Below are positions 1-64,000 of a stretch of 64,000 nt of DNA, piece after piece. A program made the position numbers and the translations under genes. Source of the stretch: Candidatus Versatilivorator sp. (GTDB taxonomy: Bacteria; Acidobacteriota; Terriglobia; Versatilivoradales; Versatilivoraceae); NCBI GenBank assembly GCA_965207735.1, contig OZ242296.1, positions 1,248,001 through 1,312,000 on the forward strand. Reading direction: 5' to 3'. Numbering within the stretch: the stretch's first letter is position 1; the number at the start of each line of letters is the position of its first letter. The notes beneath the pieces are model-generated. The model had not been told where the DNA came from. It was given only the letters and a program-made list of their open reading frames with translations, and searched no databases.

Positions 1-1
1 T

Positions 2-70
2 CTTGCCCGTTTCCCGGGCGGGTGTAAACCATGTTCCCGGTCTAAAGTGTAAACGCCGTTCTCGGTTAGT
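2..70 (+). repeat. Degenerate repeat with IS481-terminus-like tandem TGTAAA motifs
   Basis: GTGTAAACCATGTTCCCGGTCTAAAGTGTAAAC. Bases 2-40 resemble 26337-26376 (CTTGCCCGaTTCCtGGGCatgaTGTAAAtgATGTT). Confidence 0.45.
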
Positions 71-75
71 GCCCG

Positions 76-145
76 GTATCACTCCCCCCTTGAGGGGGAG
101 TCGCAGAAGTCGAGCCGTATGGCGAAGGCTGATGCGGTGGGGGGC
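76..145 (+). repeat. REP-like palindrome (GTATCACTCCCCCCTTGAGGGGGAGTCG family)
   Basis: Hairpin CTCCCCC-CTTGA-GGGGGAG. An inverted related copy lies at ~26248-26315. Confidence 0.75.
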
Positions 146-348
146 GGTCGCCGGGCTTTCAGGCGGCGTCGTGCGGCCACGCCAAGTCCCTTCAGCGCTG
201 TCTTGATCCGCTGTCATTTCTTGTGCGACACGACTTCACAAATTTTCTGGCAAAAATCAGGGCAAGCTGCGATTCTTTCTCGAAGCCTTTAGCAGGCCGG
301 CATCTCGCGGTCGCTACCGGCCGCTTGTCGTTCAGGAGAAAATCTCAG

Positions 349-1350
349 GTGGGAAAGAAAAACGGCTTCATGGTCGGGGTTGACCTTGGAGGGACCAGCA
401 TGATGGCGGCGGCGCTGGACAGCCGCGGCCATGTGCTTGCCTCCAGGAAGCGGTCCACTCGTCCCGGTCTGGGCCCCGAGGGCGTCACCCGTAGAATCGC
501 CGGGGCGGTCCGCAAGCTCCTGAAGGAGCTGGGAAAGAAATCGAAACGGGTTCAGGGTGTCGGGATCGGAGCTCCGGGAACCGTGGATCCTGAGACGGGA
601 GTGGTGCTCTACGCCCCAAACCTGGAGTGGCAGGACCATCCCCTGGCAAAAAGGCTCAGCCAACTCCTCGGACTGCCGGTGACCCTGGACAACGACGTCA
701 ATGGAGGCGCTGTCGGCGAACACGCACTCGGTTCCGGGCAAGGGGCCAGGAACCTGGTGGCGATTTTCGTCGGAACCGGCATTGGCGGCGGGGTCATTCT
801 GGAAAACCGGCTCTACCACGGAAGCTGCGGTGGGGCCGGAGAGGTGGGTCACATCAAGATCATGGCCAACGGGCCCCTTTGCGGGTGCGGGCGCAAGGGC
901 TGCGCCGAAGGGCTGGCCAGCCGCACGGCCATGGAGCGCGACATGCGTCGCGCCGTGGATTCGGGGCGAACCAGCCTGGTTCCGGCCATCATGGCCGGAA
1001 TGGGCCGGGAGCGCATGACCAGCCGGGTGATTGAAGAGGCGCTTCAGGCCGGAGATCCCCTCATGGAAGAAATTCTGGATCGGGCCCAGAACTGCCTGGG
1101 GCTGTTGGTGGCCAGCCTGGTCAACCTGCTGGATCCCGACTGCGTGGTCATTGGCGGAGGCATTGCGGATCGGTTGAAGGACCGGTTCCTGGAGCCGATT
1201 CGGGCAACGGCCGACCGGCACATTCTCAGGGCGCCACACCTGGAACCGGTCAGGATCCTGCCCTCCCGACTGGCCGGCCACGCGGGCGCGGTCGGCGCAG
1301 CCGTGCTTGCCTGGAATCGGCTGGCAGGCATCAATCCGGCCGATTCCTGA
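349..1350 (+). CDS. ROK family sugar kinase (glucokinase-like)
   Basis: GVDLGGT, DNDVN, GTGIGGG, GEVGH and CGCGRKGCAE zinc motif. GTG start at 349 chosen after an AGGAGA RBS. Confidence 0.9.
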   Translation: MGKKNGFMVGVDLGGTSMMAAALDSRGHVLASRKRSTRPGLGPEGVTRRIAGAVRKLLKELGKKSKRVQGVGIGAPGTVDPETGVVLYAPNLEWQDHPLAKRLSQLLGLPVTLDNDVNGGAVGEHALGSGQGARNLVAIFVGTGIGGGVILENRLYHGSCGGAGEVGHIKIMANGPLCGCGRKGCAEGLASRTAMERDMRRAVDSGRTSLVPAIMAGMGRERMTSRVIEEALQAGDPLMEEILDRAQNCLGLLVASLVNLLDPDCVVIGGGIADRLKDRFLEPIRATADRHILRAPHLEPVRILPSRLAGHAGAVGAAVLAWNRLAGINPADS

Positions 1351-1454
1351 AATCCACGCCGGCTTGGTGGCAAACCGGATTTGGCACCCTAACAGAGCCC
1401 CAACCGCGCATTTTGCTTCGGCAGCCAGCGCGGTTGGCGCTAGAATCTTGGATC

Positions 1455-2150
1455 ATGATTCAGGTTTCAGTCGCCGCGCCTTGCAACGGCTCCGGAAAAA
1501 CATCGCTCCTGCTGGCCATTCTCAGGGCTTTCCCGGGAGTTTTTTCAACCGCCAAGTTCACCACCATCTATCGGGACGAACAGTTTTGTCCCGTAGGAAA
1601 CAGCGGCTGCCCCTGCCATCGCCTGGAGGGAAATTTTCTGCTCTGCGAGGACCCCATTGTCCTGGCCCAACCGGATACGGACACGGGCAAGCTTGTGGAG
1701 GCCGGCACCAGAGAGTCCTTGTGGGGTGTGGCCCGCCCCGAAGGATACCCGGCACTGGTCGATCTGCTTCGCAGAGACCGATTTCGGGAGAGCACGCGGC
1801 TGTTGACCGAGGGAAACACCGTCTTGGGCCACATGACGCCCGATTTCCTGCTCTTCGTCGTCAACCCCTGCCTTCCCCGGAATTGGTGGAAAGGCGACTC
1901 GGAACGGCTTATGGAAGCCGCCGACCTGGTGGTGGTCAACCCATTCCTTCCGGAAGCTGACCGGAACGGCGCTGCCGACGACCCTTCGGTCGAGCAGACT
2001 CTGACCCACCATGCCGAAAAATGCATCCGTTGCCAGGCCGGGTTGGGACTGGACCACTGGAACGACCGGCGTCCCTTCGATGCCATTCAGGCGCTGCTGG
2101 CAGGCGCGGTGGGGCCATCCGGTCTCAGGCCGACGGCGCGCGGCTTTTGA
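1455..2150 (+). CDS. Uncharacterised P-loop NTPase-like protein with Cys cluster
   Basis: Walker A-like APCNGSGKTS, CPVGNSGCPC, DTDTGKL and LLTEGN. Confidence 0.7.
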   Translation: MIQVSVAAPCNGSGKTSLLLAILRAFPGVFSTAKFTTIYRDEQFCPVGNSGCPCHRLEGNFLLCEDPIVLAQPDTDTGKLVEAGTRESLWGVARPEGYPALVDLLRRDRFRESTRLLTEGNTVLGHMTPDFLLFVVNPCLPRNWWKGDSERLMEAADLVVVNPFLPEADRNGAADDPSVEQTLTHHAEKCIRCQAGLGLDHWNDRRPFDAIQALLAGAVGPSGLRPTARGF

Positions 2151-2176
2151 GCCGACCTCATTGCTTCCCCTCTACA

Positions 2177-4441
2177 ATGGACGATCCCACAGTGGCGGCT
2201 TTGCTTGAAGACAAGGCGGCTCCCAAACACCTCGCCTTTCGGCGAGCCACGGCGATACTGCTGTTCCTGTTGCTGATCCCTGCCGGTTGGGGTTCAAGGG
2301 TCCTGGCCCAGGGGTCGGACGAGGTCCGTTTCGAGCAGCTCTGCCGCAATTTCGTGGATGGGGACTCCCCCTCCGCCAGGCTGGAGCTGCTGGAGTTCAG
2401 CCAGAGTAGCCCGCAGAGTCCCCTGGCCGCCCTCGGGTACTACCTGCTGGGCCACAAGGACCTCCAGGAGGAGCGTCTCGAATCGGCACTGGATGCGCTG
2501 GAACTGGCCCTGGTCGGAGCCGACCAGGTCCCCATCCCGGACTTCATCCTCTTTCACCACGCCGAGGTCCTGCACAAGCTCAATCGGCCTGCACGCGCCA
2601 TCGAGGAGTGGCTCACCTACCTGAGGCGGTTTCCGCGAGGCCATCATGCCAGGCGGGCCATCGGTTTGCTTTGGGAAGACGCTCTGCTGGCGGGAAACCC
2701 CCAACTCGTTTTTGAATCTCAACAGGATTGGCCCCATCTCTCCAGGTCGGCCGAGGCTCTTTACTACGCCGCGGCCGCTCACGAGTCGATGGGGGAGACC
2801 CGGCGATCCATCGACGGCTACCTCCGCCTGCACTACCGGTCCCCCTTGAGCGCGGTGAGTTCGAAGGCTCTGGAGGCCATCACTCGGCTGCAGCTCGACC
2901 ATCCCGGGGAGTCCTTCGATGTCCCGCCGGCCTGGAAGAGAGACCGGGCCGAAAAACTCTTCAAGGGGAAACGGTACCGCCAGGCCGTGGAGGCGTTGAG
3001 CGCCGCCCTGGAAACGACCGAGTCGGCCGCCGAAAGAGCCAAGTACCAGTTGTGGCGGGCCATTTCCGAATTTCACTCCCGAAACCAACGGGAATCTCTC
3101 TGGACCTTGCAGGCCCTGCCCCCGAAATTGGCGCTGCAGCCTCAGGCCTTGTTCTACCGGGCCGAGAACTACCGCAGACTCGACGACGACGATTCCTTCC
3201 GGGAGACCGTTCAGCAGATTCAGCAGCGTTACCCCAGGTCCTCATGGCTGGAGCGAGCCTGGTTCAGCCTGGCCAATTCCCGATTGGTCAAACGCGAGCT
3301 GGACGAGGCCAACCGCTTCTACCTCAAGATGTCCGACCGTTTCTCCAGCGGACCACGGGTCACTCGCGCCCATTGGCGGGTGGCCTGGTACCATTACAGG
3401 CAGCGCGACCGGCGCCAAGCCCTCGCGCTGTTTGCCGAACACCTCCAGCGGTTTCCGCGCTCGCCCCACCGGCCGGCTGCCATCTACTGGACCGCTCGCA
3501 TCCGGGAAGAATCGGGCGATCCCGGGCAGGCCAGGCCCCTGTACCGGGCGATCACCGAGCTTTTCAGCAACCACTACTACGCTCATCGGTCCAGGGAACG
3601 CCTGGCGGAAAACCAGCCGACCAGAGCGGACGAAGCGGTGTTGGATCCAACGCTTTCCCATATACTGGGCCGCTTCAAGCGCCGCACCGCCTCCCGTTTC
3701 TCCTCGAAGGCCGCCCAGGTTCCCGATTTGCCTGAGCGGCTATCCGCCCGAGTCAGGACGCTCGCCTTGATCCAGTTGTTCGAGGCGGCCGCCGGAGAGC
3801 TCCTCCGAACCAGCCCAAACACAAGAGGCACGCGGCTTCAGGCAGCCATCCTCCTCCACCGGGGCGGCCGCTACCGCGCCTCCACCTCTCACCTGCAGCA
3901 GCTCTTCCCGGGCTTTGTCTACCGGTCCTTCGCCACGCTCCCCCGGAACATCTGGCGGATGCTCCTCCCCATCGAACACGCCCCGCTCTTTGCCCGGGAA
4001 GCTCGAAGACACGGGCTCGATCCCTACCTGCTGGTGGCGCTGGTCCGCCAGGAATCGGCCTTCGATCCCCGGGCCGAGTCGGTGGCGCAGGCCCGGGGAT
4101 TGATGCAACTCATCCCCCCGACGGCCAGACGGGTGGCGCGCCAACTCAGCCTGGACCGCTTCTCGCTCGACCAACTCTTCCTTCCCCGGCTGAACATCCG
4201 CCTGGGAAGCCGGTACCTGGCCGATCGCCTGGCACAGTTCAACGGCGACGTCGACCGGGCCGTGGCCAGCTACAATGCCGGGCCCGACCCTGTCAACCTG
4301 TGGCTCAGTGAGGGCAACTATCGGGAAGCCGCCGAGTTCGTGGAGAATATTCCTTTTACCGAGACCAGGAACTACGTCAAGATCCTCCACCGCAACTTGC
4401 AGTTGTATAAGCGGCTTTACGGGGAGGAATTCCCGGAATAG
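2177..4441 (+). CDS. TPR-repeat soluble lytic murein transglycosylase (Slt70-like)
   Basis: Signal/TM segment, then TPR helices, then an SLT domain (RQES, GLMQL, ASYNAG, ETRNYV). Start uncertain. Confidence 0.9.
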   Translation: MDDPTVAALLEDKAAPKHLAFRRATAILLFLLLIPAGWGSRVLAQGSDEVRFEQLCRNFVDGDSPSARLELLEFSQSSPQSPLAALGYYLLGHKDLQEERLESALDALELALVGADQVPIPDFILFHHAEVLHKLNRPARAIEEWLTYLRRFPRGHHARRAIGLLWEDALLAGNPQLVFESQQDWPHLSRSAEALYYAAAAHESMGETRRSIDGYLRLHYRSPLSAVSSKALEAITRLQLDHPGESFDVPPAWKRDRAEKLFKGKRYRQAVEALSAALETTESAAERAKYQLWRAISEFHSRNQRESLWTLQALPPKLALQPQALFYRAENYRRLDDDDSFRETVQQIQQRYPRSSWLERAWFSLANSRLVKRELDEANRFYLKMSDRFSSGPRVTRAHWRVAWYHYRQRDRRQALALFAEHLQRFPRSPHRPAAIYWTARIREESGDPGQARPLYRAITELFSNHYYAHRSRERLAENQPTRADEAVLDPTLSHILGRFKRRTASRFSSKAAQVPDLPERLSARVRTLALIQLFEAAAGELLRTSPNTRGTRLQAAILLHRGGRYRASTSHLQQLFPGFVYRSFATLPRNIWRMLLPIEHAPLFAREARRHGLDPYLLVALVRQESAFDPRAESVAQARGLMQLIPPTARRVARQLSLDRFSLDQLFLPRLNIRLGSRYLADRLAQFNGDVDRAVASYNAGPDPVNLWLSEGNYREAAEFVENIPFTETRNYVKILHRNLQLYKRLYGEEFPE

Positions 4442-4476
4442 ACCCGGGCTGTTTGAGATTCATCTCCAGGAAGAAT

Positions 4477-4568
4477 TGCTGTCGCCGCCTACGCGGCTCG
4501 GTGGGGTGACAAAACGCTTTCCCATGGGCTTACGCCCACGGCTAACTGCTGCCGCCGCTTCGCGGCTC
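4477..4568. repeat. REP-like element between convergent genes
   Basis: Direct repeats TGCTGtCGCCGCctaCGCGGCTC and TGCTGcCGCCGCttCGCGGCTC flank the hairpin CCATGGGC-TTAC-GCCCACGG. Confidence 0.7.
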
Positions 4569-4602
4569 GACTTCGGTCCAAACCGGGAACATCCCTTGCC
4601 CA

Positions 4603-6321
4603 TCAGGCGGTGGGCGTTCGGGAGATCTCTTCCAACCCCAGCTCCCGGATCGCGACCTCCCGGATCTTGTATTTCTGGATTTTTCCCGTGACGGTCATGG
4701 GGTAGCCGTCCACGAACTTGATGTACCGCGGAATCTTGAACTTTGCGATCCGGCCCCGGCAGAAGTCCTTGATGTCCCGGTCAGTGGCCGCCCCCGGCTC
4801 CTTCAACTGAATCCAGGCCAGGATCTCTTCACCCAGCCTGGCATCGGGAACGCCTACCACCTGGACGTCGCTCACTGCCGGATGGGTGTAGAGAAACTCC
4901 TCGATCTCACGGGGATAGACGTTCTCACCGCCGCGGATAATCATGTCCTTCACTCTTCCGGTGATTCTGCAATAGTCCTCTTCGTCCAGAGTTGCCAGAT
5001 CCCCGGTGTGCAGCCAGCCTTCGGAGTCGATGGCTTGCCGGGTTGCCCTCGGATTCCTGTAGTAGCCGCTCATCACCAGGTAGCCGCGAGTGCAAAGCTC
5101 CCCCGGAGTTCCCCGGGGAACCACTTCGCCTGAACCGGGATCGACGATCCTGACTTCGGTATGGGGCAAGGGCCTCCCCACCGTCGTGACTCGGGTTCGG
5201 ACGGGGTCGCTCACCCCGGTCTGGGTGATGACCGGGGAGCTCTCGGTGAGTCCATAGGCGATGGTCATCTCCCGACAATGCATTTTCTCGACCACCTGTT
5301 TCATCACCTCGATGGGACAGGGAGAGCCGGCCATGATTCCGGTCCGCAAGGAGCCCAGATCGACCCGGGAGAATTCGGGGTGCTCCAGTTCCCGAATGAA
5401 CATGGTCGGCACGCCGTAGACAGCCGTGCATCGCTCTTGCTCGACCGCCTTCAGCGTGGTCCAGGGATCGAAGGCCTCGTCGGGAATGACCATGGCGGCT
5501 CCATGAACGGCGCAGGCCATGTTTCCCAGCACCATGCCGAAGCAGTGGTAGAAGGGCACCGGAATGCAGACACTATCCCGGCAGGTGAGCTCCATCCGTT
5601 GACCCACCAGGTAGGCGTTGTTGACGATGTTGTGGTGGGTAAGCACGGCCCCCTTGGGATAACCCGTGGTTCCGGAGGTGTACTGGATGTTTATGGAATC
5701 GTCAGCCCTCAGGGAGGCATCCGTTTCGTCCGCCACCCCCGCGGTTTCGGCAGCCTGACCGCCGGAAACCATTGCATCCCAAGTCCCCATGCCCGTCAGG
5801 GGCTGCCCCTCTCCGGCCAGAACCAGGTTTCTGAGGTGAGGGAGACTGTCAGACCGCCAGTCGTTCGGGCCCGCGCCAGCCGCTTCGGGACAGACTTCGG
5901 CAATCATCTCCAGGTAGTTCGACGACCTGAAGCCGCTAATGGTGATGAGCGTCTGGGTCTCCGACTGTTCCAGGGCGTAGTGAAGCTCGCGCGACCCGTA
6001 ACCGGGGTTGATGTTGACCATGATGGCGCCGATGCGCGCCGTGGCGAACTGGGTCAGGACCCATTGGGAGCGATTGGTCGCCCAGATGGCGACCCGGTGC
6101 CCCTTCCCGACTCCCATGGCCGCCAGCCCACGGGCGACCTCATCGACCCGTTCCAGGAACTCCTTCCACCGCAAGCGGACGCCCTCGGAAACCACCACCA
6201 GGGCTTCCCGCTCGGGATACCTGGCTGCAGTCCTCTCCAGAACCGCTCCAATGGTCGACTCGAGCAAGGGAGCGTCGCGAGGTCCGCGAGCGTAGCTCAG
6301 ACTCTGTTTGGCGGTATTCAT
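4603..6321 (-). CDS. AMP-binding acyl-CoA synthetase (ACSF2-like)
   Basis: YTSGTTGYPKG, YGLTE, GWLHTGD, GRVKDMIIRGGEN and TGKIQK. Confidence 0.92.
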   Translation of the reverse strand: MNTAKQSLSYARGPRDAPLLESTIGAVLERTAARYPEREALVVVSEGVRLRWKEFLERVDEVARGLAAMGVGKGHRVAIWATNRSQWVLTQFATARIGAIMVNINPGYGSRELHYALEQSETQTLITISGFRSSNYLEMIAEVCPEAAGAGPNDWRSDSLPHLRNLVLAGEGQPLTGMGTWDAMVSGGQAAETAGVADETDASLRADDSINIQYTSGTTGYPKGAVLTHHNIVNNAYLVGQRMELTCRDSVCIPVPFYHCFGMVLGNMACAVHGAAMVIPDEAFDPWTTLKAVEQERCTAVYGVPTMFIRELEHPEFSRVDLGSLRTGIMAGSPCPIEVMKQVVEKMHCREMTIAYGLTESSPVITQTGVSDPVRTRVTTVGRPLPHTEVRIVDPGSGEVVPRGTPGELCTRGYLVMSGYYRNPRATRQAIDSEGWLHTGDLATLDEEDYCRITGRVKDMIIRGGENVYPREIEEFLYTHPAVSDVQVVGVPDARLGEEILAWIQLKEPGAATDRDIKDFCRGRIAKFKIPRYIKFVDGYPMTVTGKIQKYKIREVAIRELGLEEISRTPTA

Positions 6322-6355
6322 GCTCTTGCCCTCGGAGCGAAAATGTTGCCGGCCA

Positions 6356-8902
6356 TTATAGCCGATGGGCGCCGCCTCGCAACGCTTCGAGCGGAGGCAG
6401 CTTGTTGAGTCCGCGAGTGGCCAGCACACCGATGAGCACGGTTACGGACGTGACCAGCAGGCATACCCCCAGACTGGGGAGAAAGGCCGGGACGAAGGGG
6501 GATTGGAAAACCAGGCGGGCCAGCACCCAGCTTCCCAGCCATGCCAGCAACACCCCTCCCACCGCGGCCGCACCCGCCAGGCAGAGATACTCCACTCCCA
6601 GAATCAGGAATACCTGCCGCCTGGAAGCTCCCAGAACCCTGAGCAACGCGCTTTCCCTTAGGCGCTGATACCTGCTGTTCCCTATCACTCCGACCAGCAC
6701 CGTGAGGCCGGCGACAATACTGAACAAGGCCATGAAACGAAGCACGAACGATACTTTCTGGAGGATTTCGTCGATGGTTTTCAGAATCAGCGCCAGGTCG
6801 ATGACCGAGACGTTGGGAAACCGCCCGACCGTGGCTCGCTGAATGGCCGCGGCCGCGGGGCCCGCGCCGGCCCGGGTCACCAAAACGTGAAACTGGGGCG
6901 CTTTCTCCAGCACACCCGGAGGAAAAACCACGAAAAAGTTGGGTTGGACCTTTCGCCAGTTCACTCTGCGGATGCTGCCCACCCGGGTTGCGACCGGCAT
7001 CCCCTGCACGTCGAATACCAGCTCGTCTCCCAAGCCGGCTTCCAGACGGCGCGCGATTCCTTCGTCCAGGGAGACGAGAGGGGGGCTGCCGCTCTCCCCT
7101 TCCCCAACCGGCCAACTTCCCCGCAGCAGTTCCTCGTTCTCCAGCAGCCCTCCCCGGTAGGTGGAGCGGTATTCCCGTCTCAAGGCCCAGTTCGGGATGG
7201 TGTTCCCGGGGTCGCTCAAATGCTGGGCGACGCTCTTTCCCCGGATCGACTGCAGCCTCATGGCCACCACCGGCATCTCCTGAAGCACGGGAGCGCCAAA
7301 CCCCCGCAAAAGGTCGGCGAGCTCCGCCTTCTGGTCCCCCTGGACATCGAACAGCACCATGTCGGGCTGACCCTTGCCGCCTGCTCTCATGATCTGGCCC
7401 AGCAGTCCCTGGTGCACCAGGTAGAGAAGCATCATCAGGAAAGTGGCGAAGCCGATCGAAAGTACCAGCACCAGAGTTTGATTGTGGGGGCGATGGAGGT
7501 TGGCCAATCCTTGGCGCCAGGGGTAGGACCAGGAGCCCGGAAAAAACCTTCGGATCAGGGCCATGCCCAGACGTGCCGCCGCCGCCAGCAGCGCCAACGA
7601 GATCAGCAGTCCAAGCACAAAGCCCACGGCATAGGTCCAACGACTGGTGTGGACCAGCGCAAACACCAGGATGGCGGCCACAATGGCCAGGCGAACCAGC
7701 CACTGGGCCCAGTCGAAGGGCTGCCGGCCGGCTTCATAGTCCATACGCAAGGCCGCCAGGGGTGAGAGCCTGCGCACGAACAACAGTGGCTGAATCGAGA
7801 ACAACCAGGCCAGGATCAGTCCGATGAGGCCGGCCCCGGCAATTCCGCTCCAGGACAGGTGGAAGGGGATGTCCACAAGCAAAAAATCCGCCAGGACGCC
7901 AGGCAGAAAATATTGAAGACCTACTCCCAGCAGGATGCCTCCAAGGATGCCGACCAGGCTCAAACCCAGGGCCTGACAGAGGTAGATGCCAAGCGTCTGG
8001 GGCGCCTTGGCTCCCAGGCAGCGCAAAAGGGCGGCCGTCGGCACCTTTCGCTTGACGTAGACGTGGACCGAGCTGGCCACGCCCAGTCCCCCCAGCAGCA
8101 AAGCGATGAATCCAGCCAGATTCAGGAAATCCGCCGAATTCTCGAAGGTTCGTCCCACACGAGCCTTGCGCTCGGCCACCGTTTCGGCCCGCAGGCCAAA
8201 CTCCAGCAGTTGCGGCTCGATTCTCCGGAGCAACGCCGTCGGCTCGATCTCGTCTTCGAACTTGAGATAGACCCGGTAGGAAGCCGTGTTCCCCCGCACC
8301 ATCAGTCCGGTCTCGTCCAGATAGGCCAGGGGGATGTAGACGCGACCGCCGAACAGGCTGCCGCCCAGAGACTCGCCCGGCATCTGCCTGAGGCGTCCGG
8401 CGATACGGAACGACCGTTCCCCGATCCGAACTTCATCTCCCGGACGCGCCTGGAACTGTTCCATCAAGCTCTCTTCGACCAGGGCAAAGGGACCCCGATC
8501 GAGCTGGGCGGGCGCATGGAGCGGCTCCACTTCCACGGTCCCGTAGAAGGGGAAGGCGGTCTCACCGGCCCTGACCTGGGCCAGTCGGCTGCCGCCGCTC
8601 CTCGGGAAATACACCATGGAGGAAAATCGCACCTCACGGGCCTGCGCTCCACCCAGGCTGTCGACCAGAGCTTCAGCCTTGCCGGTGAGCGGCTGCCGGC
8701 CGCTAAGCGCCAGATCGGCCCCCAACAAGGACTTGGCCTGGCTGTCCAAAGCCGTTTTCAGATTGGCGCGGAAGCCGCTGATCGCCACCAGCGCGGCCAC
8801 TCCCAGGACGATGGAGGCGGAGAACAGCACCAGTTGTCCGCGGCTGGACCTGCTGTCCCTCCAGGCCATCTTCCAAGGCCAGAGGGTGAGCATGGATCTC
8901 AT
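6356..8902 (-). CDS. ybbP: ABC transporter permease, YbbP/FtsX-type
   Basis: Two FtsX-like TM blocks (LLRCLGA, LLRVLGAS) and LGADL. Adjacent to the ATPase and tesA. Confidence 0.85.
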   Translation of the reverse strand: MRSMLTLWPWKMAWRDSRSSRGQLVLFSASIVLGVAALVAISGFRANLKTALDSQAKSLLGADLALSGRQPLTGKAEALVDSLGGAQAREVRFSSMVYFPRSGGSRLAQVRAGETAFPFYGTVEVEPLHAPAQLDRGPFALVEESLMEQFQARPGDEVRIGERSFRIAGRLRQMPGESLGGSLFGGRVYIPLAYLDETGLMVRGNTASYRVYLKFEDEIEPTALLRRIEPQLLEFGLRAETVAERKARVGRTFENSADFLNLAGFIALLLGGLGVASSVHVYVKRKVPTAALLRCLGAKAPQTLGIYLCQALGLSLVGILGGILLGVGLQYFLPGVLADFLLVDIPFHLSWSGIAGAGLIGLILAWLFSIQPLLFVRRLSPLAALRMDYEAGRQPFDWAQWLVRLAIVAAILVFALVHTSRWTYAVGFVLGLLISLALLAAAARLGMALIRRFFPGSWSYPWRQGLANLHRPHNQTLVLVLSIGFATFLMMLLYLVHQGLLGQIMRAGGKGQPDMVLFDVQGDQKAELADLLRGFGAPVLQEMPVVAMRLQSIRGKSVAQHLSDPGNTIPNWALRREYRSTYRGGLLENEELLRGSWPVGEGESGSPPLVSLDEGIARRLEAGLGDELVFDVQGMPVATRVGSIRRVNWRKVQPNFFVVFPPGVLEKAPQFHVLVTRAGAGPAAAAIQRATVGRFPNVSVIDLALILKTIDEILQKVSFVLRFMALFSIVAGLTVLVGVIGNSRYQRLRESALLRVLGASRRQVFLILGVEYLCLAGAAAVGGVLLAWLGSWVLARLVFQSPFVPAFLPSLGVCLLVTSVTVLIGVLATRGLNKLPPLEALRGGAHRL

Positions 8903-8913
8903 GGGAGGACGCC

Positions 8914-9699
8914 TCAGGCCGGATCCGATTCGATTCCGGCTGAATCCCGGGCAGCACCTGACAGGGTTTGCTCCGGGGCCTCGCCGGGTGGAACGAGGGA
9001 GCCTGGAACCCGATCGGAAGTGATTCTCCCACCCCTGAGGGTCAGAATCCTTCGGGTCTTGCCGGAGAGCTCCAGGTCGTGGGTCACCACCAGCAGCGTG
9101 GTGCCGAAGTCCCGGTTCATCTCCAGAAGCAACTCGATCACCTTCTCACCGGTATCGGCATCCAGGTTCCCGGTAGGCTCGTCGGCAAACAGAATCCTGG
9201 GGCGATTGACGAAAGCCCGAGCCAGACCGACTCTCTGTTGTTCCCCTCCGGACAGTTGGACCGGGTAATGGTGGGCGCGATCCTCCAGTCCCACCCGACC
9301 CAGCAGTTCGCCAGCCCAGGCTCGGCTGGGTTCGCCCCGCAGCTCCAACGGCACCATGACGTTTTCCAGCGCCGTCAGGGTCGGAACCAACTGAAAGGTC
9401 TGAAACACGAACCCTACCGATCGGTTTCTCAGTTCCGCCAAGCGGTCCTGGTCGAGGCCGCCCAGGTTCTGGCCGTTCAGCAGGATCGACCCCGAGGTGG
9501 GGTGGTCCAGGCCCGCGCACAGTCCAAGCAAGGTGGTTTTGCCACTGCCGGAAGGCCCCAGCACCGAGCAGGTTTCCCCCGGCCCCAGGGAGAAGCTGAC
9601 GTCGTCGACCACGGTGAGCAGACGCTCGCCGCTACGATAGCGCTTGGTGAGTCGGTCCACTTGCAACACCGGAGGGACAGGGCTCGCGAGGGTATTCAA
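8914..9699 (-). CDS. ybbA: ABC transporter ATP-binding protein, YbbA/LolD-type
   Basis: GPSGSGKTT, LSGGEQQR, FADEPTGNLD and VTHD. TTG start after GGAGG. Confidence 0.9.
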   Translation of the reverse strand: MNTLASPVPPVLQVDRLTKRYRSGERLLTVVDDVSFSLGPGETCSVLGPSGSGKTTLLGLCAGLDHPTSGSILLNGQNLGGLDQDRLAELRNRSVGFVFQTFQLVPTLTALENVMVPLELRGEPSRAWAGELLGRVGLEDRAHHYPVQLSGGEQQRVGLARAFVNRPRILFADEPTGNLDADTGEKVIELLLEMNRDFGTTLLVVTHDLELSGKTRRILTLRGGRITSDRVPGSLVPPGEAPEQTLSGAARDSAGIESDPA

Positions 9700-9813
9700 G
9701 AAGCGACCTCCGAAAATTAGGGGAAAACTTCGGGTGTGAGTCATCCGGGGTGAAATCGCAACGGCCGGCGTGACGCGAGGGTCGCTGTCGAATCGACGAT
9801 CCACCGGCCCTTA

Positions 9814-9842
9814 TTGTTGCACAGTTCCACCTCGGTCATAAT
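9814..9842 (+). promoter_or_regulatory. Putative sigma70 promoter
   Basis: TTGTTG-17 nt-CATAAT, immediately upstream of a structured 70-nt segment. Confidence 0.45.
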
Positions 9843-9846
9843 AGTA

Positions 9847-9916
9847 AAGCCCCCTCGGAGTTTAGCCCCCCGTCCCCGACGACGGGACGAGTCATACAGA
9901 GTGACACAGGGGGCTT
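9847..9916 (+). ncRNA. Candidate structured RNA (family not recognised)
   Basis: Perfect 9-bp closing stem AAGCCCCCT/AGGGGGCTT enclosing hairpins CGTCCC-7-GGGACG and GTCA-7-TGAC. Confidence 0.35.
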
Positions 9917-9919
9917 CAG

Positions 9920-10073
9920 ACGAGTCCTCCCCCGCCTTGGTGGGCGGATCATTCGAGAGTGAAACTATTGGAAATCGACAATCCTTTCGCGAACTTGGTA
10001 CCCCGTCGCGGTTCTCCTCAATGCCTTAGTGGCCCTTCGTCGTCCTTCGTGGCCCTTCGTGGATTCCTCTTTT
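9920..10073 (+). repeat. Dispersed intergenic repeat (TTCGTGG-motif family), empty-site copy
   Basis: Homologous to 46080-46118 plus 46455-46573. The GCCTTAGTGGCCCTTCGTCGTCCTTCGTGGCCCTTCGTGGATTCCTCTTT segment is identical. Confidence 0.85.
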
Positions 10074-10102
10074 TTCGTTTGCTACAGACAAAAGGTAGAT
10101 TG

Positions 10103-10915
10103 GTGAAACCCCTTGCGAGCATTTTCTGCGTCGTTCTGACCGGTATCCTGCTATCGGCCTGCTCTCCCGGGCACCCGCCCCCCCGGCCGCAGCCTGCCGA
10201 GCAGTCCCCGCGCACACCCGAATCCGCTCACACATCCGCCATGACCATCCTGTGCCTGGGCGACAGCCTCACCGAGGGCTCCGGACTGGATCGGTCCCAA
10301 GCATACCCGGCCCGGTTGCAGGAGAAAATCGACGCCCTGGGCTGGAATTTCAAGGTGGTCAATGCCGGCCTGGGAGGAGACACCACGGCGGCCGCGCTGC
10401 GCCGGCTGGACTGGTCGCTGCAAAGTAGAATCGATGTCCTGATCCTGGCCCTGGGAGGCAACGACGGCCTGCGCGGCCACCCGCTGCCGGAGATCCGGAA
10501 GAATCTCGGGGCGATTATTTCAACAGCAACCTCCCGCTATCCCCGGCTGAAGGTGGTGGTGGCCGGCATGCAGATTCCACCCAACTACGGGTTGCAATAC
10601 GTCCGCGGATTCCAGGCTCTCTTTCCCCAGGTGGCGGCAAGCCATGGAGCCCTGTTGATTCCCTTTCTTCTGGAAGGGGTGGGCGGGCGACCCGAGCTCA
10701 ATTTCCCGGACGGAATCCATCCCAACAAGAGGGGGCAGGAAATCGTCGCCGAAAACGTCTGGAGATTTATTGAACCGATGCTGCGCAAGCTTCATCGCAA
10801 TGGGGCAAACGCGACCGCTTCCCGGCCGAACAGTGTTGCGCCGGCAGCCTCCATTTACCGGAGCGGTCCGGTCGCCAGCGGCTGGGCAATGGCAAAAAGC
10901 CTTTCTTTTTCATAG
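10103..10915 (+). CDS. tesA: Arylesterase / acyl-CoA thioesterase I (SGNH/GDSL), lipoprotein
   Basis: LGDSLT, NAGLGGDTT, LGGNDG and DGIHP; lipobox LSAC. Divergent from ybbA/ybbP. Confidence 0.88.
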   Translation: MKPLASIFCVVLTGILLSACSPGHPPPRPQPAEQSPRTPESAHTSAMTILCLGDSLTEGSGLDRSQAYPARLQEKIDALGWNFKVVNAGLGGDTTAAALRRLDWSLQSRIDVLILALGGNDGLRGHPLPEIRKNLGAIISTATSRYPRLKVVVAGMQIPPNYGLQYVRGFQALFPQVAASHGALLIPFLLEGVGGRPELNFPDGIHPNKRGQEIVAENVWRFIEPMLRKLHRNGANATASRPNSVAPAASIYRSGPVASGWAMAKSLSFS

Positions 10916-11041
10916 GTTTCCAATTGTGCTACACTGCTTTTGGACCTAAAGACCGGCCCTGCCGGACAACCCCTTGATCTTGGCAACAGCGAAAACTTGG
11001 CCCCTTTGGCCGGCTGATCGGCTGGAATCGGGACACTAGCA

Positions 11042-13297
11042 ATGGCTTGGCGCCCCCCAATCTCCCCCGCAGTCGTGCTGGCACCGCTGGCGCTTGCCCT
11101 TGCCCTCCTTTCCTGCGGTGGCTCCAGCGCCTTCAAGCGGGGCCTGGAGTATGAAGAGCTCAAGAACTACGACGCCGCCCTGCAAAGCTACGAAGAGGCC
11201 CTCAGCGCCGACCCCGGAAACGCCAGGTACCGCCTCTATTTCGAGCGGGCCCGCTTCCAGGCGGCCATAGACCATTTCGACCGGGGCCGGCGCTTCAAGG
11301 AAGAAGGCCGGCTGGAAGAAGCCCTGCAGGAGTTCCGCCGGGCCGCGCAGATCGATCCCTCCATCGAAGCGGCCCAACAGGAAGCCGAGGCGGTGGCCGC
11401 GCTGATCCGAGACCGGGACAGACAGGCCGAACAGGTGGAGCCGCAAGGCCCGAGCGAGGATCTATACCCTTCCCGGCAATTCCTGCCGGCGGTCAAACTC
11501 TCGGGAGAGGTTCGGCGGGCCTACGTGACCCTGGGAAAGCTCGGCGGCATCAACGTCATATTCGCCCCCGACTTCAACCCCAGCCCGCCGGAAGTGGAGC
11601 TCGATTTCAGCGAGGTCACCCTCCTCGAAGCCCTGGAACTGCTCGCCCTGCAGAGCAAGACCTACTGGTCCGTCCTCAAGGAAAACACCATTCTGGTCGC
11701 CGAGGACACCCAGCAGACCCGCCAGCGGTACCAGGAAGAGATCGTCAGGACCTTCCACCTGTCCAACGTGGGCGACAAAGCGGACCTGGGCCAGATCGCC
11801 ACCGCACTGCGTTCCCTGCTCCTGATGAACAAGGTGGCCCAGATCGATTCCCAGAACGCCATCGTGGTGCGGGATACCCCCGACAAGATCGCTGCCGCCG
11901 AGAGGATCATCCGGTCCATCGACAAATCCAAGCCCGAAGTCATGATCGAGGTGTACATCCTGGAAGTGGTGGGCACCGTCAGGCAGTTTCTGGGCTTCAG
12001 ACCGGGCATTCCGGGCGCCATCAACGTTTCTCCCAACGGACCCCAGGAAGACGGCGGTTTGAGCACCATCCCCCTCAACGAGTTGGGGCGGCTCGGCAGG
12101 CACAGCTTTTCCGTGGCCATCCCCTCCATCCAACTCGGGCAGCTCTACACCCGGGTCAAGGGCCGCGTGCTGCAGAACCCCACCCTGCGGGCCTCGGACG
12201 GGGAAGCGGCCACCTTCAAGGTAGGCACCCAGCAACCCATCGCTCAGGGAAGTTTTTCCACCGGAATCGGCGGGGGGACGGGTTTCGGCGGGGGCGCCTT
12301 CACCACGTTTTCCACCGTGGATGTGGGAGTCACGCTGGAGATCACTCCCCAGGTGCTGCTGAATCGCGATATCGCCATGAACGTCAGCGTGGCCTTGAAG
12401 ACCATCAGCGGCTTTGAGACCCTGGACGGGAACCGCTACCCCATCCTGGCCAATCGGGAAATCAGCCACGACATCCGGCTGCGGGAGGGTGAGTCCAGCG
12501 TGGTAGGCGGAATCATCCAGCGTTCCGACTCGGTCACCGTGGACGGAATCCCCGGGCTGAGCAAGATTCCGCTGCTGCGATACCTCTTCTCCACCGAGGA
12601 CAACAACGCCTCGGACAACGAAATCATCGTGGTGATTACTCCCCACATCGTTCGGCTGCCCGACATCCTGGAGCAGGAGACCTCGCTGGCTCTGCTGGGA
12701 TCTAGCAACACTCCCAAGTATCTGGGATCTCCCAAGCAACTGATTGGAGAGATTCCCGGTCCGGGGCCGGGGACCGGCCAAGCCCCGCCGCCCCAGTCCG
12801 GCAGCGGCCCAGTCGCCCCGAGCGCGCCACCGCCGACCTCGGAAGCCCCACCGCGGGCGTCCGATCGGCCGGCGCCCCGTCTGGCTTTCGTCAGGCTGGT
12901 GGCCCCCTCGGAACCCGTCGGACGTGGCAGCCGTTTCCGGGTTGGCGTCTCGATCGCCAACGCCCAACAGGTCCACGGGCTCTCGTTCAACTTCGGATTC
13001 AATCCGGACCTGGTACGGCTGGTGGAAGTTCAGGGCGGAGGATTCCTCAGCAGCGACGGAACGTCGGTGGCCCTGGCCGAACGCCTGGAAAACTCCCTGG
13101 GCCGAGCGGTGATCTCGATGACCCGCCCCCCCGACAGCGCGGGCGTCAGCGGTTCCGGCCTGTTGATGAACCTCGGCTTCGAGGCCGTGGGAACGGGTGA
13201 CGCAGCCATTTCCTTCGGACCCAATTCCGTCTTGCGCGACAGTGGGCAAACCCCCATTCCCGCCAGCCTTGCCGGCGCCCAGGCAACCATTCAGTGA
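11042..13297 (+). CDS. gspD: Type II secretion-type secretin with N-terminal TPR and C-terminal cohesin domain
   Basis: Lipobox LLSC, TPRs, N-domain, secretin motifs (DVGVTLEITP, GIPGLSKIPLLRYLFS), a Pro-rich linker and a cohesin-like beta domain (VSGSGLLMNLGF). Confidence 0.85.
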   Translation: MAWRPPISPAVVLAPLALALALLSCGGSSAFKRGLEYEELKNYDAALQSYEEALSADPGNARYRLYFERARFQAAIDHFDRGRRFKEEGRLEEALQEFRRAAQIDPSIEAAQQEAEAVAALIRDRDRQAEQVEPQGPSEDLYPSRQFLPAVKLSGEVRRAYVTLGKLGGINVIFAPDFNPSPPEVELDFSEVTLLEALELLALQSKTYWSVLKENTILVAEDTQQTRQRYQEEIVRTFHLSNVGDKADLGQIATALRSLLLMNKVAQIDSQNAIVVRDTPDKIAAAERIIRSIDKSKPEVMIEVYILEVVGTVRQFLGFRPGIPGAINVSPNGPQEDGGLSTIPLNELGRLGRHSFSVAIPSIQLGQLYTRVKGRVLQNPTLRASDGEAATFKVGTQQPIAQGSFSTGIGGGTGFGGGAFTTFSTVDVGVTLEITPQVLLNRDIAMNVSVALKTISGFETLDGNRYPILANREISHDIRLREGESSVVGGIIQRSDSVTVDGIPGLSKIPLLRYLFSTEDNNASDNEIIVVITPHIVRLPDILEQETSLALLGSSNTPKYLGSPKQLIGEIPGPGPGTGQAPPPQSGSGPVAPSAPPPTSEAPPRASDRPAPRLAFVRLVAPSEPVGRGSRFRVGVSIANAQQVHGLSFNFGFNPDLVRLVEVQGGGFLSSDGTSVALAERLENSLGRAVISMTRPPDSAGVSGSGLLMNLGFEAVGTGDAAISFGPNSVLRDSGQTPIPASLAGAQATIQ

Positions 13298-13800
13298 GGA
13301 CGCCCATGTCCTTCCACTCGATCAGGATTCATTTCAGCAACAGCAGGCGCTCCGCCCGGGGGCTGACGCTGGTGGAGCTGATCGCCACCGTGGCCATTGT
13401 CAGCATCCTGGCCCTGGGAGCCCTGCCGCTGACCAAGGTGGTGATTCAACGGCAGAAGGAGGTTGAGCTGCGGCGGGCACTGAGAGAGATGAGAACGGCC
13501 ATTGACCGCTACCACGACGCCGCCCTGGGCGGCCAGATCGAGATCAAGTTCGGCACCGACGGTTGGCCGCCCGACCTGGACACCCTGGTCGAGGGGGTGG
13601 ATCAGCTCAACGCGGTCGACAAGCGGCTCCGCTTCCTGCGCCGCGTCCCCACCGACCCCATGACGGGCGACAAGGAATGGGGGTTGCGCTCCTCGCAGGA
13701 CAGTTGGGATGCCACCAGCCACGGCGGCCAGAATGTCTACGATGTCTACAGCAAGAGCAACGGAACGGCCCTGGACGGATCCAAGTACGCGGAATGGTAG
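13294..13800 (+). CDS. Pseudopilin (prepilin N-methylation domain)
   Basis: GLTLVELI cleavage site; LRRVPTDPMTG and VYDVYS. Confidence 0.88.
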   Translation: MRTPMSFHSIRIHFSNSRRSARGLTLVELIATVAIVSILALGALPLTKVVIQRQKEVELRRALREMRTAIDRYHDAALGGQIEIKFGTDGWPPDLDTLVEGVDQLNAVDKRLRFLRRVPTDPMTGDKEWGLRSSQDSWDATSHGGQNVYDVYSKSNGTALDGSKYAEW

Positions 13801-13801
13801 G

Positions 13802-14242
13802 ATGGGAACGAAACGATGGAGCAAGGGTGACAGGTCCGGGGGTCACCCGGGCGGGAAGCTCGGTGGAGACGGGTTCACGCTGATCGAGCTGATGATTGTG
13901 CTCACCATCGTGGCCATCCTGGTGAGCATTGCCCTTCCCATCGCCGACTCAGCCATCCTTCGTGCCCGTGAAGCCGTTCTCAAGAGCAACCTGCACACGC
14001 TACGCACGCTCATCGACCACTACACCGCCGACAAGCGAAAGGCCCCCCAAACCCTGGACGACCTGGTGAGCGCCGGCTACCTGCGCGCCCTCCCCAAGGA
14101 TCCGATCACCAACGACACCGACTGGCAGATCGTGATGGAAGAGGCATCCATGTTCCCCGACCAGCTCGAGCTGGGAATCTACGACATCCGCAGCAACTCC
14201 GAAGCCATCTCCTCCGAGGGCACCCCCTACAGTGAGTGGTAG
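13802..14242 (+). CDS. Pseudopilin, GspG-like
   Basis: GFTLIELMIV, YLRALPKDPIT and GTPYSEW. Confidence 0.88.
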   Translation: MGTKRWSKGDRSGGHPGGKLGGDGFTLIELMIVLTIVAILVSIALPIADSAILRAREAVLKSNLHTLRTLIDHYTADKRKAPQTLDDLVSAGYLRALPKDPITNDTDWQIVMEEASMFPDQLELGIYDIRSNSEAISSEGTPYSEW

Positions 14243-14288
14243 CCCCCGCACCGGCGAATCGACCGCGGATCCCTCTTTTCAGCGCACC

Positions 14289-15068
14289 CTAACGCACCAC
14301 TCCTTCCAGCGGGCTGCTGGCGCTGGCGTACAGCTTCCTGGGCATTCTGCCTGCCAGGTAGGCCAGCCGGCCTGCCCGGATGGCCAGATTCATGGCTTCG
14401 GCCATCGCCACCGGGTCATCCGCCTGGGCGATGCCGGTGTTCATCAGGACAGCATCGGCGCCCAGTTCCATGGCCAGCGCTGCGTCCGAGGCGGTACCCA
14501 CCCCGGCATCCACGATCAACGGCACCTCGGTAATCATTTCCCGCAGGATTTTCATGGTGGCCACGTTCTGAATTCCCATTCCGGAGCCTATGGGCGCCCC
14601 CAGAGGCATCACCGCGGCCGCCCCGGCATCGATCAGGCGGCGGGCGGTCACGATATCGTCGTTGGTGTAGGGAAACACCACGAATCCTTCCTTCACCAGG
14701 ATCTCGGTGGCCTCGAGCAGGCCCGCGTTGTCGGGAAAGAGCGTCTTTTCGTCCCCGATGACCTCCAGCTTGACCCAGTTGGAAAGACCGGCTTCGCGGC
14801 CGAGCCGGGCAGCCCGCACGGCCTCGTCCCGGCTGTAGCACCCGGCCGTATTGGGCAGGATGAAATAACGCTCGGTATCGATCCAATCCAGCAGCGACTC
14901 CCGGTTGCGATCGGAGAGATTCACCCGGCGCACCGCCACCGTGACCATATCGGCGCCCGACTTCTCATGGGCTTCCACCATCTGCGCAAAAGATGCGTAC
15001 TTCCCCGTGCCCACCAGCAGACGGGACGAAAACTCCCGCCCCGCGATGACCAGCTTGTCAGGTTTCAT
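14289..15068 (-). CDS. thiG: Thiazole synthase
   Basis: [32 protein letters not shown] and [10 protein letters not shown]. Confidence 0.96.
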
Positions 15069-15285
15069 ATTGGCCCCACATGAGGAAACGGCTTCCAGGA
15101 ACAATCGTTTCCATGTCTTTTTGTCGGCCTCATTCTAGTTTAAAGCCGCCTCGATTGCATCGCGAAATTGCCCCATCCCCCGCTTGCCTTGACCGGGGTA
15201 CTTGGGCGGGTTATGTTTACCCCTTGACGGAAATCCCTGCCCTGCCTGAATCCCAGCGCGCAGCCTTCCCTCGGAATTTGCCCGC

Positions 15286-17457
15286 ATGAAGAACGGAGCT
15301 CTCATTCTGCTGATTCTGTTCCTTCTCTTCGCGCTTCCGGAGAGCCGACCTTCAGAGGAAAAATCCATGAAACCCACCCAGACCTCGTCTGCGGAACCCG
15401 TATTCACCAACCGATTGATCCACGAGACCAGCCCCTATCTCCGGCAGCATGCCCACAATCCGGTGGACTGGTACCCCTGGGGGCAGGAAGCCCTGGACAA
15501 GGCCAGGCGGGAAGACAAGCCGATTCTGCTCAGCATCGGCTATTCGGCTTGCCATTGGTGCCATGTCATGGAGCGGGAGTCGTTCGAAAACGAAGCTATC
15601 GCCGAAGTCATGAACGCCCACTTCGTGAACATCAAGGTCGATCGGGAGGAACGGCCCGACCTGGACACCCTCTACATGAACTACGTCCAGATGACCACCG
15701 GAAGCGGCGGCTGGCCCATGACGGTGTTTCTGACTCCCGATCAAGTCCCGTTCTACGGGGGGACCTATTTCCCTCCGGAAGACCGCTTCGGCCGCCCCGG
15801 CTTCGGGCGCCTCTGCCTGGCCCTGGCCGAGGCCTTTCGAGAGAAGCGAGAGGAGATCAAGACCCGGAAACCCGATGTCCTGCGCAGTCTGGCGGCCATG
15901 AACACCCTGCCGGCCGGCGCCGCCAACGTGACGGCCGCCAGCCTCGGCCAGGCCTTCGATCAGCTGGCCCCCCGTTTCGACCTGACCCATGGCGGCTTCA
16001 GCGGCGCCCCCAAGTTTCCGGGATCCATGAGCCTGACCTTCCTGCTTCGCCACTTCTCCCGGACCGGCCGCCCGGAGGGGCGAGAATTTGTCACGCTATC
16101 CCTCGAAAAGATGGCCCGCGGGGGCATGTACGACCAACTGGGTGGAGGATTTCACCGCTATTCGGTGGATGAGCGCTGGCTGGTCCCCCACTTCGAGAAG
16201 ATGCTCTACGACAACGCCCTCTTGAGCCGACTCTACCTCGAAGCCTATCAGCTCGACCCGCAGCCGCTCTATGCCAGAGTGGTGGAGGAGATCCTGGATT
16301 ACGTGGTTCGAGAGATGCAGAATCCCGAGGGCGGCTTCTACTCGACCCAGGACGCAGACAGCGAAGGCCACGAGGGCAAGTTCTTTATCTGGACCCCAAC
16401 CGAGATCGGGGAGATCCTGGGCGAAGAGGCAAGCAAGGCCTTTTGCCGATACTACGACGTCACTGACGGGGGAAACTTCGAAGGGTCCAACATTCTGAAC
16501 GTGCCCCTGCCGCTGGAACAGGTGGCCAGTGAGCTGTCACTGACTCCCGGGGAGCTGGCCCGCATCCTTTCCGAGGCCCGGCAACGCCTTTTCCCGGAGC
16601 GCGAGAAGCGGATCAAGCCCCATCGTGACGAGAAGATACTCACCGGCTGGAACGCCATGATGGGAGTCAGCTTCGTGGAGGCCTCGCTGGTCCTGCAGCG
16701 GGCCGACTACCTGGAGGTCGCCAGGCGCAATGCCCGTTTCCTGCTCGAGCATCTATGCCGCAAGGACAGGCTATTGCGGACTCACAAGGACGGGGTGTCC
16801 AAGCTCTCCGGTTACCTCGACGACTACGCCAACCTGGTCGAGTATCTGCTGGCGCTCTACCAGGCCACGGGCGAGAGAGAGTGGCTGGACCAGGCGGTCA
16901 TCTACAACGACGCCATGCTGGAGCTGTTCTGGGACCGGGAGCAGTCCATCTTCTTCCTCACCGGCAAGGAACACGAAAAGCTGGTGACTCCGGTCCGGGA
17001 CGCCTACGACAACGCCACGCCCGCAGGAAGCTCGGTGGCGGTCTTCAATCTTCTCAAGCTGGCCATCCTGACGAACAACCCCGAATACCGGACCATCGCC
17101 GAGACCAACCTCGAGAACATGCACCTGCCCCTGACCCGCTATCCCAACGGATTCGGATACCTGCTGGGAGCCGCCGACTTCTATCTGGGGCCGGTAAAGG
17201 AAATTGCCGTGGTGGGAGATCCCGAGTCGGAAGAGACCCGGCGGCTGCTCGAAGTGGTCCATCGGACGTTCCTGCCCAACAAGGTGGTGGCCATCCTGGA
17301 CCCCAACGACGCCGACGGCGCCGGCCAACTGCCCCTGCTTGAAGGCAAGACCCTGGTCAAGGGCCGCCCGGCCGCCTACGTCTGCGAGAACTACACCTGC
17401 AAGGCCCCGGTCACCGAACCCGGCCAACTGGAGCTGGAGTTGGGCCGGAAGCCGTGA
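15286..17457 (+). CDS. Thioredoxin-domain protein, YyaL/SPATA20 (DUF255) family
   Basis: [38 protein letters not shown] and AYVCENYTC. Alternative ATG at 15367. Confidence 0.92.
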
Positions 17458-17497
17458 CGGGGATGACGAACAGACTGCCATTCTGTAGGAGCGCACC

Positions 17498-18538
17498 ATC
17501 GATTCAACCTTACCGGCACAAACAGGTCTCAACCCTACGGCAGCCCAGCCTCGCAGGGTCATTCTCGATGCGGATCCGGGCATTGACGATGCCATGGCCA
17601 TCCTGTTGGCGGCCCAGTCCACGGAATTGCGAATCGAGGCGATTACCGTGGTCTCCGGAAACGTGCTGGTGGACCAGGGTGTGGAGAATGCGCTCAAGCT
17701 GGTCGAACTGGCCGGTCGGACCGATATTCCGGTAGCCGGGGGAGAAAAATACCCACTCCGGAAAAAGCTGATCACGGTCCCCATCGTGCACGGCGAGAAC
17801 GGTCTTGGCGAGACGGAACTACCTTCCCCGACCAAGACTGCCGAATCGCGTCACGCCGTAGATCTGATCATCGATCTGGTCCGCGCCCACCCGGGGCAAA
17901 TCACCCTGCTGCCCCTCGGGCCCTTGACCAATATCGCTCGGGTCCTGCTCAAGCGGCCGGACATCGCAGAGCAGATACCCGAGATCATCCTGATGGGTGG
18001 CTCCATCGAAGGAGGAAACGCCAGCCCTGCCGCCGAGGCCAATATCTACAACGACCCGGAGGCCGCCGAGATCGTCTTTCAGTCGGGCATTCCCATCACC
18101 ATGGTGGGGCTGGGCGCCACGCATCAAACCCTGTTGAAACGATCCCACACGGCCGCTCTCGCCGACAGTCGCTCGCCCATCGCGCGCTATGTCGCCCGAA
18201 TAGCCGATTTCTACCTCGCCTTCTCCGAGAGCATCGGCTTTGAGGGAGGCGCACTTCACGATCCGTTGGCAGTGGGTTTGGCTGTGGATTCGACCCTGGC
18301 CATAGAGAGTCGTCCCATGCAAATCGCGGTGGAGACCCAAGGGCGTTTAACTTACGGCGAAACGGTGGCCAATCGCTATCTGCTCAGGGAATCCGTAGAG
18401 GACGCGGGAGACCACTACGTTCTCACCGGGATCAAGCCCATAGAGTCCAATGCACAGGTTCCGACCCTGATCGACGCCGACCGATTCCTGCGATTTTTCG
18501 TGGACCGGATCGGTGCACCACCGCGGGTTGCAGTGTGA
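17498..18538 (+). CDS. Inosine/uridine-preferring nucleoside hydrolase
   Basis: DADPGIDD motif lies in frame upstream of ATG 17594; VHGENGLG, GPLTN, AEANIYNDP and LHDPLA. Start proposed at ATC 17498 after AGGAG. Confidence 0.88.
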   Translation: MDSTLPAQTGLNPTAAQPRRVILDADPGIDDAMAILLAAQSTELRIEAITVVSGNVLVDQGVENALKLVELAGRTDIPVAGGEKYPLRKKLITVPIVHGENGLGETELPSPTKTAESRHAVDLIIDLVRAHPGQITLLPLGPLTNIARVLLKRPDIAEQIPEIILMGGSIEGGNASPAAEANIYNDPEAAEIVFQSGIPITMVGLGATHQTLLKRSHTAALADSRSPIARYVARIADFYLAFSESIGFEGGALHDPLAVGLAVDSTLAIESRPMQIAVETQGRLTYGETVANRYLLRESVEDAGDHYVLTGIKPIESNAQVPTLIDADRFLRFFVDRIGAPPRVAV

Positions 18539-18609
18539 GGACCCGGTCGGGGTGAAGTGCAAACTATTTCGGGTGCGGCGAGCCACCCGGTTGTGGATCG
18601 GAGTTTTCC

Positions 18610-18858
18610 ATGTCAAAGACGGCAAGATTGTTCTGGTCCGGACGCTCTCAGGCCGTTCGCCTGCCGAAGGAATTCCGCATGGACGGCGAGGTAGTACGCA
18701 TCCGCAAGCAGGGAGCGTCGGTCGTCCTCGAGCCTGTTGCCACTGATTGGGCGTGGCTCGATGCCATCGAAGGGAAGCTCTCAAAGGATTTCTTGCCCGA
18801 AGGGCGCAAACAGCAGACGCATCAGTTCCGGCCTGCCCTGGATGCAGCCTTCGAGTGA
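18610..18858 (+). CDS. vapB: VapB antitoxin (AbrB/MazE type)
   Basis: LFWSGRSQAVRLPKEFR signature; overlaps the start of a PIN gene. Confidence 0.9.
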   Translation: MSKTARLFWSGRSQAVRLPKEFRMDGEVVRIRKQGASVVLEPVATDWAWLDAIEGKLSKDFLPEGRKQQTHQFRPALDAAFE

Positions 18859-18915
18859 TGCGCTATCTGCTCGACACGAACGCTTGCATTGGGTTACTGA
18901 ACGGCAAGCCACCCT
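18858..18915 (+). pseudogene. vapC: Truncated VapC PIN toxin (about 20 N-terminal codons)
   Basis: MRYLLDTNACIGLLNGKP, after which similarity is lost in IS-derived sequence. Confidence 0.75.
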
Positions 18916-19032
18916 CACCCTCATTTGTTGATCGGGTTCGAGCCTCGGGCTCAGGCAAGACAACGCCTTGCCTTGCATCCCGCGGCTTGAGTTTGGTTGG
19001 TGTTATCTGTCCAATAAATCGGGGGCGGTACA
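18915..19032 (+). mobile_element. IS3-family right-end remnant
   Basis: Ends in TGTCCAATAAATCGGGGGCGGTACA (IS3-type IR ending in CA), preceded by a transposase-tail-like ASGSGKTTPCL. Left boundary approximate. Confidence 0.55.
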
Positions 19033-19084
19033 GCCAGAGGTCCAACTGATCGAGAGCGTCTTGCTGGTCGTTTTTGAGTTGCAT
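19033..19084 (-). pseudogene. Possible N-terminal fragment of a type III restriction (Res/DEAD helicase) gene
   Basis: MQLKNDQQDALDQLDLW resembles the Q-motif start of Res helicases. It is cut exactly at the IS end. Confidence 0.4.
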
Positions 19085-19121
19085 TGCAAAGACTGGCAAA
19101 ATGACAGCGAACCGTCCCTTG

Positions 19122-19418
19122 TCATCTTCTTTGTCGCCACCTCCTTGGATGACGACTGCCATGGATAACGGCAAAGACTATGACCTGGTCATCCTCAACC
19201 CGAAAGTAGACTCCAAAAGGAAACCGACGAATCAAGGCGCGGCGGGCACGCCTATGGACCACAGGATAAATGGCCGGATTTTCTGAGATTGCATTGCAAA
19301 GGCTCCGAACCTCATCAAGAAATTCATCCCCTAGACCCGGGCGTTGCTTCTCATACCAGATTGCGGCCTCTTCGATATCCGTTTCCGCTTCCGGCCGAAA
19401 ATATACCCTGAGACTCAC
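19122..19418 (-). CDS. RelE/ParE family toxin
   Basis: FRPEAETDIEEAAIWYE, RRFPFGVYF and AVIHGSRHP. Confidence 0.9.
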   Translation of the reverse strand: MSLRVYFRPEAETDIEEAAIWYEKQRPGLGDEFLDEVRSLCNAISENPAIYPVVHRRARRALIRRFPFGVYFRVEDDQVIVFAVIHGSRHPRRWRQRR

Positions 19419-19624
19419 AACCGTCCTTTAATGGCCGCCAAGACCTCACTGGATTCGCGACCCTTAATGTTGTCAAATTCGTATGCATCCAAGCGCCGAT
19501 CGAGTTCAACTCGTTGTTCTTCGGTCAGCGGCAGGGCGACTTGGTCGGCAGCTATGCTGTCCCAAATATCCTCCACCAGTCGCAATTTTTCGCCTATCGA
19601 GAGAGTGCCCAGCCCAGTTTTCAT
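19415..19624 (-). CDS. Addiction module antitoxin
   Basis: LSIGEKLRLVEDIWDSI and ELDRRL; 4-nt overlap with the toxin. Confidence 0.88.
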   Translation of the reverse strand: MKTGLGTLSIGEKLRLVEDIWDSIAADQVALPLTEEQRVELDRRLDAYEFDNIKGRESSEVLAAIKGRL

Positions 19625-19688
19625 TTCAAGTTCCTCCTCAGTACTGTCCGGTTAAGCTTTCACGACTTTGGTGTAACAGGGGAAAGTA

Positions 19689-19908
19689 GGGGACGTTGTT
19701 GAATTGCTGGAATAACTGCGCTCAGCTTCCGCATCTTGCCTGACACGAGCAGGCACTCGACGCCCCGCCCATCCGGCCAAATGCATCCGTAGGCTCCACG
19801 ACGCTGCGACGCTGCATGAGTCCTGTTGGGGGTTCGAGCATTCTCAATATCGACAAGAAATTGAAAGACGGCCGGCCCAAACAATTCCACTAATTCAACA
19901 ACGTCCCC
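19689..19908. mobile_element. 220-bp MITE with perfect 17-bp terminal inverted repeats
   Basis: GGGGACGTTGTTGAATT (19689-19705) and AATTCAACAACGTCCCC (19892-19908). No clear TSD. Confidence 0.7.
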
Positions 19909-19953
19909 GGGGTTCTGTTTTGCCCGTGTGAACAACTTTCGCAGAATCCACAT

Positions 19954-20721
19954 CTACATGGAAACGCGCACAAAGTCCTTTTTGGCATACCCGCGAGTGC
20001 GGGCGCAGACTTCATGACCCTCGCGACTTCCCTCGTCGTTGGTGTTGCCCTCAATGGTTGCTAATGTCTCACCGCGGGCCTCAACCACAAAGCCGGTGTG
20101 TGTCCAGTCGGACGAGACCCGGCGGTTCAGGAAGACGGTGCCGGGTGGGAGCTTGTCCGCAGCATTTGATGGATTGATGTCGGCGGCAGCGACAAACAGG
20201 TTTCGGTCGCGACCGTAGGCAGCGAGATTATCGCACGAGTAAGTCCTCGGAAAAGGCAAGGGATGTTTTGCTTCGGCGCTCGCCTGGCGGATCACAAACG
20301 ACACGAACCCCGCGCACCAAGGCCACTCGCTGCCCTCGTGACCGTTCATGTAAAGGCGCACCCAGGGTCCGCGGTTTGTCCCGCCAATCTCGCGTGGGTG
20401 CTCTTGCAGGTGCCTGTGGGCGATAGCAGCGACGACCCCGCCGAACTCGTCCGTCCCACCTCCGGGGTCGTCAAGTGCGCGCCGCATGGGCTCGCTAAGC
20501 TTTTCGAAAATCGTTTGGTCAACCTCACCCTCAAATGTCAGCTCTTGCGCCATACAGAATTGCTGAACAGCAGCCTCCGTGGCGGGACCGAACACCCCGT
20601 CGACGGCGACCGCGTGCCCGTTCAGGCACAGCCACTCCTGCACGCGACGTGAAGCCTTGCCACGCGCACCTCGCGCGACCGCCCTAGAAAAAGCAAGTTC
20701 CTTCGTTTTGTGGACAATCAT
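19954..20721 (-). CDS. Peptidoglycan-binding + CHAP domain cell-wall hydrolase
   Basis: PG_binding motif VDGVFGPATEAAVQQF; CHAP motifs PWCAGFVS, HTGFV and TIEGNT. Confidence 0.88.
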   Translation of the reverse strand: MIVHKTKELAFSRAVARGARGKASRRVQEWLCLNGHAVAVDGVFGPATEAAVQQFCMAQELTFEGEVDQTIFEKLSEPMRRALDDPGGGTDEFGGVVAAIAHRHLQEHPREIGGTNRGPWVRLYMNGHEGSEWPWCAGFVSFVIRQASAEAKHPLPFPRTYSCDNLAAYGRDRNLFVAAADINPSNAADKLPPGTVFLNRRVSSDWTHTGFVVEARGETLATIEGNTNDEGSREGHEVCARTRGYAKKDFVRVSM

Positions 20722-20854
20722 TACTCACCTCACCCACGGTAACAACCGTTGCCTGCGTCCGGATCGCGCCAATTCTCCTCGCCGTTCAGGACCGGAGCCT
20801 CTTTACCTCTACTGTAGAGTTTGGGATTTCTCTAGGGAAGAGAAGTCAAGAAAC

Positions 20855-21235
20855 CTATTTTATGGCGGCCGCTGCAGCAGCGTCCTTGATTTTCCTGGCG
20901 CGCTTCAGGAACTTGTAGATTCCTGTACTCCCACCCGCCAGGAAGAGTCCGGTCAATACCATCGAAAGGAAATCCCCGTGCTCCCTACCAAGGACGACCG
21001 CGATAAAATCCACTTGCAGGCGAAAAGCAATTGTCACGGAGATGGCCACAGAAATCCAGGGCTTCAGGTCCAGATAGTCGCCACCCGCCTGCTCGTCCAA
21101 TTTTTCTTCGATGACTCGCCAGAATTTTGAATCGAAGATCTGATACAGTGATCTTTCGATCGTCAGTGCCAGCAGTGCGAACGCCACAAGCACACCGATG
21201 AGGTTTTCCCAATAGTTTGCAGCAATTTCGATCAT
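20855..21235 (-). CDS. Small multi-TM membrane protein (holin-like)
   Basis: About three hydrophobic segments, LTGLFLAGGS and a basic C-terminus; upstream of the CHAP gene. Confidence 0.65.
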   Translation of the reverse strand: MIEIAANYWENLIGVLVAFALLALTIERSLYQIFDSKFWRVIEEKLDEQAGGDYLDLKPWISVAISVTIAFRLQVDFIAVVLGREHGDFLSMVLTGLFLAGGSTGIYKFLKRARKIKDAAAAAAIK

Positions 21236-21677
21236 CTCTCCGCCTCCGGTTTGCAACCTGCCGATTCCTCTTCCTGTAACCTCGTCCCCACAACTGGGAC
21301 CAAGCTTTGCCCCGTCCGTTCAAAGAGTCCGCCTCTATAAAGGCTACCATCACTTGGCGAATGCCGAATCGAGTCTTTGGAGCGTCGGCTTTGGATACGG
21401 TGTCACTCCACTTCTCCGCTACCATATCCCTCCTTGGGAATGCTCTCCGGCCGAAGCCGACCTCCCTCAAACGTTTTTGCTTTGAATTGCCGAGACGAGC
21501 CCGACGGATGGTAATATCCGAGAGGGGTGGGTTCGGGACGATGCCTTGCCGTAACCGACCGGCCGTCAATTACCCCCGGCTGTCAGGCGCGAGGGTTAGG
21601 CAGGGTTGGACGGCACAAGATTTAGGGGAATGATAATAAGGGACTAATGGAATCGGTGGACTTTGTTGGATGGAGTC

Positions 21678-21753
21678 TGGTGGACGAGAAGGGGATCGAA
21701 CCCTCGACCTCGGCGTTGCGAACGCCGCGCTCTCCCATCTGAGCTACTCGCCC
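21678..21753 (-). tRNA. tRNA-Ala (anticodon CGC)
   Basis: GGGCGAGTAGCTCAGATGGGAGAGCGCGGCGTT-CGC-AACGCCGAGGTCGAGGGTTCGATCCCCTTCTCGTCCACCA; 76 nt, G3:U70 pair, encoded CCA. Confidence 0.97.
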
Positions 21754-21767
21754 AGGCTGAACGGGTC

Positions 21768-21797
21768 TGTTTAGCATCTTGGCCCAAAATGAGTCAA
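21768..21797 (-). promoter_or_regulatory. Putative sigma70 promoter of tRNA-Ala
   Basis: TTGACT-18 nt-TAAACA with an extended TG. Confidence 0.55.
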
Positions 21798-21999
21798 GCC
21801 ATTTAGGCGCGGAAGGTGGCCCGCCGGCCAGCCGTCTGTCTGTCGCCTGCAGGTGAAAATCCCGACCACTCGGCAGGCTTCGCTTCCGGTTCCTGCAGGA
21901 ATCCCTGCCATGCTCCTTGTTGAATTGGTCCAGAATGGGTAGACCTCTGCCCTGGAGATGCCCGGATAAGCCGCCGACACCTGCCGTGAACTCCCATTT

Positions 22000-22686
22000 A
22001 TGAAATTTCTCCTCACCAACGATGACGGCTACGATGCCCCTGGACTGCAGGCGCTGCTGGAGGCCGCCGCGGGTCTGGGGGAATGCGTGGTGGTGGCGCC
22101 CAGCGAACCGCTGTCGGGCTGCAGCCACCGGGTCACCACACATGAGGCCATGCGGGTGGAGGGCCGCGGCCCCTCACGCTACAGCCTTGCGGGAACCCCC
22201 GCCGACTGTGTCCGTATCGGCCTGCGCCAACTGGCGGCCGATGTGGACTGGGTCCTTTCGGGAATCAATCAGGGAGGAAACCTGGGGGCGGATGTCTTCT
22301 ATTCCGGCACGGTGGCGGCCGTGCGGGAAGGCGTGCTGGAGGGTGTGCCGGGAATCGCCGTTTCCCAGTACAGCAAGAAGGACCTTCCCATCGACTGGAC
22401 CCGCTCCGCCCGATGGGTTCAGCCCTTGCTGGAAGAGCTGCTGCAGGCTCCCCGGTCGGCCGGGAGCTTCTGGAACATCAATCTGCCCCACCTGGGGCCC
22501 GGAAGCCCCGATCCCCCGACCGTCTGCTGCCCCCTGGACCTTTCCCCCCTTCCGGTCACTTTTCGAAAGGAAGCGGGCGGATTTCTCTACGCCGGAAACT
22601 ACCACCAGAGGCGGTACGCTGCCGGAACGGACGTGGACGTCTGTTTTCGGGGGGAAATCGCCGTCACACGGGTTCGGCTTGGCTGA
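22000..22686 (+). CDS. surE: 5'/3'-nucleotidase SurE
   Basis: LLTNDDG, GTPADCV, SGINQGGN and YSGTVAA. Confidence 0.95.
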   Translation: MKFLLTNDDGYDAPGLQALLEAAAGLGECVVVAPSEPLSGCSHRVTTHEAMRVEGRGPSRYSLAGTPADCVRIGLRQLAADVDWVLSGINQGGNLGADVFYSGTVAAVREGVLEGVPGIAVSQYSKKDLPIDWTRSARWVQPLLEELLQAPRSAGSFWNINLPHLGPGSPDPPTVCCPLDLSPLPVTFRKEAGGFLYAGNYHQRRYAAGTDVDVCFRGEIAVTRVRLG

Positions 22687-22695
22687 GCTGTTGCC

Positions 22696-23196
22696 TCAGG
22701 GGACCGCGGAGCCGGAACCGGCTTCCCTGCTCCCTTCGAGACGCCGGTCGGCCCTCCCGGAGGCCAGGTAGCGCTTGGCGCAGGACTGCACCATGGAGAC
22801 CATGCCCATCAACCCCATGCTCTTCCCCATGGAGAGGTCCTTGCCGAAGATCCGGTAGACCAACTCACCGGGCACCTGGGCCAGGCTGGAGGCCGACTCC
22901 CCGGACAGGGTCTCGTCCAGAATGACGGCCATGCACTTGGCCGAGATCCCCTGGGGGTTCTCGACGGCGAAATGGAACTTCAGGGCCTGGCTGGGGAGCT
23001 CTTCGCACCAGACGTAGGCCTCCGACTCGCAAGCCGGCGTCAGGTGCGATTTGGGAAAGGGACGGGTGGCAATGAATTCCGGAACCGCCTTGAACCGGGA
23101 GGCGATGTCGATGAGCATCTGGATGCGCTCGTCGCGGTCGCCCGCCAGGTCCAGGTATTCCAGCAACATCGCCAGTCTTTCCGGGTATGGGTCCAT
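22696..23196 (-). CDS. SufE family sulfur acceptor
   Basis: PACESEAYVW conserved Cys, SufE-like layout; downstream of a rhodanese. Confidence 0.8.
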   Translation of the reverse strand: MDPYPERLAMLLEYLDLAGDRDERIQMLIDIASRFKAVPEFIATRPFPKSHLTPACESEAYVWCEELPSQALKFHFAVENPQGISAKCMAVILDETLSGESASSLAQVPGELVYRIFGKDLSMGKSMGLMGMVSMVQSCAKRYLASGRADRRLEGSREAGSGSAVP

Positions 23197-23255
23197 GATC
23201 ACCGAAGCACAACCTTGCGTTCCGCGACTGCGCCTGCCTTGCCGGGAATCGCGTC

Positions 23256-24119
23256 TTATGGCCTTTCGATGGGCACGTTGACCAGGTTGCCCCATTCCGT
23301 CCAGCTCCCGTCATAGTTTCTGACTTGCTGGAAACCGAGCAGATAGGTCAGAACGAACCAGGTGTGGCTGCTGCGCTCCCCGATCCGGCAATAGGCCACG
23401 ATATCGTCGCCGGGCTGCAGGTTGTTTTCCCCGGTGTAGATGGCTCGCAGCTCATCGGCGGACTTGAAGCTGCCGTCCTCGTTGGCCGCGCGAGCCCAGG
23501 GAATGTTGGCGGCTCTCGGAATGTGTCCCCCGCGCAGGGCGCCTTCGTTGGGGTAGGCCTCCATGTGCAGCCGCTCGCCTGTATATTCCGCCGGGCTTCT
23601 CACATCCACCAGGGGTCTGCCGGCCTGGACATGATCGAGCACCTGGTCTCGAAAGACACGAACCTTGCTGTCGTCCCTTTCCGGGGCCTGATAGTCGCTG
23701 GAGGGATAGTCGGCAGCCTCGGTCACCAGCGGCCGCCCCTCGTTTTGCCATTTCAGGCGCCCCCCATCCATGATCTTGGCATTGGTATGCCCGAACAACT
23801 GGAACACCCAGAAGGCGTAGCAGGCCCACCAGTTGCTCTTGTCGCCATACAGCACCACCGTCGTCTCCCGGGTGGCCCCGATCCGCCTCATCAGGGCTTC
23901 AAACCCCGACCTGTCGAGATAGTCGCGGCGCAGGGGATGGTTCAGGTCGCGGGTCCAATCGACTTCCACGGCGCCCGGGATGTGACCGGAGGCATAGAGC
24001 AGCGGATCCTCGTTGGATTCGGCAAATCTGAGATTGGAATCGTTCAGATGCTGAGACACCCACTCTGTCGACACCAGGGCGTCCGTACTGGCGTATCCTC
24101 GTTCTTCAATGGCACTCAT
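23256..24119 (-). CDS. Tandem-rhodanese thiosulfate sulfurtransferase
   Basis: [14 protein letters not shown] and YDGSWTEW. Confidence 0.93.
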
Positions 24120-24221
24120 AAAGCGTCCCTCCTTGTAAGGTTTAGCAGAGTTATACCATAGACTTCGCCGGTCGTCTTTCGATCCGCCCCTCCCCGGGAC
24201 CGAATCGCCCCCGAGGCGGTC

Positions 24222-26039
24222 TCACCAACCCAGCGGCTGGCCCTTGTTCTGTTCATCCAGCCACTCCCGGAGCGGGGCAAAGTAATCCAGAATAGCGGTG
24301 GCATCCATCTCCCGCTCTCCGGTCAGCGCCTCCAGCGCCTCCGGCCAGGGCCGGCTGATCCCCATGGCGAGCATGGCACGCAGGCGTTTTCCGGCAGGCT
24401 CGCTTCCATAAATGGAGCATCGATGGAGGCTGTCTTCACAGCCGGCTTCCCCGGCCAGGGCTCGATGGAACTGAAACTGCAGGATCTGGGCCAGAAAGTA
24501 CCGCGTATAGGGCACGTTGGCCGGCACGTGGTACTTGGCGCCCGGATCGAAATCGCTTTCGTCGCGAGCCACGGGAGGCGCGATGCCCTGGTACCTGCCT
24601 CTCAATTCCCACCAGGCCTCATTGTAGCGGTCAGGCGGAATCTCACCGGAGACTACCTTCCAGCGCCATTGGTCCACCAGCAGGCCGAAAGGAAGGAAGG
24701 CAATCTTGTCCAGCGCCTGGCGCAGCAACAGCCCCAGATCCTTGGAAGGCGGGGGAACCTTGTTCAGCAGCCCCAGTCTTGCCAGGTAGGCCGGCGTGAT
24801 CGAGAGCGCGATGGTGTCCCCCACCGCCTCGTGGAATCCGTCGTTGGCGCTTTCCCGGAAGAGGACCGGCTGCTGGTTGTAGGCTCTCTGATAGTAGTTG
24901 TGACCCAACTCGTGATGGATCACGTTGAAATCCTCGGCGGTGATGTCGATGCACATCTTGATGCGCAAGTCCTCGCGCGAATCGAGGTTCCAGGCACTGG
25001 CATGGCAGACGACGTCCCGGTCGACGGGTTTTTCGAACAGAGATCGATCCCAGAAGCTTTGCGGCAGGGGGGCGAAACCGAGCGAACTGAAGAAGCCCTC
25101 CCCGTAGGAAACCATTTGCCGCGGGGTCGTCTTGCGAGACTGAAGAATCCGGGTGAGATCGAAGCCCGGATCGGTTTCCCGCGGCGCAACCAGCGGATAG
25201 ACGTTGGACCAGGTCTGCGCCCACATGTTACCCAAGAGATGGGCCGGTATGGGGCCGTCGGCGGGAACCACCTCCGGCCCGTAATGGGCTCGCAGCCGCT
25301 GTCTCACGTAGGCATGCAGCGAGAGATAAAAGGGCCGCACCTGCTCCCACAGGCGGTCCAACTCCTGCCGGAAGGACTCGGGGGACATGTCGTACTTGGC
25401 CCGCCACATGGCTCCGGTATCCGAGAACCCCAAGCTGCGGGCTCCCTGGTTGGCCAGTTCCACGTATCGCTGAAAGTCCTTTCGCATGGGAGGGGCAATG
25501 CTTCTCCAGCCAATCCAGGCTTCTTGCAGGATTTCCGGATCCCGGCTGGCGGCCATGATCCGGGAGAGTTCCTGCAGGTCTCGACATTCCTCGCCGGCCT
25601 TGCCGCAAACCTTCCCTTTGCCGTACCGGGATTCCATCGACGTCACCAGCCGGGTGAGTTCCTCGCTGGCCTTGGGATCGGGAGGGGCGGCCAGCGTCAG
25701 CGACAATCGAAGCAGTTCCAGTTTCCTTGCCACCTCCCGCGGCAGATCGGCCGTTTCGAAGCCCGCGGACTCCTTGGCCAGTCTGGCGGTGGCCTCAATG
25801 GCCCGATTGCTGGCCAATGCAGCCAGAGTCTGAGTGTCCCCGGTGATGTAGGTCGACCGGACCCAACTGGCGCGGGCGGCCTCGGTCCACAGCGCCAGCA
25901 GTTGCTCTTCCGCTTGGCGCACGAACTCCTCGGCCTCGGACGCGGCGGACTCGGCCTCCTCCGGCGATCCCGCCTGCGCCGACGACACGCCGGACGCAAG
26001 GGCCATGAAGACCCCAATGAAAATCTTCCATCTCCTCAA
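24222..26039 (-). CDS. M2 family peptidyl-dipeptidase (ACE-like)
   Basis: HHELGH, GFHEAVGD, HLLGNMWAQ and FDPGAKYHVP. TTG start after AAGGAGG; signal peptide. Confidence 0.93.
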   Translation of the reverse strand: MRRWKIFIGVFMALASGVSSAQAGSPEEAESAASEAEEFVRQAEEQLLALWTEAARASWVRSTYITGDTQTLAALASNRAIEATARLAKESAGFETADLPREVARKLELLRLSLTLAAPPDPKASEELTRLVTSMESRYGKGKVCGKAGEECRDLQELSRIMAASRDPEILQEAWIGWRSIAPPMRKDFQRYVELANQGARSLGFSDTGAMWRAKYDMSPESFRQELDRLWEQVRPFYLSLHAYVRQRLRAHYGPEVVPADGPIPAHLLGNMWAQTWSNVYPLVAPRETDPGFDLTRILQSRKTTPRQMVSYGEGFFSSLGFAPLPQSFWDRSLFEKPVDRDVVCHASAWNLDSREDLRIKMCIDITAEDFNVIHHELGHNYYQRAYNQQPVLFRESANDGFHEAVGDTIALSITPAYLARLGLLNKVPPPSKDLGLLLRQALDKIAFLPFGLLVDQWRWKVVSGEIPPDRYNEAWWELRGRYQGIAPPVARDESDFDPGAKYHVPANVPYTRYFLAQILQFQFHRALAGEAGCEDSLHRCSIYGSEPAGKRLRAMLAMGISRPWPEALEALTGEREMDATAILDYFAPLREWLDEQNKGQPLGW

Positions 26040-26247
26040 GGGAGACCTCCTTCTCCTGCCGCTCCGACCGGAGGGCCCACTCAGTTTATAGTCTGGTTTC
26101 GCCTCCCTCAATGTTTTTATTTTCAATGGATTTGCCGGGTAGCGGTCCCATTGCGGCAAATTGGAAGCGCCTTTCCGGATTGCACGGCGTTGCCAAAACG
26201 ACGATCCCGAGAAGTCACTGACCCTCACGTACATGGCGCCGCGTTGG

Positions 26248-26315
26248 CCCCCCTCCGGCTCGACTGCGGGCTTCGCCCTTGTCTCGCCGACTCCCCCTCA
26301 AGGGGGGAGTGATAC
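26248..26315 (-). repeat. REP-like palindrome, inverted relative of 76-145
   Basis: CGACTCCCCCTCAAGGGGGGAGTGATAC plus an internal GGGC-TTC-GCCC hairpin. Confidence 0.75.
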
Positions 26316-26393
26316 TTGAGGCCTGCACAAGGCGCCTTGCCCGATTCCTGGGCATGATGTAAATGATGTTTGCGGTTTTTTTTGTGGACGATG

Positions 26394-26606
26394 CCCACCC
26401 GGGAGCGCGGGCGTCCCGCCCGCACAATGCCTGGCACAGCCTCTGCCATCTCCGCCGCTCGGACCGACCCGGAACAGCGCCGTGGGTCTCCTTAGTCCTG
26501 GCCGTTGAGGTTCACGCCGACCCGGTGGCTGCCTGCAGCATCACCTTCAAGTTTAGCGGCAGCCAAAGGCATAAGGATGCGGGCGGGACGCCCGCGTTCC
26601 CGGGTG
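26394..26606. repeat. REP doublet (REPIN-like)
   Basis: CACCCGGGAGCGCGGGCGTCCCGCCCGCA (to 26424) and its inverted partner at 26578-26606; a third copy is at 45963-45993. Confidence 0.8.
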
Positions 26607-26716
26607 TTACCCCTCGCATCAATTGCTCCTTGTGCTTCCGGAGCCGGCCAAATAAACTGGTAGGTGGGGGTTGAAGGTCCAGGGCGCCGTCGCCATGCCC
26701 GGCCGAAAGGTGAGCC

Positions 26717-27292
26717 ATGCGAGGGTTCAACATCTTCGTCGTCACGATGGCTTTGTCCCTTGGGGCCGGATCGATCGGCTGCAGGGGCGAGGCCGGTTCG
26801 AAACAGGCCGCACCGCTTTCGAAGGCTGCTCCGTCCGACAGCGGCGGTCCCCCCGCAACCATCAGCATTTTTTCGGTAGAGAAGGGAGAGTTGGTCATGG
26901 TGAACAAGGTAGTCAAGTCCGAGGAGGAGTGGCGCAATCAGCTCACGCCCCTCCAATACAACGTGACCCGGAAGAAAGGGACCGAGCTCGCCTTCAGCGG
27001 CAAGCACAATTTTTCCAAGGAGCCCGGCATCTACCAGTGCGTCTGCTGCGGCACCGATCTGTTCACCTCCGACACCAAGTATGACTCGGGAACCGGTTGG
27101 CCCAGCTTCTGGGAGCCCATTGCTGCAGAGAACATCCGCACCGAAGCCGACAGGGCCTATGGCATGGTCAGAACGGAAGTCCTGTGCAATCGCTGCGACG
27201 CCCACCTGGGGCACCTGTTCAACGATGGACCCCAACCGACCGGCCTGCGTTACTGCATGAATTCGGCCGCTCTCAATCTCAAGAAGAAATAG
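26717..27292 (+). CDS. msrB: Peptide-methionine (R)-S-oxide reductase, probably exported lipoprotein
   Basis: [22 protein letters not shown] and RYCMNS; two CxxC zinc pairs; N-terminal signal with SIGC. Confidence 0.95.
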
Positions 27293-27350
27293 GGAGAGGC
27301 GCTCGAACGCCCGATGAAGGCGGCCTTCCTGCCCGATCCGATTCTCCTCG

Positions 27351-27881
27351 ATGCTCCGCTCCCACTTCGTAAATACCTCACGATTGGCGCTGATGGGCGC
27401 CTGGCTGATGGGTACGGCCTTCCTTTGGGTGGTGGCCACCGAGAACTTCCGTCGTGTGGACACTGTTCTGAGCGGTCCCAACAAGCAATTCCACCAAAGG
27501 CTGGAGCCTCTGCCGGCCGGTGATTCCCGCCTGGTCCTGCGTTTCCTGGCCTCCGAGCTCAATCGTTTCTATTTCACCTCCTGGGGCTGGTCTCAGCTGG
27601 TCCTTGGAGGAGTGGTCCTGATCCTGAGTTGGCGCCTGGCGGCGGACCGTTTCGACCTGGGGCTGCTCGGCGCCATGTGGCTGCTGTCGGCCATCCTGGC
27701 AGTCTGGGTGACCCCTTCCCTCATCGAAATCGGCCGCCAGGTCGACTTCGTCCCCCGATCTCCGCCACCGCCGCAGCTGGAAGCCTTCTGGCGCTACCAT
27801 CTTGCCTACACCTCGACCGATCTGGTCAAGTTCGGGGCCGGCCTGCTCTGGCTGCTTCGAACCGGGCTGAAGCGGGCCTGA
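27351..27881 (+). CDS. Four-TM membrane protein (DUF4149-like)
   Basis: Hydrophobic helices and FWRYHLAY; co-oriented between msrB and apaH. Confidence 0.7.
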   Translation: MLRSHFVNTSRLALMGAWLMGTAFLWVVATENFRRVDTVLSGPNKQFHQRLEPLPAGDSRLVLRFLASELNRFYFTSWGWSQLVLGGVVLILSWRLAADRFDLGLLGAMWLLSAILAVWVTPSLIEIGRQVDFVPRSPPPPQLEAFWRYHLAYTSTDLVKFGAGLLWLLRTGLKRA

Positions 27882-27947
27882 GGCCCCGCCAGCAACCGGG
27901 AGGCTGACTTCCCTGTCCCACCGGATCGGCGACACTGTTTCCGTGCC

Positions 27948-28757
27948 ATGGCTACTTTCGCAATCGGCGACATTCACGGATGCTTCCGGACCCTGCAGCA
28001 CCTCGTGAAAGCCATCCGGTTCGACCCCGGAAGGGATCGACTCTGGCTGGTCGGCGACCTGGTCAACCGAGGACCGGGATCCCTGGAGGTCCTTCGCTGG
28101 GTCAGACAGCTCGGCGATCGAGCCGTGTGCGTTCTGGGAAACCACGACCTGAAGCTGCTGGCCTGCCACCTGGGAATTCGGTCTTCCCTGAAGAACCCTC
28201 AACTGAGCTCGATACTGGCCGCCCCGGACTGCCGGGAACTGCTCGCCTGGCTCAGAAGTCGGCCTCTCGTGCACTGCGAAGAAGGGTATGTCCTGGTTCA
28301 CGCCGGTCTGCTGCCGGAATGGACGGTCGAGGAAGCAATCCAACTGGGAGCGGAGATTCAACAGCGCCTGATGGGCTCGGGGGCTGTGGAGCTGCTGCAG
28401 GTCCTGTCGGCGAGAGAGCTGGACGGGAACAAGGAGAAGGAGAAAGTACCCGGGGCATTGCGACTGGCAACGGCCCTCAGGGCCATGACCCAATTGAGGA
28501 CGCTCAACCCGGACGCCGGCATGGACCTCAGCTTCGTGGGGCCGCCGGCGGAGATGCCGGACACTCTCATCCCCTGGTTTTCATTCCCGGGGCGGCGCAA
28601 CGGCTCCGCCACTGTTGTCTTCGGGCATTGGGCCGCCCTGGGGCTGTTTCGGGCGCCCGGAATCGCAGGCCTCGACAGCAACTGCGTCCGGGGAGGACGG
28701 CTGACGGCCATGCGACTGGAGGACGGCAGGATTTTTCAGCAGGAATTTGCGGATTAA
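27948..28757 (+). CDS. apaH: Symmetrical bis(5'-nucleosyl)-tetraphosphatase
   Basis: GDIHGC, GDLVNRGP, LGNHD, VHAG and FGHWAALG. Confidence 0.93.
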   Translation: MATFAIGDIHGCFRTLQHLVKAIRFDPGRDRLWLVGDLVNRGPGSLEVLRWVRQLGDRAVCVLGNHDLKLLACHLGIRSSLKNPQLSSILAAPDCRELLAWLRSRPLVHCEEGYVLVHAGLLPEWTVEEAIQLGAEIQQRLMGSGAVELLQVLSARELDGNKEKEKVPGALRLATALRAMTQLRTLNPDAGMDLSFVGPPAEMPDTLIPWFSFPGRRNGSATVVFGHWAALGLFRAPGIAGLDSNCVRGGRLTAMRLEDGRIFQQEFAD

Positions 28758-30139
28758 CTTCGCTTGAATTCTCCCAGCACGGCGTTGAGGCTGCTCTTGG
28801 CGTCTCCGAAGAGCATGCGGGTGTTGTCCTTGTAGAACAGGGGGTTCTCGATCCCCGCAAACCCGGCTGCCATCGACCGCTTCAACACGATCACCACCCT
28901 GGCCCGGTCAACCTCGATGATGGGCATCCCGTAAATGGGACTTTCGGAGTCGTCCCTGGCGGCGGGGTTGACCACGTCATTGGCTCCAATCACCACACAC
29001 ACGTCCACCGTCTCCATGGTGGGGTTGACGTCCTCCATTTCCACCAGAAGATCGTAGGACACGTTGGCCTCTGCCAGCAGGACGTTCATATGTCCCGGCA
29101 TCCGGCCGGCCACCGGATGGACGGCATAGCGGACGTCACAGCCATTGTCCTCCAGGAGTTCCCCCAACTCCATCACCCCGTGTTGGGCCTGGGCGACCGC
29201 CAGGCCGTAGCCCGGCACGAAAACCACCGAGCGGGCGGCTTCCAGGATGAAATAGGTGTCCTCGGCCGAGATGGGCCGGGGATCGCCACCGGTCCCCTTG
29301 CGGGTTTTTCCGGCAACGGCTCCGAAACCGCTGAACAGCACGTTGGTGAGAGACCGGTTCATGGCTTTGCACATGATATTGGTCAGTATGAGACCGCTGG
29401 CTCCCACCAACGCACCGGCAACGATCAGGATGTTGTTGAGGATCACAAACCCGGCCGCGCAGGCTGCCAGCCCGGAATAGCTGTTGAGAAGCGCGATGAC
29501 CACCGGCATGTCGGCCCCACCGATGGGGACAACCACCATGATGCCGAGGAGAAACGCCGAGGCCATCAGGACCAGGAACAGCGTCTGGCTCTCCGGGGAA
29601 TCGAGACCGTAGAGCAGGCCGCCCACGCAGAGGAACGCCAGCAACAGGAGATTAATCGGCTGCTGACCCGGAAAAAGCAGCGGCCTGCTGAGGCGAACGG
29701 ATCGCCAACCGATCTCCCTCAGCTTGCCCCAGGCCACCAGGCTGCCGCTGAAGGTGACCCCGCCGATAACGACCGCCAGCAGAATGGTCACCGCACTCAA
29801 CGGGTCCTGCAACGGCTGGCGATGGTAGGCCTCCCAGCCCACCAGCAGGCTGGCTCCCCCGCCAAAGCCGTTGAACAACGCCACCAGTTCCGGCATCTCG
29901 GTGAGTTGCAGGCGGGTTGCCGCCAGGGATCCAATAGCTGAACCGACGACGACTCCCAGCAGGATCCACTGGTATTCCACTACCCCCGTATGCAGCAAGG
30001 TGACAACCACGGTCAGGAGCATGGCGCAGGCAGAGGCCAGGTTCCCCAAGCGGGCCGTGTCGGGGGAACTCATCAACTTCAGGCCCAGGGCAAACAGGAA
30101 GGCCGCCAGCAGGTAAGCCAATTGGATGTAAACGCTCAC
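28754..30139 (-). CDS. pntB: NAD(P) transhydrogenase beta subunit
   Basis: GGADMPVVIALLNSYSG, HPVAGRMPGHMNVLLAEA and GANDVVNP. Confidence 0.97.
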   Translation of the reverse strand: MSVYIQLAYLLAAFLFALGLKLMSSPDTARLGNLASACAMLLTVVVTLLHTGVVEYQWILLGVVVGSAIGSLAATRLQLTEMPELVALFNGFGGGASLLVGWEAYHRQPLQDPLSAVTILLAVVIGGVTFSGSLVAWGKLREIGWRSVRLSRPLLFPGQQPINLLLLAFLCVGGLLYGLDSPESQTLFLVLMASAFLLGIMVVVPIGGADMPVVIALLNSYSGLAACAAGFVILNNILIVAGALVGASGLILTNIMCKAMNRSLTNVLFSGFGAVAGKTRKGTGGDPRPISAEDTYFILEAARSVVFVPGYGLAVAQAQHGVMELGELLEDNGCDVRYAVHPVAGRMPGHMNVLLAEANVSYDLLVEMEDVNPTMETVDVCVVIGANDVVNPAARDDSESPIYGMPIIEVDRARVVIVLKRSMAAGFAGIENPLFYKDNTRMLFGDAKSSLNAVLGEFKRS

Positions 30140-30435
30140 TGGCGGTCACCACGCTTCTTCTTGAACATGGCCAGCATCCGCTGAGTCACCAGGTAACCCC
30201 CGACCACGTTGATGGTGGCCAGCGCAACCGCGGCCGTTCCCAGACCGATGCTGAGAGGAGTGCTGTCGGCGGCCCCGGCGGCCAACAGGGCACCGACCAG
30301 CGTAATTCCGGAAATGGCGTTGGAGCCCGACATCAGGGGGGTGTGCAGCGTCGACGGCACCTTGGAAATCAACTCGAGACCCAGGAAGACGGCAAGCATC
30401 AGGATGAACATCAAAAAGATCAGGTCTCCGGACAT
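30136..30435 (-). CDS. pntAB: NAD(P) transhydrogenase alpha subunit part 2
   Basis: LHTPLMSGSNAISG and RMLAMFK. Confidence 0.95.
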   Translation of the reverse strand: MSGDLIFLMFILMLAVFLGLELISKVPSTLHTPLMSGSNAISGITLVGALLAAGAADSTPLSIGLGTAAVALATINVVGGYLVTQRMLAMFKKKRGDRQ

Positions 30436-30444
30436 GAGATCTCC

Positions 30445-31581
30445 TCAGCGATTGGCAGACGGGTTGATTCCCTCATACAAGATGCGGCCCTGGTGGGTAA
30501 CCAGGCAAGGGCCAAGCACCTCGTGGTTCAAATCCAGACGCAGACGGGGCTTCCCTTCGTCCAGGCATTCCCCGATGAGGTGGAAGAGGTTGCTGGAATA
30601 CACCTGACTGGCGTGGGCGGCGACCCTGCCCGGCAGGTTGGCCAAGCCGATGATTTTCACTCCCCCCGTCTCAACGATTCGATCCGTTTCCGAACCCTCC
30701 ACGTTGCCCCCGCGCTCCACGGCCAGGTCCACCACCACGCTGCCCGGTCTCATGCGGTTCAGGGATTGCGCGGTGATCAACCGGGGCGCCTGGCGGCCAA
30801 ACACCTGGGCCGTGGTGATCACCACATCCGCCTGCGCGCAGACGGTGGCCAACGCCTCCTGTTGCCGGTCCAACTGGTCGCCGGAAAGCGCCCGCGCATA
30901 TCCTTGCCTGGTCTCGCCGGTGTCGCCCAGATCGATCTTCACAAAGCGGGCTCCCAGCGACTTGACCTGCTCTTCCACCGCCGGCCGCGTGTCGTAGGCC
31001 TCGACCCGAGCTCCCAGCCTCTTGGCCGTGGCTATGGCCTGGAGGCCTGCCACTCCCGCACCGAGCACGAACACCCGCGCCGGAAAGATGGTGCCGGCCG
31101 GGGTGGTCATCATGGGGAAAATCTTGTCCAGGGCCTCGGCCGCCAAGATCACCGCCACATACCCGGCCAGGCTGGCCTGCGAACTCAAGGCATCCATCTT
31201 TTGAGCCCGGGTGGATCGCGGAATCAGTTCCATGCTGATGGCGCCGATCCCCCGACTCCTCATCTGTTCGATCAACCCGGAAGCCTGGAACGGATCCAGG
31301 AAACCGATGGAAAGACAACCGTCGCGAAGCCGGGCCAGGTCTTCCGCGGGAAGGGATCGAACTCCCACAACCAGGTCGGCAGCCGCCAGCATGTGTTCCC
31401 GACGGGTTGAGACCTCGGCCCCGACGGACCGATAGGCCTCGTCCGGGCAGCCTGCGCCCGACCCCGCTGAAGCCTCCACGGAAACCTCTATTCCCTTGCG
31501 GACCAGCCGTTCGACGTCGTCGGGAATCAACGCGACCCGCCGCTCTCCCTGATGGCATTCCCGCGGTACGACGATTTTCAT
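30445..31581 (-). CDS. pntAA: NAD(P) transhydrogenase alpha subunit part 1
   Basis: GERRVAL, RAQKMDALSSQ and GAGVAGL. Confidence 0.95.
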   Translation of the reverse strand: MKIVVPRECHQGERRVALIPDDVERLVRKGIEVSVEASAGSGAGCPDEAYRSVGAEVSTRREHMLAAADLVVGVRSLPAEDLARLRDGCLSIGFLDPFQASGLIEQMRSRGIGAISMELIPRSTRAQKMDALSSQASLAGYVAVILAAEALDKIFPMMTTPAGTIFPARVFVLGAGVAGLQAIATAKRLGARVEAYDTRPAVEEQVKSLGARFVKIDLGDTGETRQGYARALSGDQLDRQQEALATVCAQADVVITTAQVFGRQAPRLITAQSLNRMRPGSVVVDLAVERGGNVEGSETDRIVETGGVKIIGLANLPGRVAAHASQVYSSNLFHLIGECLDEGKPRLRLDLNHEVLGPCLVTHQGRILYEGINPSANR

Positions 31582-32236
31582 GGACAGACTCCTCCGAGGG
31601 GAAGGGACCGGGCCGGCGGACAGCAACTCACCGCCATCGGGCCGGGAAAAATGGCCTCAAGGAGGCACCCGGTTGCCCGAACCGCGCTGAACCTCCAGGT
31701 TCGCATTTTCGACAGCCTGGGGCTAGAAAAAACGGCGCCGCTCCAGCCGACTCTGCTGTTGGAGGGTTGGGACCCGGATCCGGCGCCGAAAAACCGATCG
31801 TGCCTTTGGCCGCGACCCGGAGTCGGCCATCATACTCGAAGACAATCCGGTGACCGAAGAAAAACTCAAGCTGGGCAGTCATCCTTTCTTCAGAGCCTGG
31901 ATTTCCATCGACCACTGAATTTCCCGGTCCTTCCGCCACCTTCTTGCGAAGGGTCTTGCCGATCCCGGGCAGCTATAAGCAGGCGCCGGCAGAAAACCGG
32001 CTGGGCGCCAGACTCCTCGGGTTTTCAACCAGCTGTTCAGCCTGCGTAGATTCTGCAACGGCCCTGCAGCCACGCTGGGAGAACAGCCCCCGGAACCGAT
32101 GCAGAAGACTCTGGAAGATGTCGCCGATTTCTGCAACAATGCGGGCCACGCCGACAAGCCACTGAACCCCAGCAAGCAGCCGCTATTCGCTTGTTCGGCA
32201 GCATCCACAAGGCGCTTGCCAGCTCGAGGAGGAGAG

Positions 32237-33049
32237 TTGTCACTGAAATTCATCCACATCACCGACTCCCACGTCGGCGAAACGGCCGACACCCTGTTGC
32301 ACTTCTATGCCTCCGGACGCGCCCTCAGCGCTGCCCTGGCCCACATCGCCGGCCACGATCGCCATGGAGCCGCCTTCATCGCCCACACGGGCGATATGAT
32401 TTGCACCTCCTCCCGCCCCGAATCCTATGAGGGCGCCCGCGCCATCTACGGACTGGAGGGCGACGCTCCAGCGCCGGGTCCGCTGGTTGCTCGCGCTCAT
32501 GGCCTGGATCTGCCCTGGTATTACATTCCAGGCAACGCCGACGACCGCGACGCCTGCAGAGCGCGCATCTTTCCCCAGGGCCCTCGTCACGGCCTCTTCA
32601 ACTACAGCTGGGAAGTCGGGGGTATCCGCTTCCTCAGTCTCGACTGGGGTGCATGGAAGACCGACGTCTATACTCTGGAACCGAGCGCCTTCGCCTGGCT
32701 GGAAACGCAACTGCAGCAATCGGTTCCCACCATCATCCTCACCCACCACCCACCGGTCCATGTCGGGGTGGAGATGTTCGACAAGATGACGCCGGAAGAT
32801 CTACCGCGCTTGCAGAACCTGATTCGCGACTCTTCGGTGGCGGCGATATTCCACGGACACACCCACTACCCCTGGGAAACGCGCATCGGACGGGTGCCCG
32901 TCTTCGGCACCGGGTCCATTACCTACCGGCTGAGCTATGATGAGGGTCCCCCGCACCTGAAGCTCTTTCCGCCGCAATACCGAGTGGTGACGGTGAAGGA
33001 TGACGGATCGGTGAGCACCGAATTGTGGGAAGCGGAGCTGCCCGCTTAA
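32237..33049 (+). CDS. Calcineurin-like metallophosphoesterase (Icc/CpdA-like)
   Basis: ITDSH, HTGD, PGNADD, THHPP and HGHTH. TTG start after GAGGAGG. Confidence 0.85.
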   Translation: MSLKFIHITDSHVGETADTLLHFYASGRALSAALAHIAGHDRHGAAFIAHTGDMICTSSRPESYEGARAIYGLEGDAPAPGPLVARAHGLDLPWYYIPGNADDRDACRARIFPQGPRHGLFNYSWEVGGIRFLSLDWGAWKTDVYTLEPSAFAWLETQLQQSVPTIILTHHPPVHVGVEMFDKMTPEDLPRLQNLIRDSSVAAIFHGHTHYPWETRIGRVPVFGTGSITYRLSYDEGPPHLKLFPPQYRVVTVKDDGSVSTELWEAELPA

Positions 33050-35553
33050 CAACAGGACGAGCTGCCGGGAGAACAGCAGTCGTCCTGGACCAGTAGCAGT
33101 TCCCGACCCTGCCCCAGAATGAGGAACGACCCCCGGTAGGGGGGGCGGCTGAGCTTGGCAGCCGTATCGATGGAGACCTCAATCGGTTCGTTGCGCGGGA
33201 AGAGGTTCCCTTCCTCGTCCATGACGGCCTTTTGAGGTCCGAGATAGACGGCCCGCTGCCCCGCGAAGCGACGATTGGCGGTCTTTTCGAACTTGAATCC
33301 TCGCAGGGTGACGGAGTAGAAGGTGCACCCCTCGACTGTCTTCCAGTAGTCCCTCTTCAGGATTTGAAGCCCGTGGAATCCTGCCTGTTCCAGGTAGGTC
33401 ATGAATTCCTCTTCGGTTAGTGCTCCCGACAGGCACTCTCCCCACAATCTCGGATTGACCCGCAGGTGGTCGGGCACGGATTCCCGGCTGACAATGTCGC
33501 TCACCACGGCGCGGCCATGATCCTTCAGCACCCGCCATATTTCTCCAAAGACCGCCTTCTTGTCGGGTGAGAGGTTGATGACGCAATTGGAGGTGATCAG
33601 GTCAACGGTCTTGCTCTCCACCGGAATCTGTTCCAGGAAGCCGCGCCGAAACTCAACCACGTCGTAGCCGAGCTTTTCGGCGACAGCGGTCCGATTTCGA
33701 TTGGCCACGGCCAGCATCTCTTCGGTCATGTCCACGCCGATGACCTTTCCCTGGGGACCTACTTTCCGGGCGGCGATGAAGCAATCGATGCCGCCTCCCG
33801 ATCCCAGGTCCAGGGTTGTTTCTCCGCCAACCAGTTGAGCCAGGGCAAGCGGAGAACCACACCCGTAAAAGCGGTCCATCACTTCCTTGGGGATATGGCT
33901 GACCTCGGCCGGATCGAGCTCCATGGTACAGCAGAGCTCCGCCTGGGGCTTCTCCGCGGCCTTGGTATAGAACTCCCGCACCACTTGGCGGGACCGTTCG
34001 ATATCGAAGGCCAGCACGCAGTTGGAGTGAAGGGTGGCTACGGCGGTCCGGTCGCCCACATCGATTTGGTCCCTGTCGGCGCCGCAGGCCACGGCGCCTT
34101 CACCCATTGAATGGAAGACCGCCGGGGCGTCAAAACCGGAACGGCCGTTCAGGCTGCGCTTTTTCTCCTGAGCCAACTCGACCATGATGTCCTGGGCCAG
34201 GACGCGGTAGACCTCATAGTAAGGGTCGGGGGCATGCAGATCCCCCGCCCCGGCCCCGTCGGCGCTGAAGAAATAACTGTGCTCGATATCTCCACCTCCC
34301 AGGATGAATCGGAAGGGGTCGTCCCGGAGCCAGGACTTGTTCGCAACCGAGGCCTGACGAAAACGTCGGGCCACCGGAGAGTCCTGCCAGATCTGACGCA
34401 AATTCCCGTTGTCTACCATGCCGGCGGCCAGGGGTTTGTGGTTGGCGCAAGCCGCCGAAGGATAGACGGTGCCGTCGGAATAGACACACAGGGAATCCCA
34501 GAACTGGTTCCCCAGGTCATGCTTGACGCCCGGCCGCCCGTTGACCCGAAGCTTCAAGGACTCCAGATTGTCCAGCCCGACCCCCAGCCTTGCGGCTTCT
34601 TGAGCGGTGGCCCGGGCAGCTCCTATCAGATCCTCGCAGGAGGGGAATGCTTCTTGCTCGGTCTCCAGGACCCGCCCCCGCCGGTGCATCCACATCAGGT
34701 GTTGGGACTGCGCTCCCCAGTCCTTGACCATGCGCGTGATCAGGGGCAGCTCCTCCAGGTTTTCACGGGTGACCACGGTGGTCACGGAAACCGGGAACCC
34801 CATCCCGGCCACCGCCCGGGTCCCTTCGCCAATCCTGTCGAAGGTGCCGCGTCCACGGTAGCGATCGTTGGTTTCGGCCGCGGCGCCGTCCAGCGAGATC
34901 TGAAGCCGCAGGCGGTCCCGACCGAATCGACCGAGCCGCTCCAGCCGCTTTCCCTGGAACAGCATCCCGTTGGTCAGAATAATGAGCTCGGCCTGCTTCC
35001 TTTCGGTGACGGCCTCAATCAGCTCAAAGATATCGGGACGCGCGAAGGGCTCTCCTCCCGTGAAGTAGAAGCGCTCCACTCCGCACTCGCAGGCCTGGTC
35101 GATGATGTGGAGCAGTTGAGAGGTGGGGAGTCCCGGATCCGCCGCCGGCGATGAGCTGACCAGACAGTGGGTACAGGAGAGATTGCAGGAGTTGTTGGTG
35201 TGGATCCAGACCTCGGAGAGCTTGTCCGCACGCAGATGGGCCGAGCGACCGGCATAGGGAGGGCGCTCCAAGGGTGTGAAAGACACCATGCCCGTTCGGA
35301 GACAGTCGCGGACAAAGGAATGCACGTGCAACCAGGACCTGGCGGCATCCAGCTGAAGCCATTCCGCGTAACGCCGGCTCAGTGCTCCAATCGCCAGGGG
35401 CTCTCGCATCCATTCCAGCAGCCTGGCTCCCTTCCGGCCGGTAGCCAACCAGTTGGGCGCCTCGCCATCGATATAGAACTGCATGCCCTCCCGCTCCAGG
35501 TGGGACAAGTCGGGCAAATAGAGACGCTGGTCTTCCTTGAGCTCCACCATCAC
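33046..35553 (-). CDS. Radical SAM - arsenite methyltransferase (ArsM-like) fusion protein
   Basis: CNLSCTHC and FTGGEPF. The C-terminal half carries [33 protein letters not shown] and WGECLSGA, with a Cys-rich tail. Confidence 0.88.
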
Positions 35554-35572
35554 GGTCTCCTCGGGCTCTCCA

Positions 35573-36403
35573 CTAGTTCCAAAGCCGCATCACCCAATCC
35601 ACCACTCTGGGCTTGCCGAACACCACATCGTAGCAGCCGCCCTTGCGGCTCTTCTCATCCCGACGCAACCAGTGGAAGCTGCAACCGGCCTCGCGGGCCA
35701 ACACCGGGGTGGCCGCCACGTCCCAGAGGCGCAGATCGGGATCGATCATGGCCCCCACCGAGCCTTCCAGGGCCAGACAGTGACCGAAGCAGTCGCAGTA
35801 GGTCCGAATGCTGGGATGGGACCGATAGAGGTGTTCCAGCACATCCGCCTTGCCTGCCTTGTGGAACTGGGCTCTCTCTCCAATCGACAGAATCTCCTGT
35901 TCTAGAGTATCGTCCCGCGCGAGGTCGGCAACCTGAAGTCTGCGGCCGTTGCACCAGGTTCCCAAACCCAGGGCCCCGCTGTAACAGCGTTTCAGACCCG
36001 GCAAGTCGATCACACCCAGGACCGGTTGGCCGCGAACGTGAAGAGCCAGGATCGTTCCAAACAGTGGGACTCGATGGCGCAGGCTGCGGGTTCCGTCAAT
36101 GGGGTCGATAATCCACTGGTAATCCGCATCCGGGTTGCAGGCGTCAAATTCCTCACCCAGAATGCCATGGGAGGGGAACCAACCGTTCAAGGCCGAACGG
36201 ACATGCTCTTCCACGGCCAGGTCCACATCGGTCACAAAAGTGCTGTCCGCCTTCAAACGGTGGCTGATCCCTCGAGCCAGGGCCTGGTCGATCAGACACC
36301 TGGTTTGGGCCGAAAGCTGCCGCGCCTTTTCCAACAGTCCGGCCAGCTCCTCCCTCGCGGGCAGCGCATCACTTCCCGACGTTCCTTTGCTCGCCTGGCT
36401 CAT
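35573..36403 (-). CDS. Inositol monophosphatase / HisN-type phosphatase family
   Basis: ILGEE, WIIDPIDGT and LWDVAA. Confidence 0.88.
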   Translation of the reverse strand: MSQASKGTSGSDALPAREELAGLLEKARQLSAQTRCLIDQALARGISHRLKADSTFVTDVDLAVEEHVRSALNGWFPSHGILGEEFDACNPDADYQWIIDPIDGTRSLRHRVPLFGTILALHVRGQPVLGVIDLPGLKRCYSGALGLGTWCNGRRLQVADLARDDTLEQEILSIGERAQFHKAGKADVLEHLYRSHPSIRTYCDCFGHCLALEGSVGAMIDPDLRLWDVAATPVLAREAGCSFHWLRRDEKSRKGGCYDVVFGKPRVVDWVMRLWN

Positions 36404-36406
36404 GGC

Positions 36407-36670
36407 TCACCCGCCGGCAACGGCCGGAACGAACAGCACCTCGCTCTGGGGAGGGACTTCGAACTCCAAAGCCTCCCGCCGAACCATCCCGTCCACAAAG
36501 ATTGCCAGGCCCGACCGGAGATGACCGTTCTCCACCAGGCGGTCCCGAATCCCCGGGTAGAGCAGCTCCAACTGGTCGATCAAATCTCCCACCGTCCGCC
36601 CCTCGACTTCCAGTTTCCTGACGTCGCCCGTCAAGGAGTGCAGCAAAGCCGGGATGTGGACAATAGCCAT
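36407..36670 (-). CDS. MoaD/ThiS family ubiquitin-like sulfur carrier
   Basis: About 87 aa, beta-grasp pattern, C-terminal PAVAGG. Confidence 0.88.
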   Translation of the reverse strand: MAIVHIPALLHSLTGDVRKLEVEGRTVGDLIDQLELLYPGIRDRLVENGHLRSGLAIFVDGMVRREALEFEVPPQSEVLFVPAVAGG

Positions 36671-36775
36671 GATGTCGCCTTTCTTTTCTCGCCGACAGGT
36701 TCCGATCACAAAAAAGGGCTCGAAGCCGCTTCCCCGGCCTCGAGCCCGATTGCTCCGTCTGAAGATCAGGTTCCC

Positions 36776-39070
36776 TCAACTCTTGGCCGAGAGCGCCTTC
36801 ACCACCCGTTGGGGAGACATGGGAAGATCGCCGAGGCGCGTCCCGACAGCCCGAGCGATGGCATTGGAGACGGCGGCCTGGGGCGGGACGATGGGCACCT
36901 CGCCTACCCCCCGCACGCCGTAGGGATGCCCCGGGTTGGGCACTTCCACGATGACGGTCTCGATCATGGGCAGATCCAGGCTGGTGGGCATGCGGTAATC
37001 CAGGAAGCTGGAATTCATCAGATGCCCGTCTTCATTGTAGTAGTACTCCTCGTTGAGAGCCCAGCCGATGCCCTGCACCACTCCGCCCTGCATTTGGCCT
37101 TCCACGTAACTGGGGTGGATGGCTCTGCCGGCGTCCTGAACGGCCGTGTACCGCAGAATGGTGACCTTTCCGGTATCGGGATCGACCTCCACATCCACGA
37201 TGTGGGTGGCGTAGGCCCCTCCGTGGTTCTGGGGAGTGACCGTCTCCCGGGATCCGATGTCGATGCCCTTCTGGCTGAGGTCGGCCGCCAACTCCTTGAT
37301 GGAAATGGACTTGGAGTCGCCGTTGGTGGTTGCAATCACTCCGTCGGCCAACGACACCTGGTCCTTGTCGACCTTCCAGATTGCGGCCGCCTGCTCGATG
37401 AGTTGGCTCCGAATGGACTGACCCGCGTTATAGGCCGCCCAACCCGTGGCGAAGGTGACCCGGCTTCCTCCCGTGACCTCCGTATATCCCACCGAATCGG
37501 TATCGGCCACCGAGGGAACGACGTCCTCGACCGGAATCCCCAGAACCTCGGCCAACTGCATGGCGATGGAGGTCCGAGTGCCTCCGATATCGGTGGAACC
37601 CTCCTGCAGGGTGACGGTGCCGTCGCCGTTGAGCCGCGCGGTGACGCTCGAGGTCAGGCCCGCATTGACCCAATATCCTGAAGCCACCCCGCGCCCCCGG
37701 TTGGGTCCCTCCAGCGGAGTCTGGTAGTGCTCGCAGTCCCTGGCCGCTTCGGTGGTCTCCAGGCAGCCGATCCGAGGATGGGGAATCCCGTGGCACTGAA
37801 TATCGCCTTCCTTGGCTCCATTCTTAAGCCGGAACTCCATGGGATCCATATCCAGGATCTCGCAGAACTCGTCGATCATGCACTCGGCGGCAAATTCCGA
37901 ATTGGGGGCTCCCGGAGCCCGGTAGGCCGCCGTCTTGGGCTTATTCACCACCACGTCATACATGTCGATGGAGAGGTTCTCAACGTTATAGGGGGCAAAC
38001 ATGCAAATACCGCCCAGGCTTACGACGGAACCCGGGTAGCCACCGGCCTCGTAGGCCAGCATGGTCTCGGCCGCCGTGATGCGCCCCTCGTTGGTGACAC
38101 CCATCTTCAGCTTGACGTAGGAGCCGGAAGTCGGTCCGGTCGCCTGAAAGACTTCGGTCCGGTCCATCACCACCTTGACCGGCCGCCTGGCTTTCCGCGA
38201 GAGCACCGCGGCCACCGGCTCCCCGTACACCGGGATCTTCCCCCCGAAACCGCCTCCGATTTCGGTGGGGATGACCTTCAATTTCGAAACGGGAATTTCC
38301 AGAATCTGATGAACGCTGGTGCGGACGGTAAAGGCGCCCTGAGTGGTCACCCACATCGTCAGATAGCCATCCGGATTCCACATGGCGGTGGCGGCGTGGG
38401 GCTCGATATATCCCTGGTGGACGGTGGCGCAACGATACTCCCGTTCCAAAATATGATCAGCGGCGGCGAACCCCTGGTTGATATCCCCCAAGACGTGCCG
38501 AGAGTGAGAAGCCACGTTGCTGGGTTTGGAACTCTTCTCTCCCAGTTCGTCGGTGTAGAGATCGTCGTGCAACAAGGTCGAATCTTCCTCCATCGCCTTG
38601 AGCACGTCCATGACCGGCGGCAGCACCTCGTACTCGACTTCAATCAACTTGAGAGCTTCCTCGGCAATGTGCGGGCTGGTCGCCGCCACCGCCGCCACGG
38701 CGTGGCCGTGATAGACCACCTTGTCCGAAGCCATCACGTTGTCGCACATGGGCTTCAAGGGGACCTCGCCCAATTCTCCCAGATTGGCGGTGCGGCTCCC
38801 CGCGTCCGGGAAATCGGCTGCCGTCATCACCGCCTTGACACCGTAAAGGGCTTCGGCCTTTTCGGTGTTGACGGACTTGATTCGGGCATGGGCGTGAGGG
38901 CTGCGAAGGACCTTCCCATGGAGCATGCCCGGCAACTGGACGTCGGCGCCATAGACAGCCCTGCCCGTGACCTTGTCCACACCGTCATGGCGAATGGGCC
39001 GGGTCCCGATGACCTTGTACTTCTGTTCGACTTCCGTCTTGGCTGGGTCCATGGTCTGGGTGGGGTTCAT
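36776..39070 (-). CDS. Xanthine dehydrogenase family molybdopterin-binding subunit
   Basis: RSPHAHARI, HQGYIEPH, IGGGFGGK, AYRAPG, EGQMQGG and RGVGEVP. Confidence 0.93.
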   Translation of the reverse strand: MNPTQTMDPAKTEVEQKYKVIGTRPIRHDGVDKVTGRAVYGADVQLPGMLHGKVLRSPHAHARIKSVNTEKAEALYGVKAVMTAADFPDAGSRTANLGELGEVPLKPMCDNVMASDKVVYHGHAVAAVAATSPHIAEEALKLIEVEYEVLPPVMDVLKAMEEDSTLLHDDLYTDELGEKSSKPSNVASHSRHVLGDINQGFAAADHILEREYRCATVHQGYIEPHAATAMWNPDGYLTMWVTTQGAFTVRTSVHQILEIPVSKLKVIPTEIGGGFGGKIPVYGEPVAAVLSRKARRPVKVVMDRTEVFQATGPTSGSYVKLKMGVTNEGRITAAETMLAYEAGGYPGSVVSLGGICMFAPYNVENLSIDMYDVVVNKPKTAAYRAPGAPNSEFAAECMIDEFCEILDMDPMEFRLKNGAKEGDIQCHGIPHPRIGCLETTEAARDCEHYQTPLEGPNRGRGVASGYWVNAGLTSSVTARLNGDGTVTLQEGSTDIGGTRTSIAMQLAEVLGIPVEDVVPSVADTDSVGYTEVTGGSRVTFATGWAAYNAGQSIRSQLIEQAAAIWKVDKDQVSLADGVIATTNGDSKSISIKELAADLSQKGIDIGSRETVTPQNHGGAYATHIVDVEVDPDTGKVTILRYTAVQDAGRAIHPSYVEGQMQGGVVQGIGWALNEEYYYNEDGHLMNSSFLDYRMPTSLDLPMIETVIVEVPNPGHPYGVRGVGEVPIVPPQAAVSNAIARAVGTRLGDLPMSPQRVVKALSAKS

Positions 39071-39555
39071 TTCTTCACCTCCAGTTGGGGTTCGGCATCA
39101 ATGATGGCACGCACAATCTTGTCATAGCCGGTGCAGCGACAGAGGTTTCCGGCACACCAGTGCCGGATGTCGCCCTCGCTCGCCTGAGGTTTTTTTTCCA
39201 GCAGGGCCTTGCCGGCCATGATGAAACCCGGCGTGCAAACGCCGCATTGCAGCGCGGCGTTTTCCAGAAACGTCTGCTGCAGCGGATGCAGGCCCTCCGA
39301 CCCCATCAGGCCCTCGATGGTCTCCACCGTGCATCCGTCGATCTCCGCGCCCAGAACGATGCAGGCATCCACCAGCAACCCGTCCAGGATGACGCTGCAG
39401 GCTCCGCAGTTGCCGTTGTTGCATCCCTCCTTGCTGCCAGTCAACTTCAACTCGTCGCGCAAGACCTCCAACAGGCTCTGCCTGGGCTCGCACAGGAATT
39501 CGACTGGTTCTCCGTTAATGGTCGCTGTCACATGAACTTTCGCCGCCATTCTCAT
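39067..39555 (-). CDS. Xanthine dehydrogenase family [2Fe-2S] subunit
   Basis: GCNNGNCGAC, QCGVCTPG and NLCRCTGY. Confidence 0.95.
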   Translation of the reverse strand: MRMAAKVHVTATINGEPVEFLCEPRQSLLEVLRDELKLTGSKEGCNNGNCGACSVILDGLLVDACIVLGAEIDGCTVETIEGLMGSEGLHPLQQTFLENAALQCGVCTPGFIMAGKALLEKKPQASEGDIRHWCAGNLCRCTGYDKIVRAIIDAEPQLEVKK

Positions 39556-40427
39556 TCCTCCTTGGCCCGTTCTAACGATTTCTCGAGTGCGCGCCGCGTC
39601 AACACTCCCGCCAGGTGCACCCGATACTCCTCGGTGCCCCTCATGTCTGTAATGGGTCGGGCCGCCGCCCGCGCGGCAGCCGCGGCTTTCTCGATGGCGC
39701 CGCCATCCAGTTCCGTGCCCTCCAGTTCAGCAGCCGCCTCCGCAACCAGCAGCGGCGTGGGAGCCACCGCTCCCAGGGAAACTCGCGCTTTCTTGACAGT
39801 GCGAAGATCGGATTCCATCTCCAGCGAAGCCCCACAGCCGACCACTGCGATGTCCATTTCGTTTCGCGGAATGAAGCGCAGGTAGTGGGCGCCGAAGTTC
39901 TTGGGGGGAGGAGGAACATGAAAGGAAACCAGCAATTCCTTGGGCCCCAGCACGTTCCTTCCCGGACCGGTGCAGAATTCTTCCACCGGCACGGTGTGGG
40001 TGCCTCCTGCCCCGGCGATCAGGCAGACAGCCGAATGGGCGATCAGGGCGGGAATGGAGTCGGCCGCCGGCGAGGAGTTGCACAGATTGCCGCCGAAGGA
40101 AGCCCGGTTCTGGATCTGGGTGCCTCCAATCAGCAGGGCGGCGTCGTTCAGGCCGGGATAAAGCTGTGAAATTCGGGCGTCTTCGTAAAAGCGGACACAG
40201 GGAACCGAAGCACCCAGGGTCAGTCCCGATTGGGAATCGAAAGACAGTTCCATGAGTTCGGCGATCTTCTTGCCGTCCACAATGAGGTCCAGATCGCGCC
40301 TGTTCTCCCTGACCTGGACGATCAGGTCGGTCCCGCCGCTCAAAATGCGGGCCCGTTCACCCTTCTGCTCCAACAAGCTCACCGCTTCCGATAAACTCTT
40401 GGGCGCTACATAGTCAAAAGCTTGCAA
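39552..40427 (-). CDS. Xanthine dehydrogenase family FAD-binding subunit
   Basis: SGGTDL and QIQNRASFGGNLCNSSPAAD. Confidence 0.93.
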   Translation of the reverse strand: MQAFDYVAPKSLSEAVSLLEQKGERARILSGGTDLIVQVRENRRDLDLIVDGKKIAELMELSFDSQSGLTLGASVPCVRFYEDARISQLYPGLNDAALLIGGTQIQNRASFGGNLCNSSPAADSIPALIAHSAVCLIAGAGGTHTVPVEEFCTGPGRNVLGPKELLVSFHVPPPPKNFGAHYLRFIPRNEMDIAVVGCGASLEMESDLRTVKKARVSLGAVAPTPLLVAEAAAELEGTELDGGAIEKAAAAARAAARPITDMRGTEEYRVHLAGVLTRRALEKSLERAKEE

Positions 40428-40620
40428 TAGGGTCCCTCACTTTCTCAACATGCTCAACTCGAACTCTTCGAGGAAAAACCAAGTAGATTGGACAGCGCTA
40501 TTTTACGGATCGAAAGGCTCGCATGCAATCGACTTTATGGCTTTCAATCCAGAATTGTCCGAAGAGTGCCGGAGTTGACCCCTCCCGGCAAGAATGTAAC
40601 ATTGCCAAAGGAAGATCACC

Positions 40621-41301
40621 ATGTGCGGCCGATTTACCCAGCAACTGACCTGGCAGCAACTTCACCACCTCTACTCGCTTTCCGACACAGCCCCTCCGCT
40701 CAACCTCCGCCCCCGCTACAACGGAGCCCCCACCCAGGACTTCGCCGTCTGTCGTCTCGACGAATCGGGTCACCGCACCATCGGGCGGCTACGCTGGGGG
40801 TTGGTGCCCTCCTGGGCCAAAGACATCAGGATCGGCGCGCGCCTCATCAACGCCCGGGCCGAGACCGTTCACTTGAAACCCTCTTTCAACGCCGCTTTCC
40901 GTTCTCGCCGCTGCCTGGTGCCGGCCAACGGATGGTTCGAATGGAAGCGGGCCGGTCCCGCCAAGCAACCCTGGTTCGTGGCCTTGGCGGAGGATTCGCC
41001 CCTCTCCTTCGCGGCTTTCTGGGAACGCTGGGACAAGGCCGAAGAGCCGGTCGAGTCCTTCACCATCATCACCACCGCCGCCACACCGAACCTGGCCGGC
41101 ATCCACGAGCGGCAGCCGGCCATCATCCCTCCCGGCCGCTTCGACCAGTGGCTCGATCCCTCCCAGCCACTGCCGCAACTGCTCGACCTGGTGCGGGAAC
41201 CCTGTGCCGGACCCTTCGAGCCGCGCGCCGTCAGCACCCGGGTGAACCGGGTCAGCAACGACGACCCGGAAATCCTCGCTCCTCTTTCCAAAAACAAATG
41301 A
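40621..41301 (+). CDS. SOS response-associated peptidase (SRAP/YedK abasic-site protein)
   Basis: MCGRF N-terminus, WGLVPSW, NARAET, RRCLVPANGWFEW and HERQP. Confidence 0.93.
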   Translation: MCGRFTQQLTWQQLHHLYSLSDTAPPLNLRPRYNGAPTQDFAVCRLDESGHRTIGRLRWGLVPSWAKDIRIGARLINARAETVHLKPSFNAAFRSRRCLVPANGWFEWKRAGPAKQPWFVALAEDSPLSFAAFWERWDKAEEPVESFTIITTAATPNLAGIHERQPAIIPPGRFDQWLDPSQPLPQLLDLVREPCAGPFEPRAVSTRVNRVSNDDPEILAPLSKNK

Positions 41302-41335
41302 TCCGACCTGGAAGCGTGGTATCATATTGAACGAT

Positions 41336-41359
41336 TTAACCAGTTAGTATAACCAGTTT
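41336..41359. promoter_or_regulatory. Putative TA autoregulatory operator
   Basis: Direct repeat TAACCAGTT-AGTA-TAACCAGTT in AT-rich DNA just upstream of the antitoxin. Confidence 0.5.
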
Positions 41360-41370
41360 AATTGACAAAA

Positions 41371-41622
41371 ATGCGTACAGTCCAATCTACCGAAGCCAAA
41401 GCGAATTTGGCCAAATATCTCCGGACGGTTGAGAACGGGGAGAGTGTCGCCATCACACGTCATGGGAGGACGGTGGCACATCTGGTCCCGGCTCAGGATC
41501 AAGAATGCGCCCGAAGACGGGAAGCGGTGGAACGATTCCTGGAACGTCGTCGCGGGTGGAGGAAAACCAACATGTCCACTCAGGAGATCCTCGCCGCTCG
41601 CCATGAAGGACACCGGTTTTGA
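41371..41622 (+). CDS. Phd/YefM family antitoxin
   Basis: EAKANLAKYLRTVENGESVAITRHGRTVAHLVP. Confidence 0.92.
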   Translation: MRTVQSTEAKANLAKYLRTVENGESVAITRHGRTVAHLVPAQDQECARRREAVERFLERRRGWRKTNMSTQEILAARHEGHRF

Positions 41623-42023
41623 GCGGGTTTGTCCTCGATGCATCAGTCGCTGTCGCCTGGCTGTTCGATGACGAGTCAGATCGGCGAGCGGAATTTGTTC
41701 TGACACGACTCAAGAATGAGCCAGCTCTGGTGCCCCAACACTGGATGCTTGAGGTGCGTAATTCGCTTCTGGTGGGAGAGCGCCGTGGCCGTATCCGGGC
41801 AAATGAGGTGGATGAACGTCTGGACGGTCTGAGAGCACTGCCGCTGCGGACCGATACGGAGCCAGACCTGGAGGTCGCATTCGCCCTGGCCAGAGCTCAC
41901 CGACTGTCCATTTACGACGCCATCTATCTGGAATTGGCCAAGCGAAACGGGATTGCCCTGGCCACGCTCGACGACAGGCTGAAACAAGCCGCCCTCAGCG
42001 AAGGCTTGGCCATGGTCGAATAG
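41619..42023 (+). CDS. vapC: VapC PIN-domain toxin
   Basis: VLDAS, EVRN, SIYDAIYLELA and LATLD. Confidence 0.92.
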   Translation: MSGFVLDASVAVAWLFDDESDRRAEFVLTRLKNEPALVPQHWMLEVRNSLLVGERRGRIRANEVDERLDGLRALPLRTDTEPDLEVAFALARAHRLSIYDAIYLELAKRNGIALATLDDRLKQAALSEGLAMVE

Positions 42024-42215
42024 CCACCTGCAAGTCGAAACTTGGGTTGGCGTAGTCTGACAATTCCCCGCCGTTGCTGCTGCTTCGCTTCCGCCAACTG
42101 CAGCCGTGGCTCTCATCTCTCGGGCCGGTTACACAACCCGACCGCTTTACCCTTCGATTTCCGAAAAAGGACTTGATTTCAACCCGTAGGGCCCCTTTGA
42201 GTCGAGGCCAAGGAT

Positions 42216-44171
42216 CTACACCTTGAAAATCACGATGACGGTGATTCCCAGGAAGAAGAGGCCGCAGCAGACGAGGCCGATCCTGCTGAGCCAGCCGGGC
42301 CGCAGTTCGGGGGGCAGCAGCGAATGGTTGAGGTAGAGGACATGCAGCGAGCTGGCTCCCAGGGCCACGTTCATCAGCACCGTTCCCACCTTGGCGATCT
42401 GGAGGGGGTTGAACAAGGAGAGGGCGAACAGACCCCAAATCCCATAGGCCAGCAGGATTCCGTAGTAGATGAACTTGACCTGGTTTCCTCCCAGCGTCCG
42501 GGCTCGGCGGCTCACCGTCCAGATGATGTCGGTCCAACGCCTGGCGATGTTGTCCCCGGAGTGGATCTGGTTGGGAGCAAGAACCAGGAAGCTGATCATC
42601 AGGGTCAGCGGCCACAGGATATAGCCGAAATCGGGGTAGCGGGAGGCCAGACCGTCCGCCACCATGGCGCCCACCCGGTTTCCCGAAATGGGCGCGTTGC
42701 GGATGAACTCCAGCGACAGCATGCAGGGGAGGGCCATGCCCAGAAAGCTGCCAATCACCCAGATGGCCTGGTCCCGGCGTATCTGGCTGAGCCAGCCCCT
42801 CCACCGCTGGAGGGATTCCCTGCTGATGGCAAAGACCTCACCCACGTGGGAGAGGCTGATGGTCAGTCCTCCCACGGCACTGGGGATGGCCCCGACCCGG
42901 GCCCCCATGCCCCAGCCCTTGTCTCGGGTATAGTTGGAGAAGAGGCTGTTGGACAGGCCGCCGGCGCCGGCAATGGCTGCAAGACCGGCCAGCATGGCCC
43001 ATTCCAGGTAGGGCAGCCGTCCATGCTGGCGGGCGTAACCGATCAGGCTCACCAGCTCCAGCCCCTGGCGGTCCACCAGTTCTCCCAGGCGGCGGGCAAA
43101 GGCCGGTGGCAGATCTTCCAGGTTCTCGAAGCGTTTCACCAGACCGTTCCGCTTCACGAAAAATGCGGCGGGGACCCAGGATCGGTCGGAAGCGATGCTG
43201 CCCTCGGCCGACAAAACGGCCGTCCCCTCCACAACCTCCAGGTAGAACCCTCCTTTTCGAGCCAGCCTTCCAGCCTGTTCCAGCATGCGCCTGCGCCGGT
43301 TTTCCAGGCCGGGAGGAATCGGGTCTCCAATTCCGAAGGTCTGCATGCTCCCTTCCCGGTCCACTGCAAATGACAGGACCACCGGCCGGCCGTTTTCCAG
43401 AGTTCCCCGAATGACGTAGCCGGCCTCGCCCTCCCGGGAGCTCAGGGTGAAATGCCCGTCGGCGATGACCGTTGCGGCGCGCAACGGAGCCGACCCCACC
43501 CGAAAGAACCCGCTGAACACCTCCCGAACGTTGCGCCCGGAGACCATGAAGAGCGAGGTGAAGGCGAGGAAGCTCAGCACGATGACCATCTTGGCCGTCA
43601 TGAGACGCTCGATCAAGCGGTAGACGGTGCCACCGAAGATCAAGGGCACGAAGGCCAGGATGAATATCAGGTAGCCCAGCACCTTGACCAGACCCGCTTC
43701 CGACATATCAAAGCCCAGCCAACTGGTCATCCCGGCGCCGGGCAGGTGGCCCAGCATGGCGGCCGCCAGGGGCACCGCCGCGTTGGAGGCCATGAAGGGC
43801 CAGATACTAGAAAACTCCAGAACCGCATAGAAAGGAATCCAGAAACGTCGACCGGGCCAGGATCGGCAGAACCCCACGTGCACCGGCTCACCGCAGTAGA
43901 GGGTGTAGCGCATCACTTCCAGGTTGTAGAACAACTGCATCAGGATGCTCAAACCGCCCAGCCAGAGGAGCGTCCCGCCATACTGGGCCGTCACCGCCGG
44001 ACCGAAGAGCCACTCTCCGGCTCCGATCGACACCCCCACCATGACGACCCCTGGACCGATGAGGGCCGTGAGCTGGCGCCATCCGAACCGGGGCGATGGC
44101 GGCAGTTCCCCCCTGTTCCAGGGAGGGATGCCGGGGTCCATGGATGGATTGGGTTGGGGGGTGTTGTTCAT
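42216..44171 (-). CDS. Nramp-like (APC superfamily) transporter with large soluble insertion
   Basis: IGPGVVMVGVSIGAGEWLFGP, RYTLYCGE and RDKGWGMG; many TM segments. Confidence 0.78.
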   Translation of the reverse strand: MNNTPQPNPSMDPGIPPWNRGELPPSPRFGWRQLTALIGPGVVMVGVSIGAGEWLFGPAVTAQYGGTLLWLGGLSILMQLFYNLEVMRYTLYCGEPVHVGFCRSWPGRRFWIPFYAVLEFSSIWPFMASNAAVPLAAAMLGHLPGAGMTSWLGFDMSEAGLVKVLGYLIFILAFVPLIFGGTVYRLIERLMTAKMVIVLSFLAFTSLFMVSGRNVREVFSGFFRVGSAPLRAATVIADGHFTLSSREGEAGYVIRGTLENGRPVVLSFAVDREGSMQTFGIGDPIPPGLENRRRRMLEQAGRLARKGGFYLEVVEGTAVLSAEGSIASDRSWVPAAFFVKRNGLVKRFENLEDLPPAFARRLGELVDRQGLELVSLIGYARQHGRLPYLEWAMLAGLAAIAGAGGLSNSLFSNYTRDKGWGMGARVGAIPSAVGGLTISLSHVGEVFAISRESLQRWRGWLSQIRRDQAIWVIGSFLGMALPCMLSLEFIRNAPISGNRVGAMVADGLASRYPDFGYILWPLTLMISFLVLAPNQIHSGDNIARRWTDIIWTVSRRARTLGGNQVKFIYYGILLAYGIWGLFALSLFNPLQIAKVGTVLMNVALGASSLHVLYLNHSLLPPELRPGWLSRIGLVCCGLFFLGITVIVIFKV

Positions 44172-44222
44172 TAGCAGTATTGCAGCCGGAGAAGAAACAT
44201 CTCACGGCTTTGACGCCTTTTC

Positions 44223-45767
44223 TTATTCTTCCGCCGACTCGGTGGTCGCCCTTTGCCACCAGCCGCGCCGGAACTGGAAGACCAGGTCGGACCGGTCCGT
44301 CTTCTGACCGCCCAGCAGGGCGCTGACGGCCTGCCCTGCCAGCACCGTGGCCGCCGCCCCGATGGGGCCGAACCAGAGAAAGGAAACGCTGTTATCCAGA
44401 ATGCAGTAGCCCGTCACCACCGTGCCCACCAGCAGGCCCCAGAAGGCCCCCCGCCATTCCGTCTTGCGGGTCATCATTCCCAGAATGAAAATCCCCAGCA
44501 TGGGGCCGGCAAAACTGTTCACCAGCTTGTTGGCGATCTCGATAATGGTGCCCAGGGCCCCCACGAAGCAGGCCAGTACGGTGACGACGACCCCCAGGGC
44601 CAGGGTCAAGGCTCGGGAGACTTTCAATTCCCGGCGGGCTGCTTCACCCTCAGTAGCTGCGCCGCCTCGGGTCAGCCAGCCGAAGCGCTTGAAGAAATCG
44701 GTGATCAAGGCCGTGACCGAGGAGTTGAGGCCGGAGTCGATGGAGGACATGGCGGCTGCCAGGATGGCGGCGATCATCATGCCCCGCAAGCCCAGCGGCA
44801 TCTCGGTGGCGATAAAGTAGGGGAAGACCTTGTCTCCGCCGATGGTGGCCGGCAGGTTCCCGGGATGCAGGGCATAAAAGGAGTAGAGTCCCAGACCGAT
44901 CCCGATCATGAGGAACCCCATGGCCCAGCCGCCCACCGTGTTGAGAATGAAAGACTTCTGCATGCCCTTGAGCGACTTGGCCGCAAGATAGCGCTGCACG
45001 CTGACCTGGTCGGCCCCGTACATTCCCAGATTGGCGACCAGGCTGCCGATCAGAGCTCCCCAGGAAGTGACCCGGGTGGTGAGGTCCGGCGTCCAATCGA
45101 AAATCCGGGTCCTGCCTCCCTGCTCCGCCACCGACCAGATGCCCTCAAGTCCCCCGACGTGAGCGCCCACCACCCAAAGGGCCAGCACCGAACCGGCCGA
45201 AAGCACAAAAAACTGGGCCACGTCGGTCCAGATCACGGCCCGCATTCCCCCCACCACCGTGTAGAGCGTGGCCACCACGCCCACCAACAGGATCATGGGA
45301 ACCAGGGGAAAACCGGTGATGGTGTGCAGCACCAGAGAGGGCACGTAGACGGCGGTCCCCATCCACAGGATCCGCCAGCATACGAAGACGGCGCTGGCCA
45401 GGGCGCGAACGGTCACGTTGAACCGCTTTTCCAGGTACTCGTAGGCAGTGTAGACCTGCAGCCGGTGAAAGAAGGGCATGAAGACCAGCATGACCACCAG
45501 GGCCGTGGGGATCATGGAAAAAATGCCCACCGTGAGGCGCAAATCGTAGCTGCGATACTCGGAGGGGCCTCCCATGTAGCTGATGGCGCTGTAGAGGCTG
45601 GCGATGGTGGAGATTCCGATCGGGAACCAGCCCATGGATCGGCCCGCCAGGAAGTACTCCTTGGTGGAGCGTTGTCCGCGGCCGACCCAGACCCCCACAC
45701 CCACCACCAGCAGGATGTAGGCCAGCATGAGGAAATAGTCCAGGGAGGAAAACAGCGGCTGATCCAT
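44223..45767 (-). CDS. Sodium:solute symporter, paralog 1
   Basis: EYFLAGRSM, GGMRAVIWTD, DQVSVQRYL and AAAMSSIDS. Confidence 0.93.
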   Translation of the reverse strand: MDQPLFSSLDYFLMLAYILLVVGVGVWVGRGQRSTKEYFLAGRSMGWFPIGISTIASLYSAISYMGGPSEYRSYDLRLTVGIFSMIPTALVVMLVFMPFFHRLQVYTAYEYLEKRFNVTVRALASAVFVCWRILWMGTAVYVPSLVLHTITGFPLVPMILLVGVVATLYTVVGGMRAVIWTDVAQFFVLSAGSVLALWVVGAHVGGLEGIWSVAEQGGRTRIFDWTPDLTTRVTSWGALIGSLVANLGMYGADQVSVQRYLAAKSLKGMQKSFILNTVGGWAMGFLMIGIGLGLYSFYALHPGNLPATIGGDKVFPYFIATEMPLGLRGMMIAAILAAAMSSIDSGLNSSVTALITDFFKRFGWLTRGGAATEGEAARRELKVSRALTLALGVVVTVLACFVGALGTIIEIANKLVNSFAGPMLGIFILGMMTRKTEWRGAFWGLLVGTVVTGYCILDNSVSFLWFGPIGAAATVLAGQAVSALLGGQKTDRSDLVFQFRRGWWQRATTESAEE

Positions 45768-45899
45768 TGGGCTCCTCAACAGGGGACTTCAGGCTTGGAA
45801 CACTTGTAAGCGGTGACCGGGCTCGGATTCTACACGAATTCGGGTCGGGCGCCTAATGGGAGACGAGGCCAACGGGCTCCCTTCCTGTTGAGCGAACCC

Positions 45900-46573
45900 C
45901 TCGAGGAGAAACCGACGACCGCCAATAAAGACGAACCACGAATCAACACGAAAGGCAGAGGATGCGGGCGGGACGCCCGCGCTCCCGGGTGGGTCGTCCC
46001 GATGGTGCGGTGGAGGGTATCCGACGGGCGAATTCTCTGAAAGCCGACCAGCGCCCTTTGGGAAACTCCCGTTTGCCCGCGAGTCCAGCCCCCGCCCTGC
46101 CGGGGGGATCATACGAGAGAGCGTTTTGCAATATTGGCAGTGGGGCAGGTCATCTTGCCGGTAAACGTGATCTTCTGCCTTTTCCAATATCGGGTGCGAC
46201 CTGGTAAAAATGAGAGTTCACCACAAAAAGCACAAAAGTCACAAAATGAATTTCTTGATTTCGAGTCTTGACGATTCGAAGTTGCTCCCCATGGCGCCGC
46301 GTTGACCGGATGTAGGCAGATAGCGCGGGACTTGTGCGACATGTTCGAAAGTCAACACCTTGCAGGCTTTCAGTGTTCTGCTCTTTTTGTGTTTTTTGTG
46401 CCTTTTGTGGCTATTCCCGGCAACGGTCCCGCTGCTGAATATTGCAATAGGCTGGAGAGTGAAACAATCAGAAATCGACCGTCCCGTCGCGACTTTGGCA
46501 TCCCGTCGCGGTTCACCTCAACGCCTTAGTGGCCCTTCGTCGTCCTTCGTGGCCCTTCGTGGATTCCTCTTTT
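45900..46573. repeat. Nested repeat cluster (CCACGAA/TTCGTGG repeat, REP, MITE)
   Basis: Contains a REP copy at 45963-45993, homology to 9920-10073, and the MITE listed next. Confidence 0.75.
46119..46454. mobile_element. MITE, copy A
   Basis: Imperfect TIRs GAGCGTTTTGCAATA and TATTGCAATAGGCTG; GAGA duplicated on both flanks; internal CACAAAA/TTTTGTG repeats shared with 60933-61170. Confidence 0.7.
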
Positions 46574-46634
46574 GCCTCTTTTTCTTTTGTCTTTTTTCGT
46601 TTGTTCCAGGCACGGCGGCCACCTGCCGGACCGG

Positions 46635-48149
46635 TTACTTTCCGGATCGGAACAGCCGAAACACCAGATCCGAGGGCGGCTGGCCGGGAGCGCCCACCAG
46701 CCGGCTGGCGATCTGGCCAACCAGCAGCGTGGTGCAGGCTCCGATGGGCGCATACCAGAGAAAGGAAACACTTGAGTAAAAGATGAACCCGGCCGTGGTC
46801 AGAGTTCCCAGGAGCAGCCCCAGGAAGGCGCCCCTGGACTCGGTCTTGCGGGTGAGCATTCCCAGCAGGAACACCCCCAGCATGGGCCCGGTAAAGCTAT
46901 CCACAATGGTGGCGGCAATTTCCACGATGGAGCCCAACTGCCCCACGTAACAGGCCAGCACCGTGACCAGGACTCCCAGTCCCAGGGTGAGCAGCCGCGA
47001 GAACGCCAAATCCACCGAACCCGGCCCGCGGAACCAGGGCGAAATCCAGGCCAGAGACCACCCGAACCGCTTGACGAAATCGTTCATGATGGCCGTGGTC
47101 ACCGAATTCAGCCCCGAATCGATCGACGACATGGCCGCCGCCAGGATGGCCGCGATCATGATCCCCCTCAATCCGGCCGGCATCTGGCTGGCGATGAAAT
47201 AGGGAAAGACCCGGTCCCCCTGGATGTCGGCCGGCAATTGGCCCGGATTGAGATGGTAAAAGGCGAAGAGGCCCAGTCCGATCGAGATCATCATCAGCCC
47301 CAGGGGAAAGCCGCCGCCCATGTTCATGAGAAAGGACTGCTGCATCACCTTCAGGGAGCGGGCCGACAGGTAGCGCTGCACGCTGACCTGGTCGGTGCCG
47401 TAGGTGCCCAGATGAGCCACCAGGCCGCTCAGAAAGGCGCCCCAGGTGGTGATCCGAACGGTGGGGTCCAGCGACCAGTCCAGGACCCGCGTCCTCCCGC
47501 CGGCTTCGGCAACGGTCCAGATTCCGGAGACTCCTCCAACCGCGGAACCCACCACCCACAGGGCCAGGATCGACCCGCAGAAAAGCACGAAAAACTGGAC
47601 CACGTCGGTCCAGATCACGGCTCGCATGCCGCCCAGGACGGTGTACAGGGTCGCCACCACGCCTACCGCCACGATGGTTTCTATCAGGGCAAAACCGGTG
47701 ACCGTGTGCAGCACCAGCGAGGGGACGTATATGGCGGTGCCCATCCAGAGGACCCGCCACAGGACGAAGACGCCGCTGGCCAGAGATCGCACCGTGACGC
47801 TGAAGCGCTTCTCCAGATACTCGTAAGCCGTGTAGACCTGGAGCCGGTGGTAGAAGGGCATGAACACGAAGATGACGACCACGGCGGAGGGAAACGAGGC
47901 CAGCATCTGCACCGCGAACTTGGCGCCGTGAGTGAAGTATTCCGACGGGGTCCCCATGTAGCTGATGGCGCTGTAGAGGCTGGCGATGGTGGAGATGCCG
48001 AGGGGAAACCACCCCATGGAACGGCCGGCCAGGAAGTACTCCCTGGTGTCTTTCTGACCCCTGCCCACCCAGACACCGATACAGACCATGACCAGGAGAT
48101 AGGTGAACAGCAGAAGGTAGTCCAGAAAGGAAAATGGAGACAGGGGCAT
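46635..48149 (-). CDS. Sodium:solute symporter, paralog 2
   Basis: Same SSS motifs; highly similar to its neighbours. Confidence 0.93.
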   Translation of the reverse strand: MPLSPFSFLDYLLLFTYLLVMVCIGVWVGRGQKDTREYFLAGRSMGWFPLGISTIASLYSAISYMGTPSEYFTHGAKFAVQMLASFPSAVVVIFVFMPFYHRLQVYTAYEYLEKRFSVTVRSLASGVFVLWRVLWMGTAIYVPSLVLHTVTGFALIETIVAVGVVATLYTVLGGMRAVIWTDVVQFFVLFCGSILALWVVGSAVGGVSGIWTVAEAGGRTRVLDWSLDPTVRITTWGAFLSGLVAHLGTYGTDQVSVQRYLSARSLKVMQQSFLMNMGGGFPLGLMMISIGLGLFAFYHLNPGQLPADIQGDRVFPYFIASQMPAGLRGIMIAAILAAAMSSIDSGLNSVTTAIMNDFVKRFGWSLAWISPWFRGPGSVDLAFSRLLTLGLGVLVTVLACYVGQLGSIVEIAATIVDSFTGPMLGVFLLGMLTRKTESRGAFLGLLLGTLTTAGFIFYSSVSFLWYAPIGACTTLLVGQIASRLVGAPGQPPSDLVFRLFRSGK

Positions 48150-48159
48150 GGATGGCTTC

Positions 48160-49683
48160 TCAGAAGCCGGGGATTCGGTAAACCAGATCGGTGCGCTTGG
48201 TCGGGGGGCTCCCTTCCCTCATGCTGACGACGTAGCCGACCACCAGGGTGGCGGCCAAACCCACGGTGCCGTACCAGAGGAATGAGACGGTGGAGTAGAA
48301 GATGAAATAGCTGGTGACCAGGCTTCCCACCAGCAGACCCCAGAAGGCTCCGCGAGGCTCGCACCTGCGGGTCAGCATTCCCAGCAGAAAGACAGCCGCC
48401 ATGGGACCGGCAAAGCTGTTGACCAGCTTGTTGGTGATCTCGATGATGGACCCCAGCCGGCCTACGTAGCAGGCCAGCACCGTGACCACCACGCCCAGGC
48501 CCAGGGTCAGCAGGCGGGAGAGCTTCAATTCCCTGGCGGCCACCTGGTGGGAGGCCTCTCCGGGAGCCCATCTCATGATCCAGCCGGGCTTCCAGTTGAA
48601 CCTCTTGAAGAAATCGGTGATCAGCGCGGTGGTGCAGGAATTCAATCCGGAGTCGATCGACGACATGGCGGCCGCCAGGATGGCGGCGATCATCATCCCC
48701 CGGAGTCCAATGGGCATCTGGGTGGCGATGAAATAGGGGAATACCCGATCTCCCTGAATCGACTCGGGCAAATTCTGCGGGTTGGTGGCGTAGTAGGCGA
48801 ACAGTCCCAGTCCGATGATGATGATGAACCCCTTCATGAGCAAGCCCGCGCCCATGTTCAGGATGAAGGACTTCTGCATGATCGGAAGCGACCTGGCGGT
48901 CAGATAGCGCTGCACGCTGACCTGGTCGGCTCCATACATGCCGATGTGACCCACCAGCGACCCCATCACCGCTCCCCAGGTAGTCACTCGAATGGTAGGG
49001 TCCAGCGACCAGTCGAACAGACGGGTCCTGCCCCCCTGCTCGGCGACCCTCCAGATTTCCCCCGTTCCCCCCGCATCCATCCCGATGATCCAAACGGCCA
49101 GCACCGAGCCCCCGATCAAAATGAAAAACTGGCAGACATCGGTCCAGATGACCGCCCGCATTCCGCCGGCCACGGTGTAGAGCGTGGCCGCGATGCCGAC
49201 CCCCAGGATGGTCTCCAGCAGGGGCATGCCGGTAACGGTGTGAAGCACCAGGGCCGGCACGTAGGTGGCCGTGCCCATCCATAGGATTCTCCAGAAGACG
49301 AACACCGCGCTGGCCAGGGTGCGGACCTTGAGATCGAAGCGCTCCTCCAGGTACTCGTAGGCGGTGTAGACCTGCAGTCGGTGGAAGAAGGGCATGAAGA
49401 CAAACATCACCACCGGAACCACCAGCACGATCGAGAGGGTCTGGGTGGCCATCTCCAGGCCATGGACGTAGTATTCGGCCGGCGCCCCCATGTAGGTGAT
49501 GGCGCTGTAGAGGCTGGCCAGGGTGGAGATGCCGACCGGAAACCAGCCCATGGAACGGCCGGCCAGAAAATATTCCTTGGTGTCCTTCTGACCGCGGCCG
49601 ACCCAGACCCCGATGGCCACGACCAGAACCAGGTAGGTGGTCAGAGCCGTGTAGTCCAGCGCTGAAAAAACTGAGGCGTTCAC
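48160..49683 (-). CDS. Sodium:solute symporter, paralog 3
   Basis: Same SSS motifs. GTG start estimated from the paralog alignment. Confidence 0.92.
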   Translation of the reverse strand: MNASVFSALDYTALTTYLVLVVAIGVWVGRGQKDTKEYFLAGRSMGWFPVGISTLASLYSAITYMGAPAEYYVHGLEMATQTLSIVLVVPVVMFVFMPFFHRLQVYTAYEYLEERFDLKVRTLASAVFVFWRILWMGTATYVPALVLHTVTGMPLLETILGVGIAATLYTVAGGMRAVIWTDVCQFFILIGGSVLAVWIIGMDAGGTGEIWRVAEQGGRTRLFDWSLDPTIRVTTWGAVMGSLVGHIGMYGADQVSVQRYLTARSLPIMQKSFILNMGAGLLMKGFIIIIGLGLFAYYATNPQNLPESIQGDRVFPYFIATQMPIGLRGMMIAAILAAAMSSIDSGLNSCTTALITDFFKRFNWKPGWIMRWAPGEASHQVAARELKLSRLLTLGLGVVVTVLACYVGRLGSIIEITNKLVNSFAGPMAAVFLLGMLTRRCEPRGAFWGLLVGSLVTSYFIFYSTVSFLWYGTVGLAATLVVGYVVSMREGSPPTKRTDLVYRIPGF

Positions 49684-49743
49684 GGATTCATCCAGGAAAA
49701 TAGAGCCAGGACACCCTCGACCGGCCCGCAAGTGCGGCCAGGC

Positions 49744-50628
49744 TCAAGACTTGCGCTTCAAGCCTTCGGCCAGAATGGATACAGTCCGGGGGAGCGTCCG
49801 ATCTCGATTCAACGTTTCGGTACGCTCCCCACCCATGTCGCTCTGCGCGACCATTCTGAAGACCTCGGCCGCCCCGGAGTGGATGTCCGGCGTGACACCG
49901 ACGCTACCGAAGGTTCGGGCAATCTCCTCCATTTCGGCGATCCAGCGGAAGGCCTTGGCCGGCACCCTCCTGACCTGCTCCATGGCCTTGAGCTTCTGGC
50001 CCTGGCTGTAGGCAAGCTCCGACCTCAACTCGGCCGAGAGCCCCAGAGCCTCGGCGCTGGTGAGCACGGCCGCGTGGAGCGCCAGGGTTCCCTTGGTCAG
50101 CCCGGCATAGCACATCTTGATGGCCGAGGCCTGTCCCACCTCACTGCCGATCCACTTGACGGCAATGCCTCGGCCGTCGAGTTGAGCCATAGAATCCGCA
50201 TGGGAGCCGGAGACATAGAAGCGGGGAGGCTGCCCCTGGCCTGGAGGCGGACCGATGATGGAGGCGTCCAGATAGCGACTGCCGGCCTCGGTGATGATGC
50301 CTTCGATCCGCTTGGAGGTCGCCGGAGAAACGGCGTTGCAGTCGGCAAAGACCGGTCGGCAACCGGCTTGCTTGAGGGCCTTGGCCACTTCTTCCGCCAG
50401 CGACACCGCCGCCTCGGGAACCAGAATGGAAAGAATAAGGTCGGCCCGCTCGGCCAGCGCTTTCAGGCTCGGCACATCCGTGAACCCGGCTCGTTGGGCC
50501 AACTGGCGGGTGCGAGCGCTGCGGCCCGACAGGCAGGTCAGCACCTCCAGACCGCTGGCCCGGAAATCCCGTCCCACCGCATGGCCCATGTCTCCCGGGC
50601 TCAGAATGGCAACGCGTTGAATCTGCAG
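49744..50628 (-). CDS. NAD(P)-dependent oxidoreductase (6PGD/HIBADH-like, DUF1932 type)
   Basis: VAILSPGDMG Rossmann strand upstream of ATG 50589; DCNAVSP, ASAIKMCYAGLTKG and RWIAEMEEIA. CTG start proposed. Confidence 0.85.
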   Translation of the reverse strand: MQIQRVAILSPGDMGHAVGRDFRASGLEVLTCLSGRSARTRQLAQRAGFTDVPSLKALAERADLILSILVPEAAVSLAEEVAKALKQAGCRPVFADCNAVSPATSKRIEGIITEAGSRYLDASIIGPPPGQGQPPRFYVSGSHADSMAQLDGRGIAVKWIGSEVGQASAIKMCYAGLTKGTLALHAAVLTSAEALGLSAELRSELAYSQGQKLKAMEQVRRVPAKAFRWIAEMEEIARTFGSVGVTPDIHSGAAEVFRMVAQSDMGGERTETLNRDRTLPRTVSILAEGLKRKS

Positions 50629-50639
50629 CGGATTGCCCC

Positions 50640-51674
50640 CTAGAGCACCACCGGTCGGCCTTCCCGGGCCGATCGGCAGAGCGCGGTGATGGCGGCCACA
50701 TTGGCTCGGCTGTCTTGCAGGGTGACCACCGGATCGGCGCCGTCCAGAACGGTGGCCGCCATGGATTCCACTTCGTCCTGATAGGCGTTGATTTCGGCGA
50801 AGACCCTTCTCTCGGATCTGCGATCGCCGAGGCCGTCACCGAAGGTGGAAGCTTCTTTGGCTCCGGCCTGACGGACCAGGCGCACGCTGGCCGGTTGATT
50901 CTCGCGATTGAGCCAGGGCAGATCCAGATGGAGATACCCGGCGGTCCCGAGCAGGTCGGCGTCGACCTGGGCGAAGGAAGCGAAGCTGGAAAAAAAGTGA
51001 AAGAAGGCTCCGCTCGAAAATTTCAGGTGACCTGAAAAACTCATGTCGATTCCGGTGGGCCCGGTCGTTTGGACGGCATGAACCTCCAGCGGCTCGGCCT
51101 GCAAAACGGTACGGACGAAGCTGACGCAGTAGCTGCCCAGGTCCCAGACCGAGCCCCCGCCCATGGCCGGGTCCAGTCGGATGTCCCCGGGACGCTCCAG
51201 GGTGAAGGTAAAGAGGCCGCGGCCCATGCGAACCTCGCCGATGGCTCCCTGGGCGATCAGGCTGCGCACGTAGGAGGTTTGGGAGTGAAAACGCATCATG
51301 GTGGCTTCCTGGATGGTGACTCCGCAGCGGTCGGCGGCCTCCAGGAGCTGGTCTACCTCTTCAACGGACAGGGCCAGCGGCTTTTCGCAGAGCACATGCT
51401 TCCCGGCCTCGGCGCATCGGAGGGACCACTCGGTGTGCAGTCCGTTGGGCAGAGAAATGTACACCACGTCGATGGCGGGATCCGCCAATATCTCCTCATA
51501 GCTGCCGTAGGCCTTGGAAATTTCGTGTTCTTCGGCATAGCGATTGGCCGTGTCCCGGCGGCGGCTGGCCACCCCGATCAGCTCGTTTCGTTCCGACCGC
51601 CGCAAGCAGGGAATCAAGCGCTCGTTGATGCGGGCCGTGCTCAACAACCCCCAGCGGGCTCGTCTATCAGCCAT
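50640..51674 (-). CDS. Gfo/Idh/MocA oxidoreductase (D-xylose dehydrogenase/DHDH-like)
   Basis: WGLLSTARI, VYISLPNGLH, HVLCEKP and GGGSVWDLGSY. Confidence 0.9.
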   Translation of the reverse strand: MADRRARWGLLSTARINERLIPCLRRSERNELIGVASRRRDTANRYAEEHEISKAYGSYEEILADPAIDVVYISLPNGLHTEWSLRCAEAGKHVLCEKPLALSVEEVDQLLEAADRCGVTIQEATMMRFHSQTSYVRSLIAQGAIGEVRMGRGLFTFTLERPGDIRLDPAMGGGSVWDLGSYCVSFVRTVLQAEPLEVHAVQTTGPTGIDMSFSGHLKFSSGAFFHFFSSFASFAQVDADLLGTAGYLHLDLPWLNRENQPASVRLVRQAGAKEASTFGDGLGDRRSERRVFAEINAYQDEVESMAATVLDGADPVVTLQDSRANVAAITALCRSAREGRPVVL

Positions 51675-51753
51675 GGTAATTCCTAACTAACACATTTGTA
51701 ATGCATCTCTTAACAAAGCATTTGTCATGCAACTGTTGAGACATCCCGCCTCC

Positions 51754-52935
51754 TCAATCCCGTCTCAGACTGTGGACATCTTCCCAGCACTGGGACTTCC
51801 AGGATCTTTGCATGGCCTCCTGGACCTCGGCCACGGCCAAGGCCTCCTTGAATCCCGGCTCTCCCTGTTTTCGGCTGGCCACCGAGTTGAGAAACTCCAC
51901 TGCCTCGATCAACTTGAGGTCATCGTAGCTCATGCTGATGGCCGGGCCCGTGTAGAAATCCACGTAGGAGGGATGGTCGGGACTACCTTGAATCAAGGTG
52001 GTGCCGTCACGCTCGGTGGCGCTGTCGGGCAGATGGAGCTGAAGCTCATTCATGCGCTCGAAGTCCCACTTCAACGCTCCCCGGGTTCCGTTCAGCTCAA
52101 AGGCCATTTCACAGCCGGGCCCCTTGATCACCCGGCAGGCTTCGAAGGTCCCCCGGGCTCCGTTGGCGAACTCAACCAGCGCGCTCACGTAGTCTTCGTT
52201 GGTGACCGGCCCCTTGGGGTCATCGGCCGAGCCGGTGGAAAAGTGGGTGCCGGACCCCTTGGGGACCAGAGGGCGCTCGGTGATAAAGGTGTGGCTGGTG
52301 CTGGTCAGGCGCTTCACCGGTCCAACCATGGAGTGGGCCATGTCGGCCACGTGGGAGATGAGGTCGCCCAGGGTGCCGGTGCCCGACCATTCCTTCTGAA
52401 ATCGCCAGGAGAGGACTCCATTGGGGTCCCTGCCGTAACCCACCAGAAAACGGCCGCGATAGTGGGTCACCTCCCCCAGCGTGCCCTCCTGAACGAGCTT
52501 GCGGGCGTATTGGACCAGCGGAGCCCAGCGGTAATTGTAACCGACCCAACTGATGACATTGGCCCGCCGTGCAATCCCTTCAATCTCGGCAGTCTGCAGC
52601 GGCCCCATGCCCACCGGCTTCTCGCAGAAGATGTCCTTGCCGGCCGCCGCCGCCGCACTCACCACCTCCCGGTGCAGGTGGTTGGGCGAGGCAACGCTGA
52701 TGGCCTGAACGGAGTCGTTTTCGACAACCTCCTTCCAGTCGGTGGTCCGCTGCTCGAAGCCGAATCGCTCCTGACCCTCCCTGGCCCGAGCTTCCACTTC
52801 GTCGGCGCAGATGACCAGGCGGGGGCGGATCCCCTTGTCTCGGAACCGATCCGCTACCTGGCCGTAGACCCGGCTGTGCACCGTCCCGACCCAGCCCATG
52901 CCGATAACGCCAATTCCGATTTCATGTGCCATCAT
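51754..52935 (-). CDS. Gfo/Idh/MocA oxidoreductase (levoglucosan/inositol dehydrogenase-like)
   Basis: [30 protein letters not shown] and WDFERMNEL. Confidence 0.9.
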
Positions 52936-52950
52936 GACTCCTTGCTTTTA

Positions 52951-53143
52951 GTGGAGAGTGGAGAGTGAATAGTGGTGAGTTGTTGGTTGTTAAATCTGTG
53001 AAGGTTGTTCATTCCGGCTAAATCCGAGACGCTGGGAGAATACAACCAATTCATCAGGCGCTTTCCTGCCCCCAGAACCCTCCACCGACCACTCTTCACT
53101 CTTCACTCTCCACTCTCCACTCTCCACTCTCCACTCTCCACTC
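52951..53143. repeat. Inverted heptamer repeat arrays (GTGGAGA)n ... (CACTCTC)n
   Basis: GTGGAGAGTGGAGAGTGAATAGTG at 52951, and about 7 units of CACTCT(C/T) at 53090-53143. Confidence 0.85.
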
Positions 53144-54281
53144 CTCCAACCTCCTGCCACTGATCGGACTCCCAGGAACGCTCCACCGCCGCGTGCACGG
53201 CAGCCACCTGGGCGGCTTCCCGAACTCCAGGTGCCGCCTGTTTTCCCTCCACGATCGACTTGACGAAACGGGAGGCCTCAATGATTTTCAGGTCCTCATA
53301 TCCCAAACCGGTGCCCTGGCCCGGATTGAAGTGGCCGTGATAGGGATACTCCGGGTTGCTGAACAGGCGGGTATATCCCTGGCGGAGCGGTTCCCGTCCC
53401 GGATTCACGTAAACCTGCAGCTCGTTCATTCGCTCGAAATCCCAGACTACCGAGCCGGTGGCGCCGTTCACCTCGAATTTCAACTCCTGTTGCGGGCCGG
53501 TAATGACACGGCAGGCTTCGAAGCTTCCCCGGGCATCGTTCTCGAACTGAACCAGACCGCCCACGTAGTCCTCGTTGGTGACCGGCCGGCGCGGCAGGCT
53601 GGAACCTGCGGCGCCACCCGGGGGCCGGCTGCCGATCCAGGTCTTTCGATTGGCTGCCACCCGTTTGATGGGACCCACCAGAAAGTGGGCCAGATCGGTG
53701 GTGTGCGAGAGCATGTCGTTCAACACACCGGTCCCGGAGACGGATTGATCGAAGCGCCAGGAAATGGGTTCTTCCGGATTGCGGGCATAGCCTTCGAAAT
53801 AGCGGCTGCGGAAGTGAGTGATCTCACCGAGGCACCCTTCCCGGATGAGCTGCCTGGCGTATTGAACCATGGGAGCCCAACGGTAATTGAAGCCCACCAG
53901 GGTCAGCACGCCGCATTGTTCGACCGCGCTCCGAATGGCCACCGTCTCCCGCGGGGTCTTGCCCGCGGGTTTCTCACAGAGGATGTGCTTGCCCGCTCGT
54001 GCCGCCGCACTCACAATTTCCAAGTGGCTGTCGTTGGGAGTTGTCACACTCACCGCCGCGATCCGATCGTTCTCGATCAGCGAGGTCCAGTCGGTGGTGT
54101 GTCCCTCGAAACCGTGCCGGGCGGCCCCTTCCCGCGCCCGCTCGGCGACGGCATCGGCGCAGCAGACCAGACGCACCCGCGTGTCCAATTCCGGGAAGCG
54201 GTCTCGAAGCTGGCGGTAGGCCCGGCTGTGGGTATTTCCCATCCACCCCATGCCGATGACGCCCACACCCAAAGAGTTCAT
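53103..54281 (-). CDS. Gfo/Idh/MocA oxidoreductase, paralog of 51754-52935
   Basis: IGMGWMG, CEKP, GFNYR, ISWRF and VTNEDYV. The C-terminus reads into the heptamer repeat. Confidence 0.9.
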   Translation of the reverse strand: MNSLGVGVIGMGWMGNTHSRAYRQLRDRFPELDTRVRLVCCADAVAERAREGAARHGFEGHTTDWTSLIENDRIAAVSVTTPNDSHLEIVSAAARAGKHILCEKPAGKTPRETVAIRSAVEQCGVLTLVGFNYRWAPMVQYARQLIREGCLGEITHFRSRYFEGYARNPEEPISWRFDQSVSGTGVLNDMLSHTTDLAHFLVGPIKRVAANRKTWIGSRPPGGAAGSSLPRRPVTNEDYVGGLVQFENDARGSFEACRVITGPQQELKFEVNGATGSVVWDFERMNELQVYVNPGREPLRQGYTRLFSNPEYPYHGHFNPGQGTGLGYEDLKIIEASRFVKSIVEGKQAAPGVREAAQVAAVHAAVERSWESDQWQEVGGVESGEWRVESGE

Positions 54282-54291
54282 AGCATTCGGT

Positions 54292-55260
54292 CTAAAGCCA
54301 GGGTGGATTTTCCTCGGGCATGGTCCTGAGGAGGAGAGGCTTGAGGAACTCGACGCTCTTGACGATGCCTTCCGGCGCGCTCATCAAGGAGTCCTCGTGT
54401 TCGATGCTCAGCACCCCGTCGTAACCGACCGATCGCAGGGCACTGATAAATTCCCGCCACCACAGTTCTCCATGACCGAACCCCAGGGTCCGATATCCCC
54501 AGGACCTCTCCAGCACCAGGTGCATGGGAGTCAGGTCTATTCCGCCGCTCAATGCCATCTTGTGGCGGTCGATCCGGGTGTCCTTGGCATGCACGTGGAA
54601 GACGAAGTCGGGGCCCAGGTTCTGAACCACCCAACTCGGTTCCATTCCCTGGTAGAACAGGTGGCTGGGATCCAGGTTGGCTCCCACCGAGGGGCCGGCG
54701 ATCTCGCGCAGCCGCAGCATTCCGGGGGTGCTGAAGACCGCCTGCCCGGGGTGCATCTCAATGGCGACCCGGACTCCGTGGTCGGCCGCATACTGGCCTG
54801 CCTTTTTCCAGAAGGGCGTCAGGACCTCATCCCACTGCCACTTGAGAAGATCCAGGAAATCCTGCTGGAAGCTGTGGGCTACCCAGTTGGGGTAGGGAGT
54901 CCCGCTGGGATCTCCCGGGCAGCCGCTCATGGCGACCACCGTATCCACTCCCAGTTCTTGAGCCAGCTCAATGCACTTGAAGAGGTCCTGGCTATGTTTC
55001 TTGCCTCTTTCCGGCTGGGGATCCACCGGATTTCCGTTGCAGTTCAAGGCGCTGATAACCAGGTTGCGGCTATCGACGGCAGCCTTGAATGCCGATCGCG
55101 CCCCGGCATCGGCAAGCAACCGGTCCGCGTCGCAGTGGGAGGCCTTGGAGAATCCCCCGGTGGCGATTTCAACGGCCTCGATTCCCTCCTCCACCACCCA
55201 GTCCAGGGCATCGGTGAAGGAAAGATCGGGAAGCCCATCGGTAAATAGTCCTATTTTCAT
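54292..55260 (-). CDS. Sugar phosphate isomerase/epimerase (AP_endonuc_2 TIM barrel)
   Basis: EMHPG, NLDPSHL, HVHAKD and SIEHED metal ligands. Confidence 0.9.
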   Translation of the reverse strand: MKIGLFTDGLPDLSFTDALDWVVEEGIEAVEIATGGFSKASHCDADRLLADAGARSAFKAAVDSRNLVISALNCNGNPVDPQPERGKKHSQDLFKCIELAQELGVDTVVAMSGCPGDPSGTPYPNWVAHSFQQDFLDLLKWQWDEVLTPFWKKAGQYAADHGVRVAIEMHPGQAVFSTPGMLRLREIAGPSVGANLDPSHLFYQGMEPSWVVQNLGPDFVFHVHAKDTRIDRHKMALSGGIDLTPMHLVLERSWGYRTLGFGHGELWWREFISALRSVGYDGVLSIEHEDSLMSAPEGIVKSVEFLKPLLLRTMPEENPPWL

Positions 55261-55344
55261 GGTCGGCTCCAGCGTTGGAATGTTGGTTGTGTTCTACTGA
55301 ATTCATTCAGGGCCGGGCATCCTCCCTGCCTGGCCGGCCGCCTG

Positions 55345-56325
55345 TTACCCGGCTTCCGGATTCAACGGAGGAAAAGGACTGTAACCCGGCACGTTGATGC
55401 CGATCTTGAAGAGGCTCTTGCCGGCAGTCACATAAAGGGTTCTCTTGTCGCCCCCCCCAAAGGTCATGTTGGTCACCACATCTTCCGGGATGGGTATCTT
55501 GTCCAACAGTCTACCCTGAGGAGAAATCACATAAATCCCTGCCGGGTTGACACTGGATTCTCCCTCTCGTTTCGGCAAGGTAATTCCGGCAGCCGTCCAC
55601 AGGTTTCCTTGCATGTCAACGCGTAGGCCGTCACCGGGTCGCCCCGCACCGAAGTCGTAGACCAGGGTTTGTCCGGAAGGCACACCCTCGGGATTGAGTT
55701 CAAACCCCCAGATTTTTCGGGCTCCCCCCGGACTGATGTTGTAGTCCGCTACGTAGAGAAATCGGTCGTCCGGACTGACCGCGATCCCGTTGGGCTGCTG
55801 GATTGCGGGCTGCTCCAATATTCTGGAGACTGTTCCGTCGCAGTCCAGACGATAGACGGCTTCGACATCCATCTCCATGGTGGAACGGTCGCCGTAACAG
55901 GGATCGGTGAAATAGATTCGTCCCTTTCGGTCAATGGCCAAGTCGTTGGGACTATTGTAACGCCGACCTTCAAATCGCTCTGTCAGCACCTCGACCTGGC
56001 CGGTTTCCAGATCGGTGCGCACGATCCGACGACGGCCACCCGACCCCATTCCGCAGCCCTCGCAACTGACCAGCCTCCCTTGGCTGTCGAACAGGTTTCC
56101 ATTGGTCCTGCCGCTGTCCGCCCTGAAGACGGAGAGCTGCCCGTCCGCCGCCAGCTTCATCACCCGATTGTTGATGATGTCGCTGAAGTAGACACTCCCG
56201 TCGGAGTGGTAGGCCGGTCCCTCGGCAAAGGCGATCACCGCGGCCCGGCTCAGCCGGGCACCGGTTCTCAGGAACTGCCGGGGCGACGGTAGGCGGGCTC
56301 GATCCGCCCGGTTCGGTTCCGACAT
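55345..56325 (-). CDS. SMP-30/gluconolactonase family
   Basis: AEGP, YFSDI, NSPNDL, FTDP, PNGIAVSPD and DGLRVD. Confidence 0.92.
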   Translation of the reverse strand: MSEPNRADRARLPSPRQFLRTGARLSRAAVIAFAEGPAYHSDGSVYFSDIINNRVMKLAADGQLSVFRADSGRTNGNLFDSQGRLVSCEGCGMGSGGRRRIVRTDLETGQVEVLTERFEGRRYNSPNDLAIDRKGRIYFTDPCYGDRSTMEMDVEAVYRLDCDGTVSRILEQPAIQQPNGIAVSPDDRFLYVADYNISPGGARKIWGFELNPEGVPSGQTLVYDFGAGRPGDGLRVDMQGNLWTAAGITLPKREGESSVNPAGIYVISPQGRLLDKIPIPEDVVTNMTFGGGDKRTLYVTAGKSLFKIGINVPGYSPFPPLNPEAG

Positions 56326-56378
56326 TTCCCTTGATCGGGCTTCATCCATGGCGGCACCGGAGCATCCGGAGATTTTCG

Positions 56379-57086
56379 TCAGCACTGGCGTCTTCTGGGA
56401 TCGGCGGAAGCCTCCAGCACCAGTATGGCCGGCTTCTTCCATCCCGCCGGTCCCGACGAGAGCTGAACGGTAGTGGAACGTGTATGGATCAAGGGGTCGG
56501 CGGGGCGGGTCTTCAGGAAGTCACCCAGGGGGCGCATCCTGCTGGGCCACCACAGCAAGTAGTGCATGGGGATGATCCACCGCGGTCGCAATTGGTCGAT
56601 AAGACTCGACAGCTCTTCCAGAGTCAGCGTGTTGGCCTGACCGGCGATGGCCAGCAGGACATCGCACTTGCCCTCGAAGATCGACAGTTCGGCCGGGCTG
56701 GGGCCGTAGCCCAGATCTCCCAGATGCAGGATCCAGAGGTCCTCCACCTTGAAGGCGTAGAGCGCGTTGTCCTTGGGGCTGCCGCTGTCGTGAAGGGGCG
56801 ATTCGGCCGCGCCCAGTGGAATCAGCGGGTTGCCGTCCACCTCGATCCGGCGGTTTTCCCGCGCCAGGTCGAGGGCGTTGATGACTTCCGGAGCCCCGTG
56901 AATCAGCCCGGGATCTCCGTGAGCCAGGTCATCCAGGGAGCTGACAATGGCCAGGTCCCCATGGATGGCCGATCCGGCCGGCAAGCCCAAGCGCGTCGGA
57001 GAAAAGGGATCGGTGACGATGACCGGGCCGCCGTCCCGCCAGATGCGGAAGCAGGCATGGCCCACCCACTCGAAATTTACGGCCAA
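56379..57086 (-). CDS. MBL-fold metallo-hydrolase, atypical (paralog 1)
   Basis: WVGHACF, TDPF, HLGDLG and IIPMHY; HxHxDH replaced by SSLDDLAH. TTG start overlaps the upstream gene. Confidence 0.8.
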   Translation of the reverse strand: MAVNFEWVGHACFRIWRDGGPVIVTDPFSPTRLGLPAGSAIHGDLAIVSSLDDLAHGDPGLIHGAPEVINALDLARENRRIEVDGNPLIPLGAAESPLHDSGSPKDNALYAFKVEDLWILHLGDLGYGPSPAELSIFEGKCDVLLAIAGQANTLTLEELSSLIDQLRPRWIIPMHYLLWWPSRMRPLGDFLKTRPADPLIHTRSTTVQLSSGPAGWKKPAILVLEASADPRRRQC

Positions 57087-58093
57087 TCTACGTTGTCCTC
57101 GGTGATCTGATGGAAACCCGCCAGCTCCCACCAGCCGGCCCCTTTCTTGGGAGGCGCCCCCATCACCAGGGGTTTGAGGAACTCGATGGATTTTTCCAAC
57201 CCCTCCCGCACATCCATATAGTCGCACTCCATCTCAACCGAGAGGGCTCCTTCATACCCGATAAAGCGCAAGGTATTGATGAAATCACGCCAGAACTTCC
57301 GATCGTGGCCCCAGCCGATCAAGTTGAAGGTCCAGGACCGCTTTTCGGGGTTGGCCGGGGTCTGGGTGGTGTCCAACAGTCCCTGCAGCTTCAGGTTGCG
57401 GGGCTCCATGCGGGTATCCTTGATATGGACGTGCAGGAGCCGATCCCCCAGGTAGGCGATGGTCTCCAGCACGTCGATGTGCTGGACGAAGAGATGCGAC
57501 GGATCCAGATTGCACCCCACAATCGGTCCGATGGCTTCCCGCAACTTCATGACCATCACCGGCGTGTGCACGATGTCGCCGATCCAGGGCTCGAAGGCCA
57601 GGCGGCAGCCATGATCGCGGGCAACCGCGGCGTGTTCCCGCCAGAAGGGAATGACCCGCTCTTCCCACTGCCAGCGCAGAATGGCCCGGTTGCGGGCGTT
57701 GGTGGGGTCCACCACCCAACAGGGACAGGCATCTCCGGGCGCACCCGGCGGGCTGCCGGCGTTCAGTGTCAGCAGATCCACGCCCGTGGCCTCGGCCAGG
57801 CGGCAGACTCTGCGAAAGTGCTCGGAGTATTGCCTGGCTTCGGCCGGGTCGGGAGAGAGTCCGTTCCCGTGAGCCGAATAGGCGCTGATGGTCAAGCCGT
57901 GGTCTTCCAGGGCGCCCTTCCAGCGCTTCAACGCTTCCCCGTCGGACAGCAGCTTTTGAGGATCGCAATACTTCTTGCTGGCCTCCCCCAAACAAGCGAT
58001 CTCGATCATCTCGAGGCCTTGCTTTTGGGCGAAATCCAAGCCTTCTTCGAAATCGAAGGGCAGCAGGAAAAGCGTGTTGACACCGATTTTCAA
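57077..58093 (-). CDS. Sugar phosphate isomerase/epimerase TIM barrel, divergent paralog
   Basis: NLDPSHL, HVHIKD, SVEME and WQWEERVIPFW. Confidence 0.88.
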   Translation of the reverse strand: MKIGVNTLFLLPFDFEEGLDFAQKQGLEMIEIACLGEASKKYCDPQKLLSDGEALKRWKGALEDHGLTISAYSAHGNGLSPDPAEARQYSEHFRRVCRLAEATGVDLLTLNAGSPPGAPGDACPCWVVDPTNARNRAILRWQWEERVIPFWREHAAVARDHGCRLAFEPWIGDIVHTPVMVMKLREAIGPIVGCNLDPSHLFVQHIDVLETIAYLGDRLLHVHIKDTRMEPRNLKLQGLLDTTQTPANPEKRSWTFNLIGWGHDRKFWRDFINTLRFIGYEGALSVEMECDYMDVREGLEKSIEFLKPLVMGAPPKKGAGWWELAGFHQITEDNVDWP

Positions 58094-58153
58094 TTCTTAC
58101 CTCCTCCCGGCAACCCGGTAGGCGGCCCGGGGGCATTCCGGGCTTCCGTTCAA

Positions 58154-58873
58154 TCAGTCTTCCAGACCGACAGTGGGTTGGTATCCGCTGGGCTCGAGGG
58201 CGACGATGGTTGGGCCATCCAGCACCGGCAGGTCGATGGGAAATTCGACCACCGAAGACCTGGGAAAGATCAGGGGATCCCTTCGGCGGCGGTCCAGGAA
58301 CTCCCGGAGGGGCCGCATGGGTCCTGACACCGGAGGCAGCGCAAAATGCATGGGAACGATCCACCTGGGCTTGAGGTGATCGATCATCGAATCCAGATCG
58401 GGCAGGGACAAGGTGTTGTATTGACCCACGATGGCGAGCATCACCTCGCATCGCCCTTCGAAGGGAGCCACTTCCTCCCGCGGCAGTCCATATCCGAGAT
58501 CGCCCATATGCATCACCCACACCCCTCCGACCTGCAGGGCATAGAGGGCGTTGTCCTTGGGGCTTCCACTGTCGTGGATGGGTGATTCGGCAGCCCCAAC
58601 CGTTACCAGCGGGCTGCCGTCGACTTCAACCTCGAGCCCCTTCTCGACCGCATCCAGGGCGTCGATGACTCTCTGACGTCCCCGCACCAGCTCGGGGTAA
58701 CCGTGGGCGTCGTCGGTCAGAGAGCTGACGATGACGGTATCGCCCTCGACCCTGGCCGCATCCTCCGGCAAGTAGACCGTCTTGGGCGTATAGGGGTCCA
58801 TGACAATGACCGGTCCCCCCTCCCGCCAGACCCGGAAGCAGGCATGTCCTACCCATTCCACTTTTACCGACAT
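58154..58873 (-). CDS. MBL-fold metallo-hydrolase, atypical (paralog 2)
   Basis: WVGHACF, MDPY, SSLTDDAH, HMGDLG and IVPMHF. Confidence 0.82.
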   Translation of the reverse strand: MSVKVEWVGHACFRVWREGGPVIVMDPYTPKTVYLPEDAARVEGDTVIVSSLTDDAHGYPELVRGRQRVIDALDAVEKGLEVEVDGSPLVTVGAAESPIHDSGSPKDNALYALQVGGVWVMHMGDLGYGLPREEVAPFEGRCEVMLAIVGQYNTLSLPDLDSMIDHLKPRWIVPMHFALPPVSGPMRPLREFLDRRRRDPLIFPRSSVVEFPIDLPVLDGPTIVALEPSGYQPTVGLED

Positions 58874-58955
58874 AGATCCTCCACCTTGGCTTTGACCCGC
58901 ATTTCTCAACCCCGGTGCCGAACGCCGGCCCCGAAAGATTCGTTTTACCGAATTT

Positions 58956-60698
58956 TCAGTACAGGGCCAGAGCTCTGCCCGGGCCTCCGTGACTGTCGCG
59001 GATCTTGATGGGCGCGAAGATGAAATAGGCTCGTTGAGGGACCTCGCCGAGCCCGATCAAGGATTCAACCCCCACCAGCCCGCGGCTTCCCAGCGCCCAG
59101 TAGGTCATCAAGGCCCGGCGGGGCTCAGCCCCTCCCAGAGTGGGACCGTCGGTGCCCACGCAACGGATCCCGCGTTCGGCCAGGTAGATGATGGCCTCCG
59201 GTCCCGGGGCCGGCCATCCCTCGCTCCGGCCGTTCAAGGGATCGGCCATGAACCGGTTGCCTTCGGGAAAGGGCTTGAAATAGCGGTCGCTGTAACCGCT
59301 GCGGAAAATGACGATCTCTCCTCTCTTGAGAGGTCCGTGCCTGGCCTCATACTTCTTGATGTCCCCGGGAGTGATTTCCGGGGAAGCCGGCCACTGATCC
59401 TTGGAGGTGGTCCCGATCAGATGCTCCACGTCGATGACCCGGGCCCAGCCGCAAGTCTGGGAAAGCGGAACCTGTTCGGTGGTCACCCGACTGGTCCCCC
59501 TCTTCCCGAACAGCCGCTCGTAGGCTGACAGCCACTGCCGCACCTCCGGAGCGTAGGTCTGGTTGTCGAAACCGGGTGGGGGCAACGCGTAGGCCGGCGG
59601 GACCAGGTGGGTGCCGGTATGGCTGTCCAGGTGGTGGAGCTTCATCCCGTAGGGAGGGATGATACTCCGCAGGTAGGGGTGACGGTTGTTGCCGACTCCC
59701 TTTCCGGGCCACCACACCGGGAGATTGTCAGCCAGCAGCACCGACAGGTCGACGACCCGCTTGTTCCTGGCCGACTCGATCAACTGCCCGGCCAAGGGTT
59801 GGCCCACGATCGCGAAGGCCCTGGATTCGGCGCCGATCCCCTGGGAATGCTTGAGGCCGACAGTGCAGTAAAGGGCCCCGGTTGCCGGCAACTTCCCCAG
59901 GCGGGTCGCGCCTTCGGTCCAGATCATTCCGTGTTTGAGACCGGCATAGTGGGTTTCCTCGGCGATGGGGCCCGGGATTGGCCCCATGCTGGGGCTGTCG
60001 GTGCCGAGTGTCATCACTTTTCTGGTCGCCAGGTACTCCATGGCCTGGGGGGAGGGATCGGGCCAACCCGGTGTCCTACCCTCCAGGGGATCGGCAACGA
60101 ATCTGCGCCCCGATGGGAAAGAACGGTAGTACCGGTCGCTGAAACCGCTGTAGAAGAGCACGGCATCGCCAAATTGCAAAGGCCGGTGCCTCTGTTCCCA
60201 AGCCTGGACGTGACTGGCTTCCACCAGGGAGCTGTGCCCGTTGGGCGCGGTGTCGAGCAGTTTCCGAAGGTCGAGGACGCAAGCCTCTCCCACAAACTGC
60301 CAGGCCGGCACCTTGTCCCCGGATACCAGGCCGAAGGGGCCGGCGTTGGGTTTGCCGGAATCGGGCGGCGCCACCGAATGGGTCGGCCCGTCGAACTGAG
60401 TCCCCACGTTCTCATCCAGCGTCAAAATATCCGAGTTGTAGGCGCTGAGAGGACCGATCCTCCGGTAGTGGTTGATTTGAAAGCCAGGACCGGCTCCGGG
60501 CCAACTGCAGGGGAACTCGGGAGCTACCAGAAGGGAAAGGTCGACAAACTCCGGCCCTGCCTGCTCCTCGGCTTCAATCCGCTCGGGCTGCAAACTCCAA
60601 GCCAGGCAGCCCAGGACGACCAGGCCCGCGGAGACGACCTTCCACAGGACAGGAGGACCGGATGGCGGACAAGGACTCGAAAACCGTTTGGGACGCAT
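58956..60698 (-). CDS. Tandem-domain cyclase / kynurenine formamidase family protein, exported
   Basis: Two repeats of VDLS...GT..., GWP.P and GTD.P; N-terminal hydrophobic signal. Start uncertain. Confidence 0.82.
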   Translation of the reverse strand: MRPKRFSSPCPPSGPPVLWKVVSAGLVVLGCLAWSLQPERIEAEEQAGPEFVDLSLLVAPEFPCSWPGAGPGFQINHYRRIGPLSAYNSDILTLDENVGTQFDGPTHSVAPPDSGKPNAGPFGLVSGDKVPAWQFVGEACVLDLRKLLDTAPNGHSSLVEASHVQAWEQRHRPLQFGDAVLFYSGFSDRYYRSFPSGRRFVADPLEGRTPGWPDPSPQAMEYLATRKVMTLGTDSPSMGPIPGPIAEETHYAGLKHGMIWTEGATRLGKLPATGALYCTVGLKHSQGIGAESRAFAIVGQPLAGQLIESARNKRVVDLSVLLADNLPVWWPGKGVGNNRHPYLRSIIPPYGMKLHHLDSHTGTHLVPPAYALPPPGFDNQTYAPEVRQWLSAYERLFGKRGTSRVTTEQVPLSQTCGWARVIDVEHLIGTTSKDQWPASPEITPGDIKKYEARHGPLKRGEIVIFRSGYSDRYFKPFPEGNRFMADPLNGRSEGWPAPGPEAIIYLAERGIRCVGTDGPTLGGAEPRRALMTYWALGSRGLVGVESLIGLGEVPQRAYFIFAPIKIRDSHGGPGRALALY

Positions 60699-60932
60699 CG
60701 ATTCAAACCTCGCGGGGCCTCTCCGGCAGACGAGCGGCCGGCTTGATTTCACTGGCATTCAGGGCTGCTAACCTTATCAATATCGGAAACCTCATTGCAA
60801 CCGACGGACACGGCAGGGGCTGGTGGTCAGTGGTTAGTCCTAGATAGCAGGAATGTGCCTGACGACTTGGTTGCACTCTTTGAAGGACTGCGCCGAGACT
60901 GACAAGACACTTCCCGTGTGGATCAAATAACT

Positions 60933-61170
60933 GAGCCCTTTGCAAAATTCACCAGCGGGACCTTTGCCGGGAATGGCCACAAAAGGCACAAAAACACAAA
61001 AAGAACCATCGGATGGGCAAGTCTCGAAATCAAGAAACTCGTCTTGTGCCTTTTGTGCTTTTTGTGGTTTCTGTTGTCTCTTGTGCTTATCGTGGTGAAT
61101 GCTGGAGCCTGCAGCACATCATCCTTGCCGCCTCAATGTCATTCCCGATTGCGATATTTGCAAAAGGCTC
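60933..61170. mobile_element. MITE, copy B
   Basis: TIRs GAGCCCTTTGCAAA and TTTGCAAAAGGCTC, flanked by an AACT direct repeat; inverted homologue of 46119-46454. Confidence 0.78.
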
Positions 61171-61200
61171 AACTATCTACTATTCACTAGCCACTGATCA

Positions 61201-62694
61201 CTAACCACTGCTCGGATACTGCGCCTCCGTCTCCAGCGGATAGAGAGGGCGGCGGCGGCGGTGGTAGGTGAAACTGGCCGGATTCACGCAGGTGGCCCCC
61301 GGCGTGTCCACCAGAATGGTCCGGGCCGAGACCGGATTGTAGGCGGCTCTTGGGGCAATCACGCCCTTGGCCACCAGGATCTTCTTGGATTCCGGCTTGA
61401 TCCCCAGGCTCTTGACCTGTTCCAGGCTCACCGGAGCCATCTTGACGCTGGTCAGAACCAGGGTGTGTCCCTCTGGCGTCTCCACAACCGCCGTCACCCC
61501 CTGGTCAAAGGAGCCCCATCCTCCATGCCTCACTTCCGACTCCTGAAAGATACCATCCGAGATCATCCGCACCCGGCCTTGAATGGGGACGGGGGAGCCG
61601 TGGCGGCCATCGGTCTTGGCTCCGACCTCCAGCTTCACCTGGTTGCGAACCCCGGCTTCCACACACTGAGCCACCGACTCGGCATCGAACAGGACCACCA
61701 TGGCATTGGACGCTTTCTGCGCCACGATTTCGGCTAGTACGATGGTGGAGTCCCCGGGACTTCCGCCACCGACGTTGTCTCCGATGTCCATCAACACCAC
61801 CGGAGCTTCGGGAGCCCGCATGGCCAGGGCCACCGCCTCGGACGCGGTGGGCAAGTCGGCCTGAAATTCCTCCCGCCGGTCCCAGGCTCGTTGGGCCATC
61901 CAGCGCGCTGCCTTGCGTGCCAGGTCCCGGTCTCGATCGGCCACGGCCAGGAAGCTGGCGCCGAATTCCTCGACGTCCGAGTAGGAGAAACCCATGGCCA
62001 CGCTGGCGGAAAGAATGCCGGGCCACTGCGAGACCGATTCCAGGTCCTCATACAACCCCTTGGACGGATCCTCGTCGGTGTACTGCTTGGCGATGCTGAT
62101 GATCAGAGGCGGGCATTCCAGGGCTTGCACCGGTTGGATCTCTCCCCGCAGCGTCCGACCCAGCATCGAGGCAGCCTCCAGGCCCCGGGCCTTTTGGTCC
62201 AAGTGCGGATTGGAGCGATAGATGGTGGTAGCGTCGGTATTGGCAATCATTTTTGGAGAGACATTGGCGTGCAGATCCAGCGTCATGACGATGGGCACAT
62301 CCGGTCCCACGACGTCCCGCATCCTGCGAGCCATCTCGCCATCGGCATCGGGATATCCCTCGGACACGGTGGCCCCGTGCAATGCCAGATAGAGCCCGTC
62401 CACCGGCATGGCCGCCTTCAGAGCGTCGATCGTCTGCTCCGCAATGGCCTCGAAGGTCTCTCGGACGACGGTGCCGCTCGGCATGGCGAAGGCCGCCACA
62501 AGGGGAACGGGCTCCAGGCCATTGGACTGGGCTCCCCCCAGAAAACCGCTCAGCTCATGATTGCCTCCCGTCCAGCGCTCAATCAGCCCCTTGCCCCGGG
62601 ACAGGCTGACCTGTTCAAAGTGCTCGTAGGTTGTCGGGGTGACTGCAAAAGTATTGGATTCGTGGATAAATCCCATAACTCCAACGCGTTTCAT
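61201..62694 (-). CDS. M81 family metallopeptidase (MlrC-like)
   Basis: HESNTF, LALHGA, TLDLHAN, NPHLD and DIGDNVGGG. Confidence 0.92.
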   Translation of the reverse strand: MKRVGVMGFIHESNTFAVTPTTYEHFEQVSLSRGKGLIERWTGGNHELSGFLGGAQSNGLEPVPLVAAFAMPSGTVVRETFEAIAEQTIDALKAAMPVDGLYLALHGATVSEGYPDADGEMARRMRDVVGPDVPIVMTLDLHANVSPKMIANTDATTIYRSNPHLDQKARGLEAASMLGRTLRGEIQPVQALECPPLIISIAKQYTDEDPSKGLYEDLESVSQWPGILSASVAMGFSYSDVEEFGASFLAVADRDRDLARKAARWMAQRAWDRREEFQADLPTASEAVALAMRAPEAPVVLMDIGDNVGGGSPGDSTIVLAEIVAQKASNAMVVLFDAESVAQCVEAGVRNQVKLEVGAKTDGRHGSPVPIQGRVRMISDGIFQESEVRHGGWGSFDQGVTAVVETPEGHTLVLTSVKMAPVSLEQVKSLGIKPESKKILVAKGVIAPRAAYNPVSARTILVDTPGATCVNPASFTYHRRRRPLYPLETEAQYPSSG

Positions 62695-62787
62695 CAGGTG
62701 TTCGCCTCCCTTTCATCCTTACTTTGTCGATCCATCCGGGAATTTCCTCCGGTCCCGCCCGGAAACACCACAGTAGGTGCAACCACC

Positions 62788-63771
62788 CTAATTCCATGAG
62801 TCCATTTCCGCCATCCATTCAGGGGGAAAGTCCATCTCCATGGCTCGCAGGGCACTATCCAGATGGCCGGTGTTGCGGGCTCCGATCAGCACGGAGTCGA
62901 CCCCTTCCCGGTTGAGAACCCACCTCATGGCCAATTGAACCATGGATACCCCGGTCCGCGCCGCTTTCCGCCGAAGTTGCTCGACGACTCGAAAGCTGCG
63001 TGGGTGGAAATAGACGTCGACGTGGCCGGGAATCACGTCGAAGCGGGTGCCCTTGGGAATCTTGTCTTGATCGGCCGTGTACTTTCCGGCCAGGAATCCC
63101 GCCCCCAGCGGACTGTAGGTCACCACTCCGACCTGCTGCCGTCGACACAGGGACAGCAGTTCCGTCTCTATCTCGCGATGGGCCAGATTATAGATGGGTT
63201 GAATGACTCCGAGGCGGGGCAGACCTTTCAGGCGACTCAGCCCGAGAGCTTCCGACAGTTGCTCGGCAGAGAAGTTGCTGCATCCGCTGCAACGAATCCT
63301 GCCGGCCCTTTTCCCTCGATCCAGCGCCGCCAACCCTTCTTCCAGCGGAACGTTGGGATCATACGAGTGAAACAGATAAAGATCAACGTAATCGGTCTGG
63401 AGACGACGCAGGCTGTCTTCCAAAGCCTGCTGCACTTCCTGTTGGCTCTTGTTGGCCGACACCTTGGTTTGAAGGGTGACCCGGGAACGTGCGCCTCGGG
63501 ATTTCAGCCAACGGCCCAGGATTTTCTCCGAGGAGTGCATTTCACCGCTCACCTCGCGCACATCTTCGATTCCCATTCGATCGCGCCGATGCTGGCGGGC
63601 CTGCCCGCCGCCGTAAGCCTCGGCTGTATCGAAAAGGGTGATGCCTCTTTCCAAGGCAGCGTCCATGATCTGAAACGAGGTGGCCTCGTCAATTTCCCTG
63701 CCGAAGGTGGCGCAGCCCAGGCCGAGACGGCTGACCGTGATGCCGCTGTTACCTAATGGCTTCGTTTCCAT
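62788..63771 (-). CDS. Aldo/keto reductase
   Basis: LGLGCATFG, FDTAEAY, DYVDLYLFH, GCSNF and YSPLGAG. Confidence 0.92.
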   Translation of the reverse strand: METKPLGNSGITVSRLGLGCATFGREIDEATSFQIMDAALERGITLFDTAEAYGGGQARQHRRDRMGIEDVREVSGEMHSSEKILGRWLKSRGARSRVTLQTKVSANKSQQEVQQALEDSLRRLQTDYVDLYLFHSYDPNVPLEEGLAALDRGKRAGRIRCSGCSNFSAEQLSEALGLSRLKGLPRLGVIQPIYNLAHREIETELLSLCRRQQVGVVTYSPLGAGFLAGKYTADQDKIPKGTRFDVIPGHVDVYFHPRSFRVVEQLRRKAARTGVSMVQLAMRWVLNREGVDSVLIGARNTGHLDSALRAMEMDFPPEWMAEMDSWN

Positions 63772-63845
63772 TGAATTCTCTCCTCGCTTCAACAAAAAAT
63801 CGAATCCGGTCCGGTGTCTACTAACGACGCTGGACGCAACTTACG

Positions 63846-64000
63846 TCAATTCCTGGCTTCGGCCATATATTCATCCCTGAGAATCCCCATGAGGATCAGG
63901 TCGTGCCACTGGCCCCGGGAATAGTGCCAGTCCCGCAGCGCTCCCTCTTCCTTGAACCCACACTTTCGGTAGCAGCGATAACCCCGCTTGTTGGGTCGAA
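63846..64000 (-). CDS. GNAT acetyltransferase (RimJ/RimL type), C-terminal part, truncated by the window edge
   Basis: Manual translation ...RCYRKCGFKEEGALRDWHYSRGQWHDLILMGILRDEY...*; not in the ORF track. Confidence 0.8.
   Translation of the reverse strand, partial: RPNKRGYRCYRKCGFKEEGALRDWHYSRGQWHDLILMGILRDEYMAEARN

Follow-up and report, generated by a model that had tools for sequence, protein, structure and literature searches.

On the minus strand of a 64,000-nucleotide stretch of DNA from Candidatus Versatilivorator sp. (hereafter the window), a single gene joins a radical SAM enzyme to a methyltransferase of the ArsM type, which raises the question of what a chain combining these two modules makes. 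Two radical enzymes, ArsS and ArsL, are named in the cited literature for biological C-As bonds, and a literature search in which subscription journals were thinly covered found no description of a radical SAM-ArsM fusion.

Gene integrity and domain architecture

The gene is one unbroken open reading frame of 835 codons when counted from the GTG at 35553, with the CxxxCxxC core (C123, C127 and C130) that an earlier note on this DNA had reported. A GGAG lies 6 nt ahead of the ATG at 35550, the codon next to this GTG, and given that spacing a product of 834 amino acids appears likelier than one of 835; the closest homologues are 833-834 amino acids long. A homologue search with the fusion protein returned 830 matches at E<=1e-30, with query coverage of 91% or more for each of the best 120, and a public contig covers positions 32000-40500 of the window in one piece with zero differences. 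The fusion is therefore neither a chance reading frame nor an assembly artifact. Split forms were also searched for, and most matches shorter than 459 amino acids were incomplete proteins from short contigs. Short contigs on the fusion gene occur in two metatranscriptomes (two pieces with 0-2 differences in X1, and ∼90% alike in X2), possibly through DNA carry-over, and were given no weight as a sign of expression.

An AlphaFold2 model of the protein was obtained with a pLDDT of 88.6 and a pTM of 0.88, while a single-sequence fold of residues 1-522 (pLDDT 42) was set aside. The earlier domain reading, a radical SAM enzyme joined to ArsM, stands, but it had overlooked an N-terminal RRE-like domain and a SPASM fold (Table 1).

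Table 1. Features of the fusion gene and its upstream neighbors, in window coordinates.
Feature	Position	Strand	Basis or remark
Whole fusion gene (RRE-like, radical SAM, SPASM fold, linker, ArsM)	33046..35553	-	ORF, domain matches, AlphaFold2 model
PqqD/RRE-like domain, about residues 17-87	35293..35505	-	Predicted secondary structure, CteB alignment, homologue Pfam matches
Radical SAM core, about residues 112-330	34564..35220	-	PF04055 E 1.9e-22, conservation
Radical SAM Cys motif C123-C127-C130	35164-35187	-	CxxxCxxC
SPASM-fold domain, about residues 344-467	34153..34524	-	PF13186 weak (20.2 bits, below cut-off); fold
Linker/tail of radical SAM module, residues 474-515	34009..34134	-	Ends in Cys512
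Cys512, Cys/Sec column	34018-34020	-	Conservation and standalone relatives
ArsM/AS3MT-type As(III) methyltransferase, about residues 516-817, with AS3MT-like C-terminal domain	33103..34008	-	Profile, PDB and Foldseek matches
C-terminal CC...CC tail	33049..33078	-	C827, C834, C835 in 79, 79, 78 of 82 homologues; pLDDT <50
Inositol-monophosphatase-family gene (upstream)	35573..36403	-	19 bp before fusion
ThiS/MoaD-like small protein ending in GG	36407..36709	-	Domain matches
13-bp terminator-like hairpin with T tail	36716..36747	-	Between xanthine-dehydrogenase-family genes and thiS-IMPase-fusion

Conservation was assessed in the 120 nearest and 102 distant fused homologues (222 in all), together with 11 standalone relatives. 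The RRE-like domain is modeled as three strands followed by three helices, and its Trp35 is found in 120/120 nearest and 101/102 distant fused homologues. PF05402 scores above its cut-off in two homologues (P0048 and P0082), and the domain of the fusion protein itself has no Pfam match at E<=1e-4. In the radical SAM core, the 222 fused homologues all have CxxxCxxC, and the pocket residues are almost as constant; H129, H285, W288 and H290 are among the conserved positions. Cys356 (34486-34488), in the SPASM-fold domain, is invariant in all 233 fused and standalone proteins. Positions 409, 412 and 418 are never Cys in the 120 nearest homologues, position 446 is Cys in 0 of these, and the CxxC-x5-C auxiliary motif is absent from the fusion protein and from 120/120 of them; the same four positions are Cys in 92-94 of the 102 distant ones. 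A smaller set (81/82) had suggested that SPASM cysteines are missing throughout the family; this was rejected as a sampling artifact, as distant members retain four.

The closest folds to the radical half are the peptide maturases CteB, anSME, ChlB and SkfB, and CteB (5wgg) aligns to model residues 14-464 with a Z of 30.0 and an rmsd of 4.5 over 407 residues. The combination of RRE, radical SAM and SPASM fold that marks SPASM peptide maturases is thus present in the modeled fusion protein. A search of the ESM Atlas gave generic radical SAM/SPASM clusters only.

The methyltransferase half carries the four cysteine positions and the CC...CC tail that the earlier note had listed: ELCC (C541/C542), YGCG (C565), SNCV (C657) and GECL (C707). 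According to PMC8552651, As(III) methyltransferases require four cysteines, and by alignment all four conserved catalytic cysteines of ArsM/AS3MT are present here. In an alignment with Cyanidioschyzon ArsM (4kw7, E 7e-41), C565, C657 and C707 fall on Cys72, Cys174 and Cys224, and the C72A mutant structure 5eg5 has Ala in the C565 column. In structural alignments (6cx6_B, 537..817 to 39..344; 4kw7, 540..816 to 44..343), C541/C542 coincide with residue 44 or lie no more than 2 residues from it. C542, C565, C657 and C707 are each kept in 82/82 homologues. The five best PDB sequence matches and the top Foldseek matches of this half are all ArsM/AS3MT; curated profiles score below their cut-offs (PRK11873, 247.9 bits against 263; methyl_ArsM, 218.7 against 500; AsSugarArsM, 159.6 against 400). 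In the host genome, no ArsM match other than the fusion (250.3 bits) is strong, the next scoring 82.3. Related ArsM halves also occur in fusions with a true ArsS (399 bits, L039) and, at L035 and L036, with a short ArsS relative, and the archaeal and Chloroflexota standalone ArsMs form a separate starred group. The view of a four-Cys ArsM joined to a radical SAM enzyme that probably forms a C-As bond is supported.

The radical half scores 57.6 bits against the ArsS model TIGR04167 (cut-off 300), over positions 2-148 of 303; a profile alignment with ArsS spans 141 core columns only, and the consensus lines differ. The C-terminal Cys pattern common to ArsS and its short relatives is absent, and the active-site residues of the fusion clade differ from those of ArsS. 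I built a first tree by a quick method from 111 rows, after 4 further rows were dropped for want of a usable core, and a careful tree from 57 of the 111, leaving out long branches and near-duplicates and including no Rv1681 member. The fusion clade (support 100/99) stands apart from a clade of ArsS and its short relatives (100/99), and the sisterhood of the two has support of 81/84. The ArsL model (NF040542) is not among the best 25 of the 78 NCBIfam families matched by the fusion protein. The domain search and phylogeny proposed earlier thus place the radical half in a clade of its own, and it is neither ArsS nor ArsL.

The Cys512 column and a candidate selenoprotein family

Cys512 is found in 120/120 nearest and 102/102 distant fused homologues. 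In the standalone sister subfamily, 11/11 proteins terminate one residue short of this column, and at all three loci read as DNA (L104, L174 and L175) a TGA is followed by a bSECIS-like hairpin. These hairpins match a published bSECIS model (PMC13188914), with a 5-nt loop that has G at position 2 then U, placed 19 nt past the UGA on a 6-7 bp stem; folding energies are -20.5 and -21.6 kcal/mol in two 60-nt segments, with a whole-segment z of only -0.91. The loci combine the features expected of a selenoprotein gene, namely a TGA at a conserved Cys column, occurrence in several genomes, homology beyond the TGA and a bSECIS. The sister subfamily is hence a candidate radical SAM selenoprotein family truncated by gene callers, and a term search of a 2026 review did not find it.

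All five genomes tested encode selA. In G054, a genome with a standalone member, selA scores above cut-off, a tRNA-Sec reaches 66.8 bits and one further gene has a TGA at a Cys column, whereas a search of this 95% complete genome for selB found none. Phe replaces His290 in the Sec-type relatives, which stand alone and lack arsenic genes next to them, and G054 has neither TIGR04282 nor a four-Cys ArsM. An ArsM-like selenoprotein in G054 was considered as the other half of a split pair with the radical SAM gene and rejected, as the other three cysteines are missing.

Because of the invariance of Cys512 and the TGA and hairpin in the sister subfamily, the column points to a catalytic Cys/Sec tail, by analogy with the arsenic-binding tail of ArsL. 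ArsS is also known as a selenoprotein, with the motif GxxU. Structural alignments of CTP-/UTP-bound viperins reach residues 520-524 of the model, and those of 5vsl/5vsm stop at 390-395. The C-terminal extension of viperin closes the barrel, and the position of the linker, judged solely from where these alignments end, hints at a similar placement.

Gene neighborhood and genomic distribution

As the earlier note had stated, the window has no arsR, acr3, arsC or arsenosugar glycosyltransferase genes: the single HTH_5 match, the ArsC-like gene and the TIGR04282/TIGR04283 matches all lie outside it, and acr3 was not found anywhere in the host genome. The host locus carries no arsenic marker, and the evidence from context comes from whole genomes rather than from this locus. 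The inositol-monophosphatase-family gene is probably co-transcribed with the fusion. Seven terminator-like sites were found against 7.1 expected by chance, and the one at 36716..36747 is the only long-stemmed one. Outside the host's close kin, the IMPase- and ThiS-like genes adjoin the fusion at just two loci (L016/L017); with this narrow occurrence and the intervening hairpin, a link to the upstream molybdoenzyme, ThiS and IMPase genes as a family trait was rejected. A RiPP precursor beside the fusion was likewise rejected, as comparison of 632 short ORFs within 1.5 kb of 20 loci found none conserved across distant lineages; a precursor could be encoded elsewhere.

In distant lineages the fusion sits within ArsS-type clusters. 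The survey of homologous loci suggested earlier found ArsS-cluster markers (TIGR04282/3, VTT, MerA-like, Pit, DUF547, DUF3047 and GT87-like) beside 15/36 fusion-family loci, 13/25 ArsS loci and 0/24 other radical SAM loci, the controls covering mostly ∼10 kb and the fusion loci up to 22 kb.

The host genome is 100% complete and has no ArsS over cut-off, its best TIGR04167 match being the fusion itself. It does encode TIGR04282 (189.6 bits, cut-off 134), 3.5 Mb from the fusion, as well as an aquaporin and ArsC-like pair; TIGR04283 is lacking in the host and its 12 close kin. Among 36 other family genomes, ArsS is present in 1 (G159, which has both enzymes), TIGR04282 in 34 (33 over cut-off) and TIGR04283 in 16. 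A sample of 151 genomes from the host's phylum contains TIGR04282 in 58, ArsS in 33 (32 of them with TIGR04282), the fusion type in 4 and ArsS together with the fusion in 0. In 201 genomes from the phylum of locus L026, the corresponding numbers are 24, 15, 5 and 0, and 0/177 genomes negative for TIGR04282 have ArsS or the fusion. Pooling TIGR04282 genomes, ArsS occurs in 0/8 with the fusion and 47/74 without (Fisher p 7e-4, overstated since kin are non-independent); taken by itself, the host-phylum sample gives p 0.16 and 0.08 for the two associations, neither of them significant. In that sample, all three radical SAM types are missing from 11/58 TIGR04282 genomes, and 16/58 TIGR04282 genomes in one sample have a short ArsS relative below the TIGR04167 cut-off.

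The fusion family, retained across at least 5 phyla, is distributed as an ArsS stand-in, nearly mutually exclusive with ArsS. On genome content, it shares with ArsS the partnership with ArsM and TIGR04282. The 'arsenosugar' label of TIGR04282 is a database name, and no test of it was found in the literature. From the lack of arsenosugar genes here, the earlier note moved to another product or a substrate other than arsenic. That step is not supported: TIGR04282 and the aquaporin/ArsC-like pair are elsewhere in the host, distant fusions lie inside ArsS-type clusters, and the family is distributed as described. Since the fusion is found in genomes without ArsS that retain its partner gene TIGR04282, it is likely an unstudied second way of attaching a carbon group to methylated arsenic.

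Possible reactions and comparison with known systems

The reading I favor, with somewhat better than even confidence, is that the fusion is a one-chain equivalent of ArsM and ArsS, with an ArsS-analogue radical half that would yield DDMAA. The methyltransferase half would convert arsenite to dimethylarsenite, and the radical half would add a 5'-deoxyadenosyl radical to its arsenic, giving this arsenosugar precursor. Cys512, Sec in the sister subfamily, may hold the methylarsenic as a thiolate and offer it to the radical inside the barrel, a role that the Cys tail has in ArsL. Adenosyl addition should require no auxiliary cluster, which would account for the loss of the cluster cysteines in the host's subfamily; the RRE-like domain may be structural or vestigial, and TIGR04282 would act downstream. 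Counting against an ArsS analogue are the failed ArsS membership, the peptide-maturase folds, the 81/84 support for sisterhood, the host locus devoid of arsenic markers, the genome with both enzymes, and the Sec-type relatives, unfused and without arsenic neighbors.

It is possible, if unlikely, that a different C-As bond is made: an adenosylated monomethylarsenite held by C356 and C512, an ArsL-like aminocarboxypropyl transfer, or H abstraction from As-CH3 giving As-CH2-X or As-CH2-As. The separate clade and its distinct active site fit this, as do the two invariant non-cluster thiols, which could hold a two-thiol species, the lack of TIGR04283 in 20/36 family genomes and the host, and the retention of both enzymes in G159. 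ArsL, a CxxxCxxC enzyme able to cleave SAM non-canonically (bioRxiv 2024.02.01.577332), provides a precedent, but no ArsL model is among the best 25 NCBIfam matches, and a common product is the simplest account of the near-complete exclusion of ArsS and the common neighbors. A bolder proposal, which I consider doubtful, is that C-As bond formation arose independently by recruitment of an RRE-radical SAM-SPASM enzyme of the peptide-maturase type, its Cys/Sec swinging arm carrying methylarsenic from the fused ArsM to the radical site; the product would be unlike those of ArsS and ArsL, possibly methylene-bridged as in arsenicin A, and the standalone sister would be an undescribed radical SAM selenoprotein.

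An improbable alternative is that the radical half acts on a peptide, protein or cofactor through the RRE, or on selenium, antimony or a thiol, the 'arsenosugar' pathway substrate being misnamed. The peptide-maturase fold with its conserved Trp35, the standalone Sec-type members without arsenic neighbors, the selA genes and the position of the host-lineage gene after ThiS-like and molybdoenzyme genes lean this way. Against it, that linkage is confined to a few loci and interrupted by the hairpin, no conserved short ORF was found near the 20 loci, the methyltransferase retains all four As-binding cysteines, and the fusion trades places with ArsS, reported to act on arsenic (bioRxiv 2026.04.29.721666). 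Very improbable is a plain detoxifying ArsM with the radical half as passenger or independent worker: methylation could serve resistance in a host without acr3, and its subfamily has lost the ligands of the SPASM cluster, but the radical motif and pocket are maintained in 222 fused homologues, the fusion is kept across at least 5 phyla, the standalone ArsMs group separately, and a passenger would not exclude ArsS.

If the fusion is indeed a one-chain equivalent of ArsM and ArsS, its family would be a third C-As-forming radical enzyme, on a different scaffold and in one soluble chain that is directly assayable. ArsS-based surveys would overlook organoarsenic producers, as 8/82 TIGR04282 genomes in the two samples have the fusion and no ArsS. 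The Cys/Sec column at 512 singles out the first residue for mutation, and exposes the candidate selenoprotein family.

Among known systems, the peptide maturases (CteB, SkfB, TigE, anSME, ChlB) share the overall fold over residues 14-464, whereas the fusion subfamily lacks their auxiliary-cluster cysteines and a conserved precursor ORF and is joined to ArsM. The Rv1681 family (NF049973), on which a literature search found nothing among the papers listed, is the best NCBIfam match of the radical half (145.7 bits), as it is of the short ArsS relatives, but the score is far below the cut-off of 380 and the match is confined to the core. In arsinothricin biosynthesis (Burkholderia gladioli), ArsL is likewise a radical SAM enzyme partnered with ArsM. 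Its non-cluster C-terminal Cys motif, which binds As(III) and is required for the product (bioRxiv 2024.02.01.577332; bioRxiv 2026.04.29.721666), can be counted as a shared trait, although the fusion lacks RCCLKC and has a SPASM-type architecture. In the arsenosugar biosynthesis of Synechocystis sp. PCC 6803, ArsM and ArsS form a comparable pair, an As(III) methyltransferase with four Cys and a radical SAM enzyme with CxxxCxxC. The fusion differs from ArsS in having an RRE-like domain and a complete SPASM fold but not the C-terminal Cys pattern of ArsS; both radical modules have a Cys/Sec close to their C-terminus, neighbor genes are common to the two, and a natural ArsS-ArsM fusion exists (L039).

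Architecture and distribution of the fusion

As the earlier note had claimed, a single open reading frame at 33046-35553 encodes the fusion; it is intact and lies on the minus strand, and its start is probably the ATG at 35550. None of the 25 best NCBIfam matches to the protein passes its own cut-off: the top match, to the arsenite methyltransferase PRK11873, scores 247.9 bits against a required 263; the best for the radical half, to the Rv1681 family, scores 145.7 bits against 380. All five best PDB sequence matches are ArsM/AS3MT, and C565, C657 and C707 align on Cys72, Cys174 and Cys224 of 4kw7, bearing out the ArsM-type cysteines previously read in the methyltransferase. The C-terminal part of an AlphaFold2 model (82-row alignment, pLDDT 88.6, pTM 0.88) resembles ArsM/AS3MT; the N-terminal part, with its RRE-like first domain, resembles CteB, anSME, ChlB, SkfB and TigE. 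Arg761 and Ser794, in the ArsM C-terminal domain, are a lineage-specific loss of cysteine.

Features of the fusion protein, the window, the host genome (G000) and related loci
Feature	Location	Strand	Remark
Radical SAM	residues 120-270 of window protein		Pfam
SPASM	residues 351-400 of window protein		Pfam, weak match
Methyltransferase	residues 576-725 of window protein		Pfam
Arg761	33271-33273	-	Cys in 78/82 homologues
Ser794	33172-33174	-	Cys in 77/82 homologues
Three-subunit xanthine-dehydrogenase-family molybdoenzyme (FAD, 2Fe-2S, Mo)	36776-40427	-	below every named-family cut-off
Nramp-like transporter	42216-44171		5' of molybdoenzyme
Sodium:solute symporters	44223-45779 and 46635-48149		5' of molybdoenzyme
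Tandem rhodanese and SufE-domain genes, angiotensin-converting-enzyme-family peptidase (M2), MsrB (SelR) gene	22696-27292
TIGR04282 gene of host	C1:4822701-4823276		over cut-off
Aquaporin-family gene directly 5' of low-molecular-weight ArsC-like gene	G000:C1:5243332-5244437 (L092:7332-8437)	-	ArsC-like gene below ArsC cut-offs
GT87-like, then DUF547 gene	G000:C1:3296956-3299287 (L090)		far from fusion and TIGR04282
Standalone RRE-radical SAM-SPASM members	L104:7781-9343	-	proteins P0243-P0253 also members
	L174:4550-6096
	L175:5001-6524
ArsM-like methyltransferases without first three catalytic Cys, one in-frame TGA	L182 (G054:C5:180441-181115); L181 (G002)
Short-type gene	L045:5884-6789

Among 7989 candidates scored, 830 proteins reach E<=1e-30, and whole or contig-cut fusions are present in 33 of the 80 loci retained from a search of genome contigs. 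By record title they span Acidobacteriota, Elusimicrobiota, Omnitrophota, Nitrospirota and Planctomycetota, the nearest relatives (80-98% identity) being from Terriglobia and Ca. Versatilivorator (Acidobacteriota). The Omnitrophota genome G176 carries two copies (C94, C105), each directly 3' of its own TIGR04282 gene. A literature search, with subscription journals mostly outside its reach, found no published description of the fusion.

Relationship to ArsS

Following weak matches to ArsS, the arsenosugar radical SAM enzyme (TIGR04167), I found a short type of ~290-300 aa that adjoins ArsM or is fused with it. The short type aligns with ArsS over 268 columns, C-terminal cysteines included, whereas the fusion aligns over 141, in the core only. 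The careful tree, built from 57 cores, places ArsS within the short-type sequences (joint clade 100/99) and the fusions in a clade of their own (100/99). Because this clade is separate and only the core is alignable, the radical half is, by sequence, not an ArsS. Support for grouping the two clades against 20 other SPASM enzymes is only 81/84 (87 in a quick tree of 111 rows), and the radical half may be a sister lineage of ArsS or an independent recruit. In the ArsM tree, 12 ArsM halves of fusions group together with a star (support 98), and this group joins the halves fused to ArsS (L039) or to the short type (L035, L036) with an unstarred support of 83.

The short type (~295 aa) falls far under the TIGR04167 cut-off although ArsS nests within it. 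It occurs at L045, L100, L101, L103, L107, L109, L111, L138 and L145, is fused in L035 and L036, and among the matches fetched is present in at least 23 of 151 own-phylum genomes, 4 of the 23 also having ArsS.

In distant lineages, the recurring neighbours of the fusion are TIGR04282 (the ArsS partner family), TIGR04283, VTT-domain, MerA-like PRK06370, Pit-family, DUF547, DUF3047 and GT87-like genes, the same set as at true ArsS loci. At least one marker neighbour is found at 15/36 fusion-family, 13/25 ArsS and 7/26 short-type loci, and at 0/24 other radical SAM loci, which are shorter than many of the fusion loci and omit L034 and L169, as these were fetched around ArsM or TIGR04282. Locus L105 has an additional DUF2064 gene, under the threshold of the marker count. 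In the window, xanthine-dehydrogenase-family subunits, a ThiS-like gene and an inositol-monophosphatase-family (IMPase) gene lie 5' of the fusion on the same strand, with a 13-bp terminator-like hairpin 3' of xdhA, and a metallophosphoesterase gene is convergent on the 3' end of the fusion. This xdh-ThiS-IMPase order is restricted to 12 close kin of the host and L016/L017; among the kin, IMPase is seen in 11 and XdhA in 10, the remainder being limited by short contigs.

A whole-genome profile search found no ArsS in the host (5.26 Mb, 100% complete); TIGR04283 is absent over cut-off, acr3 was not found anywhere in the genome, the fusion is the only strong ArsM, and there is one TIGR04282 gene. 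The GT87-like and DUF547 genes are two of the usual ArsS-cluster neighbours, and the ArsS-type cluster looks scattered in this genome. The aquaporin and ArsC-like pair adjoins phoB, is divergent from it, and resembles the aqpS-arsC arrangement.

Across 36 other family genomes (12 of them close kin of the host; completeness given for 3), ArsS is found in 1, TIGR04283 in 16 and TIGR04282 in 34, the last an internal control for gene detection. An own-phylum sample of 151 unselected genomes gave 58 with TIGR04282, 33 with ArsS, 4 with the fusion type and 0 with fusion and ArsS together; the second sample, 201 genomes with the centre counted, came from the phylum of L026 and gave 24, 15, 5 and 0, with ArsS or fusion in 0/177 TIGR04282-negative genomes. 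Among TIGR04282 genomes, ArsS is present in 0/8 with the fusion versus 47/74 without it (p 7e-4 pooled; 0.003 and 0.08 by sample; inflated by kinship). One genome of the own-phylum tally, G023, flagged as unpublished, has TIGR04282 with neither ArsS nor the fusion, and no conclusion depends on it by itself.

Conserved residues and the C512 column

Residues were counted in 222 fused homologues (120 near, 102 distant) and in 11 standalone relatives, an unfused radical SAM sister subfamily. CxxxCxxC and H129 are invariant wherever the alignment covers them, as are H285 and C356 (233/233) and, in the fused homologues, the linker cysteine C512 (222/222), while C490 varies (118/120 near, 36/102 distant). 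Cysteines at 409, 412, 418 and 446, which match the usual SPASM auxiliary-cluster pattern, are present in 92-94 of the 102 distant homologues and in all 11 standalone proteins; the near set has lost them. Cysteine at 349, 366 or 422 is not among the residues listed for any of the three sets; the divergent L040 has it at 366 and 422.

In the unfused homologue L104, the reading frame is closed by a TGA that aligns precisely with C512; the same holds for L174 and L175 (73% and 63% to L104), and the same end residue is found in 11/11 standalone cluster representatives. After the TGA, L174 and L175 keep V-T-(E/Q)-(L/I)-R-R-P with synonymous changes, and have in common an identical hairpin whose 5-nt loop starts 19 nt past the TGA codon and which is consistent with the bSECIS model of PMC13188914. 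The 66-nt segment folds no better than shuffled sequences (z -0.91). Genome G054 has selA and tRNA-Sec; selB was not found in it. Cysteine occupies the column in the window protein, in fused L176 and L177, in L040 and in standalone P0218 and P0220. The standalone subfamily appears to be an unannotated selenoprotein, cut at TGA in the C512 column and carrying a conserved bSECIS-like hairpin. Separately, the in-frame TGA of the methyltransferase L182 falls in the Cys224-equivalent column.

A Cys/Sec swap is a sign of a thiol that is reactive or binds metals or metalloids, as is also argued in bioRxiv 2022.07.06.499078. In ArsL, the arsinothricin enzyme, As(III) is bound by the C-terminal Cys motif, and without this motif SAM is cleaved and no product forms (bioRxiv 2026.04.29.721666, bioRxiv 2024.02.01.577332). 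Counting against a simple reading of the C512 column, no arsenic genes were found beside the Sec-type genes.

A possible organoarsenical route

In the proposed scheme, As(III) would be bound by the ArsM half through its four cysteines, methylated twice and handed as dimethylarsenite to C512, whereupon the tail would carry it into the radical SAM barrel. There the adenosyl radical would add to arsenic, giving the arsenosugar precursor DDMAA, whose ribose could then be elaborated by TIGR04282 or other enzymes. The ArsS chemistry used here follows bioRxiv 2026.04.29.721666, PMC12159101 and PMC8552651. For the tail position at the barrel, the sole structural support is a hint from the model, its alignment range with nucleotide-bound viperins.

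Since its four cysteines are lost in the near set, the extra cluster seems dispensable, which would suit a redox-neutral radical addition. ArsS is itself reportedly redox neutral, in work attributed to Cheng in 2021. The window protein is judged a real, conserved and uncharacterised enzyme, and probably a variant of the ArsM-plus-radical-SAM organoarsenical route.
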